Position numbers and translations under genes: made by a program
Assembly: GCA_043228905.1 (NCBI GenBank)
Contig: JBHGNT010000006.1
Location: forward strand, 12,276,001 to 12,340,000
Source: Azolla caroliniana
Taxonomy: Eukaryota > Plantae > Polypodiophyta
Length of the DNA: 64,000 nucleotides
Reading direction: 5' to 3'
The notes under the pieces: generated by a model
Told to the model about the DNA's origin: nothing
Databases searched by the model: none
The model's input: only the letters and a program-made list of their open reading frames with translations
Shown here: positions 1-64,000 of the stretch, in pieces
Numbering within the stretch: the stretch's first letter is position 1
Layout of the letters: each line of letters opens with the position of its first letter

Positions 1-3000
1 CACTTGTGCCCCAACGCCCCGTCTCACATCTCAATGCATGCGAGCTAAGTCGCATAGAAGCAATGGTTCGAATGGCAGATATTGGGATGGGCTCTAATAT
101 GTAGCGATGTGTACGGCTTCCCCGTTCCGCGAAGAATATGGTTTTGTAGTTAGGTGCAACATTTATGGTATAATGTGTGAAGCGTGAGCCACCACATTTT
201 TCCCATGTCATGATACATTGGCGTTGCAAAAAGGCCTCATTTACAGAGGAATCTAGTGACGCATCATGAAGCAAGTGTCTTGCATCCCATCTACCAAACC
301 ATTTTTCTAAATCTTGCATCCAACCGGAACACAAAATTTTGCTTTTATGCGTCTTTTGGATCTTTTTGCTTGCTTCCCATGCAATTCGAGGAAGTCGATG
401 TGCGGGGCTTTTTTGAATTTTAAGCATGTATTCAACAACCCTTTCCATGGCCATGACCTCAATGGGAAGTGATCCCGTCTCAAGGAGGAGGAGGTTGTAG
501 GGCGTTTGTTTCTTAACTTGTAGAAACTTTGTGAGAAAATGTTTTTGGACATTTTCAAACTCTTTCCAAGTAGATTTAGGGATGCTACCGCCCCATATTT
601 CCACCCCATAGAGAAGAACCGGGGTCACCAAAGTGTCGAAAAGATATTTCTTGAGGACCCAACACTTAATATCTCCAAGATTGCATGTGTTCTCAAATGC
701 ATAATATGCACGCTTACCCGCCTCTAAGCGGCGTGTAGCACATTCATTCCATTTATGATTTGAAGGAACTTCAAGGCCAAGATATTTGAAGCTTTCCACA
801 CATTCAAGTGGCTCATTGTTGTACATAATGCATGGTTTATCTCTTTTTTGACTCTTCACAAGCATAATCTTTGTTTTAGAGCTATTGACACTTAATTTAG
901 TATGCATGCAAAATTTTTCCAATGCCTTCATAAGCTTTTGTGCATCTCCTAAAGTATTTGCAAAAAGCACTACATCATCCGCATATAACAAAAGCATAAT
1001 CACCACATTCCCAATGGCAACTTCTTCAACACATTCTTCCTTTACAAACTTGGCAACCATTTCTTCTAACTCATCAATGCATAGACCAAATAATGTTGGT
1101 GAGAGTGGGCATCCTTGCTTAACACCAATAGTGCTATTGAAAAAATCTGAAAGTCTATCTCTCATACGCACACAACATATAACCTTCTCATATATTCGGG
1201 AAATTGCAAGCATATATTCACTTGGCACCTCAAGTTCTTCCATTCGCCTCCAAAGATGCTCACGAGGTACCATATCAAAAGCTTTCTTGAAGTCTACAAA
1301 GCAACAATATAAACCTTTACCTCTAAGGCGACTTTCCTCCATTAATACTCGAAGAGTGACAAGATGATCAATTGTGCTATGGTGTTTTCGAAAGCCAGCT
1401 TGTCCATAAGCTCTCTTACCATTTTTTTCTGCCCATACACTTATCTTTAATTCCATTATACATCCAAATAACTTTGCCATTAGTGAGCCAACCATGATGG
1501 TTCGATAGTTGTTTACATTATTTACATCTCCGCCTTTATGAAGAGGTTTAATCCAATTTGTAGTCCAATCATATGGCATACCATGTTGCAATGCATCATT
1601 AAACATATCGCATATCCATATATGTGCTTCCTTTCCCGTCCATTTGAGCATTTCAGCTTTTATACATTGAAGATCACTTGCCTTTCGAGAGGCCAATTTC
1701 TTAAGCCCTATGCATATATCTTCAATTGTAAAGAAGGGAGACATATGTGAAAGAGAACCATAACACATCATCTTTCCGGCAAGAGATAACTCATATAAAT
1801 TTTTACAATGCATAGACAAGTCATGAAGAGTTAAGTCACCATAACTCTCAACACGTTTACCCTTTAGATTTCCCCAAAATTTAGCACATGCATGTGCTTT
1901 CTCTTGCGTTTGGAGAAGTTGTTGAGTAACTTCCCATATTCGTCTCTTTCTTTGAATAAGCCTTTTATAGTCATGCAAATGCTTTTGATAATTTTCTTTA
2001 TCCTTAACTACATCCAAAACCATAAGGCACTTTCGAGCTTCATGACATTCTTTATCAAACCATTTTTTCTTACATTTCTTGGTGCATTTCCATGATGTGC
2101 GATTGGTCGAAAAACATTTGTTTGTACAAGAGAGAATGACATTCTTAAAAGCTTCCCATTTACATTCTAGTGTGCCACCATGTTGTGTCTTTGTCATTTG
2201 TAGCATATCCTCAACCATCTTGGAATACATGGGCGCTCGCTTAAGATTCATGCTCAAATGCATTTGTTTGCTATCTTCAATAACCTTCTCGCAATCAAAC
2301 CTATGCATACATTTGAGATCAATGCATAAAGTCCTATGATCGGACTCCGGTGTCCATTCTCCAAGTGAGAATTTATGTATACGATCCAAAATACCTTCGG
2401 AAAGTAGCATATAGTCAATCACACTATTTCCATTGTGTTTTCTACATGTAAAGCCGTTAGTATTGGGCCATAAGGAAACACCATTTGCAATGAGCAATCC
2501 GGTACTATTGCACATTTGTAGGAGTAATTTCCCAAATTGGTCCGGATCTTTTTCATCGCTAGAAGATCGACTATACATTTGCATATCCTCTTGCATCCTT
2601 GAGATATGGGGCATCAAAGATTCTTGTGAATCAAGTTGGAAACTTCTTGTACGAGCATTCATGTCACCAAAGACAATAACTTCCCCTTTGGATTTGAAAT
2701 AAACAATATCATCTTCTAGATTTGCAAAAGGTTGATCTTTATCCAAACAAGCATAGAAGTTAGAATCTTGATGAGGAATGTAACATCCAACGACAAAAGT
2801 GGGTGAATCATTAGGTGTTTCTATTTTGAGCCATATGTAACATTTATGTTCATCATTTTTTATGATTGACACATATTTCTCTATTTCCTTCTTAATCAAA
2901 CATGCCACCCCTCCTTGTCCTCTTCTTTGTCTTGGATTTTTCTCCCATATCAAAGAGTGTACATTATAGTTTCCTAAACCTTGAATCCTTTGAGTATCAT

Positions 3001-3136
3001 GCTCCCATGTTTCAACAAGGAGTGCGATATCCGAGTCATCGATGAACTCCTCTATGCCGAATCCCGCATTCCATGGGTATCCATTGCAATTCCAAAAACA
3101 TAGTCGTATAAGACGTGGTTTAGTCTCATAGGTCAC
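1..3136 (-). CDS. LINE ORF2 (APE endonuclease + reverse transcriptase), runs off the window edge
   Basis: CFWNCNG (~3092), FVDFKKAFD, GVKQGCPLSPTLF (~1125), LLYADD, MRLSSHALRCETGRW (~10-55). The three points checked share one frame and the ORF track shows no internal stop-bounded ORF in it. Confidence 0.85.
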   Translation of the reverse strand, partial: MTYETKPRLIRLCFWNCNGYPWNAGFGIEEFIDDSDIALLVETWEHDTQRIQGLGNYNVHSLIWEKNPRQRRGQGGVACLIKKEIEKYVSIIKNDEHKCYIWLKIETPNDSPTFVVGCYIPHQDSNFYACLDKDQPFANLEDDIVYFKSKGEVIVFGDMNARTRSFQLDSQESLMPHISRMQEDMQMYSRSSSDEKDPDQFGKLLLQMCNSTGLLIANGVSLWPNTNGFTCRKHNGNSVIDYMLLSEGILDRIHKFSLGEWTPESDHRTLCIDLKCMHRFDCEKVIEDSKQMHLSMNLKRAPMYSKMVEDMLQMTKTQHGGTLECKWEAFKNVILSCTNKCFSTNRTSWKCTKKCKKKWFDKECHEARKCLMVLDVVKDKENYQKHLHDYKRLIQRKRRIWEVTQQLLQTQEKAHACAKFWGNLKGKRVESYGDLTLHDLSMHCKNLYELSLAGKMMCYGSLSHMSPFFTIEDICIGLKKLASRKASDLQCIKAEMLKWTGKEAHIWICDMFNDALQHGMPYDWTTNWIKPLHKGGDVNNVNNYRTIMVGSLMAKLFGCIMELKISVWAEKNGKRAYGQAGFRKHHSTIDHLVTLRVLMEESRLRGKGLYCCFVDFKKAFDMVPREHLWRRMEELEVPSEYMLAISRIYEKVICCVRMRDRLSDFFNSTIGVKQGCPLSPTLFGLCIDELEEMVAKFVKEECVEEVAIGNVVIMLLLYADDVVLFANTLGDAQKLMKALEKFCMHTKLSVNSSKTKIMLVKSQKRDKPCIMYNNEPLECVESFKYLGLEVPSNHKWNECATRRLEAGKRAYYAFENTCNLGDIKCWVLKKYLFDTLVTPVLLYGVEIWGGSIPKSTWKEFENVQKHFLTKFLQVKKQTPYNLLLLETGSLPIEVMAMERVVEYMLKIQKSPAHRLPRIAWEASKKIQKTHKSKILCSGWMQDLEKWFGRWDARHLLHDASLDSSVNEAFLQRQCIMTWEKCGGSRFTHYTINVAPNYKTIFFAERGSRTHRYILEPIPISAIRTIASMRLSSHALRCETGRWGTS

Positions 3137-3142
3137 GTGTCC

Positions 3143-3868
3143 CTATTTGCCTACATTTCCATCTTTAAGCACATCCTTAGCCTTATTTTTCCTTTCTTCA
3201 TATGCTTTACGACGGGCATTTTGTTGTGAGATAGTACGATCTTCACTCACAAAGCATTGCATACCTTTGAGGTATACCCAACTATTTTCGAGTATGATCC
3301 GCCGCTTAGTATCATCCGTCATTGTGCATACAATGGGCCTTTCTCCGGATCGAGTAACACCATGTTTCCCAACTCGGTGTGCCCCATATACATTCACATC
3401 CGACATCCCGTAATGCATGCTAAAAAATTCACCAATGGCCTTTCCGAGGGAAGCGGGTGTTTCCATACTCTCCTCTTTAATCCCACGGATGACAATGTTC
3501 TTTGATCTTCGTTCACGCTCTTTCAATTCTTGGGCATCTATGCTTTCTATATTCTTCTCTTGATGCATCACATGCATATTAGATGAGTTTGATACCCCAT
3601 CCCCACCACATACATCGGCCCATGATTTCGTTGTACATACATTTTTCATCTCACTTACATCCCGCCTCATCGTGTCTAATTTTTCTTCTTTTAAAGCTTC
3701 CTTTAACTCAATCTTATTAAGGCGCTCATTCATTTCAAAAGAAGCTCTCTTACATTCTTGAATCTCTTCTTCAAGTTTTGCAACCACTTTCTTAAGACTT
3801 TCATTCTCAAAGGCAAGAGTTTGGAGCTTAGCATTCTCTTTCATTAGCATCCTAATCTCTTCACCTTG
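3143..3868 (-). CDS. LINE ORF1 (coiled coil/RRM-like), N-terminally truncated
   Basis: ORF 3143..3850; the frame stays open upstream (QGEEIR-M) to the (AG)n junction. Confidence 0.75.
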   Translation of the reverse strand, partial: QGEEIRMLMKENAKLQTLAFENESLKKVVAKLEEEIQECKRASFEMNERLNKIELKEALKEEKLDTMRRDVSEMKNVCTTKSWADVCGGDGVSNSSNMHVMHQEKNIESIDAQELKERERRSKNIVIRGIKEESMETPASLGKAIGEFFSMHYGMSDVNVYGAHRVGKHGVTRSGERPIVCTMTDDTKRRIILENSWVYLKGMQCFVSEDRTISQQNARRKAYEERKNKAKDVLKDGNVGK

Positions 3869-3869
3869 C

Positions 3870-3870
<1 letters not shown>

Positions 3871-3906
<36 letters not shown>

Positions 3907-4259
3907 ACACACAGAGTGTATGCAAGAAAGACAAAGAATGAGCAGAACGTTAAAAGTCTATTACAAAACAACAATAGTTCTCTGTATACCTACAACGTGC
4001 TCAACAACACTATTTATACAAGTCCTAAGAGGACTAACAGAAGTACGATGTACTTCAATGCTAACACGAGGGTCTAACACTAACTACGAGACATTAACTA
4101 CCTAGTACTCTAGGCTGCTACTAGGCTTCCGGTTACTGCTGGATCCGGCTAACCGACTCCCCAGCTCACCGGCTCACCGATCCGGCTCATCCTTCCGGAT
4201 ACCGATCCGGCTCAGGCTTATTTAGCCGATCTGGATCCGGTTGAGCTTGTCGCTCAACA
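3871..4259 (-). mobile_element. Partial Copia LTR, related to the LTRs at 44053-44460/49580-49990
   Basis: Shares ctatttatacaagtcct...tacttcaatgct...gcttg(t/c)cgctcaaca; begins at an (AG)n tract. Confidence 0.75.
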
Positions 4260-4479
4260 AATCCGTTATGAGACCATTGGGTTGTGCTTTGTCCTCTAAT
4301 AGACTACCTAGTTCTCATCTATCTTTTGCATACACCGCCTTTAAGAAGTACAAAACATTATCTCCTTCTAGAAATGTTTGGTCAGTTCTCAAGAGACGAT
4401 TGTACATTTGGTCAAATTCGGTGTACACTCCCGATGTGTTCATGTTCTTCCCCTTCTTCTCTATCCACTTCATCAACGT

Positions 4480-5240
4480 TGTCGTGCCTTTCGGCTCCGG
4501 ATCGTTTGCGTGAGTCGGGTGGGAACCACCGGGGTTTTGGACTAGGAAGAGGAGAGTTTTAAGGCTAATAAGAATATAAATATGTTGTAAGAAAGAGTTA
4601 TAGCAAACTCGTGAATCCCACGAGTGTATTGTATTAGATTAATCAATATGAATATAAGAATATAAACTTCGGTTGAAAGAGAATGATATAGAATTCTCGT
4701 GAATCCCACGAGTATAGTTTATTAATTGGTGTTTTAGGAAATATATCCAATTTCCCAAATATTTTTCACACCTATTACACTGTGCTTCCCATCCTTATGT
4801 AGTGATGAGAGAGACTAAGCATAGCTACATGCTTTTTTCTAATATGTTCATGCACACTAAATGTGCATGTGATGCTTTTCTAATCCTTGCTTTTATTTGC
4901 TAAATATAGTGCTCATACACGCTAGATGTGCACGAGTCACTTTTTAGTTGCTTGCGTTTTTTCTATAAAATATTCACACACTCTAAAAATGCACGATTTA
5001 CCTTTTAATAAAGGTAGGCGCAAATAAAGCACTTATAGTTATTAAATCTATTTATAGAACACTAAAGATAAGGTAGTATAATGGTAAAGTTGAGGTTTAT
5101 TTACGTGGAGGTACAGGGTTCAAATCCTGCCCTATGCACGTGATAAATATCTTGATATTCTTATTTTATTTATTTATATGTAATTAAATCGGTTATATTA
5201 TTTTTACTTTTTCACGTACTGTACGAAATACACTACGACA
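4480..5240 (-). mobile_element. Solo LTR with 4-bp TSD ACGT; same family as LTR 55918-56731
   Basis: TG...CA termini, ACGT on both sides; excision restores the gag frame; strong similarity to 55918-56150. Confidence 0.9.
5067..5138 (+). other. tRNA-like module (Pol III box A/box B) inside LTR; not a functional tRNA
   Basis: Box A TAGTATAATGG 5074-5084; box B GGTTCAAATCC 5117-5127; no clean anticodon arm. Confidence 0.65.
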
Positions 5241-5648
5241 ACGTATGACGAGTCATCCTCGATGCATCTTCAAGCATATATTCAGCCAAAAGAGCCCTTT
5301 CAAATCCCACCCATGTTGTTTGGGCGGCTTGAATCTCCCTTATATGCCCTTGTAACCCAATTGTTACGACATGCTCGAAGGTTGATATTTGCTTCTCTTC
5401 GATGACATCACATTGTTGCATCTCCGTCTTGTATGTAGAGAGAAAATCCATAATGTTTCTTCCACCAAATTGGCTCACTATCTCAACGGTTCAATCGATG
5501 GCCTTGTCTAAGCTTGCATCATTATCTCAAGCTCTTGTAATATGCTCGACAATAGCCACCAACGTTTCCACTTCGTCAGCTTGGGTGTTTGTCGAAGAAG
5601 CCATCTTCTAACCTTCTATTTCAAGCACTTGATCCTTTCTACCGCCTC

Positions 5649-5666
5649 TTCACATCAGATTCACCA
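5649..5666 (-). promoter_or_regulatory. Primer binding site, tRNA-Trp-like (decayed)
   Basis: TGGTGAATCTGATGTGAA versus recalled Trp PBS TGGTGAACCCGACGTGAA, differing only by C>T changes. Confidence 0.6.
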
Positions 5667-5870
5667 CTTTGTTATGTCGTGAAAATCCGTCACTATGTGT
5701 GGATCGTGAAGCGGAGCCACCGGGGTTATGGACGGGAACGAAATAGGGCTCACACGCATAACACAAGGAAGGTTTACACAAATAAGGCACAAGTATATCG
5801 AACGTGTTTGTGAAAAGGAGAGGTGCATGGGCAAGCCTGAATCAACCCCTAGTCACAAGGCGAATGAATG

Positions 5871-6303
5871 TGTTAACTCTTCGGGCCGGACAATGGCCTA
5901 ACACAGGGTGTCTACGGGAGACACTTCACCAAAGGGTGTTACGGCAACCGGATTAGACTTCAACGCTTAATCCGACTTAATCAAGTTACTTATTAGGATC
6001 GTCTTCATAACACGCGTAAGATATAACAATTAAGACAGAACGGCAATTAACACAGAGAGATAACAACGCTTAAGCTTTCATTAATTAACCGCTAACTATT
6101 ACATTGTATCCGGGCCTTTAAATAGGTTTCCAGTCTGTATTACAAAACGGTGCCCTCCGCACCTGTTCGGGATCGGTCCGGATCCGGAACGGCATACCAT
6201 TTTCGGTCCGTCCGTCCACACTCGTAGCTTCATTACAACCACATTCCTACTACTTAATTAGCTCTTCGTTTCCCACTCTGGACTCCTTTCCCGGCCGGTA
6301 ACA
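5871..6303 (-). repeat. 3' LTR of Gypsy 5871-13678
   Basis: TG...CA termini; direct repeat of 13259-13678; TATA-like CCTATTTAAAGG on the minus strand. Confidence 0.9.
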
Positions 6304-6305
6304 CA

Positions 6306-6322
6306 TGGCACGCCTGTGGGAC
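6306..6322 (+). promoter_or_regulatory. PBS-like sequence (tRNA-Arg), inverted, at the PPT position
   Basis: TGGCACGCCTGTGGGAC lies 2 nt inside the LTR; no purine tract on the coding strand. Confidence 0.7.
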
Positions 6323-6357
6323 AGTACCTTGTACGTCGAATCCACAACCGACCCTTG

Positions 6358-9300
6358 CTATTCTTCGTCCAAAATGTCCAGAATGCTTTGTTCGAGAGGC
6401 TCCAATGGTTCATCTGGAAGTGGTTGTTGTTGTTGTTGTTGTTGTTGCTCTGTTGCTGTCTGCTGCGGCGGGTCCGTTGGTGGTTGTTGCGGCTGCTCCT
6501 CCGGTTGTGGCTCTGACACCGGCATCTCCGTCGTTGCTCCCTGCGTCGTGGTGGTCTCCGGTTGACTGGTTCCCGGCTGGCCCTCAGCCGGCGACGGTTC
6601 CTCATCACTAAGGTTAACCGTTGTCGCTTCCCGTGCTTTTTCTTCCCGCACCATGGACCGCTCGTAGCTTTCAAACTGGATTTGAGCGTCCAGCCTATCA
6701 TCGTCCAGCTGAACTACGACCTGCTTGACCTGCGCCAACTGTTCATCTGCCAGGACTTGGAAGTCGTCGGCCAGCTCGTCCCGTATGGCGGTCAAGTCCT
6801 CGGAAGTCAATGTATAACAGTCATCTCCTTCCTTTCGCCGGTTTGCCACATCTGCCCGTAGCAACTGGAGTTCCGCCGCGTTTTTGTGCCCACTTTGTCC
6901 ACCATTTTACGGAGCTTTCATCAATCAAGTGTTTCGTCTGATTCAGCCATGCCCGGAGGATGGACTGAATCCGGCTCGTTCCCAATTGCGATTTGGTTTC
7001 CGCCGCTTGCCGTTCCTCCTTCAGTTGTTTGATGATTTTGACGTTGTCCTCCGCCTGTGCCTTGTAATGCGTCAATTGCCTTTGATATGTGCTTTGTAAT
7101 TTCTGCAATACTGTTGACGCTCTCTCTTTGTCTTCCTGCTGCTGCTTCTGGAGCTCCATCCGGACCTTCTCCGCCTCTTCCAAGCGTCTTGTATTTTCCG
7201 CCCGTTCGTCGGCGATCGCCGTCGCGGCCCGATCAACTGCCTGCTGGAGCTCGGTCATCCGTTCTTTATGCTCCGTTTCCAGCCGTTTGTAGTCCCGGTG
7301 CAGGTGCTCAAAATCATCCGTCTTTTGCTTGAGCCGTGTGTTGATCTGACGACGGGCCCGGTCCTCGCGGTCCTTCTGCTGGCGGAGCTCTTCCTTTAGC
7401 CGTTCAATCTTTGTTTCCGCCGTTTTCTGCAGCTTGTCCTTTTCCTACAACACTTTGTCTTTCTCCTCCTTTAGCCGGTCGTACGCTTGATGGCCTTTCC
7501 GGAGGCTCTCCTCTGCTCGGCGGAGGTTCTCAGCAGTCTTCTTTAATTCGGCTTCGGCCGCCGTCTTCAATTCTTGTTCACGGCTCCTTAGCGCGTCTTG
7601 TGCGGCAAGTTCCTCTCTCAATTCCGCAAGCTCCTGAGCTTGCGCCGCATCTCTCGCCGGAACGGTTTCCGTTGCCGGGGTCTTATTGCTATGTACAGGT
7701 CGTTCCGTTTCATTATTCTGTACACTTACCGGAGTCACCGGTGATTGGATCCGTATTTTGGCCATCTCTGTCGTGACCTGATCCAAGTCTTTTTCAAGGC
7801 ACCGGATTCTGGACTGGGCTGTCTCTAGTTGTTCGGTTGTGACGAGAAACCGTTCGCTTTGCGCTCTTTCTTCCGCCTCTATATACCCCACTGCTCCGGC
7901 TATCTGTTCGCCTATCCACCGGAGCCACAGGCTACCGGTGCCTTGTTGTGCTTGCACGGAGGTTTGACAGATGGGCTCACTTGTAGAGGGGTGGTCCCGC
8001 CTGGTTGCGCCGAGTTGCAGTTCTGTTTCTGCCCGTGGACCATCCTGCTATCCTGGTTCCCCTTGCTCTTCTTCTTGGCTGACCGAGGGAGGCTGCAGTG
8101 ACCTTTCCGGCTCTGGCGGGATGGGACTTGCCGGTGTTGCCGGTGTTGCCGGGGCTTCTGTTTCCGGTGCCATCTGCACCGGTTCCGGTTCCTTCCTTGG
8201 CGTGGGAGTCTCATCAGTATGGGGAGCCGGTGTTCCCTTCGTCTGAGGGTTCGAACGTTTCCCGGCTGTCTCAACGGTCCTTGCCGACGACCGTCGCTGG
8301 AGGTGCTCCGTAGGCTCCTCCTCTATTTCCTCCTCCTGAGCTCCGGCATTGAGTTTTGCCGCCAAGGGGTCCACTTCTCGATTCACCGGTCGGCGGAGTG
8401 TGACCTTTACGGGCCGTGCCGGTGGTTCCTCCTGCGCCTCCGTTGGGCACTTCCGGCTGCCACTTCCTGCTGCCGCCTGTTCTGCATCCGCCACCTTTCC
8501 CTTACTGGCCTTAGAGGCCAACGGCTGTTGCCGTTTGGAAGCCGTCCTTGGGGTGCCGTCAGCCACTCTTCCTCGCTTCTTGGGCTGGACGGTCTGAACG
8601 GGTGGCACCAGCAAGGTGAGCCACTGCGTTACGGCGTGCCATATCCTTCGTCCGTCTCGGCCTTCTTTGCCGTCTTTGCCTCTGACGATCTCGATCGCCG
8701 CACACAACCCGTCTGCGATCAATACCGGCCAATCCACCTTGATCCCTTCATAAGTGGCGATGATCATCCCTGCCCGGTTGTGCGGCATGACAGGGGGTCT
8801 AGGGTACACGTGGCCGTATTCATGGAGCACACGAGCAATTTCGCGGAACAACATATCTCCGCCGCCCTGTGTCCGGTAGCCCTTGTTGGCTAGAGAGTAC
8901 TCACCAAAATACCTGATGAGTTGCTCCGGGGTTGGATTGTCGATCGTGAGTATGCCTCCCTCCGGAAGGCCTGTTAACGCTCGAATCGCCTCTGCCGTTA
9001 TGACCTCTGTATCGATTTCCTTGATCACTTTGTCGGCTTCTTTGTGTGGCGGTACTTCCATCATCATCAAGAAGCCCTCGAGCCCTTGTTGCTTCAGCCA
9101 TGTCTTGGCGGATTCCGACAACGTTTGCGCGTCCATCTCTGTGTCGGGGTCGGCTTGCGGTGGCGAGGATGGATGGTGATGAGAGTGGGGTTGAGAAAGA
9201 GAGAGTTCAGAAGGCGGGGGTTCTCTATGCGCAGGTTCTCGTCTGATGATCTTGCAGCGTTTCGGTGCTTCTGTGCTCCTGGGTTCGCGAAAGTAGAGGG

Positions 9301-9358
9301 TCTCTACGCGCAATGGTTTTTGTCTGTGCATTCTGCCGCCTTTTTCGAGTTTGTGCAT
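6358..9358 (-). pseudogene. Extra ORF of the Gypsy (~1000 codons): globular N-terminal domain, disordered linker, long coiled coil, Q/E/P-rich tail
   Basis: ORFs 8048..9358, 7445..7957 and 6821..7258 share a frame, separated by single TAG stops; one frameshift near 6880-6900 joins 6358..6864. Confidence 0.75.
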
Positions 9359-9512
9359 GTCGCGTACTTAAAATAGCATTATGTCCTGTGGTGGCGCTTT
9401 AAATACCCACTACGTACCTTTTCGCTCCACGCTCTTTCATCCATTCATTCCTCGCTTTTGCATGATTGTTTTTTTTTTTTTTTGTTCAGTTATTATTATT
9501 ATTATTGTGACG

Positions 9513-12500
9513 TCACTTGTCCGTTGGTCCTCTTGAACCCTTACCGGCCTCGTTCTCCCCAGTTACCAACTCGCCTTCCCTACCGTCTTGGTGGTTGCCG
9601 TCCGTCCTTTGCTCAAACGGGTTCTTAGGCATCGGTCCTCTATATGCCTTTAACCGGAATCCGTTGACCCATTTGTCCAGCACTTCGCCGGCAAGTGTCC
9701 CCAACTGGTAGGACCCATTATACTCCCGTGTTAGCCAATATGGTCCGGTCCATCTAAACCTTAGTTTACCCGGCATCTTGCCCATCTGGGTTTGGAATAC
9801 TAATACCGGTTTGCCGATTACGAACATTTTTTCGTTACCTTTCCTGTGCCGGTCGACGAATGCTTTCCGTCGCCGTTGCTCCAATTCTAAATGTAGGATG
9901 CTGGCCAACCGTTGTTCCTCCAGCTCACACAGCGCTGTCAACCTTATTGTCTCCGACTCCTTCTCGTTCAGCCGTTCTCGTAGCTGGATCCGTAAGCTAG
10001 GTACTTGAAATTCTACCAACATGACCGCCTCGAGTCCGAATGCCAACCGGAACGGTGTTGTTCGGATGCTCGTTTTGTATGCCGTCCGGTATGCCCAAAG
10101 CGCACTATGTAGCTTTGTGTCCCAATCCGTCCGGTTCTCGTTGACGATCTTCCGAAGGATATTCTGGAGCGTCTTGTTTGTTGATTCCGCTAATCCGTTC
10201 GCCTGTGGATAGTAAGGTGTGCTTCGTTTGTGGACCACGGCATAGAAGGTCGTTAGGCTTTCTACTACTTGTCCGAGAAAGTGCCCCCCTTGGTCACTTA
10301 TCAATTCAATGGGGCATCCGTAACGGCACCAGATGTACTCATATAGAAACTTTGCAGTTGACGCAGCGGTGTTATCCCGTAAAGCTTTGGCCTCCACCCA
10401 TTTCGTGCAGTAATCCGTCGCAACGATAACGTACCGATTACCCGTTCTCATTGCCGGTGGCTTGAATGGTCCTACAAAGTCCAGCCCCCACTTTTGGAAT
10501 GGCTCGAGTGGTAGTACCGGCTGGTGTGGCATATGAGCCTGCTCCGTTGGCTGGCCCATTCTCTGGCATAGGTCACATTCTTTTGCGTACCGTACCGCAT
10601 CTCTTAATGTCATTGGCCACCATATGCCACTTTGCCATATTTTTCTGGCTGTCGCATCTCCGGCATAGTGACCTCCGGCAACTCCGCAGTGGGCTTCCCT
10701 CAGTATCAGTTCCTTTTCATCGCTGCGCACCGCCCGTCTCCATATGCCATCAGCGCCCTTGTGGTACAGTGTGTCTTGCAGTAAGCAGAAATGTCAGCTT
10801 TGTACCGCCAGGCGTTTCCGTTCGTCCCGGTTCAGCTCTTCCGGAGGCAGTCCTGTGCTCAGAAACTGGTGCATATTTGTGAGCCACTTGTCTTCCTGGG
10901 CCACTGCCTCATCTACTGCCGTCTCTGTAGTGACTCGAAACAGCTCCGCATCCAGAAACTCATCCGGTACTCCGTCACCCGTCTCTCCGGACTCCAATCG
11001 GCTTAAGTAATCCGCTACGGCATGCTGTATACCAGGTCGGTGGAATATTTCAAACTCGAACTCCTGTAACACTAAGGTCCACCGGGCCAATTTTCCGGTG
11101 AGTGACGCCTTGGACACTAGGTAAAGGAGTGCCGAATAATCTACATGGAAGGAAAACTTCCTTCCCAATACATAGTGCCGAAACTTTGTCACACTGTAGA
11201 TCATTCCTAGAGCTTCCCGTTCCGTGGTAGAGTAGTTCCGTTCTGCTTGGGATAGCTTCCGGCTGGCATAGTACACTGGTCGGTACCACTTTGGTTCCGT
11301 AAGCTTCATCAGTACACTTCCGATTGCGATGTCGGAGGCGTCCACGAACACGTGAAATTCTTTACTCCAATCCGGAGGTTGTACTACCGGTGCTTGCGAC
11401 AATAGTACCTTGAGGGCCTTATACGCCCTATCCTCAGTATCGGTCCACTGGAATGGTATCCGATGTACGGCGCCATGCAACGGTGTAGCCAGGTCGGCCA
11501 AGTATCGGAGCATCCGGCTGTGCCACCGGATCTTGCCTAAGAACCGGCTTAATGCCTTTGTCGTTGCCGGCGCCGGTGCTTCTAATATGTCTTTCACTTT
11601 GTCCGGGTCGATTGCAATACCTTCCTGGCTCACGATATGTCCTAATAAAGTTCCACTGGACACGCCAAACACACACTTTGCCGGATTCAAGCTTAGCCGG
11701 TACGCTCTACACTTTTCTAGACAAAGACGGAGGTGCTGAAAATGGTCCTCCTCCCGGCTATAGACGGCGAAATCGTCAAGGAAAACCTGCATAAAAGCCG
11801 GTATATATTCAACAAAGATTTCCATGATGATTCTTTGAAACGTTGCCGGTGCCGTTTTGAGTCCAAACATCATCACCACGGCCACAAACACCCCCCATTC
11901 GGTGACGAATGTCGTTTTCTCTTGGTCGTCGGGGTGCATCCGGATCTGATTATACCCGCTGAATCCGTCTAGGAAGCTATAGACCTCATGGCCGGCGACG
12001 GCATCCAACACTCCATCTGTGAACGGAAGTGGAAACGCATCCGTTACCGTAGCCGCATTGAGTTTCCGGTAGTCCACGCAAACTCGAATTTTTCCGTTCT
12101 TCTTCGGTACGACTACGATCGGGCTCAGCCATGTCGCTTTCTTTACCGGACGGATAAAGCCAACTCTTAGCAGTTTGTCGATTTCTTCCTTGACCTTGGC
12201 AGCATAATTGGGATTCATCCGATACCGTCTTTGTGCCACTGGTTTTGCGTCCTTGCTCAAGTGCACTTGATGCTAGTATAACTGAAGGTCGAGTCCTCGC
12301 ATATCTTCGTATGACCAGGCGAACACATCCCGGAATTCCGTGAGAAGTGTTATCATCGCCGTTTTGTCTTCGGACTTCATCTCCTTGGCGATGTGCACCG
12401 GTTTTGCTTCGTCTGTGGTGCCTAAATTCACCTCTTCCAGTTGCGATGCTTTTACGCGCTGTGAAACGGTCATTTCCCGTTCCAACGCTTCCTGCGCTTG

Positions 12501-13258
12501 TCGTAACTCCCGGATTGCGTCTTTATCCGGTTCTGCTTCCGCCTCTTCCGGTTGCGGTAAGTATGGTGCTACGGCTTCGGCAATGTCAATTTCGAAGAGG
12601 GGTATGATCTTCGGGTTTTCCTGCAGGTATTGAGCTTCTTCTTCGTCCGCTAACCCTTCTAGCATGTTGAGGCATTCCGCATACAACGGTGTACATTCCT
12701 TGCCAGTGCTCGTCCTTGGCTGTGTTGGTACCCGTACCTTGGCTTTTCCTCGCCGGAAGGTAATTATATTTTTTCGCCAATTCTGTTTGATATGTGCCGT
12801 TTTCAACCATGGCCGCCCCAGCAATAGCGGGTATGCGCCTTGTGCCTGTAATTGTAGCATTATGGCCGAGATGTGAAATGTATGACCGCCGACAGTGACT
12901 TCTAATTTCCGTATTAATCCTGTCGGCCGTACTGAGCTTGTATCGGCCATCCGCAACCAGAACGGACACGGCTCCCACTGGTGGATTCCTAGGTCATCAC
13001 ACGTCCGGAGGCTTATTACATTTACCCCAGAGCCTCCGTCTATGACTGTGCCGGGAAGTTCTTTCCCTTTTACAATGGCAGTGATTACTGGGCTGCTGGT
13101 GTCTATCACCGTTGGTCCCTCCTCCGGATTCGAGAAGAGTACCGGTGCCGGTGATGGTTCTCCTGCCGTCATGGCCGTCTTCAGTCCTTCCGTGAATCTT
13201 GGCACGAGTTGTAGGAGTCTTCCTAGTGGTAACGTAATCTGGCATTCTTGCAACACCT
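9513..13258 (-). pseudogene. Gypsy gag-end/protease, RT, RNase H and integrase (split by premature stops)
   Basis: VIDGGSGVN protease; LDGFSGYNQ and VFLDDF RT; DASD RNase H; HCGVAGGH...CDLC, ISDQG, YYPQANGLAE and GPY integrase motifs. Confidence 0.92.
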
Positions 13259-13678
13259 GGCCGGACAATGGCCTAACACAGGGTGTCTACGGGAGACACT
13301 TCACCAAAGGGTGTTACAGCAACCGGATTAGACTTCAACGCTTAATCCGACTTAATCAAGTTACTTATTAGGATCGTCTTCATAACACGCGTAAGATATA
13401 ACAATTAAGACAGAACGGCAATTAACACAGAGAGATAACAACGCTTAAGCTTTCATTAATTAACCGCTAACTATTACATTGTATCCGGGCCTTTAAATAG
13501 GTTTCCGGTCTGTATTACAAAACGGTGCCCTCTGCACCTGTTCGGGATCGGTCCGGATCCGGAATGGCATACCGTTTCCGGTCCGTCCGTCCACACTCAT
13601 AGCTTCATTACAACCACATTCCTACTACTTAATTAGCTCTCCGTTCCCCACTCTGGACTCCTTTCCCGGCCGGTAACA
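13259..13678 (-). repeat. 5' LTR of Gypsy, missing its last ~13 bp
   Basis: Matches 5884-6303 and is fused directly to gag/protease sequence. Confidence 0.9.
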
Positions 13679-13689
13679 GAATGCACATG

Positions 13690-14290
13690 AGGAAGGCTTA
13701 CACATGGACACACGAGGAAAAGTCTTACTTACACACACGAGAGACAGAGTTTCGAATGCCTTTGTGAAAAGAGAGGTGCATGGGCAAGCCCGAACGCTCC
13801 CTTGTTACAAGACACGCGAACACACAAGGAAAAGGCTTACTTACACACACGAGAGACAGAGTTTCGAATGCCTTTGTGAAAAGAGAGATGCATGGGCAAG
13901 CCTGAACGCTCCCTTGTTGCAAGACACGCAAACACACAAGCAAGGTTTACACACGGGAGACACAATTTCGAATGCCTTTGTGAAAGGAGAGGTGCATGGG
14001 CAAGCCTGAACGCTCCCTTGCCACAAGTTTCACAAACACACAAGCAAGATTTATAGTAACACGCAAGACACGAAAGTTTGAATGCCTTTTTTAAAGGAGA
14101 GGTGCATGGGCAAGCTCGAAACACTCCCTTGTCACAAGACACACAAACAGATAAGCACAAATGACAATAACATATAAGATACGTAAGTTTGAATGCCTTT
14201 GTGAAAGGAGAGGTGCATGGGCAAGCCCGAAACTCTCCCTTGTCACAAGACACACAAACAAATAAGCACAAATCACAATAACATATAAGA
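13690..14290. repeat. Tandem array of ~104-112 bp units inside host LTR (5 units, plus one at ~5760-5860)
   Basis: Core gaatgcctttgtgaaaggagaggtgcatgggcaagc at ~13754, 13866, 13970, 14080, 14191. Confidence 0.85.
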
Positions 14291-15029
14291 CACTAGGCGT
14301 AACCAAAATTTAGTTTATTATAATATAATAGATTCTTTTATAAAATAAGAATCAATTTTACAACGGGTTTGATATGATAATGAGAGATAATTTATATAGG
14401 AAGGGGGAAGAGAGGTGGAGGAAAGAAGAGAGTGGAATATAGAAGAAGGTGATTCTTTGTTGATGATGCCTCTCGATGTTGTTGATCCTTCTTCTTTTGC
14501 CTTCCAATTGAGTAGAGCTTCCGTGTTCCTTGTCCCTCCCCCCATCTTCACTAGAATAGGCTCTTATTTATAGGTTTAGGATTGCTTGTCTTTTTCCTCT
14601 AAAAATAAGCTTGTCTATATGTGTCGACTTTTCTTTTCCTCACTATTTCTGTTTTCTACCGCCAAATTTCACTTGGAAGATATTATTGGAAGCTCTTTGG
14701 GTTAGCTTTCTCATGCATCTTTTCTTTTCTAATTTGGACATCGGACGAGGAAATTATGAGCCTTTTTCTCTACTGTGCTCCTCATATCCACGCGTGCTTC
14801 TTCTTTTTTACTCTCCATCTTTTTCTCTACTTTTTTAAAACCGCTTCTAACTTAATATTTATCATTATTTATTGTAAGGTTCAATCCTTTGACCGTTTAT
14901 TTATAATGAATTATCTTTGGCAAAATGAAAAAGTATTTTTGCTACCAATAAAGTTGACTTCACAATACTAGTTTATTTAAACTACTATTTTGCTTCTTTT
15001 CGAGGGTGATTTCACACTGTGTTAGAAAC

Positions 15030-15320
15030 ATCACGACAACGGAAATGTATCCATTATTGGATATACAAACTCTAACTATGTTGGCTATGCTAACAACAGA
15101 AAGTCTACTTCGGGGTATAATTTTCAGTTTATGGGAGGTGTCATATCTTGGAGATCTCGTCTCCAAGAGTGTACTACTCTGTCCACTACAGAAGTAGAGT
15201 ATGTTGCGGTTAGTGAAGCATGTAAGGAAGTTGAATGGCTCTCCAGATGAGGTTGTGACATGGGCATACCTCCACTTGTACCCATACTGTTTTGTGATAG
15301 TCAGAGTGCCATTGCATTGG
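15030..15320 (+). mobile_element. Decayed Copia RNase H fragment
   Basis: RKSTSGY...GGVISWRSRLQ...LSTTEVEY; later FCDSQSAI. Confidence 0.75.
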
Positions 15321-15329
15321 TGTCTTTGT

Positions 15330-16512
15330 CCTTCCGACAAGCTGCTTCATTTAACAAGCTCGACTTCACCTTCTCTAGGGATAGATTATTCCCTTCCGTT
15401 CTGGTGTTGCCTAATGTGACAACCAGCGTCTCCGAGCTATCCGGAAGGGATCCCAACAACAATAGTGCTAATACCTCATCAGCAAGATGTACTTCTAGAG
15501 AGGTGTTCTGATTTATCAGTCCCTAGAAGGCATTCAAGTGTTCTGCCATGTTGGAGCCATCCTTATACCTGAGTCTCACGATCTTTTTGAAAATCGAGAC
15601 TCTATTCATGACGTTCTTGTTTTCAAACATCACGCTAATCTTCTTCCAAAGGACGTCGGCACTCATCTCTTCATCAAAGTTGTTATATAGACTCATATCT
15701 ATAAAACACCTTATCTATGTTGCCGCCTTCATATGCATGACTTCCCAAGTCGATGCATCGATCTTGTCTAGCTTCGTCTTGCCGTATTGCACCGGCAGCC
15801 ACAGGTCTTTACACACGAGCATATCCCACATTTTCAACTTCCATACTGAATAGTTGGAGCCGATCAACTTGAACATTCCACCAAAATGTTCTTCCATCGC
15901 CCTGATACCAGTTTGCCAAGAATCGACCGATCATAGCCTATTTCACGTATACGTATATGGGGTACAACCATCACAATCGACAAAAAAGCAAAAGGTACAC
16001 AAACACGTATTTTTAACGTGGAAACCCCGAATGGAAAAACCACATGCAGTCCACAAAGTTCACAACGAATCGCTATGTCGAACGGAAGTACAATAAGAAA
16101 CTCTAAGGCAACGACCTCGAGATCTTCTTCATCTGACAGGTAGATGGTTACAAAGTAGACATTCACTAACTCTCACTCACTCTCTCTCACACACAGTTAC
16201 AGAGGCAACAACCTCGTCAATAACTATATAACTATGTTCAACTACTCTAATGATTCACCACTTCCATAAAGTTTGCTCTAGTTGCATTTATACTAATACA
16301 ACTTTCTAGGCTATTTACAAATATGGCCCACTAAGGTTATATTTACACTATTTACAAATATAGTCTCCTAAATCGGCTTCGACCGATTCAGCTAATAACC
16401 GAGTCGATTTTCAATCTATTGTCAATTTGTCAAAAAATTTCGGAAATCGATTTTTGACCGAGGCCAATTCGGCTCGTGCTCTTCCCATTCTGAGGGATCT
16501 GTTTTCCCAACA
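15330..16512 (-). mobile_element. Copia 5' fragment: LTR 15914-16512, Met PBS, gag start
   Basis: PBS tggtatcagg (15901-15910); gag MEEHFGGMFKLIGSNYSVWK, similar to the gag of 41323-51240. Confidence 0.8.
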
Positions 16513-17400
16513 AGTACTACATCATCCACATATAACAAAAGAATAATTGCACTCCCAATGACAACTTCTTCAATGCCTTTCTTCCTTTACAAACTTGGTG
16601 ATTATTTGTTCTAATTCTTCAATGCACGAACCAAATAGAGTCGGTGAAAGTGGACATGCCCACTTAACACCAATAGTGCTATTTTAAAAAATCATTAAAG
16701 ATTATGGTGCATCAAGTTGCAAACTTCTTGTATGGGCATTCATTTCACCCACATAAACATGCAATATCATCTTCTAGATTAACAATGATCTTTATCCAAA
16801 TAAACATCAAAGTTAGAATCTTGATAAGGAACGTCGCATCCAACTACAGAAGTGGGCATTTCATTTGGTATTTCTATTTCAAGCCATATATAGCATTTAT
16901 GTTTATCATTCTTAATGATTGACACATATTTCTCTCTTTCCCTCTCAATCAAACACACCACCTTTTTAGTTCTCACCATTGCTTGAACTTTTTGTCCATA
17001 TTAAAGAGTTTACATTGTGATTTCCTAAACCTTGATTTGAGTATCGTGCTCACATGTTTAAACAAGAAGTATAATATTTGAGTCATTAATCAAATCCTCT
17101 ATGCCAAATTGCTCTTTCCATCGATATGCATCGCAATTCCAAAAGCATAGTCATAGAAGGCGTGAATTAGTCCTATAAATCATGGCTCTATTTGTCTATT
17201 TTTTTTGTCTTTAATTACATCCTTACCTTTATTTTTCAATCTTCCTTCATATGTTTTATGGCAAGCATTTTATTGTAAGATAATAACTCACAAAGCATTA
17301 TGCACTTTTGATGTACACCTACCTATTTTCAAGTATGATTCTTCTCTTTGAATTATCCACCATTATGCATACCAAAGATTCATAGATAACCTTTCTAAAA
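16513..17400 (-). mobile_element. Decayed, internally deleted copy of the LINE at 1-3868
   Basis: Aligns by eye to 965-1150 (RT) and 2700-3340 (EN/ORF1 end). Confidence 0.8.
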
Positions 17401-17666
17401 GATACACATGTTTCCATACTCTCCTTGACATTGTATTAAGGAAACCATTGAATAAAAAAGAAATCAATCAGTTCAACCCAAACATATTAAGCCTTAACCG
17501 ATTTAGCATTCATCCCAGTTCGATCCAATTCAATTAAACCAGTGAGGCTTGATTAGTTTGGGATGGACAAAGCTAAACCGGCCAAAACAAAACCGCTGCC
17601 AATTCCTACCACTAACTACCATGCTAATCATAGTTAGCTACCAAGTAATATCGTCATGCATATCAC

Positions 17667-17783
17667 TCAAACACGTGTACAATGGATTCTATGCATATTC
17701 GTTAATACTGTCATTTGAGAAAACAACAAACAGAGGAATGGAATGACAAAAATTGACATGAGGGAATTACCTACGCATATTTT
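17667..17783 (-). CDS. TMC: Possible terminal TMC exon(s)
   Basis: TAG|AAA ATA TGC... to TGA at 17667; may contain a 63-nt in-frame intron. Confidence 0.35.
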   Translation of the reverse strand, partial: KICVGNSLMSIFVIPFLCLLFSQMTVLTNMHRIHCTRV

Positions 17784-20700
17784 CTACTTCACATTGTGCC
17801 AATGTAGCATATAAAACAAAAGTTACGGTAAAACTTCAAATGACATTTGAAGGTTTAATATTGGATTAAGTCTTTTCTTTTTCAAAACAAATATTGGTAG
17901 ATGGAGCAAGACATGCAGATTTCTATAAAATAGGCTTAACTTATAGGAATTACATCTTTACACTCTAAATCTTCCTCCTTCTGTCGCAGTTCAAGATATT
18001 CATAGGATTGAGAAAGTTTTCCCTTCAACAAAATAATGATAAATACGAGTAAAATGATTACAACACCCAATATTACAGGACTTCCAATCCATTCCAATAT
18101 GATTCCTAATGGATTCCCAGCTTGCTGAAAGAGAGACAGAAAGAGAGCAAGTAATTTAGAACATCACTATTCATTATGAAAGTAAACTAATATAGCAAGT
18201 ATGATACAATCTGCATTAAAAGAAAACATATATAGCAGCAATTTGAGGATAACCTACCCCAATGTAATTTGATACGACATCATACATCGTAAAATTGGAT
18301 GCAATGGGTCCACAAATGCCACTACTGGGGCTGGTGACAAAAGCTGCTTCCGGGATAATAGATAATATCAATGCTACAAGCAGAACGCCGTAAGTCAAGA
18401 CTGATGTTCGCGATGCACTGTATAGCTTCTGCATTGATGTACAAGTTTTCAACGTTACCTGTCAGATTAATGGTGCAGATTTAATGAGAAGTCTTTATGG
18501 AACAAGGTAGATAATATATCTTGACAATATTTATTTATTTTACGAACAAAAGTCAGGTTATAATAACCATACAAATAACAGAAATTTATGAGAAAACATT
18601 GTAAATATTTCTCTCATCTTTGTAGAAACTCAGTTTCATTCCGTTTACACATTGCCAGACATCAAGATTAAATATTTGGCCAAAACTCTAGTGAGCAAGG
18701 ACATCTTTTATCAAAATAATTCTCCCTATATTGGTATCTGACGTAATTTTTTCAGGTAATATTACAGAACAAATCTTGAACATGCACTTTTTACCCAGAT
18801 CTGTGTGAATCACGAAACAGTGCCATGATTATTGAAAGCCTGCTATATTCTGCACCATGAAACTTACAAAGAGAACTCCAAATTTTGTGAAGTGACACGG
18901 AGTACCAAAAGGAAAGTCACAAGAGAAAACTCTTTGCAAGCAAGACACATACAAGATGTAAGGAATGTCTGAAAGGTACAGAGTGGAGGAATATGAATGA
19001 GCGAGTTCATGAAGCGAAGGACTTGGACACAACTAAATAATTAAAACACAGTTTTGGATACACTGATTGTAAGCTTGGGTCCTAAACAGTTTCATAAAGC
19101 CAAATGCTTGGCTACATGTAAGGACACTCGTCACACACAAGCAATCAAAATGGTGGAATAAGTGTATGGGTGGGAAGAGAGAAATAGTTTATTGAAGTCA
19201 TGACTGCTGCCAAAGAATGTGCAAAGGAAACTTCTGCTATATTTGACCAAGAGTTGGTTGGAATTTGAAAACATGCACACAAAAACTTCTACAAATGAAG
19301 ATTTTCAAGGCTATAAGATCTACAACATTGTTTTGAATTAATTAAAACTAAATATTTAAAGACCTTACCTTTTTTGAGTAAAAAGTTAGCAAATGGCATA
19401 GTACTCCAACTGTTGCAGTCATCGGACTAAAATGTGATCCCGTCCACACAAGAACTTGTAAATACACAGTGTCGATTGCAAAATCAGGAATAGACAACTG
19501 TTGCTCTATCTAATCAGCCAAATATGTAAAAAATACACATCAAGATCATAGATAAATGTTCACATCTGCTAATATTGCACAAAAATGACTGAAATTTACA
19601 TGCAGGAGTACTCCAAAAAGGATGCCACAGCCAATATCAAGGATACTGCCAATAAAAGTGTTCATAATGATCAGTTTCAAAATTTGAGTCCCTACTTCAT
19701 TCTCCATGCATTTAGATGCACAAAATCCAACCTGAAAAGTAGTGGAAATTCATGCAAGTAGGGTAAATAACAAAACATAATTGAATGTCATATTGTTTAA
19801 AAACTCGAAAAAACAGATTACAATATTTACCAGTTGTGTTGAGCATGTACCCCACTCCCCATCACTTGGTGAAGTGCAACATAAGAATCCATCAAGTGGA
19901 CACTGCGAAGTATCTGTACAAGTATATGAACTTCCATTGTGTGTTGATAAATATCCAGTTTGGAGTATCAAATATAACCTGAAATGAAAGTTTTCTGCAA
20001 TATTAACATGGTCAACAGTCCATTATAAAATATACAGGCCCATAAACTGAAAACAAAATATCAATAGAAAGCATTCAGTTCAGTCACTACTGAAGTGAAA
20101 CATAAAATGGCAGCTCACCCTGGAACTGTTTCTATGTAATATGGGTGAGATGTCTGACTACATTTTCAGAGGGGATATAGGAGTTCCTTTGGCAGGTAAT
20201 TGGATACCTATTCTGTTATATATTGATGCTATTGTCATTACAGCAGACCTTCCAGATTGTTTAAAAAGACACCTTGATATTCTACATAGTTGGATAGTGG
20301 ACTCTCAGTGAACCTTGGGAAACCATGATCGTGATGTTTAATACTTCATCTCAGTGGGCAAGAAAGGATGCATTATCATGATTCATACCCCTACCTTTGT
20401 GTAGCGTCCATGGGAACTATCTTCTATATTTGATAGGCTCAAATTACTAGGGAATGTGAAGCATTAGGAGGACTAGAGAGGAGATGCGCAACATCTCAGC
20501 TACAAAGAGCCATGTGCTAAGTTGTAGCTTTTTGATATTCATGTTATCTCTACAGTTCCTCATGGAATACAGATTTGGGGCCTATTTTAGATCATCATTG
20601 CAGGTGTGGAGGCACTTCTGTTGGGGATAAAGGCCCCAAAAACTCCTTTTTCATATACTTTGACTCTTCCATGTGAAGCCATATTTTCACTATATTTTTG

Positions 20701-23700
20701 GCCCCAAATTTAGGAGTTATAGGCATTTACATTATCTTTACCTAAAAGCCACTTATCAATAAGAATTGGTCCCAAATCTCTCATAATGAGATAGGGACCT
20801 TCAGAGGCTAGGGTTTTCTCTCAATCTTCCTGCACAGTTTTCACTACTTTCTTTCTCCTCACACAGCAGCCTATTCTCTTGGTTTTTTGGAGCAACTGAC
20901 CACACCATCACAGTTTCAACCTCTAATGGTTGGACAGAGAGACCTGTCATGATCTCTAGAACACTTCCAGCTAGAACATTCACATTCTACAAGATTATCT
21001 GCACTAAGATGCCTGCACAACCGATCGCCATAGGTAATGTAGTCAAGCCAGTGTCCTTTTTCATACTACATGGCAGCTCCCTCAACATAGACATGCCAGG
21101 TTAGATCTGGAGTCCTCTAAACAAGTATGGGGTTGATACTTCACATTGGTAAGTCCAAATTGAATAGTGGTTCCAGTTCACATCTCACATAAAGTACACC
21201 CAGAGATTAGCAAAGTTACCAGGAAGATCTCATGGAGCTAGAGACTATAAGCACATAGGTAAAGCCTACATAGGAGTTAGAGAGGAAGATGAACTTATAT
21301 TGAGATCATCTTCTCCACAACACTGAGGATGAATTTATATTACACTCTGGATATATGGATATAATCTATTTGTGATGTTTGACAAACAGACACCTCATCA
21401 CATCAGCAAGGAAAAGAAAAAGGTACAATACACATGCATTAAGGTGTACAATTCACTTCCCTTTTCATGCATGCAAAATTATCTGAGATGGGATTAATAA
21501 TGAGAATCTGCCTTGAATAATAATACCTATATAGAAATGTGGAAAGATTCAATGCTCGCAAGAAGAAAAGCTTCATGATAACCACTCGTTCTGCAACTGC
21601 AGGTTTCCAATCCTCCCACGTGACAAGCAAGCGAACCAAGAATGGTCCAATAACACTCACTAGAATAGTCATCAATGTAGCTTGAGCATAGCCTGTCTCT
21701 GCAGATAAAACAAGGCCATTTAAGAATCTATTCAAACAAATCATAATTTTACACTAAGGTTCTTGCGAAGGTACATAATTGAGAATTACGTTTGGCATTA
21801 GACACCATAAAAATAATGGGTAATTGAAAGAATCATTATGATATTATGACCTTACAAATGAAGAAATAAATACATACTAAGTTTTGCATTTATAATATCT
21901 GATTTTGAAACAAGATAGTAAACAGCTGTGATTGTTCCAGCCATAACCATTGGCCACAATATACCCAAAACTGCATATCTCTGCCAAAGCAAGGACAATC
22001 AATTTAAACCGGTAAGTTACAACAATATTTTTGCTTGAAAGAAAGATGTATATATATATATATATATATATTAATTTCTTTTAAGAAGCCAAAATGGTCT
22101 CTGAGACCGAACAAGAGATAAATTCTTAGAATGTGCTCTCATCTTTAAGGATAAACCAAAATAAATATTCTAGATTAGTGAAACGGTACTGAATATTCTC
22201 ATTAGCTAAGTCTTCACATTCTAAGCTTAGATGGCCTAAAAGTCCTGCTTTAGAAAGGTCTCCAGCATTTTTTGGAGTTAGGGAAGCACTTTGGTGAGGT
22301 CTCCATAGTGAGGGACATACTTCTGTGTTGGATGATAATGACCTTCATTTGTTGATGACAAGATTGATGGTGTAATTGATATGGACATGTTCTATCACAA
22401 CAATTTGTTATTGCCCAACCTATGAAACCCCTTTAAAATGCTATGGTCAAGACCCTACATGGGAAACGCAAGATTGACTTGTTGAGTGAGCAATAAATGA
22501 GGTTTAGAAACAAAGAAAGAACGAAATAGAAAGAAGAAAGAAAGAAAGATATATCAATGTCTTTTAAGAGGCCAAAATGGCCTATAAGGCCAAACAAGAG
22601 ATTACACCTTAAGTGTTGTCTCATCTTTGAGAACAACAAATCAAAATAAAATAAATATTATTCCATAAATATAAAAGTAAATAAGATAAAAAGAGACGAG
22701 GGAAACTGGTTTTCGGCATATGTGAGATGCTCAAGTTAGATGTATTGTAACTTTTGTCTTCAAAAGATCTCTAGCATAGGTCAATCCAGAATGGACAAGT
22801 CTCCGAAACGAGGGAAGCATCTATGATGGCGGGAGATAATGGCTTTTATCTGTCGATGACAACGGTGTTGAGGTCGTGGTCCATGGGGCCAGGGCCTAGG
22901 TGCATGACAAATTGCTATTGCCCGATCAATTGTAACCCCTTAGTTATGTCCTGGTCGGGAGCCCATTTGTGTATACCTTGATTGACTTGTAGCATTAGTA
23001 GGAGTGATGGGGGTAAAGAAAGTTGTGATTGTTCTTTGTGGATGAGCTCGTGTGGCTGTATTCTTCAACAACTTTTCCCGATGTCTCTTGAGCTCTAGCA
23101 AGAAAAGTCCTAGGCACCGATGGTCCTCATATTCCATTACCTTGCGTAGCGAGCCAAAGCCTTGTTTAAAGAAGCAATGGTATCTCCCTCTAATTTCATA
23201 AAAGACACTACAGTGACAAACAATTGATGACACAATTGGCAAATTCCTTCTTCTAGAGGTATTCCTGTATATCTGCCTACCTCAATCTGTAACTGATGTG
23301 ATGAAGTTCGCAACTGCCCTATCACATTGCGCAGCGCATAGGATAGATGTATGCCCATATAAGGTGGCCTGATGATGAATTCATCCTCCAATGTGTCTAA
23401 GAAGTGTGTCTTATAGTGGGCCATCTTCGTACCAAGTGATATTTTGGGGCTGATCCATGGTATCTTGTTTTCCAAGTTTAAAATATCAGTTCGGATCACT
23501 CTATTCTTTTCCACTTTGATCATATTTAGATGGGGGTAGTCCAAGCTATATTGGAACGGTGGTAGTGCATCTATACTCAAGCCATGTAACTCAAACCACT
23601 GTTGCATTTCCCCATGTGACTCGAACCACTCCTAAACCCCCGAATCCCTCTATGTAATGTGATACCTCATCTATATAGAGACCGACAAGGGTGGGTGATA

Positions 23701-26700
23701 GTGGCATCCTTGCTTCACTCTGATTGAGCTAGCCACAGCCTCTGACAAACCCTTGGAAGACCGCACTTTTCCTAACACAAATTCATAGAGTGCATAGATT
23801 CCCCATTGCATATCTGTAGGAACACAACTGGTATTAGGCAACTGGTATTGTGCATAAATAAATACAACTGGTATTAGGCAATCTACATATCTAACAACTT
23901 AAGATTCTAAATTTTGAAAGGAGAAAAATCTCCAGCATGGACTGCTCCAAGATGGAGAGATCTCCAAAGCAAGGACGGCACCTACGGTTCCAGGTGATAA
24001 CAGCCTTTATTTGTTAGTAACAAGGGAGAGAAAATGAGATCTAGAATGAGAAGCTATAGATCATCTGTCAACCTGATGGGAGAAAGAAAATGTGATCTAG
24101 AAAGAGACCTCCTAAAAATTACCTGATGCAAGTAGCCCATCTTTTCCTATCACTCTTTATAAAGCATTCAGGAGACACAATTTATCAGTCTCATTATTCT
24201 ATATTGAGCTGAGTGTCCAACAAGCTTTCCTTGTATTTGTCTTGCTTAAGCTTGTAGTAGTACAAGAACACGGAGCATAAAGTTTTTTTTTAACTCTTAT
24301 GAACTTTTCAGAGTGCAATTTAGTTTTGCTTTATTTTACCACACTTCTATAACAGTCACATGGATGAAACATTTGTTCTCACGGGTCACTTTGGATTTTT
24401 GAAGACATCAATCAACATTTATCATCCTTGACAAGTTGAGAAGATAATACCTTGTAGTACTTCCATTTGCTTTCTTGATTAATTCTGGAGTCCTTAACCA
24501 TGGAGTCAGCCAGCATCTCTCTCAACTGCATACGAATTCCCTTCCGCAGTTTTGTTGCTGCCTGTATAACATTATTTTAAACTTGTTCACAAAACAATAG
24601 CAAGATAAACAAACAGTTGTACCCATGGCAAATGAACAAATATATATGAATCGGTGTCCAATAGACATGCACACTCTCTTATCAGTGACAAAAATAACAT
24701 TGTTCCATCAATAATAATGAAATACACCAGCTGAAATACATTCTATCTGAAACAATGTTAAAAATATAGTAATAACAGTTCCTATTGCATTCTGTTCTTA
24801 TCCTCTGGCATGTCGCAATATAGAGTATCTATTGAATGTCTATAAGAAGATGCAAGTCATGTGGGCCATACTGGAACCAATCATAGAAAGAGGTAATTGG
24901 TGAGCTTCATAATCGACTTGTGCTACTGCAACAATAGAAAGAGATGCGTTCAAGAGGGTAACCAATTAGGCCAACCGCATGTATGAGAAAGGACCTTAGA
25001 ACTTCTTTTATGTGAGGACATTGACTACAGGCTTTAACGTTCTCCATTAGATACTAAAGGCTTTGGAGGAGGTGACAGTTAAACAGATTTGTGAGTGCTC
25101 GGTTAGTGAAGCAGAAATAAGTGGAAATGTTTGTGGGACTCCTATGAATGCAATGCTAAGGAAGAATGGTTATCCCAATTGTGCCATCAAGATGTGAAAT
25201 TAGAGGGGTACTGTATACCTTTGCATTATTTTTATCAATATAGAAGAGGGAAAGAGACAATTGCCTATTCCGTCAAGAAAACATTGTTCACGAGGCAATG
25301 GAATATGAAGACCAATGATGCTCGGTGTCATTCTTGTTAGAAATCAAGAAAGAAAGATATATTAATGTCTTTTAAGAGGCCAAAATGGCCTATAAGACCA
25401 TACACGAGATTACATCTTAACTGTTGTCTCATCTTTGAGAACAAATCAAAATAGAGTAAGTATTACTCAGTAAATATAGAAGTAAATAAGATAAAAACAG
25501 ACGAGGGAATCTGGTATTTGGCACATGTGAGATTCTCAAGTTAGATATATTGTAGCTTTTGTCTTCGAAAGATCTCTAGCATAGGTCGATCCAGAAGCTG
25601 TTGAAGGAAAATGATACAACAAAACCTCATTAGCAAAGAACTTCCACAACCTTCTTTAGCACCATTATTCGTGATGCTATGAGTCAATTAAGGTCTTTTG
25701 AAGACAGAAGTTTTCAGTCCATCTTAGCTCAGGATGTTAAAAGCTTAGTTTATAGTTAACAAGAACATTTGGGGCCTTGAGAAATTTTACTAATCTAGTT
25801 ATATTTAGTTTGCCTTATTGTAGATGAGAGAAGAATTTCAGATGTTAATCACTAATTCGATCTCATTGCCCAAGTTCTAGATGGGGTTCCTCGCTTCAGA
25901 GACCTCCCCATCTTGGAGATATTTCAAAGGCAGAACTCTGAATCCATCTTAGGTTAAAATGTGAAGTGCTTAACAAACAATATTCTCTGGTACATCAGGC
26001 AATTTTTCCATGAAACTAAGCTACAACTCAAAACAATTTTTCTTTCATGGTTCCTTGTGGGGGTACTCTTAATTGTTGTATTCTTTGCTCATGGATAACA
26101 GATTTTTCCAACCACCTCATGAATAGAATGTACAAGATTTTTTTGCATCCATACTTATCTCATCAGTGCTCAGGAGTAGGTGAAGGCTCATTTATCAGCA
26201 TTCATATAACATAATGTTATTCAATATGAGAATAGTGGCTTTGCTAAAGAGTGTCTTGTGTGTGTGCTGTGTCTGCAGAAAGGAATAAACAAGGAATATA
26301 CATACTTGCAAGGAGGTGATTCGAAAATCCCATGAAGTAAATACAAGAGTAGCAAATGGAGAAACGTCACTCATGTAAACCATGGTTGCATCACCGCTGC
26401 CCATTGCTCTTCGTGATATCCTACACTCAGAATCCCATAATTATAATCGCATCTTTTCAAATAGTAATGAATATGAAGCATGTATTGACCATGAAATAAA
26501 TATGTACTCTCAATTTTATGGCCTCTAGTATATATAAACTATTTCTCTTTTTTAATGAATGCAATCCACCTTGTACAAGAAGATCAGAATACAAGTTAAC
26601 CAGCATAAAATCCCCAGGGCACAAGTGACAATTCAAGCTATCAAAACTCTTATAACGTAACTATTAACATCTTCAAAAGCCCAAAGGGACCTATGACACA

Positions 26701-29700
26701 AATACTTAGATCCATGTCAATCTTATAGAAATCTGCTAAATGGAAGAAAAAATCAATTCCAGTTAAATATGTAGTTTCCCTATGTAACTAAGCTATGATC
26801 AAAGCATAATTATATATGAACTGTGAGTAAAAGTAATGTGGATGGTACAATGTACAAAAATAAGTACATAAATATTTAGGAGATGTAGAATGTGAGTGGA
26901 TCAGTCCATGAATGCTCTCATAGAATGACATCATATGCATCAATGGTCTGTTGTGAACCACAGGGGGCCACTCTTGATCTCAGGAAATGATGCTATGCAT
27001 CTTCAAACGCAGGCAATGTCTTTTAAGTGATAATCTTCAGGCACCTGGAGCACGTCATATCTACTGCTTGGTCAAGCCATATTCCTCTACAAGGTGCTGG
27101 TTGGACTTGATCTAAGATATATTGGCACCGCCTTCTGTAGAAAACTATCATCTGCCTTTGCTGGTGAGCTGGTATTTGAAGGAATGATTCTATATCTACA
27201 GCTCTCTAGTCAAAAGAGCCCAAATATATCTGATCATAGAAGTCCATGGCCCTGTATGGCATAGTAGACATATCCTCTACCGGGGCGGTATGCACTTACA
27301 CCTATCTATATATCTCCAAATGATGTGATGAGTTGTGGATTTGTTTCCAAAGATGCATCTCAATCCATGGGACAGACAATATCCATATATATATGGAGTA
27401 GCATAAATCCATCCTCTCCTGCATAAGTTTGATCATGTTTAACTTGTCTCTAGCTGAGTAGGATCTTGCCTGCAGTCTTTACAGAGCTCTTTAATTTTTA
27501 ATCTAGCCAGAAGTAGTTACGACGGAAGTGAAGTAAATGTCTAACACATCTTCTGAGCCAGATTCTCTCATCTATTATTATCTTTAGATTCAGACCACAA
27601 ATATCATGGATTCATGGGATCTTATATCATGTCTGAAAATACATGCAATAGAAAACATGAAACATCCAGCACCATTAGTCCATAGGCAGAAGTAATAGAG
27701 TTCATATTATAGGGAGATCAATGCAGAAATGTCTTGTAGATGGAGAAAGAAAGAAAGAAAGATAAATTAACATATTTTTAAGAGGCCAAAATGGCTAATA
27801 AGACCAAACCAAAGGTTATATTTTAAAATGTTGTCTTGTGTTTGAGAACAAACCAAAACCAATGTAGCTAAATAAAAAAGGATGCATAAAAACTGTAAAC
27901 AGCTTATGAGTTTGCTGTACCACCCATGTTAATGAAGGCCCTCTTCCAGGAGTTCCTTCCCTACACAAATTTAGCAGCATTGATACTAACAACCTTCCCT
28001 ATAGAGCCTATGCAGCCCACCAAATTTTAATTTATGTTGGAGAAGGTTAATGTTCATATGCACAGGCCCGTCGTTGGTTCTGGAGCATGGCATTGATATC
28101 CTCCATCTACCACCACTTATATGGCACAGACACACCATTTGATCCCAATGATGGAAATAGGGTGATAAAAATCTTTATTAGCATTGCGGAAGGCCTAAAG
28201 ACAATTTCTGAGACAACATAGTACATTGTAGGATAAAATGTGTGCATGTTGATAAGAATAATAGTGTAGCAATATGTTGGATAGTTAATAATATGTAATA
28301 ACATTTAGCTCCCTCCATATAGTAATATGTATGCAATAACAGCTAGATCCATCAATGCTAAATATGTGGGCACTGGCCCTTGGAGCATGTAGTACATAGG
28401 TAGCCGAAGTGTGAAATATCTAATATGTAGTGATATGTAGGATGGTAGATAATATGTGATAACAGCTAGCTCCATCCATGTTAAATATGCAGGCGCTGGT
28501 CGTTGGAGCATGTAGAACATAGGTGGCCAAAGGTGTGAACAACTCTCTCAAAATGAGCTGAGGATAAGAACTCATTCTGTCATAATAAAAATAAAATGAA
28601 GTAATATTTAGACTAATAGATAATATATTATAATGTGTAGCTCCATCAATGTGACACATATGGGCACCAGTCATCGATCACACAGTACATTGTTGGCCAT
28701 GGTGGGCACAACTCTTAAAAAATGAGCCCTGTATAAGAGCTCATTTACGTTGCTCTCTCCTAAATGCTCTCTCAATGCTCTCTCAATGCCAGGTGTGGAT
28801 TGTTTGATGGTATATTGTAATTCGTTCTCTGACACCATAGGGCATCGACACGCTCTGCCTCCTGGAATGCTAATCCTGGGAGCTGTTGGATCGAAGATGG
28901 ATGTCAGTGTCCTTGAGACGAATGGTCAACTCAGATAAATTGGGTGTGTCAAAGTTGATGCTCTCTCTCATGACCCTGTGTGTAAATGGGCCTCTCTGCC
29001 ACTCTGGATATCTGAGAGGAATCACCCAAGTTTGTGTTGATCCCTGATGTCCATGATTTTTCTAAAAAAGGGTCACTGAGGCAACAAATAATCATATCTA
29101 TTTCCAGTACATCTACAAGCACAGTGCTCTTCACTATCTACCTTTACATAACAGAGTTTGCATATCCACTCCTTAGATATTCTGGCTGGCAGATTACTCT
29201 CAATCTCTACATTATATGAAGAAACTCCAGGTTGGCCAATCACTACTCTCGTATGATATAGCACATTGACGTCCATGTTGCGAGGTTGCTCAATACAGCC
29301 CTGGGGGGAGAACATAAGAAAGCATGCTTTATAGCACGACATCTCCAGTGACGATGGCTAATGTAGGCTAATCCAAGTCTCACAATTGTGAGTTTGCCAT
29401 ATCTCCTGCCTGATCACCCTCTTTCAATCACGTTACAATCCCAGAAATGGTATTTGTAATGTGCTGGTAGTGTGTCCATCCCGGGCATGCTCTGACGGTC
29501 ACACAAACACCTATGCATACCAACATCCACCATCTCCAACATCAGCAAATTCTGAAAGTATTAGGAATCCATGCTCCAAAATCTGTAAAGAAAACTGACT
29601 TGGATCGGCCCATGTTGGAGACCTTTCAAAAGCAGAAGTTTCAGACTATCTAAATCAGAATTTTGAGTACTTGCACTTCATATTTACTTATATTTATTTT

Positions 29701-32700
29701 GATTTGTAATCTCTCATAGGCAATTTTGGCCTCTTGAAAGAAGTTGATTTCCTTCTCCCTTTCTTTACTCTACCTCCCTCTAAATAAGCATTCTTGGGTA
29801 AGTACTATATTTTGTTATAGTTTCCTTTGAAATACATGGACCAAAAGTGCATAGGATTGTTCTTACTAGACGTCAAAGAGGCATAGAGAGAAAAGTTGAA
29901 GGACAACAATAAAACCACAACAGATCATCAATAGAGGAAAATCACAATTTTCTATAGCCACATCACTCATGCAACAAGCCAATCAAGGATTACACAAGCA
30001 TATTCTCGACCAATGCATTTGAAACATATTGATCAGGCAATAGCAATGTTTCATGCATGTAGGACACAACCAGCTGGACCACAGCCTCATCACCCTTGTA
30101 ACTGAAAAATAAATGTCATTATCACATGGCACCAAAGGTGCTTCCCTCACTTCGGAAATCTCTCCATCTTGGAGTGGTCCATGTTGGAGATTTTTTGAAG
30201 ACAAGTTTCAGTTTATCTGACAGTTTTAAGTTTCTTTGATATATAGATTCTTTAGTACCATATGTTTAATTCTGTTTATTTGATTTGTTGTTTGCAAAGT
30301 CGAGAAAACATTATAAGATGTAACCTCTTGTTTGGTCTTATAGGCCATTTTGGCCTCTTAAAAGAAGTTAATACAGCTTTCTTTCAAAAATTGTGCATTT
30401 ACAAAATCAGAAGTACAGCTTTGAATTATAAAATAATATTTACTTTTTTAATCTATGTAGCATGTTAATGATCAGGAAATGTTCATAGTTTTTTATTAAA
30501 TATGTACATTTTCTGACAGTGAATAGTTTCATAGAGGAGGACCTCTCTTACGTGGCAAGGATTGCAAGCAGACTGATGAGGAACATGGCTGCAATTGTAC
30601 ATGGATAAACATAGTCACTCCTATACCAGCCAGTTTGTTCTGATTTGTAAAAATAACCTCCCAAAAAAATCCACGTTTTCTCTAAACCATTTGCCTGAAA
30701 GTACTTCATGAAATAAGTTTGAATAATAGTAGTTCCAGCAACAAGATGCATTGGACCAGTTTCAAGATGCTATGCCTAAACCGCATTTCTGTTAGGGAAC
30801 ATATTACAGCATATAATACAAGAGAGCTGTGCATAAAATTAATACAAATAAACAAGCAAATGTTCATTAGGCGAGATCAAAGAAAGTTCAGCACAATGCC
30901 ATTTGAAACGTGTCACCAACCTGAAAAAGTTGTTTGACTCCTGTCCAGCGGAAGGAGGTCGGAGGAGAGAGAAAGAAAGGTATAATTACAGCTCCAGTCC
31001 ATAAAATAGCCAAACATACATCCAAAAGAAACACCCAACGAAGAAATGCAAATGTTATCATCACAGCAGATCCAAAACTTCCTTCAATTTCTTTGAGATG
31101 TTCCCCCCACAATCCCCAGAATGGCTGAAAAAATGGAACACAAGATGAAAACAAACAAAACCTGAGATTCTGCTCAAGTCTAAGGCAATAAAGACAAACA
31201 GCAAACTAGATCGACTGTAACATCTACTGTACATTATTATCTATCATAAATGACTTAACTATGATAGGGCTCTGTATGCCAAGTAATTGACACATACAAC
31301 AGAGGGCAGTGTAACTGAATGTTAACCAAATGTGGGCCAAGCCTCTTTCCATATGTCTAGAAAACATCATGTACATTAGTCCGTAAAAAATACTCTGATA
31401 TGCGCATGTGTACTTGCAGGTGCACCCTAACTGGCCTATCTTGTTCTGAAGCCTTGGAAATACAAGGAGAGTCAACATTATATCTATATAAAGCATGGCC
31501 TCTTAGAACATGGGGAGCTCATTTTGAGAGGATAAATTTGGAATATGTTATCAAATCTGGCAAATCAATGAGACATGCAAGAGCTTCTCTCATCCACGAT
31601 GTCATTTATCCTATCATATGATGATTCTTATGCAATTAAGTCATAAAAGAGGGCCACTGCTCATTCACATTTTCTTGCATTTTATGTATTTTCTATAGTT
31701 CTAATTTCATTTTCATTTGCTGCCACTTACCTTTGATGTGAGATAGTGGTAATGGTTTATGTGGTTTAAGAAGAGCTCAAGGTTAAGTTAAAATAGGTTA
31801 AAATTTGAGGTCTCCATGCCCAGCTAATTTGCAGAGGGTTTGAGATCTTCATGCTCATTTAATTTCGGATTGGGAATGAATTGAGCTTAATAGCCAACTG
31901 TGTTTTAGGTGCATTGAGCTTCGTTTCCTTGGGTTCAGAAAAATCCTTGTTACTGCAGGTATTTATTAGAATCTACGATTTAGGGTTGACGTTTTCATGT
32001 TTTCACTTTTATGTTGTTGAGATTAGTGTCCCAGTTTCTATTTTTGTTTCATTGTAAGCTTTGATTTTTGTTCCATCATAACTTTTTATTGTTGTTTCTA
32101 CATTTCAGTATCTTTGCATGTTTTCTGTCACTCACACAAACAAGTGACATGTGGTCGGATGTTGGTTGTTGTGAAGTTCAACTTATACATCTGTCCATAC
32201 ACTCAATTCTAACTCGAGGATTGAGCCATATCGTTTAGCCAAGCAAGTAATGGCCAATCATGATTACCTAATAACTGTTTGGGATCACGGTCTCCACTGT
32301 TGAAGATCAGCACATTGGTATATTCTGTTCAGCTAGTAGTGAGACCTTCAGACATAGTTCTATTAAAGTTGTGTACTAGCAACGGGTGCAAGGTATCATG
32401 GGCATAGAAAAAGTGTTCACCAACCAATCCATCATGAAGTTGGCCCCAATCATCAAGTTTCTTAGATTGTGTGGAGTAAAAATGGTGGATTCATGTGAGC
32501 ATGAGCCATATGGGCGGGAGTACGTTAACGTCTCTAAAAGACCAGAATGGTCAATGAAACCCAAGAAAGGGTACAACATGTTCATGTTAACTAATCAACC
32601 CAAGTAGCAAAAGATCTTCTGCATCAATCAGATCACTGCATAAGATTAGATATTTCCAAATCTACCACACGGAATTCTGTTAGATATAATCAATGATCAG

Positions 32701-35700
32701 CCCCAAGTTGTAAATCTATCCCCATATGTGCTCTTAGAGTGCACATTTTGTGATAGCGCCCCAAATGAGGAGCGGCTAGTGTGCAACTCAACCATATGGG
32801 TCGATAAGGTGTTAATCTAGGAAACTGTAGATGCGTAGGACACAATGTATTTAGGAAAGAGAGAAATAGGTAATAGGATAGGCTAATCAAGTCAACTAGA
32901 ATATTTTGTGGGCAAGTTACGATGTACTTAGTCTTGAAGTATGCGTCATTGACTTCAAGCTAAGTACTATCTAGCACTAGCCTGTACCTAGGGAGTTGGT
33001 CATATTAAATGACAAGTCAGTTGACAGAAAAGGAATATCTCCACTACTATCAACTGACTTGCACATTTAATGTTATTCGTAGACCAAACATAGAAAGCAA
33101 TCCACTTTCTTTTCACAGTGGTTGGCTTGATTATCAGTCCCCACCAATTTTGTAGTGAGCTGGTCCATATCCTATCTAAGCTCTAAGGTGTGAGTCCATG
33201 GGAAAACTACCATTGTGAGCTACTCTCATATGTAATAGAAGTTTTGTTTTCATATATCCCATCTCTGTAGTTGTAACTCTATATACCTATCTAATTGATT
33301 CTCAATATTTCTAACATGGTATCAGAGCTGAGAGGTTGATCTAGATTAGGTATATATGGGCAGTTGCTGTCTGGCAGCACAGAGAAATAGAGAGAGAGAG
33401 AGAGAGAGAGAGAGTATCAATGGCCTTGTCCACGAATGTTGCAGCTACTCCACTGCGCATTCACCCACCTCCATTGTCTGATGGAAAGCTAGATGGAACC
33501 AACTACACTCTATGGAAATTCAAAATGTCTGCCATTTTGGACTCCTACGAGTTGTTGGAGACAATCATGGGACCCACAGGAGGAGACCTTGAGCCCATGA
33601 CGACCTTTGACCCTGCACACCCTACCACATCAATCCCTCCAAATACTGATCTACTTCGAGCCTGGAAGAGAAGGAATGCTGATGCGCTGTGTAAATTAGT
33701 CAACTGTGTATGTCACTCTGTACTAACATTAGTGCAACATACAACCAAGGCACATGAAGCTTGGAGCATATTGGCCAGCCAGTATGAGACCAGAAACTAT
33801 ACAAGGATACAAAACCTTGAAAATTAGCTTGCTGCAGAGAAGCTCGCCGATGGAGAGAAAGTAGAATCCTTTGTAAAAAGGATTAAGGATCTTCAAGATC
33901 AGCTGGCGGCTGTTGGAGTAGTCGTCTCTCAAGAGGATATGGCTCGTCGGTGCATTCGAGTACTTCCTTTCAAGTATGATGGCATTGTGACAGCATTGAA
34001 CACTCAGGTTCGACCCACTCCTTTAAAATTTGATGAACTAAGTGTGATGCTGCTTGAAGAGGAGCTTCGGCTAAAGACAAGAGAAGGAAGGGAAGATTCG
34101 GCATTTGTCTCTAGGACTAAGGGTAAAGAGGCATCCAATTCAAACAATGCGAATAGGATACCAAAGAAGAAGTTCAATGGATCGTGTTTCTATTGTGACA
34201 AGAAGGGTCACACAATCAAGGATTGTCAGAAGAAGATGGCGGACGAGAAGAATGGTTCTAGTAAGACCTCTTGGAGAGAGCCCGAGTCCGCCAACAACGT
34301 CGTAGATGAGCTTGAGTTATGGGTCGCAACTGAAGAAGTGTGTTCTTCAATTGACACCCAAGTTGTCGACGACTCTTGGATTCTCGATAGTGGGGCGTCC
34401 CGACATATGACCAGTAATCGTGACTGGTATAGCTCTTGGACACCACTACAAGAGCCCATCAATGTTGTGGTCGAGAACAATGCTCAATGTCCAGCCAAAG
34501 GAACCGGAACCGTCTCCCTCAAAGCAACGACCGGCGGGACAAAGCATCTCTCTCAAGTGTTGTACATGCCAGATCTCAAGAAGAATCTATTGTCCATTTC
34601 TGCACTGACCAACAAGGGTCTTGATGTTCGATTCAAGAAGTCGGGTGCAGAAATAACAGATTCTGCTGGCAAGTTTGTAGGAATAGGGGTAAGGCGCAAC
34701 AATCTCTATGAGCTGAGTGCACTTACCATTTCTACTGACCACAGCACAAGTACTAACACAAAGCAATGGCATGAGAGATTTGGGCATCTCAATGTTGCTG
34801 TGTTGAAGGAGATGAAGAAGTCGAATATGGTAGTTGGGTTGCCAACCCTATCTGACTTAAGTCATGTTTGTGATGCTTGTATGATGGGCAAGCATCAAAG
34901 ATCAGCTATTCCAAAAGAGAGTCAAAATCAGACAAAGACTCCTCTACAGCTAATACACATCGACCTCTCTGGAAAAATGGTGACTCCTGCAATGGGTGGA
35001 TCTCTCTACTATATGCTGCTAGTCGACGACTTCAGTAGAAAGATGTGGGTTTACTTCCTTCGGGAGAAGGCTGACGCTTTTAAAATCTTCAAAAGATGGC
35101 ATAAGTTTGTTGAGCGAGATTCCAGAAAGTTAGTGAAGGAGTTACGCTCTGATCGAGGTGGAGAATTCTTATCAATAGAATTCTGTGAGTATTGCAAAGA
35201 GCATGGAATTAAGCACCAACTTACAACTGCCTACACCCCACAACAAAATGGTGTTGTCGAACGTCGAAACCGAACAGTTGTCGAGATGGCTAGGTGTATG
35301 TTGAAGGCACAAGCGCTGCCTGACCCATTCTGGGCTGAAGCAGTGAATACAGCAGTTTACATCCTCAATCGGAGCTACACGAAGGCACTTCAAGGGAAAA
35401 CACCCCACGAAGCTTATTCAGGCAAGAAACCTTCAGTGCTGCACTTCAGAACCTTTGGGTGTACGTGCTACGCACATGTTCCAGATGTGAGCAAAAAGAA
35501 GTTGGATGCTAAAAGCAAGAAGTGTATCTTTCTCGGATATAGTGAAGAGTCAAAGGCCTATCGACTCTACGATCCAGAGGCAAGAAAGATATTGACAAGC
35601 CGCGATGTGGTGTTTGATGAAGAACAACCACAGCTAGCTGAGAACAGCGATTCTCAAGTTATCTCATCAACTGAAGAGGTATTTTACCCAATCCCGACCC

Positions 35701-38700
35701 ATTGTCCAGAAAAGGAAGCTGAACCATCTGATGGTAATGGCTCACATTTGCAGCGCCAGTCCTCATGCATCCAGAAACCCTAGATCTTGTTTCTAAACCA
35801 TGGCTAAACAATCCCATCCTCCATATGTAAGTGGGCCCCTCAGAACATAATATTGATTAAAATCAGTTATAGATTCCATTGATCATCTGTAACAAAACTT
35901 CCCTGATTCACATGTGACGTCTATCAAATGAGAATTCCCACCAGATTCCGAAATCTGATGCCATGTTAAAATGACATTTATTTAATTTCATTCACAAGCA
36001 AACTCACTCACATGAAATTTACATGTGACTGATTACCTTAATTTGGAATTGCTTAACCAAAAAACGTACATGTGACAGATTTGGTTGTTAGCTACATCCA
36101 GAAATAACTGGTAAAAAGTAACAACTTGTTGCTGAGAAGTCAACTAAGCAGCGAAGAACATCTTCTAGTGGGTAGGAATATGGTCATTTAGTAAGATGTT
36201 CTAAAAACTACCCAGATATTGGCATATCCATACTGAGTCCTAAGCAAACCAGTAATAAAATTCATTGAGCTGCTCTTCCATACAGTTGAATAAGAAAGAG
36301 ATGGACTTATTAATTAATGTTATGCAACAAAAACTACCATGCTATTATATATAAGGCTTACATTGTCCTTCAACTCTTGAATGTGTTTTCTGAGATATGC
36401 GAAGCAACCTTTACCATGATGCTTTTGTGCAGGAATTCGCAGACCTAATTGAGAAAGCCGCTCTTTTGCCCTTGTAACAGTGGCCTCTACCTGACATTTT
36501 TGAAAACGAGAAGAAAAATACTTCAAATTGGTGCAAAGTTCGGAAATGTTTCAATCATAAAATCCCATTTGGAAAAATAATAATATTAACACATGAATAA
36601 GACTATTGTGTCATTGCATAAATCAAAATGCATATACATGTCAAATTCCTTTCATTGCACAACACGTTGACCTCATGAAATTCAGTGGATTGGCTTTTGT
36701 GTTACCAGAAGAAAATAAGAGAAATCTATTTAAATTAACCTTATACAAAGATATTGCCAGAATTACATTCAAAGTACTCATAGAAAATGATTGTGAAATA
36801 GAATGGTTGACATTGCGTCCTTTATATGCATACTTGCTAGCATACATACATGGATCCTGAGTCCTGACAGTATGTATAAAAATGCCCAAGTCCTTGTCTT
36901 ATGTGATGGGAAAGCAACTTCGCTTAATGTAGATATGTGAACTATCCAAGATTCCTCACATGGAATCATTAAAAATGGGTCAGATAGAATTTAAAAACAT
37001 AGTATAGGCATTAGGCTATAAATCTGAACCAAAATCCATATACAGTGAGCCCAAATTCTAGTTACTCCAAATGTGTTGGCATTCTAAAACTCAAGCTTTA
37101 CAATGAAAATTTTACATAATGTACCACAACAGCCTTGCCTACAAGATCCATGAGTGCCTTGCCCGTCAACTTCCAATTACTTTCCACAAGAGATTATGAA
37201 GTAGTATACTGATAAACTGCGCAAAAGGACTGTACAAGATCATGATGGCATAGTTGCACTATGCAAGGCACTTGATCCATGCCTCAGTTATGGTTGGGGA
37301 GCTCTATGATGGACCTACTGAGAAATGGAATGCTACCAGTATTATGCCTATGCAGATATTGCTCAAGACTAGTAGATGGCACTAAGATTGGACTTGACGA
37401 ATGACTGTCAGGCTATCATGATTAGTCACTGCATTGGCCAAGCACGATGCATTCATACTTTGAGCAATGGTTCCAGAGGAAATCCCCTACTTTGCATCAT
37501 ATATTGGAACAGTGTTATTATCAAGGAGGGCAGAACCTGTTTCAGATGGATTCTTGTTGCTTAGTAGATTTTGGCCCCATTTTTATACATTCATGCCACA
37601 TTTCATTGTTCTTTATCCCATGCCTTTTGTCAATATCCTTGATTTGTTCTCATAGGTCATTTTGGCCAAGTTTTATTTCACATTAGTGTCACATTTTCGT
37701 ATCATTTTCCCCTCACCGTTTTTGAGCAACATGATTTCGCCTCGTCAGTCATTTTGGCCAATATGTTTTTGTGTGAATATCAGATGTCATTTATCTCTCA
37801 CCTTTTTTGAGTATCATGCTTTCACCTCATCGGCCATTTGGCCAATTTCTTTTGGTGTAAATATCAGATGTCAATCATCACTCTGAGTAAATGATTCACC
37901 CTTTTAGAAAATGTCATTTTGGCCTTCCGTTCATGTTAAAATTTACATTTTAGTTCATTTCATCTCATCCTATGTGGGTACAATGATTCTTTTGAATGAG
38001 AAACGCAAAATGTAAAGCTCACATCTGTTTTTCTGACCATAGAGAAACTTAAGTGAGTACAATGAATCTTCTAAGTGCATAACATAAAACTCTAAGAAAC
38101 TTTATGTCCATTTCACTGATCCAGTAACAAACCTGAGTACGACGTTTATGAATGGAATCCGTCTCCTGCTTATCTGAATGAAGAAAGCTCGCAGCAAGGG
38201 CACGACGCTTCTGAAGAAAATCTTGTTGACCATCCTCCACTAGCGAAGAAGTGATCTTTTGAAGTTGGAATGGCAAAACCGGAGGAGCCAGATGATTATA
38301 CAAAGTCGGAGTTGATGAGGATGTTGTTGTTGTAGATGATGAGGATGAAGGAGGAGGTACAACGTGACTACCAGGAAGCGTGTTGTCAACAATATTGCTT
38401 CTTCTTCGGGCTACTCTATGTGATGGGTTCTGAACAGATGCATGAGCAGAGGAGCCCTCCAATATCAAACTGTTGCTCTTTACCTTAGACCGGTGAGAAG
38501 GTCTTCTATTTGAAGAGGGACCTTCGCCATCAGGAGAGAGGATTACATTATCATGAGGCGAAGAAGAAGAGGCCATGCCACCTCGGAGCGCATCATTCCG
38601 AACATCATTTGTCCGAACTGCATCATTCCAAACCGCATCATTTCGAACGGGAATGGAAGAGAAGAGATTGCTGTCTTTTGATCTTAACCCTGAAGAGCAG

Positions 38701-39078
38701 AAGGCGTTGTTTTCTGTTGGTGGGTACACATTGAAGAGATGAAATTATTTCCATTTGTATTTATACTCATATTTGTTTCGTATGATCTCATACCTGAAGA
38801 GACGAAATTGGTGTCTGTTGATCTTACATTGGAAGAGATAAGATTGTTTTCTGTTAATCGTATGGCTGAATCTCTTCTCGGTTGTTGATGATGATGATGT
38901 TGCAATTGTTGCTGTTGCTGCTGCCGGCGAGAAAGGTGTAGATCTTCGACTGTTGGATCTTGGTCTCTGAGCATGGGGCTCACAGAAATACGGGAAGCTG
39001 CAATGTCGAAGGCAGAGGGGTGTTTGGAGAGATGGCCTCGAGGCCTCATCCTCCACGGCGGCGGCGGATGCAGAGCAG

Positions 39079-39109
<31 letters not shown>

Positions 39110-39143
39110 CTTCGTCTGTGTAACGACCATGAGATGCACTCAT
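17667..39143 (-). CDS. TMC: Transmembrane channel-like (TMC family) protein gene, at least 13 exons, ~900 aa
   Basis: TMC motifs in order: W..HLKEIEGSFGSAV..F.FLRW, GLEKTWIFLGGY, LVFTSWDFRIT, CMENEVGTQILKL, VYLQVLVWTGSHFSP...FYSKK, PSSGICGP. The 12 introns joining exons 1-13 are GT-AG and phase-consistent. Start and last exon uncertain. Confidence 0.88.
17954..18124 (-). CDS. TMC: TMC exon 13
   Basis: QAGNPLG...WIGSPVILGVVIILLVFIIILL...EEDLECKD; may instead read through to TAA at 17936. Confidence 0.8.
18258..18458 (-). CDS. TMC: TMC exon 12
   Basis: VTLKTC...YSASRT...PSSGICGP...YIG, phase 0/0. Confidence 0.85.
19369..19509 (-). CDS. TMC: TMC exon 11
   Basis: LSIPDFAIDTVYLQVLVWTGSHFSP...FYSKK, phase 0/0. 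Confidence 0.88.
19600..19731 (-). CDS. TMC: TMC exon 10
   Basis: VGFCASKCMENEVGTQILKL..., phase 0/0. Confidence 0.85.
19831..19978 (-). CDS. TMC: TMC exon 9 (Cys-rich loop)
   Basis: LYLILQTG...CTDTSQCPLDGFLCC...CSTQL, phase 2/0. Confidence 0.8.
21527..21698 (-). CDS. TMC: TMC exon 8
   Basis: TGYAQATL...WEDWKP...LFFLRALNLSTFLY, phase 1/2. Confidence 0.85.
21878..21980 (-). CDS. TMC: TMC exon 7
   Basis: RYAVLGILWPMVMAGTITAVYYL..., phase 0/1. Confidence 0.8.
22525..23610 (-). mobile_element. 5'-truncated RTEX-like LINE (second family): ORF2 C-terminus, 3' UTR, (TTTC)n tail
   Basis: LRTSSHQLQIEVGRY...C..C...C motif; 3' UTR ends ggccttataggccattttggcctcttaaaaga...(tttc)n. Confidence 0.8.
24451..24561 (-). 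CDS. TMC: TMC exon 6
   Basis: AATKLRKGIRMQLREML...WKYYK, phase 0/0. Confidence 0.8.
26306..26420 (-). CDS. TMC: TMC exon 5
   Basis: ISRRAMG...LVFTSWDFRITSLQ, phase 2/0. Confidence 0.85.
28060..28720. repeat. Degenerate tandem repeat (~125-130 bp unit) in intron
   Basis: Recurring ggagcatgtag.acatagg and acagctag.tccatc motifs at ~28340-28410, 28460-28540 and 28640. Confidence 0.5.
30552..30694 (-). CDS. TMC: TMC exon 4
   Basis: ANGLEKTWIFLGGY...LLAILA, phase 0/2. Confidence 0.85.
30921..31124 (-). CDS. TMC: TMC exon 3
   Basis: PFWGLWGEHLKEIEGSFGSAV...FLRW...KQLFQ, phase 0/0. Confidence 0.9.
32678..35783 (+). mobile_element. Truncated Ty1/Copia in TMC intron 2: 5' LTR, Met PBS, gag-PR-INT; RT/RH and 3' LTR absent
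   Basis: LTR 32678-33316; PBS tggtatcagagc 33317-33328; zinc knuckle CFYCDKKGHTIKDC, WILDSGAS, RSDRGGEF. Confidence 0.9.
33420..35783 (+). pseudogene. Copia gag-protease-integrase, one premature TAG at 33825
   Basis: ORFs 33420..33827 and 33939..35783 are in the same frame. Confidence 0.88.
36362..36490 (-). CDS. TMC: TMC exon 2
   Basis: AG|VEATVTRAKERL...ELKDN|GT, phase 0/0. Confidence 0.75.
37565..37930. repeat. Degenerate ~80-90 bp tandem repeat in TMC intron 1
   Basis: gtcattttggcc(a) motif at ~37657, 37748, 37833, 37913; aatatcagatgtca in two units. Confidence 0.55.
38133..39143 (-). CDS. TMC: TMC exon 1 (low-complexity N-terminus, contains apparent frameshift)
   Basis: Donor CAG|GTTTG at 38133; 5' start uncertain (ATG at 39143, 39049 or 38576). 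Confidence 0.6.
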
Positions 39144-39448
39144 TGGGTTTTCTGTTAGATGAATATATGTATGTACATATGTATCTACATACATATGTAC
39201 ATACTCATGAATATTGGTATTTTTGGGTTTTCTTTTCTCTTTTTTTTCTTTTCTCTTTTTTTTCTTTTTTTTCTTTTTTCTTTTTATGTACATACATACA
39301 TATTGTGAAATCCACATACAAAGAATCAAAACCAGCTTGCTTACTCATGAAGATACAAAGACCTACCCATTTGGGTTGGCTTAGCTACATGTGTGCTAAA
39401 AGGGGTGGTGTGTTAAAAGGCATGCACTTGCACGAAAGGGACACCACA

Positions 39449-40690
39449 TTTCCCCCTTGAGAGAAACAAGGAGTTTTACAACATGGGGAAAGGATGAGTA
39501 CTAGAAGATGGGCTTGGGGTAGCATAGGGCTTGATCCAAGCAACATGAGCGCAAGTGAATCGGCTGTTGGAATAGCGTCGAAGCAAGTAGTGGATTTGAT
39601 GGTGCAAACTATGGTGAACTGGGTGATCCATTGGTGCATGAGGGATTCACTGAGACCATGCTATCGGACCAGGAAGTAAACAAGGACTTTGGTTCCATCG
39701 GCATAAGTCAAGGTAATTCGACTCAGGTTGTAGTGCCACTTCTGGCGCTGCTGTGCAACTTGTATGTTTCGGGAGTTGGCTTGTCGAAAGAGGGGGAGCA
39801 TTTGTTGGAGATAGAGCCCCCAAGTGGCACTATCCATGTTGGAAGGTTTGGAATGGACGTCAATGGACGATTCTGGTGGGAGCCGAGGGTCGCGCCCATA
39901 AAGTGCTCGAAAAGGGCTTATCCGTGTTGACGCCTGTACGGATGTATTGTAGGTGTTGGTGATGAAAGGCAATATTTGATCCTAGGTTTTGTGGCATGGA
40001 TCGATGCAAGCGGCAATCTCCTACTTGAGGGTCTTGTTGAGGCGTTCGGTGAGGCCATTTGTTGCAAATGGTACGGGGATGTAAACACCTGTTGGACACT
40101 TAGTTGAGTTGCAACAGCGTTGAGGACATCCCTATGGAACTGGCGGCCCTGATCAGATAAGAGTTGGACAGGGCAACTGTGTTGAAATATTACCTTGTGC
40201 AAAAGTTAGGAGGCGATTGTTGGCACAGTGACGTCAGGGATAGCAACGCTTTCAGCCCATCTAGTGAGGTATCCTGTTATGACCAAGATGTACTTGTTGC
40301 CCCTGGGGGTTTCAAGAAAAGGTCCCATGAAATCCCATCTGAAAAACTCGAAAGGTGATGTGACAATGATGGGTTAGAGTGCTCAAGCGGGCTTGCCCGC
40401 AGGTTTGATGTGTTGACACAAAGCACATTGTTTGATGTAGGTAGGGATAGAGTGTCACATGTTGGGCCAGTAATACCTAATACCTAAGGTGTAATTTTTC
40501 GAGAACCTTATGGAAACCTAGATGGCCAGACAATGGGTGGTCATGATAAAATTGGAGGTACGTTTGTTGTAGTGCATGTAGAGACGAGGCTCGTGATGCG
40601 CCTAAATGAAGAACACCAAGTTATCGTGGAGCATGAACCATCGTTGTGAAGGAAATGGTTGGATGGAGCGCAATTGATGCTAATTTGTGA
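39449..40690 (-). mobile_element. Decayed Gypsy integrase fragment with PPT; 3' LTR starts at ~39448
   Basis: HDHPLSGHLG...C..C, LLSDQGRQF, SPFRALYGRDP; PPT aagggggaaa then TG. Confidence 0.7.
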
Positions 40691-43600
40691 GGGTTAATGG
40701 CCCATGGCAACTAACAACGGTATTGAATATCGATCATTAGGACCCTTGGCCATGGTCCTCCTGAGCCACATCCAAAACCTTCTGTAGTGTTGTGCATCAT
40801 CGACCTTGTTTCCATTTCCATGGCAATCACTTTCATTTTCAGATTTGTTTCTGTCTTCATTTTCATTGACTTCATCAGTTTTTGCATCCTGTTTCGGGAT
40901 GTACCAACTACCCAACTCATCAAATATTACATCACGGCTTACTACAATCTTTTTTGTCAAAGGGTTATAATATCTATACCTTTTTTGCTCCTTTGAATAT
41001 CCCACAAAGACACATTTTTCAGTGTTTGGATCAAGCTTACTTCTTACTTCAACGTGTACATGAACATAAGCAATGCATCCAAACACTTTTAAGTGTCCTA
41101 AACTAGGTTTCCTGCCATAGAAACATTTTTCAAGAGTTACTACATGTACTCCAGATATTATGCATCTACTTAGAATATAGTTTGTTGTGTTTACAACTTC
41201 AGCCCAGTAATACAATGACATATTTTTTTCAGTCATCAAAGCTCTTGCTATGTTTACCAAAGTTCTATTTTTCCTCTCAGCCACTCCATTTTGCTATGGA
41301 GTATATCTACATGTGAACTTTCTGTTAGGAATTCGGTCCCTCCAGATGGGATTTGGATGAGAACCGGAGGAGCCGGATCGGACGAGTCGGATGAAGGAAG
41401 CGGATCCGGAAGGGTTCCGGATGGGACCCGGAAACCGGATCGAGTGAATTTGGATGGATCCGGTGCAAACCGGATCGAAGGACATATGTGTAAATATGTT
41501 TCATGGTTAGCCTATTGAGGTTATATTTGTAAATAGCCCAAAAGTCATATAAGTATAAATATGACTTAGGGCAATCACTTTATGTGAATATGGTGTAGTA
41601 GTGGTTGTATCATCATTGTACACAGGGTGTGAGAAAGCGAGAGAGAGAGATACAAAACTAGTTTCTGTTGTAACCGTCGGTTGGCGAAGACATAGAGTTG
41701 GAGGTCGTTGCCTCTGAGTCTCACATTGTATTCCTCCCCTCATAGTGATAGTTGGAGTCTGTGGGATCCCGTGGTTTTTCCCATTTAGGGTTTTCCATGT
41801 TAACATTCTGTGTCATCTTATTTTCAGTTTCCTCTCTTCCATTCACTGTTTTAAGACTCGGTTGTGGCCGAGCATCATTTCCACATCAATCCTGGTATCA
41901 GAGTGAACAAGAAAATGGAAGAGTCATTCGGAAGCATGTTCAAGCTCACCGGCTCCAACTACCCAGTGTGGAAGTCGAAGAAGAGGGACATGCTCGTGGT
42001 CAAACTTCTCTGGCTGCTGGTACAGTTCGGGGACAAGAAACCGGATAAGATCGATGCCGCGACATGGGAGGTGATGCACATGAAGACGATGGCATACATA
42101 CGGTGCTTCATCAACATGAGCATGTACAACAACTTCAATGAAGAAAGTAAGGCTCATGTGCTCTGGGAAAAAATTGGCACCATGTTGGAGAGTAAAAACA
42201 TCATAAATCGGGTTTCGGTATTCCGGAAGTTAGTGAGACTCCGGTACCAGGACGGATCCAGCATAGTAGAGCACATGAATGCATTTCAAGGGCTCATAAA
42301 TCAAACAACTTCGCTTGAAGTACCTCTAGCCAACGAGGTACTTGCATTGCTCCTGCTCAGATCCCTCCCGAATAGTTGGGAGACACTAATTGTCACTTTG
42401 GGCAACATTGGACCGGAAGGAAAGCAACTATCCCTAGCAAGAGTGAAGTCGAGCTTGCTAGATGAAGAAGCTCGCCAGAAGGACTAGGAATCCGGAACCG
42501 ACCTGAAGGCCTTGGCTGCGGAAGATGACCATAACCGGGGGAGAAACCGGTACCGGAGTCCCCAGAACCGGGATAAGTCGGGGACAAGGTCGAAGTCAAG
42601 GGGGGGGGGGGGGTGGGGGCTCCTTACTTCCATTGTGGGAAGCCAAGGCACTTCCAGAAAAACTGTCGGCATTAAGAGAAAGGAACCGACAGTGTTGATT
42701 CGAAGAAGGGTTCGGACTGGAAAGGCTCGGATCGGAAGGGAATGTCGGCAATTGCGACAAGTGAAGAAGAACTGTTTCTCATCACCGAGGAGAATGAGTT
42801 AAACCTTGTCGGTGACGAGACAACGTGGGTTGTCGATTCCGGAGCATTGTTCCACCTAACACCGAACCAGAGATGCTTCTCATCCTACACAACCGGAGAT
42901 CACGATTGTGTCCGGATGGGGAATGAAGGGACCTGCCGAATCATCGGCATAGGAGATGTGTTGTTGACGACATCAACCGGATGCAAGTTGTTGTTGAAGG
43001 ATGTCCGACACGTTCCGGAGGTTTGGTTGAACCTGATATTAGTCGGTCGGCTAGATGATGAAGGCTACATGGGTAGCATCCGGAACGGAGTCATGAAGTT
43101 CAGCAAGGAAAGCTTGGTTGTGGCTCGAGCCTGGAAAATCAATACATTATACCTGATGCAGGCTCGGATATTCCGAGAAGAAGTGAACGTAGCATCTAAC
43201 AATGCCAGTGAGTTGTGGCACAAGAGACTATGCCACATGAGCCAGAAGGGGATGAGAAGACTTGCCGAAGTTAACCTCATTCCGGAGGTGAAAGACGTGC
43301 AGCTTGATAAGTGCATTGATTGCTTTGCCGACAAGCAAAACTGAACCTCCTTCCAGTCAAGACCACAGATGAGACGGAGTGCACCATTGGAATTGGTGCA
43401 TACCAATGTGTGTCAAGTCGACACGAAGTCACATGCCGGATCGTAGTACTTCGTGACGTTCATAGACGACCACATCCGGAAGCTATGGGTCTCACCGTTG
43501 AAGATGAAGGATCATGTGTTGTCTATCTTTAAGGAGGTCCACACAAGAGTGGAAAGAGAAACCAGCCGAAAGCTGAAGGCGGTTCGAGCAAATAACAGAG

Positions 43601-44052
43601 GAGAATACCGGGGGCAGTTCGAGGAGTACTACAGGTCGAAGGGAATCCGGCTCGAATTCACCATGCTGAAGACGCCGGATTTGAATGGGCTGGTGGAATG
43701 AATGAACCGAACAATAATGGAGAGAGTCTGAAGCATGCTAGCACATGCAAAGTTACCCAAGACGTTTTGGGTTGAGCCGCTGATGACAACAATGTACGTG
43801 ATTAGTAGGTCACCCTCGGCACCCTTGGAAGGAGACACACCACAGAGAGTATGGACCGGTAAAGACATGTCTTACAGGCATCTGAAGGTGTTCGGGTGTC
43901 TCGCATATGTGCATGTTGCAAAGGACAAGAGAGCAAAGTTGGATCCGAAATCCCGACCCTACCATATTCCTTGGATACGGCGATGATGAGTTTAGTTATC
44001 CAGTGTGGGACCTGGTCGACAAGAAGGTCTTCCGGAGTCGGGATATAGTCTT

Positions 44053-47000
44053 TGTAAACGTAAGTGTTTGCAGAAGCGTAAAACAGAGAACAACACACAT
44101 AGAGAGAGAGAGAGCGAGAGAGATAGAGAGAGCAGAACACAATTCAAAATTATATCAAGACTCTATATACACACTGTGCTAAGTAGCACTATTTATACAA
44201 GTCCTCTTGGGACTGACAGAAGTACCATGTACTTCAATGCTCACACGAGCATCTAACACTTACTACGAGACTATAGCTACCTAGTAGTCTATCCTATACT
44301 AGGCTTCTGATTGGACTTCCGGTTACGGATTGCACTCGGCCTCCACTGCTTGTCGGTTCGGTTGCTCACCGTCATACCGATCCGTTTCGCCCGATCCGTC
44401 TCGCTTACCGGCTCCGGCTTATTCAGCCGATCCGACTCCTGTTGAGCTTGCCGCTCAACACTCCCCCTCAAGCTCAACCTGAGGTGGGGTCGTAGTGTCG
44501 ACCTCTGTGGCAGTCGGTTCTTCCAACCAACTTCTCCTGGTGTCACTCCGCCTTGCTCGTGCTCCTCGTCCGGTCACGTCCCGTTTGCCGCGACCCCTTT
44601 GGTTCTGCGCGCCTTGACCCTCTCGGTCGGCATGTCTGCTCAATAGGCCAATCTCAGCACTCACGTTGCTGTGACTCCGGCGCTTGCCGATCCGTCGGTT
44701 CTCCCACGATGGCATCGACTTCCGCTGTGTCCATGTCCCCTTGGCCTTCAGTCGATCCAACTCATCCGGATCCATCTGTTGATCCGAGTCAGCTATCTCC
44801 GACTCGTTCCAGCTCTTGTCCGAATCGGTACACTCCGATTCGACTTCCGACTTCAGGCCTCTCACCACATCGGACCACTTCCGAGTCTTGGCCTTCTCCA
44901 TGCTTCCCTCGGCTTCTTCAGCCGGTGAACCGAAATCGAATTCTTCATTCGACTCTGTATCATGGTCAGTACCGTCGTGATGACCTCTGCACAACATGCA
45001 CTTCTCTTCCTGAGTGCACAACTCTTCTTCACAGCCGCTTGCTCCGACCTGTTTGGATGTGTCGACTTCCTTCGTCGACTCGGCTTCCTTCTTCTTGTCT
45101 CCTCTTCTTCCGGCTCTCCTCTTACCGACGGGTTCAACAGTTTTTTGGCCTTTGCCCGTTTCGATAGAGACTTTGCCCTTGCTTCTCCCCCTCAAGTGCG
45201 GCACGTCGAGATGCTGAATACCAAGCATGTCGGTAAAGTGCTGCAACTTGTCCGATCCGAGCGGCTTGGTGAAGATATCGGCAACTTGCCGATCCGTATG
45301 AACATACCGTAGGTCAACTTCACCGCTCAGGACCTGCTCACGCATGAAGTGGTAGTGCACCTCGATGTGCTTTGTGCGAGCATGGAACACAAGGTTCCTG
45401 GCGAGCTGCAGGCTGCTCATGTTATCGCAGTAAATCGGGATCGGGGTCGGTACCTCGATCCGCAAGTCTCGCAGCAGTCGCCCAAGCAAGATGGCTTCAC
45501 AAGTGGCAACGGTAGCGGCCCGGTACTCAGCCTCAGTGCTTGACAAAGCCACTGTGGGCTGCTTCTTGCTGCTCCACGCAACGGCCGCGCTACCTATGGA
45601 GAACATGTATCCGGAAGTGGAGCGGCGATCAGACGCATCGCCGGCCTAGTCAGCATCTGTGTAACCGACAAGCTCTTCGGGTATACCTCGCCGGTATAGC
45701 AGTCCCCGGTCCTTAGTGCCGCTGACATACCGTAATATTCGTTGCGCGCACTGAAGGTGCTCTACGGTCGGCTTCTGCATGAACTGACTTACCATCCCGA
45801 CCGGATAGCTGATGTCGGTCGGGTGATGGTTAAGTAGATCAGGCTTTCGACAACCTGTCGGAACCGTTTCTCATTGCAGGTCGGTTCGGAGTTGGGACGG
45901 AGCTTCTGGTTCCGGTCCAGGGGTGTGGAGACAGGTCGGCAATCCGTCATGCTGAACTTATACAACATATTCAACACGTAATGTCGTTGTGAGAGCAATA
46001 TGCCGTCGGGGGTCCGGATCACTTCGATCCCAAGAAAATAATGAAGGTCCCCCAGGTCCTTCATTTCGAATGCGTCCGACAACTGGGACTTGACGCGGTT
46101 GATTTCGGGAAGACCCGGTCCGGTGATGACTAAATCATCCACATACAAGAGTATACATAACGGACCGTCAGAGCCTTGCCGGATGAACAACGAAGAGTCC
46201 GACTTAGAGACAGCAAACCCTAGCTTACGCAACCGGTGCGTGATCTTCGCGTTCCAAGCTCGGGGGGCTTGCTTCAAGCCGTAAAGCGACTTCTTCAGTC
46301 GGCATACCGCCGACTTGTTCATCTCCGATTGAAATCCGGGGGGCTGAGTCATAAAGAATTCTTCTTCAAGCTCTCCTTGAAGGAAGGCGTTCTTCACATC
46401 CATCTGGTGAAGATGCCACCCCCTTGCCGCAACAACCACCAGTACCACACGAATCGTTGTCATCTTCGCCACAAGAGCGAAGGTCTCGTCGTAGTCGATT
46501 CCGTGGGTCTGCGCGTATCCCTTCGCCACTAACCGGGATTTGTACCGGTTAACAGAACCGTCAGCGTTGTACTTGACCTTGTACACCCACTTGCATCCGA
46601 TCGGTTTACAGTGATGGGGAGGATCAACTAGGTCCCAAGTTTCGTTGGCATCGAGTGCCCGCATTTCTTCGTCCATAGCGGCACGCCAATTTGCGTCCTT
46701 TGCCGCTTCGGCGTAGCTCTCCGGCTCACACACTTCTGTCACCTTAGTCATGTACGCATAATGATGCGCCATGTATTCATTGTACCCGTACCCATGACGG
46801 GATCCTTCTGGCGGGTTGATCGGCGCAACGCACCGTCACATGATTTGAGGCCCTTCTTGGCCAGTTCGGTCTTCGTTGCCGAAGATCCGCCTTTCTCCTT
46901 TCCGGAGTCGGATACGCACCGATCCGACTCATCGTTGCCGGTTTTGAATTCCGGCATCTTCCTCTTCCCCTTCTCTTTGCGCGTGAACCGTTTCCTCGGT

Positions 47001-49990
47001 TCCTTGCGCGGGGAGAGCACGGCAGAGTCTCCACCACTTGTCGTCTCTTATTCGACTGGTCCAACCGACTCAGTCGCTCGTTCAGTCCACTCAACCGTAA
47101 CGATTCCGGACTCTCATCTTGAGTCCCGGCTCCATCATCCTCTGGCAGGGCTGATTCAGGCTCGCTGGCCTGATCTTCCGGCATTGGGTCGGGATCGGAA
47201 GTCGGTACGGAGTACCAAGATGCCGATTCATCGAACTCGACATCCCGGCTAACTTGGACTTCCTTCTTCCGGGGGTTATAGCACTTATACCCCTTTTGCT
47301 CTTGAGCATAGCCGACTAGGATGCATTTTTCCGATTTTGCATCCAGCTTTCTCCGCTTCTGATCCGGCACATGCACATACGCTATGCTGCAGAATATCCG
47401 AAGGTGTCTTAAGTTCGGCTTGCACCCGAAATACAGCTCATGAGCTGACACCTTGTCACCAATGCGGTTTTGTATGTAGACGGCCGTCCGGACCGCCTCC
47501 ACCCAGTAGAACCGGGGCATGTTCTTCTCCTCCAGCATTGCCCTTGCCGCTTCGACGAGTGTCCGGTTCTTCCTTTCGGCCACACCGTTTTGCTCCGGTG
47601 TATATCTGCAGCTGAACTCTCGCCGAATTCCCTTCTGCTGCAGATAACTAGTGAATTGGCCGGAAAAATATTCCTTTCCACCATCCGACCGAAGGCATTT
47701 GATCTTCCTCTCCGATTCCCGTTCCACCATCTTCTGGAGGCTCCGGAAACAGTCGAAGACTTCGCTCTTCCGCTCAATGAGGTAGATCCAAGTATGTCGA
47801 GTATAGTCGTCGATGAAGGAGACGAAGTATCGGCTCCCGCTAAGGCTTACACTTTGTGTCGGTCCCCACACATCCGAATGGATGAGATCGAGCTTGTTAC
47901 GGCTCCGGTTCCGTTCGGTGGGGAATGGAAGCCGGTGTTGCTTCCCATGTTGGCAGGCTTCACAAATTTCGGCTCTCCGGCAGCTGAACTTCGGCAAACC
48001 GAAAACGACTTGTTTCGTTTGCAGGTCTTGAAGCCTCTAGTAGTTGACGTGGCCTATCCGCTTGTGCCACAGGTCGATGTCCGACTCGACCTTCTGTCGT
48101 TTCGCGAACAGAGCAGTGCCAAAGTCATTGGTGTTGAGGATAAACATCCTCCCGTCTCTGCACCCTTGCGCAATGACTTCGCCCTCATCCTCAATGAAGC
48201 ACCCGAGGTGCGTAAACCGCACCTGCATCCCCTGGTCGACAATCTGACCGACGGACACCAGGTTCTTCGTGATTGTCGGAACGTGTAATACGTTCATCAG
48301 CTTCCCTTTCTGTCCGACGTGGCTTAGAGGGACTTCTCCGACGTGCACGATTGGGTGAGGAGTGTCGTCTCCGGTTTCGACTACTCCTGGTTGATCCGGT
48401 TTCTCCAGAAAGGAGAACCACTCTTTGTGGCTCGTCATGTGGTTCGACGCGCCGGAATCAACATACCACACTTCCTCCATTTTGGAAGTGGTCTTCTTCA
48501 TTGAGTTTGCTTTGTGATTCATCACCAAGGCTGGTCCCTTACCGGCCTTTCCGGTTCCGGATCCTTCTAATCCGTTTGCGTAGTGCGAGTTTTGCCGGCC
48601 ATCCTTACCGGTCTTGCCGGATCCGGATTTGTCCGAATCGGCACGCTTTCTCCAGCACTCGCTTTCCTTGTGGCCTTTTTTGCCACAGTACCAGCATTCC
48701 GTAGCGGATTTGTCTTGCTGGCCTCCGGCACCGCCTTGACTCCCCCTGCTTGTGGAAGTCCTGGAACTGCTGTCGGCACGCTCATAGTGCCTCCGTTCCT
48801 GCTCTTGCCGGCCGCCTCCATTGCGTGCCGACCCGCCTCTTCCACCACGCCCACGGAGCCGATCCGTTCCCGTGTATAGCATTCGGTTGTCCGGGGATGC
48901 ACTGGTAGGTGCACCGGCGTGGTTCTCCTCTACAAGGAGCATCGACTGTAAGTCGAAGAATGAGGGGGTATTCTCCCTTGTACACACCGCAGTCCGGAAC
49001 GCTCCGAACTTGGACGCCAGGCCTCCGAGACATACCTGCACCATCTCGTCTTCCTCTACAGTAACATTGATAGAGGCGAGCGAGTCGCAGATCTCCTTTA
49101 TCCGGCCCGTGTAGTCTGCCACAGACATGTTCTTCTGTCGAACATTGCTCAACTCCTGTCTGAGTTGCAGCTTCCGGGCAGTGGTGCTTGCGGCGAAAAC
49201 CTTTTTCAGGTTCCCCCAAGCATCCTTCGGTGTCTTGGCGTCACGGATGTGGCTGAGCAGCTGATCGCCGACACTGGACGCGAAGCAGTACATCACCCTG
49301 CTTGCCGCCTGTTCCCATACCGGGAAGTCCTTGTGTGCCGAGTCGGGCGCCGCATCATTCGCTCCTTCGACATAACTCCAGTACTCGTGTCCAAGCAGGT
49401 ACTGGTGCATCTTGTAAGACCAGGATGCGTAGTTGCTCCTGTCGAGCTTCTCCACCGGGAGCGACGTAGCCATGCCTCTATCCATGTGTTCTACTGTGTC
49501 TGTTTTCGACCTGTTAGGGTTTTCTTCTCAAGAGTAAATGTCTGCAGCAGAGGTTCTCAACCCTCGCACTCTGATACCATGCAAACGTAAGTGTTTGCAG
49601 AAGCGTAAAACAGAGAACAACACAGAGAGAGAGAGAGAGAGAGCGAGAGAGACAGAGAGAGCAGAACACAATTTCAAAATTACATCAAGACTCTGTATAC
49701 ACACTATGCTAAGTAGCACTATTTATACAAGTCCTCTTGGGACTAACAGAAGTACCATGTACTTCAATGCTCACACGAGCATCTAACACTTACTACGAGA
49801 CTATAGCTACCTAGTAGTCTATCCTATACTAGGCTTCCGATTGGACTTCCGGTTACGGATTGCACCTGGCCTCCACTGCTTGCCGGTTCGGTTGCTCACC
49901 GTCATACCGATCCGTTTCGCCCGATCCGTCTCGCTTACCGGCTCTGGCTTATTCAGCCGATCCGGCTCCGGTTAAGCTTGCCGCTCAACA
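44053..49990 (-). mobile_element. Full-length Ty1/Copia with TSD GTCTT
   Basis: LTRs 44053-44460 and 49580-49990; Met PBS 49568-49579; PPT 44461-44472; gag-PR-INT-RT(YVDD)-RH with a few stops and frameshifts. Confidence 0.95.
44455..49485 (-). pseudogene. Copia polyprotein with extended C-terminal tail
   Basis: ORFs 48037..49485, 46777..47997, 45789..46772, 44455..45606. Confidence 0.9.
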
Positions 49991-52900
49991 GTCTTCATGG
50001 AAGACAAGATCATTGCCGATTGTGCACCCGACCGGATATTGCATTTGTTGTCAGAGTAGTCAGTCAGTTCATGAGCAATCTGGGAAGAGAGCACTGGAAC
50101 ACGGTCAAGTGGATACTCTGGTATCTGAAAGGCACCTCGAGTATGTGCCTCCGATTTGGCTTCGGTAAACCCCAACTTGACGGATTCACGGATTCGAATA
50201 TGTCGGCTGATGCGGATACCAACCTGTCTACATCCGGATATGTCATGACTTATGCAAGGGGAGTTGTATCATGGCAGTCGAGGATGCAGAAGTCCGTTGT
50301 ACTATTGACAACGGAAGCGGAGTACATGACAATTGTGGAAGTCGGCAAGGAAATAATCTGGATGAAGGACTTCATCAGAGAGCTAGGGATCCGGCATGAG
50401 GAATTCCGTCTCTACAACAACAATCAAAGTGCCATCCACCTTGCGAAGAATGCGGCCTACCATTCCCGGACGAAGCACATCCATGGGAGGTATCACTAGA
50501 TCCGGGAGAGAGTAGAAGATCAAGACTTCGTGCTGACGAAGATCCACACGAAGGAGAACGGATCGGATATGCTGACCAAGGTGCTGTCAACTGACAAATT
50601 GGACACGTGCCGGAAACGGATCGGATTAACGAGAAATCCCATGCTGGAGTGAAGGGGGAGTTTGTTAGGAATTCGGTCCCTCCGGATGGGATCTGGATGA
50701 GAACTGGAGGAGCCGGATCAGATGAGTCAAATGAAGGAACCAGATCTAGAAGGGTTCCGGATGGGACCCGGAAACCGGATCGAGTGAATCTGGATGGATC
50801 CGGTGCAAACTGGATCGAAGGACATATGTGTAAATATGTTTCATGGTTAGCATATTGAGGTTATATTTGTAAATAGTCCAAAAGTCATATAAGTATAAAT
50901 ATGACTTAGGGCCATCACTTTATGTGAATATGGTGTAGTAGTGGTTGTATCATCGTTGTACACAGAGTATGAGAAAGCGAGAGAGAGAGAGAGAGAGGGA
51001 GATACAAAACTAGTTTTTGTTGTAACTGTCGGCTGGCAAAGACATAGAGCTGGAGGTCGTTGCCTCTGAGTCTCACATTATATTCCTCCCCTCATAATGA
51101 TAGTTGGAGTCTGTGGGATCCTGTGCTTTTTCCCATTTAGGGTTTTCCCCGTTAACATTATGTGTAATCTTATTTTTAGTTTCCTCCCTTCCATTCGCTG
51201 TTTTAAGACTCGGTTGTGGCCGAGCGTCATTTCCACGTCACTTTCTTCTTATTCCTTGATTGCATAGAAAATCAGAAAATTCATTTGAGAAGTATTCTCC
51301 TCCTCCATCAGATCTTAAACATTTTATTCTAGTTCCAGCTTGCTTTTCTACCATGCATTTGAACTTATGAAAACACTCAAATACTTCACTCTTGTCTTTC
51401 ACGAAGTAAACCCATGTTTATCTTGAGCAATCATCAACGAATGTTACATAAAACATACAACCACCAATTGAGGCATTTTTTGTTGGTCCCATACATCTGT
51501 ATGTACCAAATCCTACAAGTTTTTGCTTATATGTCCTTCATGAGGAAAGACATCCTATTTTGCTTTCCATATTGACACGCTTCACATATTTTGCTCATCT
51601 CACAGTCTTTCAACTTTGGCAGTCCAACCACTACATTTTTTCTCAACATATTTTTCTAGGTTTGCATACTTATGTGTCCCATTCGTTTATGCCACATTTC
51701 TACATCTGAGATTACATTCATTTCTCCTACAAACGTGACTGTAATCTTTTTAGGCATATCCACATCTAAGACAAACATTCTTCCTTGATGTTTTCCTTTT
51801 GTAATCAACTTTTCATGTTTCTCTATAAAGCACCCACTTTGCTTAAACTTTACTTGCATTCCTTTCTCTACTATCTGTCCAACAAAAATAAGATTTTTTG
51901 CAAGGTTTGGAACATGCATAACATTCAACTTATACTTTGTTTTTCCCTTTTCTTTCCACAATGGAATATCTCTAACATGTTCGATTGTATGAGTAGTATT
52001 ATCACCTGTATGTACATAACCAAGAATATTTGGTTCCCTTAGAATTTTAAACTAGTTTGCATGTCCGGTCATATGATTAGATGCCCCACAATCTACATAC
52101 CACATATAGTCTTCATTACATTTTTGTGAACTTTCAGCCATTATTGTTGTTTCATGTTGCATCACAAAAGCACCCTCTTTGTCACAGTTCTCACTAGTTG
52201 AAGCATAGTTATTTTTTGTCTCTTCCCTCTTTTTTCATCATTTTTCTTTTTATAACATTCAGCCTATGTATGGCCTCGTTTCCCACAATACCAACATCCA
52301 TCATCACTCAAAAAACTTTGCTTACCTCTGCCTCGATTGCTCCCCCTGCCTCTGATGTTATTTCTTCCACTATTTCTTGTTGTCCTCTTCCTTGATAATT
52401 ATTATTAGTTCTGGTTGAACCATATCGGCCATGGCCTCTTCCTCGGCCTTTTCCAACACTATTGTAGAGAGCTTTCCCCTCAATTTCAGAGTTTCCTTTG
52501 TTTATATCTTCAATTTGATTTCTTTCTTCCACTACAAGCATTGAAACTAGATCTGCAAAACTTGGGTTACTATCCCTTGTGAGAATGGATGTTTTGAAGC
52601 TTTTATATTGAGGTCCTAAGCCTCTTAAGCATACTTCTACTTTATCATCATTTTCTACCTTCACATTAATAGAAGCAAGTGACTCAGATATACTCTTTAT
52701 TTTCAGAGCATACTCATTGCTCATTGATTGACATCTTACCTTTCTCTAAGGTATTTAGTTCAGTCTTCAACTAAAGTTTTCTTGCCTTTGTATTTACTTC
52801 AAATAGTTTCACCAAACTATACCAAGCTTCTTTTGGAAGCACAACATCTTGTATATGTCCAAGCATCGAATATGAGATGCTAAGTGACAGCCAATGCAAT

Positions 52901-53019
52901 ACTTTTCTTGCCCCTTGATTCCAATCCTTAATTGCTTTGATATGTGTAGCAGTTGCATTTTCTTCAAGGATCTCTAGAGCCTCTTCTAGGTCTCCTTCAA
53001 TGTAATCCCAATATCCTTT

Positions 53020-55449
53020 TGTCCAGAAATGAATCGTCAATCCACACGAAAAGGAATATGCTGAAATACACAACTTCGAAACACAAAAAACAGTGTACAC
53101 AGATTTAACGTGGAAAACCCTAAAGCGGGAGAAAAACCACGGAGAACGAAGCTTCATTATACAATGGATATACAACAACGAGATTAGAGTACAACACTCT
53201 CTACATAGAGTGTAAACAACATCACAAGGCTCTTGGTGTATGCTGTTTCTAAAGCACAACTATGGCGCCTCTCACTCACTCATGCTCCCACACACTCTCC
53301 TCTCTATTTCACTACGCTACAGAGGCTCACCCATATATCTGTTCTACTACGTGTCATCACACATACATTGTTTGCCATAGGTGTATTTGTACTAATACAC
53401 AGTATTGGCTATTTACAAATGTAGCCCCTACGACACATCATTACTTATTATTATCTATAATAATAAGTGTCGTCTGTCTAGTCGGTCCGACTAGTCGGCC
53501 TAGTCATCGACCATCCGGTCGGCCCGACTAGTTGCTCGTGTCTTCGACTTGGATCTCCTTTCTGTCAACTCACCCAGTCGACGCTAGCAATCAACTTTCT
53601 CGTAGTCGACTCATCAACCATCGGCACTCGGCCCGAATAGTTGGCTCCTCCTAGTCTTCGATTGTTGGCTCTCTCCGAGCAGTCGGCTCCTCCCACTAGA
53701 GGGAGATATTCCTAACAAACTCCCCCTTCACTCGAGTGGGGAGGAGCCTATTATTCCCGTCCTCTATTGACAGACTCTGAGTCGGTCCATCGGTAGGTTC
53801 TTTGTCAGCATGTCGGATCCATTGTCACTAGTATGGATCTTCACGAGGGTTAACTCTCATTCATGGACTTTTTCCCGTAACCAGTGATACCTTCTCTATA
53901 TGTGCTTGGTCTCGGAGTGGTATGCAACATTCTTGGCTAGATGTATGGCACTCTGGCTGTGACAATGAAGCAAGAAATCGCCTTGCTTCATCCCCAACTT
54001 GCTGAGAAAGTTTCTCATCCAAATCAGCTCCTTGCCAACGTCTACCATTGTCATGTACTCTGCTTTTGTGGTCGACAAGGCCACAGACTTCTGCAGTCGT
54101 GACTACCACGACACTGCTCCCCTTGCATAGGTCATCACGTACCCTGACGTGGATTGTCTTGAGTCTACATCCCCCAACATGTCTGAGTCGGCAAACCCTT
54201 CGAGCATGGGTTTTCCGACACCATACTTAAGATGCAAACCCGAGGTGCCTTTTAAGTACCTGAGTATCCATTTCACCGCTGCCCAGTGTTCTCGACCTGG
54301 ATTACTCATATATCGGCTTACTGTTCCCACAACAAATGCTATGTCTAGTCTCGTACAGACCATAGCATACATTAAGTTGTCGACGACTGAGGCATACGGT
54401 ACTTTCTTCATCGCAACCTTTTCTTTCTCTCTTTTCAAGCATTGTTGGGCATTCAACTTGTAGTTTGTCGGCAACACCGAGCCGACTGGCTTTGCCTATG
54501 ACATGTTGAACCTTTGTAGGATCTTTGTCACATACTTTTGTTGTGACAACCATAACACTTTCTTAGTTTTGTCCCGAACTATGTGCATCCCCAAGATCTG
54601 TTTAGCCGGTCCACGATCTTTCATGGAAAACAATTTGCCTAGAGCCTTCTTCAAGCTTCCAATCTTCCTTGTATCTTGACCGACTATCAACATGTCATCT
54701 ACATATAATAAGAGAATCAAGAGGTCACCTTCATCATACCTTTTGACGAACACACAATGATCTGCCTGTGTTTTCTGGAACCCATGTTCCACCGTGAAGG
54801 ATTCAAACTTCTTGTACCACTGGCGTGGAGCTTGTTTCAGACCATACAAGCTTTTCTTTAGTCGCCACACTAGATTCTCTTTCCCTTTCTCCTCAAAGCC
54901 TTTGGGCTACTACATGTAAATCTCTTCGTCTAGCTCCCTGTGCAAGAATGTTGTCCTGACATCCAACTGTTCGATCTCCAGATCCATATTGGCAGCTATG
55001 CTTAGAACAGTTCTAATGGATGTCATCTTCACGACTGGAGCAAATATTTCGTCAAAGTCGACGCCTTTTTTCTGTCGGAAACTCTTCACTACAATGAGGG
55101 CTTTATACCTAGGCGCAATGTCGACTTCTCCAGTCTTCACCTTGTAGACCCATTTATTCCTGAGTGCTCTCTTACCTTTCGATAGTTCTACTAGGTCATA
55201 GGTGTAGTTCTCATGTAGGGAGTCCATCTCATCCTGCATTGCGCTCAACCATTTTTCTCTATGCTCGTCGGCAATGGCTTTGTCATACACTCGGGTTCAC
55301 CTTCATTAGTCAAGAGGATGTATTGACTGGCATATGTCGTCGGTGCTCTCCTTTCTCTGAGTGGGTATCTTCTTCCACTCATTGTTGGCCCTTGTTTGGA
55401 TGTCTCTGCCAACTCTTCTCCCAATTCGTTCATGTCGATCGGTTGTCCG
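53020..55449 (-). mobile_element. Copia 3' part: RT-RH, PPT and 3' LTR (53020-53717)
   Basis: LLYVDDML, RLKKSLYGLKQAPRQW, STSGY; PPT at 53718-53730. Confidence 0.88.
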
Positions 55450-55917
55450 TGTCAGGAACAGTACTAAGATAGAGAGGGACTTAGTACTAAAAGAGGCGCA
55501 TTAGTACTAAGAGAGAGAAAAAGGTGTACAACTCACGAGAGAAGGAGAGAGAGAGAGAATGATGATAACAAAAGATATATTATATTATATGAAGAGTAAG
55601 TACAAGAATAGCTATGAGGCTTAAGACTGGCGTTGAACCGATTTGGTTCAAAATAATGCCTTGTGCCTCCTTTTATAGTGTTTTCAGGAGTACTCCTGAA
55701 GTTTCTAGAATGTTCCAGAGAAATCTGGAAATATATATCAATTTTCTATAGTGAAATTATAAATGAAAATAATATCTTTTGTATTACAATATATAGTCTA
55801 ATGGCAAGGGCTCGACACATGTAACATAAGGTCATGGGTTCAAATCTTGCCATATCATGACACTATCCCTCCTTTAAAGAGACGAGTGTTACGAGTCGTT
55901 TTGGATTGAGGATCCAG
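55450..55917 (-). mobile_element. Gypsy 3' LTR (55450-55862) with PPT
   Basis: TG...CA termini; PPT aaaggagggatag adjacent; interrupted at 55918. Confidence 0.75.
55788..55857 (+). other. tRNA-like module inside LTR
   Basis: Box A TAGTCTAATGG 55794-55804; box B GGTTCAAATC 55837-55846. Confidence 0.6.
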
Positions 55918-56403
55918 TGTCGTGCCTTTCGGTGCCGGATCGTTTGCGTGAGTCGGGTGAGAATCACCGAGGTTTTGGACTAGGAGAAAAGAAATTTCTA
56001 AGGCAATGAAGAATATGAAATATGTTGTAAGAAAGAAAGATATAAAAAACTCGTGAATCCCACGAGTATAGTATATTATTGAGTACTCAGATTAAGAGAG
56101 AAAAATAGTTAGCAAATTCGTGAATCCCACGAATATATTATATTAATCAACCCTTGTAAAAAAATCAACAACCACTATACATCTTTCTCTCTTCCTTATA
56201 TAGTGTTGGAAGAGTCTAAGTTTATCCTATGCAAGCATCATGCTTTTCCTAACTTTAGTTTTCATGCACAATGCATGTGCATGATTAGCTTTCTATCCAA
56301 TCTTTTCTTTTTAACTCGAGTGTGTATGCATGAATAACTTTTTGTACCATGCATATCTAGAATATTTACATGGGATAAAGTTTAGTATAACTTTAAAATT
56401 CAT

Positions 56404-56476
56404 AATATGCTAGTATAGTGGTAAGGCTTAACATTATTCACATGGAGGTACAAGGTTCGAATCTTGCCTTATGCAT
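56404..56476 (+). other. tRNA-like module inside LTR
   Basis: Box A TAGTATAGTGG 56411-56421; T-arm-like caagGTTCGAATcttg. Confidence 0.65.
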
Positions 56477-58580
56477 GTAATATATATATATATATATATA
56501 ATTTCTTCTATTTACAAATATGTCTCTTCATCCAGTGAGACTCTCACCAGCCTTCTTCATCCGGCTCTTGTCGGTCTCCTTAGCGGTTTCGGTCCTTACC
56601 AAAAGGCCTTCATTATTCGGCTCTTGCCGGTTCTGCTTGATCCGGTTCTCCTTACCGGTTCCTCCTTGCCCATTCCATTCGGAGGGACAAAAATGTAATT
56701 TTTCACGTCGTGTGTGAATTACACTACGACACTTGCCCCCTCCAAACCTGCACATCCTCCGCTATGTGTCGAAGTCCCCGATGCTTGCTATTCACCTTCA
56801 TCCGAAGCTTCATCCGAAGCTTCCTCCGATTCTCCCCTTAAGTCGACTATGAGTTGTAATCCACTTTCTTCGCTTTCCACATCACCGCGATATTCATCCG
56901 ATTGCTCCTTCTTGTCGGTCTTGTCTAGGATCACATAGGGTTCTTCATCAGTCCGCTTCTTGAAAATCTTCACCCGTTTCCTGGCTATAGGCACTCGTAG
57001 TATCGTTCCATCCAACTCGCATAGTCGGTAAGTTGCGTTGTCGAAAACTTTCCGAACCTCGTATGGCCCGAACCACCTTTTCGTGAACTTCCGCATCATT
57101 GTATGTTGATGATCCAAACTACTGTCGTAGACAATCACCCAATCTCCTTCTTCAATCTTCCGCGGTCGTAGTCGGTGCTTTGTGTCGAACCGGCTTTTAT
57201 TCCGGAATCACGCTTCTTGTTGTCGGCGTATTGCTTCCGCTATGTCTTCCGGTCTTCCCTCTAGTTGTCGTATCCGGACCGCTAGTAGTTCTTCCCGGCT
57301 CCTCTCTTCCTTCCACGGTAGCACTGTCCATGTCGCGATGGCGGTTTCCGTTGGCATTACCGGTGCTTGTCCGGTCATGAGTTTTGCTGGCATGTAACCG
57401 GTTACGGAGCTATGCGTCGTCTGATCACCCTTCCGTCGCATGCTTAGGCATGTGCTTTGACGATCGGACTATGTCCTCGTTCGATTTTCCCGTTGGCTTC
57501 CGGATTGTATGTCGTTGTTAGTGTTAACCGAACTCCATGTTGGGTGAAGAATTCCTTAGCTTTATCAGAGTCAAGTTCTCCCCGATCCGCAATCACTTGT
57601 CCTACGCACCCGTACCTGCAAAACACTTCCTCCAAAAGAAATCGGCATACCGCAGAACACGTTTTCCTTCGTAGCGCCCGACCTTCTACTTGGTTTGTGA
57701 GATCTTCCCGAGCTAACACCAAGTACTTCTTTTGTCCGATCCCGGTTGGCATGGCTACAATATCAACCATCCATTTGAAGTTGATTGTCGGATGTAACTC
57801 ATCTCGGTGTCGAACTCTAGAGTAGATTTGACACTTCTCGCAGCTTTCCGTGAACTCCGCTATATCTTTGTACATGTTCTTCCACCAATATTTTTGTTTG
57901 ATTTTCACAAAAGTTGCCGATGTTCCTCGATGTCCAGCCCAATCAGATTCATGAAATTCGGACATTATCCGGTTTCGTTGCTCTTTCGTCCTAACTACCC
58001 AAAGTTGTATGCCATCCGGTCTTTTCGGCTCCCTCCATATTAATCCATTTTTCAAGAAGAACTTTCGGACTTTCCGCTTCTTACTTCGGATCTCAGCTCT
58101 CTTCTCTTTATTGTCTGATGATTTCTCGATTTCTTGTAGCACTTTCCCGATCAACAGGCTTTCTCCCTCGTATTCTTCTTCCCGGAATTCTCGGATTATG
58201 TTCACCCGGTATATGTGCTCCGAAGCAAAGTAGTCTTCAGAAACTTCTTCATTATCGGATTCGGTTATGTCATCTCCGAACCGTGCCCTTGATAGCATAT
58301 CTGCTACCGCGTTGTCTTTCCAGAGATGTGTCGTACCTCCGGATTAAGTGACTTAACATATGCAATCCATCTTAGCATAGCCACATCCGGTATCGTGCAA
58401 CACCGCATCATCCCGAGTATCGGAAGAGAATCCGTTTCAATCACTACTTCGGCTCCGATCAAATAATCTCGATCCGATTTGATTGCCGACACGACTCCCC
58501 ATAATTCTCTTTTGACTTGTGCATAACCACGTTGCATTTCATTGAGAACCTTTGCTCCGAATCGGATCGGATATCGCAAA

Positions 58581-58964
58581 TGTAAAGAATCAAGAGATGG
58601 ATTCTTGTGAAGCGGAAGAGATGTGAGTTATGTGTGTAGAGAGAGAGAGTGTGAGAAAGAGTGAGTGAAACACAGAGAATACGCAAGGTAAAAGTATATT
58701 GACAAAGGAGAAAGACTCAACGTTATACAAAGTGGGAGGAGGGTGCTTTATATAGTCACCCTCTCTCTTCATTAACTACAAGACTCATGGAGCATGGGGA
58801 ATGTGAAAGCTCATAAGTTATGTGTCATAGAATATGATTCTATGAATCATATTAAATGCTAGAATACAAAGTGGTGACACAGTGGTGACTCTTGACCGTT
58901 GGAGTGTCTATTCACTCTCAAGGTGAGTTCACATACTAGACCAAGTTGAGCTTGATTCTCAACA
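58581..58964 (-). mobile_element. Solo LTR inserted in Gypsy RNase H
   Basis: TG...CA termini; TSD GCAAA/GCGAA (1 mismatch); coding resumes on both sides. Confidence 0.8.
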
Positions 58965-59773
58965 GCGAACCATCCGGATCGACTTGATTGATGACCCATC
59001 CGATTCTGGTTGGACTTGTGTCAACCGTTACTATGATCGGTCGGTCATAGTTCGGCTTCTTTAGTGCTTTTGCCCTCTGTAGTGATTTCTGGAGCTTCTT
59101 CACGGATTTGGTATTCTCCGGTTTCCATTCAAACTTCTTACCCTTTTGCAACAAGTGATAGAGTGGGTCCGCAATATGTGCATAGTGCGGAATCCATATG
59201 TGGTAGAATGCACACGCTTCGAGAAACCTTCGGACTTTGGATTGTGACTCGCATATTTCTTTCATAGCTTGAACTGCATCGATCTTGGTCGGCAATGGTC
59301 TTCGGCCGTAGGGCCCACATAGATGTCCGACTACCAATATTTCTTTTTGCCCGTTGAGAACCTTTGCTCCGAATCGGATCGGATATCGTGAACCATCCGG
59401 ATCGGCTTGATTGATGACCCATCCGATTCTGGTTGGACTTGTGTCAACTGTTACTATGATCGGTTGGTCATAGTTCGGCTTCTTTAGTGCTTTTGCCCTC
59501 CGTAGTGATTTCTCGAGCTTCTTCACGGCTTTGGTATACTCCAGTTTCCAATCAAACTTCTTACCGTTCCGCAACAAGTGATAGAGTGGGTCTGCAATAT
59601 GTGCATAGTGTGGAATCCATATGTGGTAGACTGCACACGCTCCGAGAAACCTTCGGACTTTGGATTGTGACTCGCATATTTCTTTCATAGCTTGAACTGC
59701 ATTGATCTTGGTCGGCAATGGTCTTCGGCCGTAGGGCCCACATAGATGTCCGACTACCAATATTTCTTTTTGC
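58965..59773 (-). repeat. 423-bp in-frame tandem duplication in RT-RH linker
   Basis: GQKEILVVGHLCGPYG...RIGWVINQ occurs twice in ORF 58936..60069; paired antisense ORFs start at 59064 and 59487. Confidence 0.9.
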
Positions 59774-61838
59774 CCGAATGCCGATTTCTCACCGGAAAGT
59801 GTTAGGTGCACATCTTCTAACTTCTGAAGAATTTTCTCGCAATCTCGAATATGGTCGACTACGAACTTTCGGCATCCCCGATTATCCATAGTTTCATCTT
59901 TTTCTTCTACTGAGCATCCTTTCATCGGAATGTCATATAGGAATGACATCGTTATCTCCGGAATGCAGTCTCGAAGCACCTGGTTCATTGCATTCATCAT
60001 ATGTGCGACCGAGTTCGTCGCGCCTTGTGGTAGTGTACACATCCGGACTAATCCTATCGGTGTCCGCATGGTAGTGATGTCTCAGCTCTCCACGGTTAGT
60101 TGGAATTGGTCATATCTGGAGTATAGGTCTCTGATGGAGTATATCGCGCGACTGCCAAATGCTTCCGCAAATTCGTCCACTATCGGACGAACTCCGGAGT
60201 TCCGGATTGTGACCTTGTTCACCAGTTTATAATCTTGAGTAAATCGGAGTGACCCATTCTTCTTCGGAACCGTAAACCATCGATTTGAGTACGGAGCGTT
60301 TGATGGCTCTAGAATCCCCATCACCACCTTCTCCTTGAGCAAGTCGATGACTTTCGGTATATGCGCCCGTGGCACCGGAATCGGCTTCAGGTTCCACGGC
60401 ACATGGTCAATCGTGAAGATCACGATCGGCTCCACTATCTTCGGATCAACGCACCCTATCTCCTTCGATGTGAATGCAAGTGCTTTCCCATGTTCCAACA
60501 TCCCTCAGAATCGTTCTTCTTCATTTTGTAGAAGGAAACCACCTCCACCGATCCGAAGTTTCTTTCGGGTCTCATCCGTGAAGGCATGTCCGATATCCAT
60601 GGACTTCCGAAGTGTCGGATCCCCTGAGACCTGTTTCCTCTTTTGTTCGCTATCGGCAGGTAACGGTCCCGCAACCGGTTTCACTTTCTTCTCCATGGTC
60701 TTGTATTTCGTACTTACCATTGCTTCTTCTTTGCGGAGTGCATCCGGCCCCATTTTCACAATGATCTCGTACATCCCGACCGATTCCACCGGGACTACCC
60801 GGTCTCCCTGGCTTGTATCTTTCGCGAGCTCTTCATGCCATTGTAGCGTGCTCCCATAGAACACTTCTTCGACTATTCACACGATTTCGTCATCTTCTTT
60901 TATTATTGATGCCGACCGTAACTTATCCTCCACTTTTCGGTATTCTTTCTTCTTTCCTCCGGTTACGTCCGTGTACGTAGATGCCCCATCCGGACTGATT
61001 CGTACTTGTTTTGCTTCGAGAGTTTTCTTCCTGTGTGGGGTATTAGGGCTTCTCGGACTATCACTTCCCCACTCCGCAACAGTCCGCTCTAAAAATCCAT
61101 CCTTGTTTGGGACAAGAACTCTCTCTTGTTCCTTTCATGATTTGCCAGCACCGTTAGGAATTGGACGGATTTCCCTCCGTTTTGGCTCCGAATTCGTGCG
61201 AAAGCCGCACCGCTATCGAGCACCTTCGTCTCCATCCGTGATGCCGTGATAAATGGTTGCCCAAGGATCATGGAATGTGAGACCTCATCTTGTATGAAGA
61301 AATTTTGGTCGATTTCGACATCCCCAATCTTCACCGTCACATCCGGACAAGCCGCAAATAGATCTTCTGTTGATTTAGTGGCCACCCAGATCTTCCATCC
61401 ATGACTGCTTTAGTAGAACTCCTTAGACATCAAATTGATCTCCGATCCGTGATCAATCAATGCTAGCACGGGCTCTTTGATGTTGCCGATTCGGACCGGA
61501 GTCTCGGTAGTTGCACGCGCCCAGTGTGGCTTTATATAGTGGGAATTTGGAATCTCGTCCTCCACTTCGGTGTCGTTCATCAGAACGGTATTTGCATTCA
61601 CCATTGGCACATTTTCCTCCGTAGTTTGTCTTTTTCTTTTTACAAGATCCACAAGAAGATCATGGAACTCCTTTTTTGCTATTCCGAGTAGTTCCCGAAG
61701 TGAAAAATCTACCCGGTTGTCGAGGATTCTCTCCTCGAACACTTTCTTTATGTCCGTCCGTTGCTCGATATCCGAAGCGAGTTTGAATGTCGGAATCGAT
61801 TTTTCTTTCCCTCTTCCGTCAGAGTTCCAGTTCTCCGG

Positions 61839-62738
61839 TGTTACGGGCATGACCATTTAATATCCCGTGGTGAGAATTTACCATAGTATTCTATACACGT
61901 GGATAAGTGTGAGGGTTAAACGAGAGTGTAAAGAAGGGGAGGATTACATTTAATCCTCGGGATTGAGACAACCCATTAGGTCAAGTGTGAACTTGCCTGG
62001 GGGCCTTGGGTATCGCTATAAATAAGAGGCCTAGCTACCCTCATTTCATGATCTTTTTGACTACATCGAGACTCTGCTCTTGTGGTGGGTCAACTCTTGT
62101 AGCGAGCGCGCCAGCACCATGTACGACTCGACGCCACGACGGTGGTATGGGACACCGATCGAGGCTCGAGTTCGTCTCGATCCCTTCGCTCGGGGGTGGT
62201 CGGGTGGATCGACACCCTTCTTTCTCTTTCTCCTTTCTATCTATCATTTGTTTATCCTTATCTTAAGCTTACTTTAGTACTTAGATGTCTAATATTTGGT
62301 ATCAGATTTATGTACTAATGTTTCTTTGTTTTTCATTTGTGGTTTGATTGATGCTGATCGATTGATGTGCGGTCGGCCTTGATCCAGACAATGATCAACA
62401 AAAAACTTCGGTAACTCTTTCCATAATTTTTCTTTCTATTCTCTCTTCTCCCATCTAATCATGTGTTTAGTTTATATGTCATTTTTTTTCATTAAGTCAA
62501 TGATGTTGTAGTGGTCTTTAATTGATTATCTAAAACGTTTTCATATGTGCACGAGGTCAATACCTCGTTTGACATATTAATAATATGTGATGAGTGTCGT
62601 ATGCGTACGAGGTTAATACCTCAATTACGTATTACGTTCACGAACATATGTTACGTTTGCGTATGAGTTGAATACCTTGATTTGTTTTAGACGATATGCG
62701 GTTGGTTTCGTATGCGTAAGAGGTCAATACCTCAATTG
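61839..62738 (+). mobile_element. LTR (partial) inserted in the Gypsy gag, itself interrupted at 62739
   Basis: Starts TGTTACGGG; TATA ctataaataag ~62016; CT-rich tract follows. Confidence 0.6.
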
Positions 62739-64000
62739 TGTTGGGATTTTCGGTCCCTCCGGATGGGATGTCCGGAGATGAATGACGGCAATCCCGGTTA
62801 CAATTACGGTTACGGTTATGGTTACGGTCCCGGCTACGGAGCCGGATGATGAAGACCCCGGCTACGGAGCCGGATGATGAACGTACCCGGAGCGAGATCC
62901 GGATGCGGGGACATATTTGTGAATATGCTCACCAAGGGCCCTTGAGGCTATATTTGTAAATAACCCGAAAGTCATATGTGTATAAATATGACTTAGGGCA
63001 AACAGGTTTACGTTGTTGCTCATTTTCTGTTTTCCACTTAGAGAGAGTGAAGAGAGCAGCCGAGAGAGAGAGAGAGAGAGAGAAAGACGAAGAGGTCGTT
63101 GCCTCTGTGTATTACCGCCGCCTATGGCGAAGACAGTGAGCTCAAGGTTGTTGCCTTGTGGCTTCACCATTGTACATCTCTGTTCATAGTGATAGTTGGA
63201 GTTTGAGGACTCCCGTGGTTTTTCCCATTTAGGGTTTTCCACGTAAAACATCCTGTGTATTTTTCTCTCTATTGTCTTCGTGCATTTTTTGTATTTCCCG
63301 TTTTCTGTGAGTTGGTCCTATTCCTCGGTTGTGGTCGAGCACTGTTGTTCAACAATTTGGTATCAGAGCACGGTTAACACAGAAAATGGAAGGCGGCGGT
63401 AGTGGGCCTCCGGGCATGATGGTGTTGAACTCACAGAACTACGCCGACTGGAAGATAAAGATGGAAGACCTTCTCATCGTCCGAGACCTGTACGAACCGA
63501 TCGACAATGCTGAGATACCCAAGGGGGTAATAGAGTCGGAGTGGAAGCTCCTGAACCGGAAAGCCGTAGCGACGATCCGGCAATATGTAGATGTAAGTGT
63601 TCTGCAACATGTGGCGAACGACACCAACGCATATGAGATGTGGAAGAAGCTGTCGGGCCTCTACGAGAGGAAGAATGCGTTGAACCGGACCTCCCTGATG
63701 AGGAAGATAGTGAACCTCAAGTACCGGGACGGCGAGAATATGGTGGAACACGTGAGCACGTTCATGGGATTCGTGAACCAGCTTGCGGCGATCAAGTTCC
63801 CGTTGGAGGATGCAATGCAAGCCATCATTCTGATGTGTACATTGCCGGAAAGCTGGGAGAACTTGGTGGTGACTCTCAGCACCTCCTACACCGAAGATAA
63901 CTTGTCTCTACAAACGGTAAAGACAAGCATTTTGAACGAAGAAGCGCGTCGGAGAGATAAAGAACCGGTTTCCGATCCGAAGATGCTGCTTACCGAATCG
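62739..64000 (+). mobile_element. Ty1/Copia 5' end: LTR 62739-63354, Met PBS 63358-63369, gag
   Basis: TG...CA termini, tggtatcagagc, then gag ORF. Confidence 0.9.
63386..64000 (+). CDS. Copia Gag (partial, continues past the window)
   Basis: MEGGGSGPPGMMVLNSQNYADWKIKMEDLL...LPESWENLVVTL. Confidence 0.85.
   Translation, partial: MEGGGSGPPGMMVLNSQNYADWKIKMEDLLIVRDLYEPIDNAEIPKGVIESEWKLLNRKAVATIRQYVDVSVLQHVANDTNAYEMWKKLSGLYERKNALNRTSLMRKIVNLKYRDGENMVEHVSTFMGFVNQLAAIKFPLEDAMQAIILMCTLPESWENLVVTLSTSYTEDNLSLQTVKTSILNEEARRRDKEPVSDPKMLLTES

Follow-up and report, generated by a model that had tools for sequence, protein, structure and literature searches.

An inverted, split tRNA-Arg(UCU) site at the polypurine tract position of a Ty3/gypsy lineage, a candidate primer site for plus-strand DNA

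Structure of the element

The window, which is the whole 64-kb stretch of DNA that was analysed, contains a Ty3/gypsy element at 5871-13678 with the 5-bp target duplication GAATG on either side. Apart from the sequence adjoining the 3' LTR, which is detailed in the next section, the element is arranged as follows.

5866-5870, no strand: left target site duplication GAATG, from the repeat match and the empty-site joint
5871-6303, minus strand: 3' LTR, 433 bp with TG...CA ends and a TATA-like box ~180 nt from its start on the minus strand
6358-9367, minus strand (sense): 3' extra ORF region, four pieces separated by stops or frames, with coiled-coil and low-complexity sequence
9513-10793, minus strand: integrase (H2C2, rve), from Pfam matches
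10794-12272, minus strand: reverse transcriptase (RT) and RNase H, from Pfam and alignment with the Ty3 RT
12273-13258, minus strand: protease region and linker, with the 5' end cut by the deletion that took the primer binding site (PBS) and gag
13259-13678, minus strand: 5' LTR without its last 13 nt (inner end)
13679-13683, no strand: right target site duplication GAATG, matching the left copy

The protease region, the RT-RNase H, the integrase and the pieces of the 3' extra ORF all lie on the minus strand, as the initial annotation had stated for all ORFs of the element. The empty site is seen as a joint of 5865 to 13679 in the contigs of all four runs, which fixes the borders of the element. 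After removal of one base lying outside the LTR, the LTR pair shows nine differences in 420 nt. The FLDD motif of the RT and the four acidic residues of the RNase H align with the Ty3 RT and are kept. The protease region matches that of a related locus (L097) at 84%, and homologues of the extra ORF (35-85%) occur in 15 related loci. An Atlas search with the extra ORF gave leads only, with scores of 0.79-0.80, all under 0.9.

Comparison with L097 showed that the inner end of the LTR at 13259-13678 joins directly into gag-pol just upstream of the protease, indicating that the 5' PBS and gag have been deleted in the window copy. The right LTR lacks 13 nt in addition to the missing PBS and gag, in agreement with the previously recognized loss of the 5' PBS region from this copy.

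The inverted tRNA-Arg(UCU) site

The plus strand reads, in order, the LTR end ...GGTAACA (to 6303), CA, arm 1 (TGGCACGCCTGTGGGAC), a hairpin spacer and arm 2.

6304-6305, plus strand: 2-nt offset from the LTR end to the tRNA-CCA complement, with CA read directly and AACA at the same offset in relatives
6306-6322, plus strand: arm 1, TGGCACGCCTGTGGGAC, whose 17 nt form the complement of the 18 nt at the 3' end of tRNA-Arg(UCU), its CCA among them, save for a gap of one base
6323-6335, no strand: spacer of 13 nt, consisting of A, a 4-bp stem strand, a 3-nt loop, the opposing 4-bp stem strand and G
6336-6349, plus strand: arm 2, 14 nt complementary to the tRNA T-loop and the 5' strand of the T-stem

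Arm 1 is inverted relative to the element ORFs. This arm had been described in the initial annotation, which overlooked the hairpin (6323-6335) and arm 2 (6336-6349). The split-site pattern occurs once in the 64 kb and in none of 100 shuffles. The site splits after the 18th base from the tRNA end, the place at which ordinary PBSs stop (at the modified A58), and in tRNA numbering the spacer falls between the partners of positions 59 and 58. A search of 5800-6600 with Rfam gave one match, judged to be a chance match. No more than 3 consecutive purines occur on the coding strand within the 20 nt that precede the 3' LTR, bearing out the earlier remark that a purine tract is missing there, whereas the second gypsy element of the same window (55918-56729 and onward) has an ordinary polypurine tract (PPT) with a purine run of 8 nt.

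The tRNA had been named in the initial annotation. Its identity and the one-base gap now rest on tRNA copies recognized by ARAGORN and Rfam. A related contig (L070) carries a 76-nt copy that ARAGORN calls tRNA-Arg(TCT) and Rfam RF00005 matches at 54.5 bits, together with a second, decayed copy likewise matched by RF00005. A viral contig (L063) carries a tRNA-Arg(TCT) with nearly the same arm. Aligned by eye, arm 1 matches the first L070 copy at 15 of 17 positions and the L063 tRNA at 16 of 17, with one gap each, and arm 2 matches them at 11 and 12 of 14 positions, respectively. The matching tRNA-Arg(UCU) comes from a related contig (L070) and not from the window's own host genome. The tail of the L070 tRNA pairs with the window site at -37.8 kcal/mol over both arms, compared with -27.2 for arm 1 alone and -16.0 for the opposite strand, with RNA parameters standing in for those of RNA/DNA. 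For 31 of 31 distinct sites, this tail pairs better with the plus than with the minus strand and arm 2 contributes more than 3 kcal/mol, both of which are partly true by construction of the pattern.

Contigs of four runs, from organism A and from X4, X18 and X17 (organisms or metagenomes), were aligned over 6240-6400. Coverage is highest at 6294-6341 in each of the four, and in X18 it drops to zero over the LTR body while remaining high at the site. Among the substitutions of at least 2% listed for the four runs, none falls between 6291 and 6331, and 20 of the 25 listed substitutions lie at 6345 or beyond; the aligner or filter may favour contigs that match the site, and this invariance is therefore an upper estimate. 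Only T or C occurs at 6341 among the listed variants of the four runs (19-57% C, the rest T), and each of the two pairs with the tRNA G on the plus strand. Among the loose ends (24 of 180 listed), most start at 6297-6300 or 6343-6350 and none at 6304-6335. In X1 and in X4, which represent two different organisms, a contig with 7-8 other letters bridges the junction between the LTR and the site by at least 31 nt on each side.

The site in related loci

A metagenome scan with the split pattern, from which the LTR end was left out, gave 101 matches in 100 loci. Sorting by spacer separated 51 matches (50 loci) with spacers of 13-14 nt from 50 others, which were taken as chance background and served as the control. 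AACA lies two bases ahead of the site in 48 of the 51 related matches and in none of the 50 background matches, showing that the 2-nt offset read in the initial annotation is a fixed one. The 17-nt form of the arm is present in 51 of 51 related matches vs. 19 of 50 in the background. As the loci were retrieved by the motif, conservation of the arms is partly circular and relatives bearing a PPT would have escaped retrieval. In 51 of 51 related matches, purine runs in the 20 nt ahead of the LTR do not exceed 3 nt. Positions 10-11 of the site read CG, TG or CA in 38, 9 and 4 of the 51, which may reflect tRNA isodecoders or CpG decay.

The 37 comparable LTRs, that of the window included, fall into 13 groups without a blastn link. 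All 13 groups carry the site, which thus outlasts LTR similarity. Searches with the window proteins (tblastn) gave matches at 16 of the 51, of which 15 are to the extra ORF, on the inner side. All 16 coding matches are antisense to the site strand. Sister copies retrieved in this way share the same inverted site with their ORFs opposed to it, and the site therefore appears to be a real, lineage-wide feature not confined to the window copy, as judged from loci retrieved by motif. All 50 loci belong to one series of ENA assemblies and do not represent many independent hosts. One of the related contigs also carries a plant LRR receptor kinase gene.

In the collection of genome contigs, a pattern anchored on the LTR gave no matches. 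In viral contigs, a single RT query found no close relatives and an RT alignment query found 62 distant ones (24-38%); the split pattern gave only two matches there, both true tRNA genes. A distant pol in L095 was considered as part of a site-bearing unit and rejected, as it is part of a different gypsy family that has a purine tract and an LTR of its own.

The 51 related matches contain 21 distinct spacers. Covariation of the hairpin was analyzed in an alignment of 18 sites with spacers of 13 nt, made up of the window site and 17 of the 24 distinct ones; six sites with 14-nt spacers and L115 were excluded. In the aligned sites, 86% of the cells pair and three of the four hairpin pairs change on both sides. 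Double-sided changes occupy 14 of 72 cells, a number reached by none of 500 shuffles and by none of the slid controls (4 at most), although kinship of the sequences inflates this result. Three of the 14-nt spacers show a plus-strand G-T in the hairpin, and decay of methyl-C can yield a wobble on either strand. Single-strand folds of the site were not above shuffles on either strand (z of -1.3 to +0.9).

The forward PBS at the other end

The window family's own forward PBS is deleted, and the forward PBS is known from relatives. In 10 of the 23 loci listed and in L092, the far LTR end is succeeded by a forward TGG site at a distance of 2 to 7 nt from the LTR. In the closest LTR group, the forward site starts with TGGCGACC at 7 nt from the LTR, and in another group a forward stretch of 10 nt matching the Arg(UCU) type lies at 2 nt. 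The forward PBS may resemble tRNA-Arg(UCG/CCG); typing against viral tRNAs yielded a mixture of isotypes (Asp, Trp and Arg) for three of nine loci. A comparable, variable AT-rich spacer of 3-6 bp before the PBS has been described for Athila (bioRxiv 10.64898/2026.03.20.713144). In L097, whose RT is 89% identical to that of the window, the order runs site, LTR, forward PBS, gag with zinc knuckles, protease and RT. Contigs with an LTR between both internal ends, of which six agree, probably collapse two LTRs into one.

The comparison of the two ends indicates that the forward site has the usual geometry of a PBS and that the inverted site occupies the fixed position of a PPT. In the relatives listed, the plus strand beside the far LTR end has no purine tract, only a 5-nt A run or none. 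Thus, flipping the element does not restore the arrangement of PBS and PPT.

Proposed priming of the plus strand and alternatives

The structure of the site suggests, with a probability of about 0.6, that tRNA-Arg(UCU) anneals to the first-strand cDNA and primes plus-strand DNA. A tRNA would prime minus-strand DNA at the forward PBS, and after strand transfer the RT would copy U3 and then the site while RNase H clears the RNA. The first-strand cDNA would correspond to the plus strand of the window, in which the site directly follows U3. The acceptor and T-stem strand of tRNA-Arg(UCU) would pair with arm 1, with one tRNA base bulged, and its T-loop and T-stem would pair with arm 2, the hairpin producing a three-way junction at about tRNA position 58. 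The 3'-OH of the tRNA would face the LTR and prime two extra bases followed by U3-R-U5. Finally, RNase H would remove the tRNA primer and integrase would trim the 2-nt end. The site is internal and copied from genomic RNA, and for this reason the gap and the hairpin should be kept by selection instead of being renewed from the tRNA. A whole plant retrotransposon lineage has probably given up the PPT and uses host tRNAs to start both strands, the second by way of a three-way junction between the tRNA and single-stranded cDNA. The tRNA-primed plus strand proposed in the initial annotation is supported, as a deduction from sequence.

In the main, though unlikely, alternative, the primer is provided in cis: a tRNA-like segment of the genomic RNA, with its CCA 2 nt ahead of U3, either withstands RNase H or is excised and primes the plus strand as a structured substitute for the PPT. 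The PPT position of the site and the fixed 2-nt offset are consistent with such a primer. The RNA strand folds into a T-stem-like helix around the hairpin in three of five sites folded, but the other two do not take this fold and none is above shuffles. Of 15 distinct 13-nt spacers, 4 have a wobble at the outer pair of the hairpin on the RNA strand and 0 have one there on the plus strand, which tilts towards an RNA hairpin, although the plus-strand G-T of three 14-nt spacers and methyl-C decay temper this. However, a conserved 5' acceptor strand is absent, with a 5'-acceptor-like partner present within 200 nt in only 5 of 51 sites, indicating that the RNA is not a self-contained tRNA fold. The T that is common at 6341 breaks the closing pair of the T-stem in the window RNA, yet it wobbles with a tRNA in trans. 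Moreover, copying the CCA and the T-loop would serve no evident need of a primer paired with the cDNA; their complement in the site would be unneeded by a cis hairpin and counts for a tRNA acting in trans.

It is improbable that the template is an antisense RNA, be it the true genomic RNA or another transcript that is packaged as well, on which the site is a Ty1-like bipartite PBS primed by tRNA-Arg. A split PBS with an internal loop in one RNA is known for Ty1 (PMC5371799), and the relatives listed lack a plus-strand purine tract adjoining the far LTR end. Of 37 LTRs, 30 have TATA-like boxes in the coding sense, most of them at 128-211 nt from the start, and antisense boxes also occur in 20; the former argue against an antisense template and the latter for it, and the minus orientation assigned to the LTR in the initial annotation is thereby weakly supported. 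The gag-pol, the extra ORF and the forward PBS with its Athila-like spacer are all on the other strand, and a second transcript would have to be assumed. Antisense templating would still imply that both strands are tRNA-primed, as they would be with tRNA-Arg(UCU) on the first-strand cDNA.

Circularisation or dimerisation of the RNA through pairing of the site and the 5' PBS, with plus-strand priming elsewhere, is very improbable. In L070, L073, L129, L134 and L139, pairing between the site and the forward PBS region amounts to -18 to -28 kcal/mol. However, circularisation, an alternative raised in the initial annotation, fails in the closest group (L072, L095, L097, L119 and L142), where the PBS is of another type and the pairing amounts to only -9 to -10 kcal/mol with the site unchanged. 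It also leaves arm 2, the 2-nt offset and the missing PPT unexplained. A one-off inversion or chimera, likewise raised there and compatible with the window copy being a deletion derivative without gag and the 5' PBS, can be dismissed, as the same junction occurs in 50 other loci and 13 LTR groups, contigs bridge it in X1 and X4, and the target duplications match.

Implications

Priming of the plus strand from an element-encoded PPT is the rule described for retroviruses and LTR retrotransposons (PMC3185511, PMC5371799). An inverted site in the PPT position is apparently undescribed: the literature searched, the coverage of which ended before subscription papers, Repbase, the large REXdb files and preprint supplements, contained no description of an inverted PBS replacing the PPT. 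If the proposed priming is true, these elements would be the first LTR retroelements with tRNA-primed plus-strand synthesis, and a natural lineage of high copy number without a PPT would show that RT can begin the second strand on a DNA-bound tRNA. What the PPT is needed for and how the LTR ends are defined would become testable. Annotation tools relying on PBS and PPT for orientation would put such elements on the wrong strand or lose them, and PBS-based cDNA capture would read both of their ends. Fragments of host tRNAs could intervene in either priming step.

Classification and comparison with known systems

The order RT-RNase H-integrase, the TG...CA LTRs and the target site duplication are all present, placing the element in Ty3/gypsy. 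A PPT next to the 3' LTR, a usual but not a classifying feature of Ty3/gypsy, is absent from the window element and from 51 of 51 related matches. No Pfam match to the archaeal RNase H domain of Tat (TatI-III, Ogre and Retand) was found in the pol pieces at E 0.01, and the 426-aa integrase frame has no match to the chromodomain of chromoviruses. In a quick RT tree, the window falls in a clade of 31 of the 113 rows (SH-aLRT 99), made up of unnamed proteins without lineage-labelled references. Among named sequences, the closest to the RT come from Riccia, Adiantum, Calypogeia, Pinus and Cryptomeria (40-59%). Together with the plant LRR receptor kinase gene of a related contig, they indicate a land plant as the host.

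The element resembles the plant OTA lineages (Athila and Tat/Ogre/Retand), Phygy and Selgy in its 5-bp target duplication, the lack of a chromodomain match and the extra ORF after pol (PMC6317226). tRNA-Arg is a dominant PBS type in TatIII, Ogre and part of Retand (PMC6317226), but Tat requires an archaeal RNase H, and none was matched here. Assignment to Athila was rejected because the forward PBS of the relatives is unlike that of Athila, which is of the Asp/Asn type, and the extra ORF is forward, whereas that of Athila is reverse (PMC6317226). Phygy and Selgy, with a 4-bp target duplication, a Trp or Ala PBS and no extra ORF, were likewise rejected in view of the 5-bp duplication and the 3-kb extra ORF region here (PMC6317226). 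By the features tested, the window element seems to fit none of the REXdb lineages (PMC6317226). That survey describes one PBS and a PPT.

The Helenus and Cassandra TRIMs are also LTR elements carrying sequence derived from small RNAs (PMC10886601). However, their tRNA-like part lies within the LTR as a promoter and they contain a PBS as well as a PPT; the author reports no priming role for this part (PMC10886601).

The Gypsy element of Drosophila likewise has two tRNA-matching sites, one near each end (5' and 3', both for tRNA-Lys2; PMC1635307). Its 3' site, located on the RNA, binds the anticodon and T-stems rather than the CCA end and connects the two RNA ends, and cDNA synthesis can proceed without it (PMC1635307). 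The tRNA sites of Gypsy, Ty1 and Ty3 alike serve minus-strand priming or assist in it. In contrast, the 3' site of the window is inverted, includes the CCA complement and lies 2 nt from the LTR.

The likeness to Ty3 of S. cerevisiae includes the order PR-RT-RNase H-integrase, the TG...CA LTRs and the tRNA-primed minus strand (PMC5371799; PMC3185511), and the RT-RNase H of the window aligns with the Ty3 structure 4OL8 at E 2e-71. The plus strand of Ty3 begins at an RNase H-resistant purine tract (PMC5371799; PMC3185511), in contrast to the priming proposed here. Both Ty3 and Ty1 have bipartite sites that pair with the acceptor stem and the T-arm (PMC5371799; PMC3185511). A bipartite PBS of this type on the genomic RNA is improbable for the window lineage, as the tRNA complement is opposite to the ORF strand in 16 of 16 coding matches. 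The bipartite PBS of Ty1 and Ty3 is on the genomic RNA and serves minus-strand priming (PMC5371799; PMC3185511), whereas the site described here is on the opposite strand, in the position of the PPT.

The element ends, its extra ORF and its insertion site

The extra ORF at the 3' end of the gypsy element (window 6358-9367) is conserved at 57-65% in the metagenome locus L095 (4020-7010), where its counterpart is two long uninterrupted reading frames (643 and 337 aa). When this ORF was searched in the Atlas, a plant mobile domain came up as no more than a weak lead (score 0.79, with 39% of members carrying the family). The empty site of the element is common in all four sequencing runs examined, and the host sequence is another repeat with tandem units of ~110 bp (window 5674-5870 and 13679-14293). 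The LTR ends (window 5871-5877 and 6297-6303) are near-perfect inverted repeats of 7 nt, and in relatives CA follows the terminal CA at both inner LTR junctions. Thus, the ends of the element are nearly symmetric.

Other LTR elements in the window

Window 55918-61600, minus strand: second, distant gypsy family, whose 3' LTR is preceded by a normal purine tract
Window 4480-5240: LTR-like stretch related to this second family
Window 33315-35783, 40694-51240, 52771-53259 and 62909-63400: a number of copia elements, whole or fragmentary, with nesting in some cases

The second gypsy contains a 423-bp duplication inside RT, and L095 has a similar pol whose frame is open. Two of the copia elements or fragments carry ordinary PBSs (33315 and 63353), which we take to be Met-type.

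Metagenome loci with tRNA-Arg(UCU) sequences

L073, L092, L098, L129 and L134 form one group with LTRs of ~330-380 bp, in which the inverted primer site is present with little coding sequence nearby; they are likely non-autonomous elements. The forward match to tRNA-Arg(UCU) is only 10 nt, in four of the five loci. A single continuous unit in L092 holds the forward PBS, ~2.1 kb, the inverted site and the LTR start.

Another locus, L070, contains two tRNA-Arg(UCU) copies, each followed by integrase-like sequence.

L070 2079-2154, antisense: full copy with CCA, 5 nt past an LTR end
L070 2800-2872: second, decayed copy without CCA, ~720 nt beyond the first

These copies may have originated by recombination between a PBS and a tRNA gene. 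Alternatively, the primer may have been copied in full, or the arrangement may reflect an assembly join.
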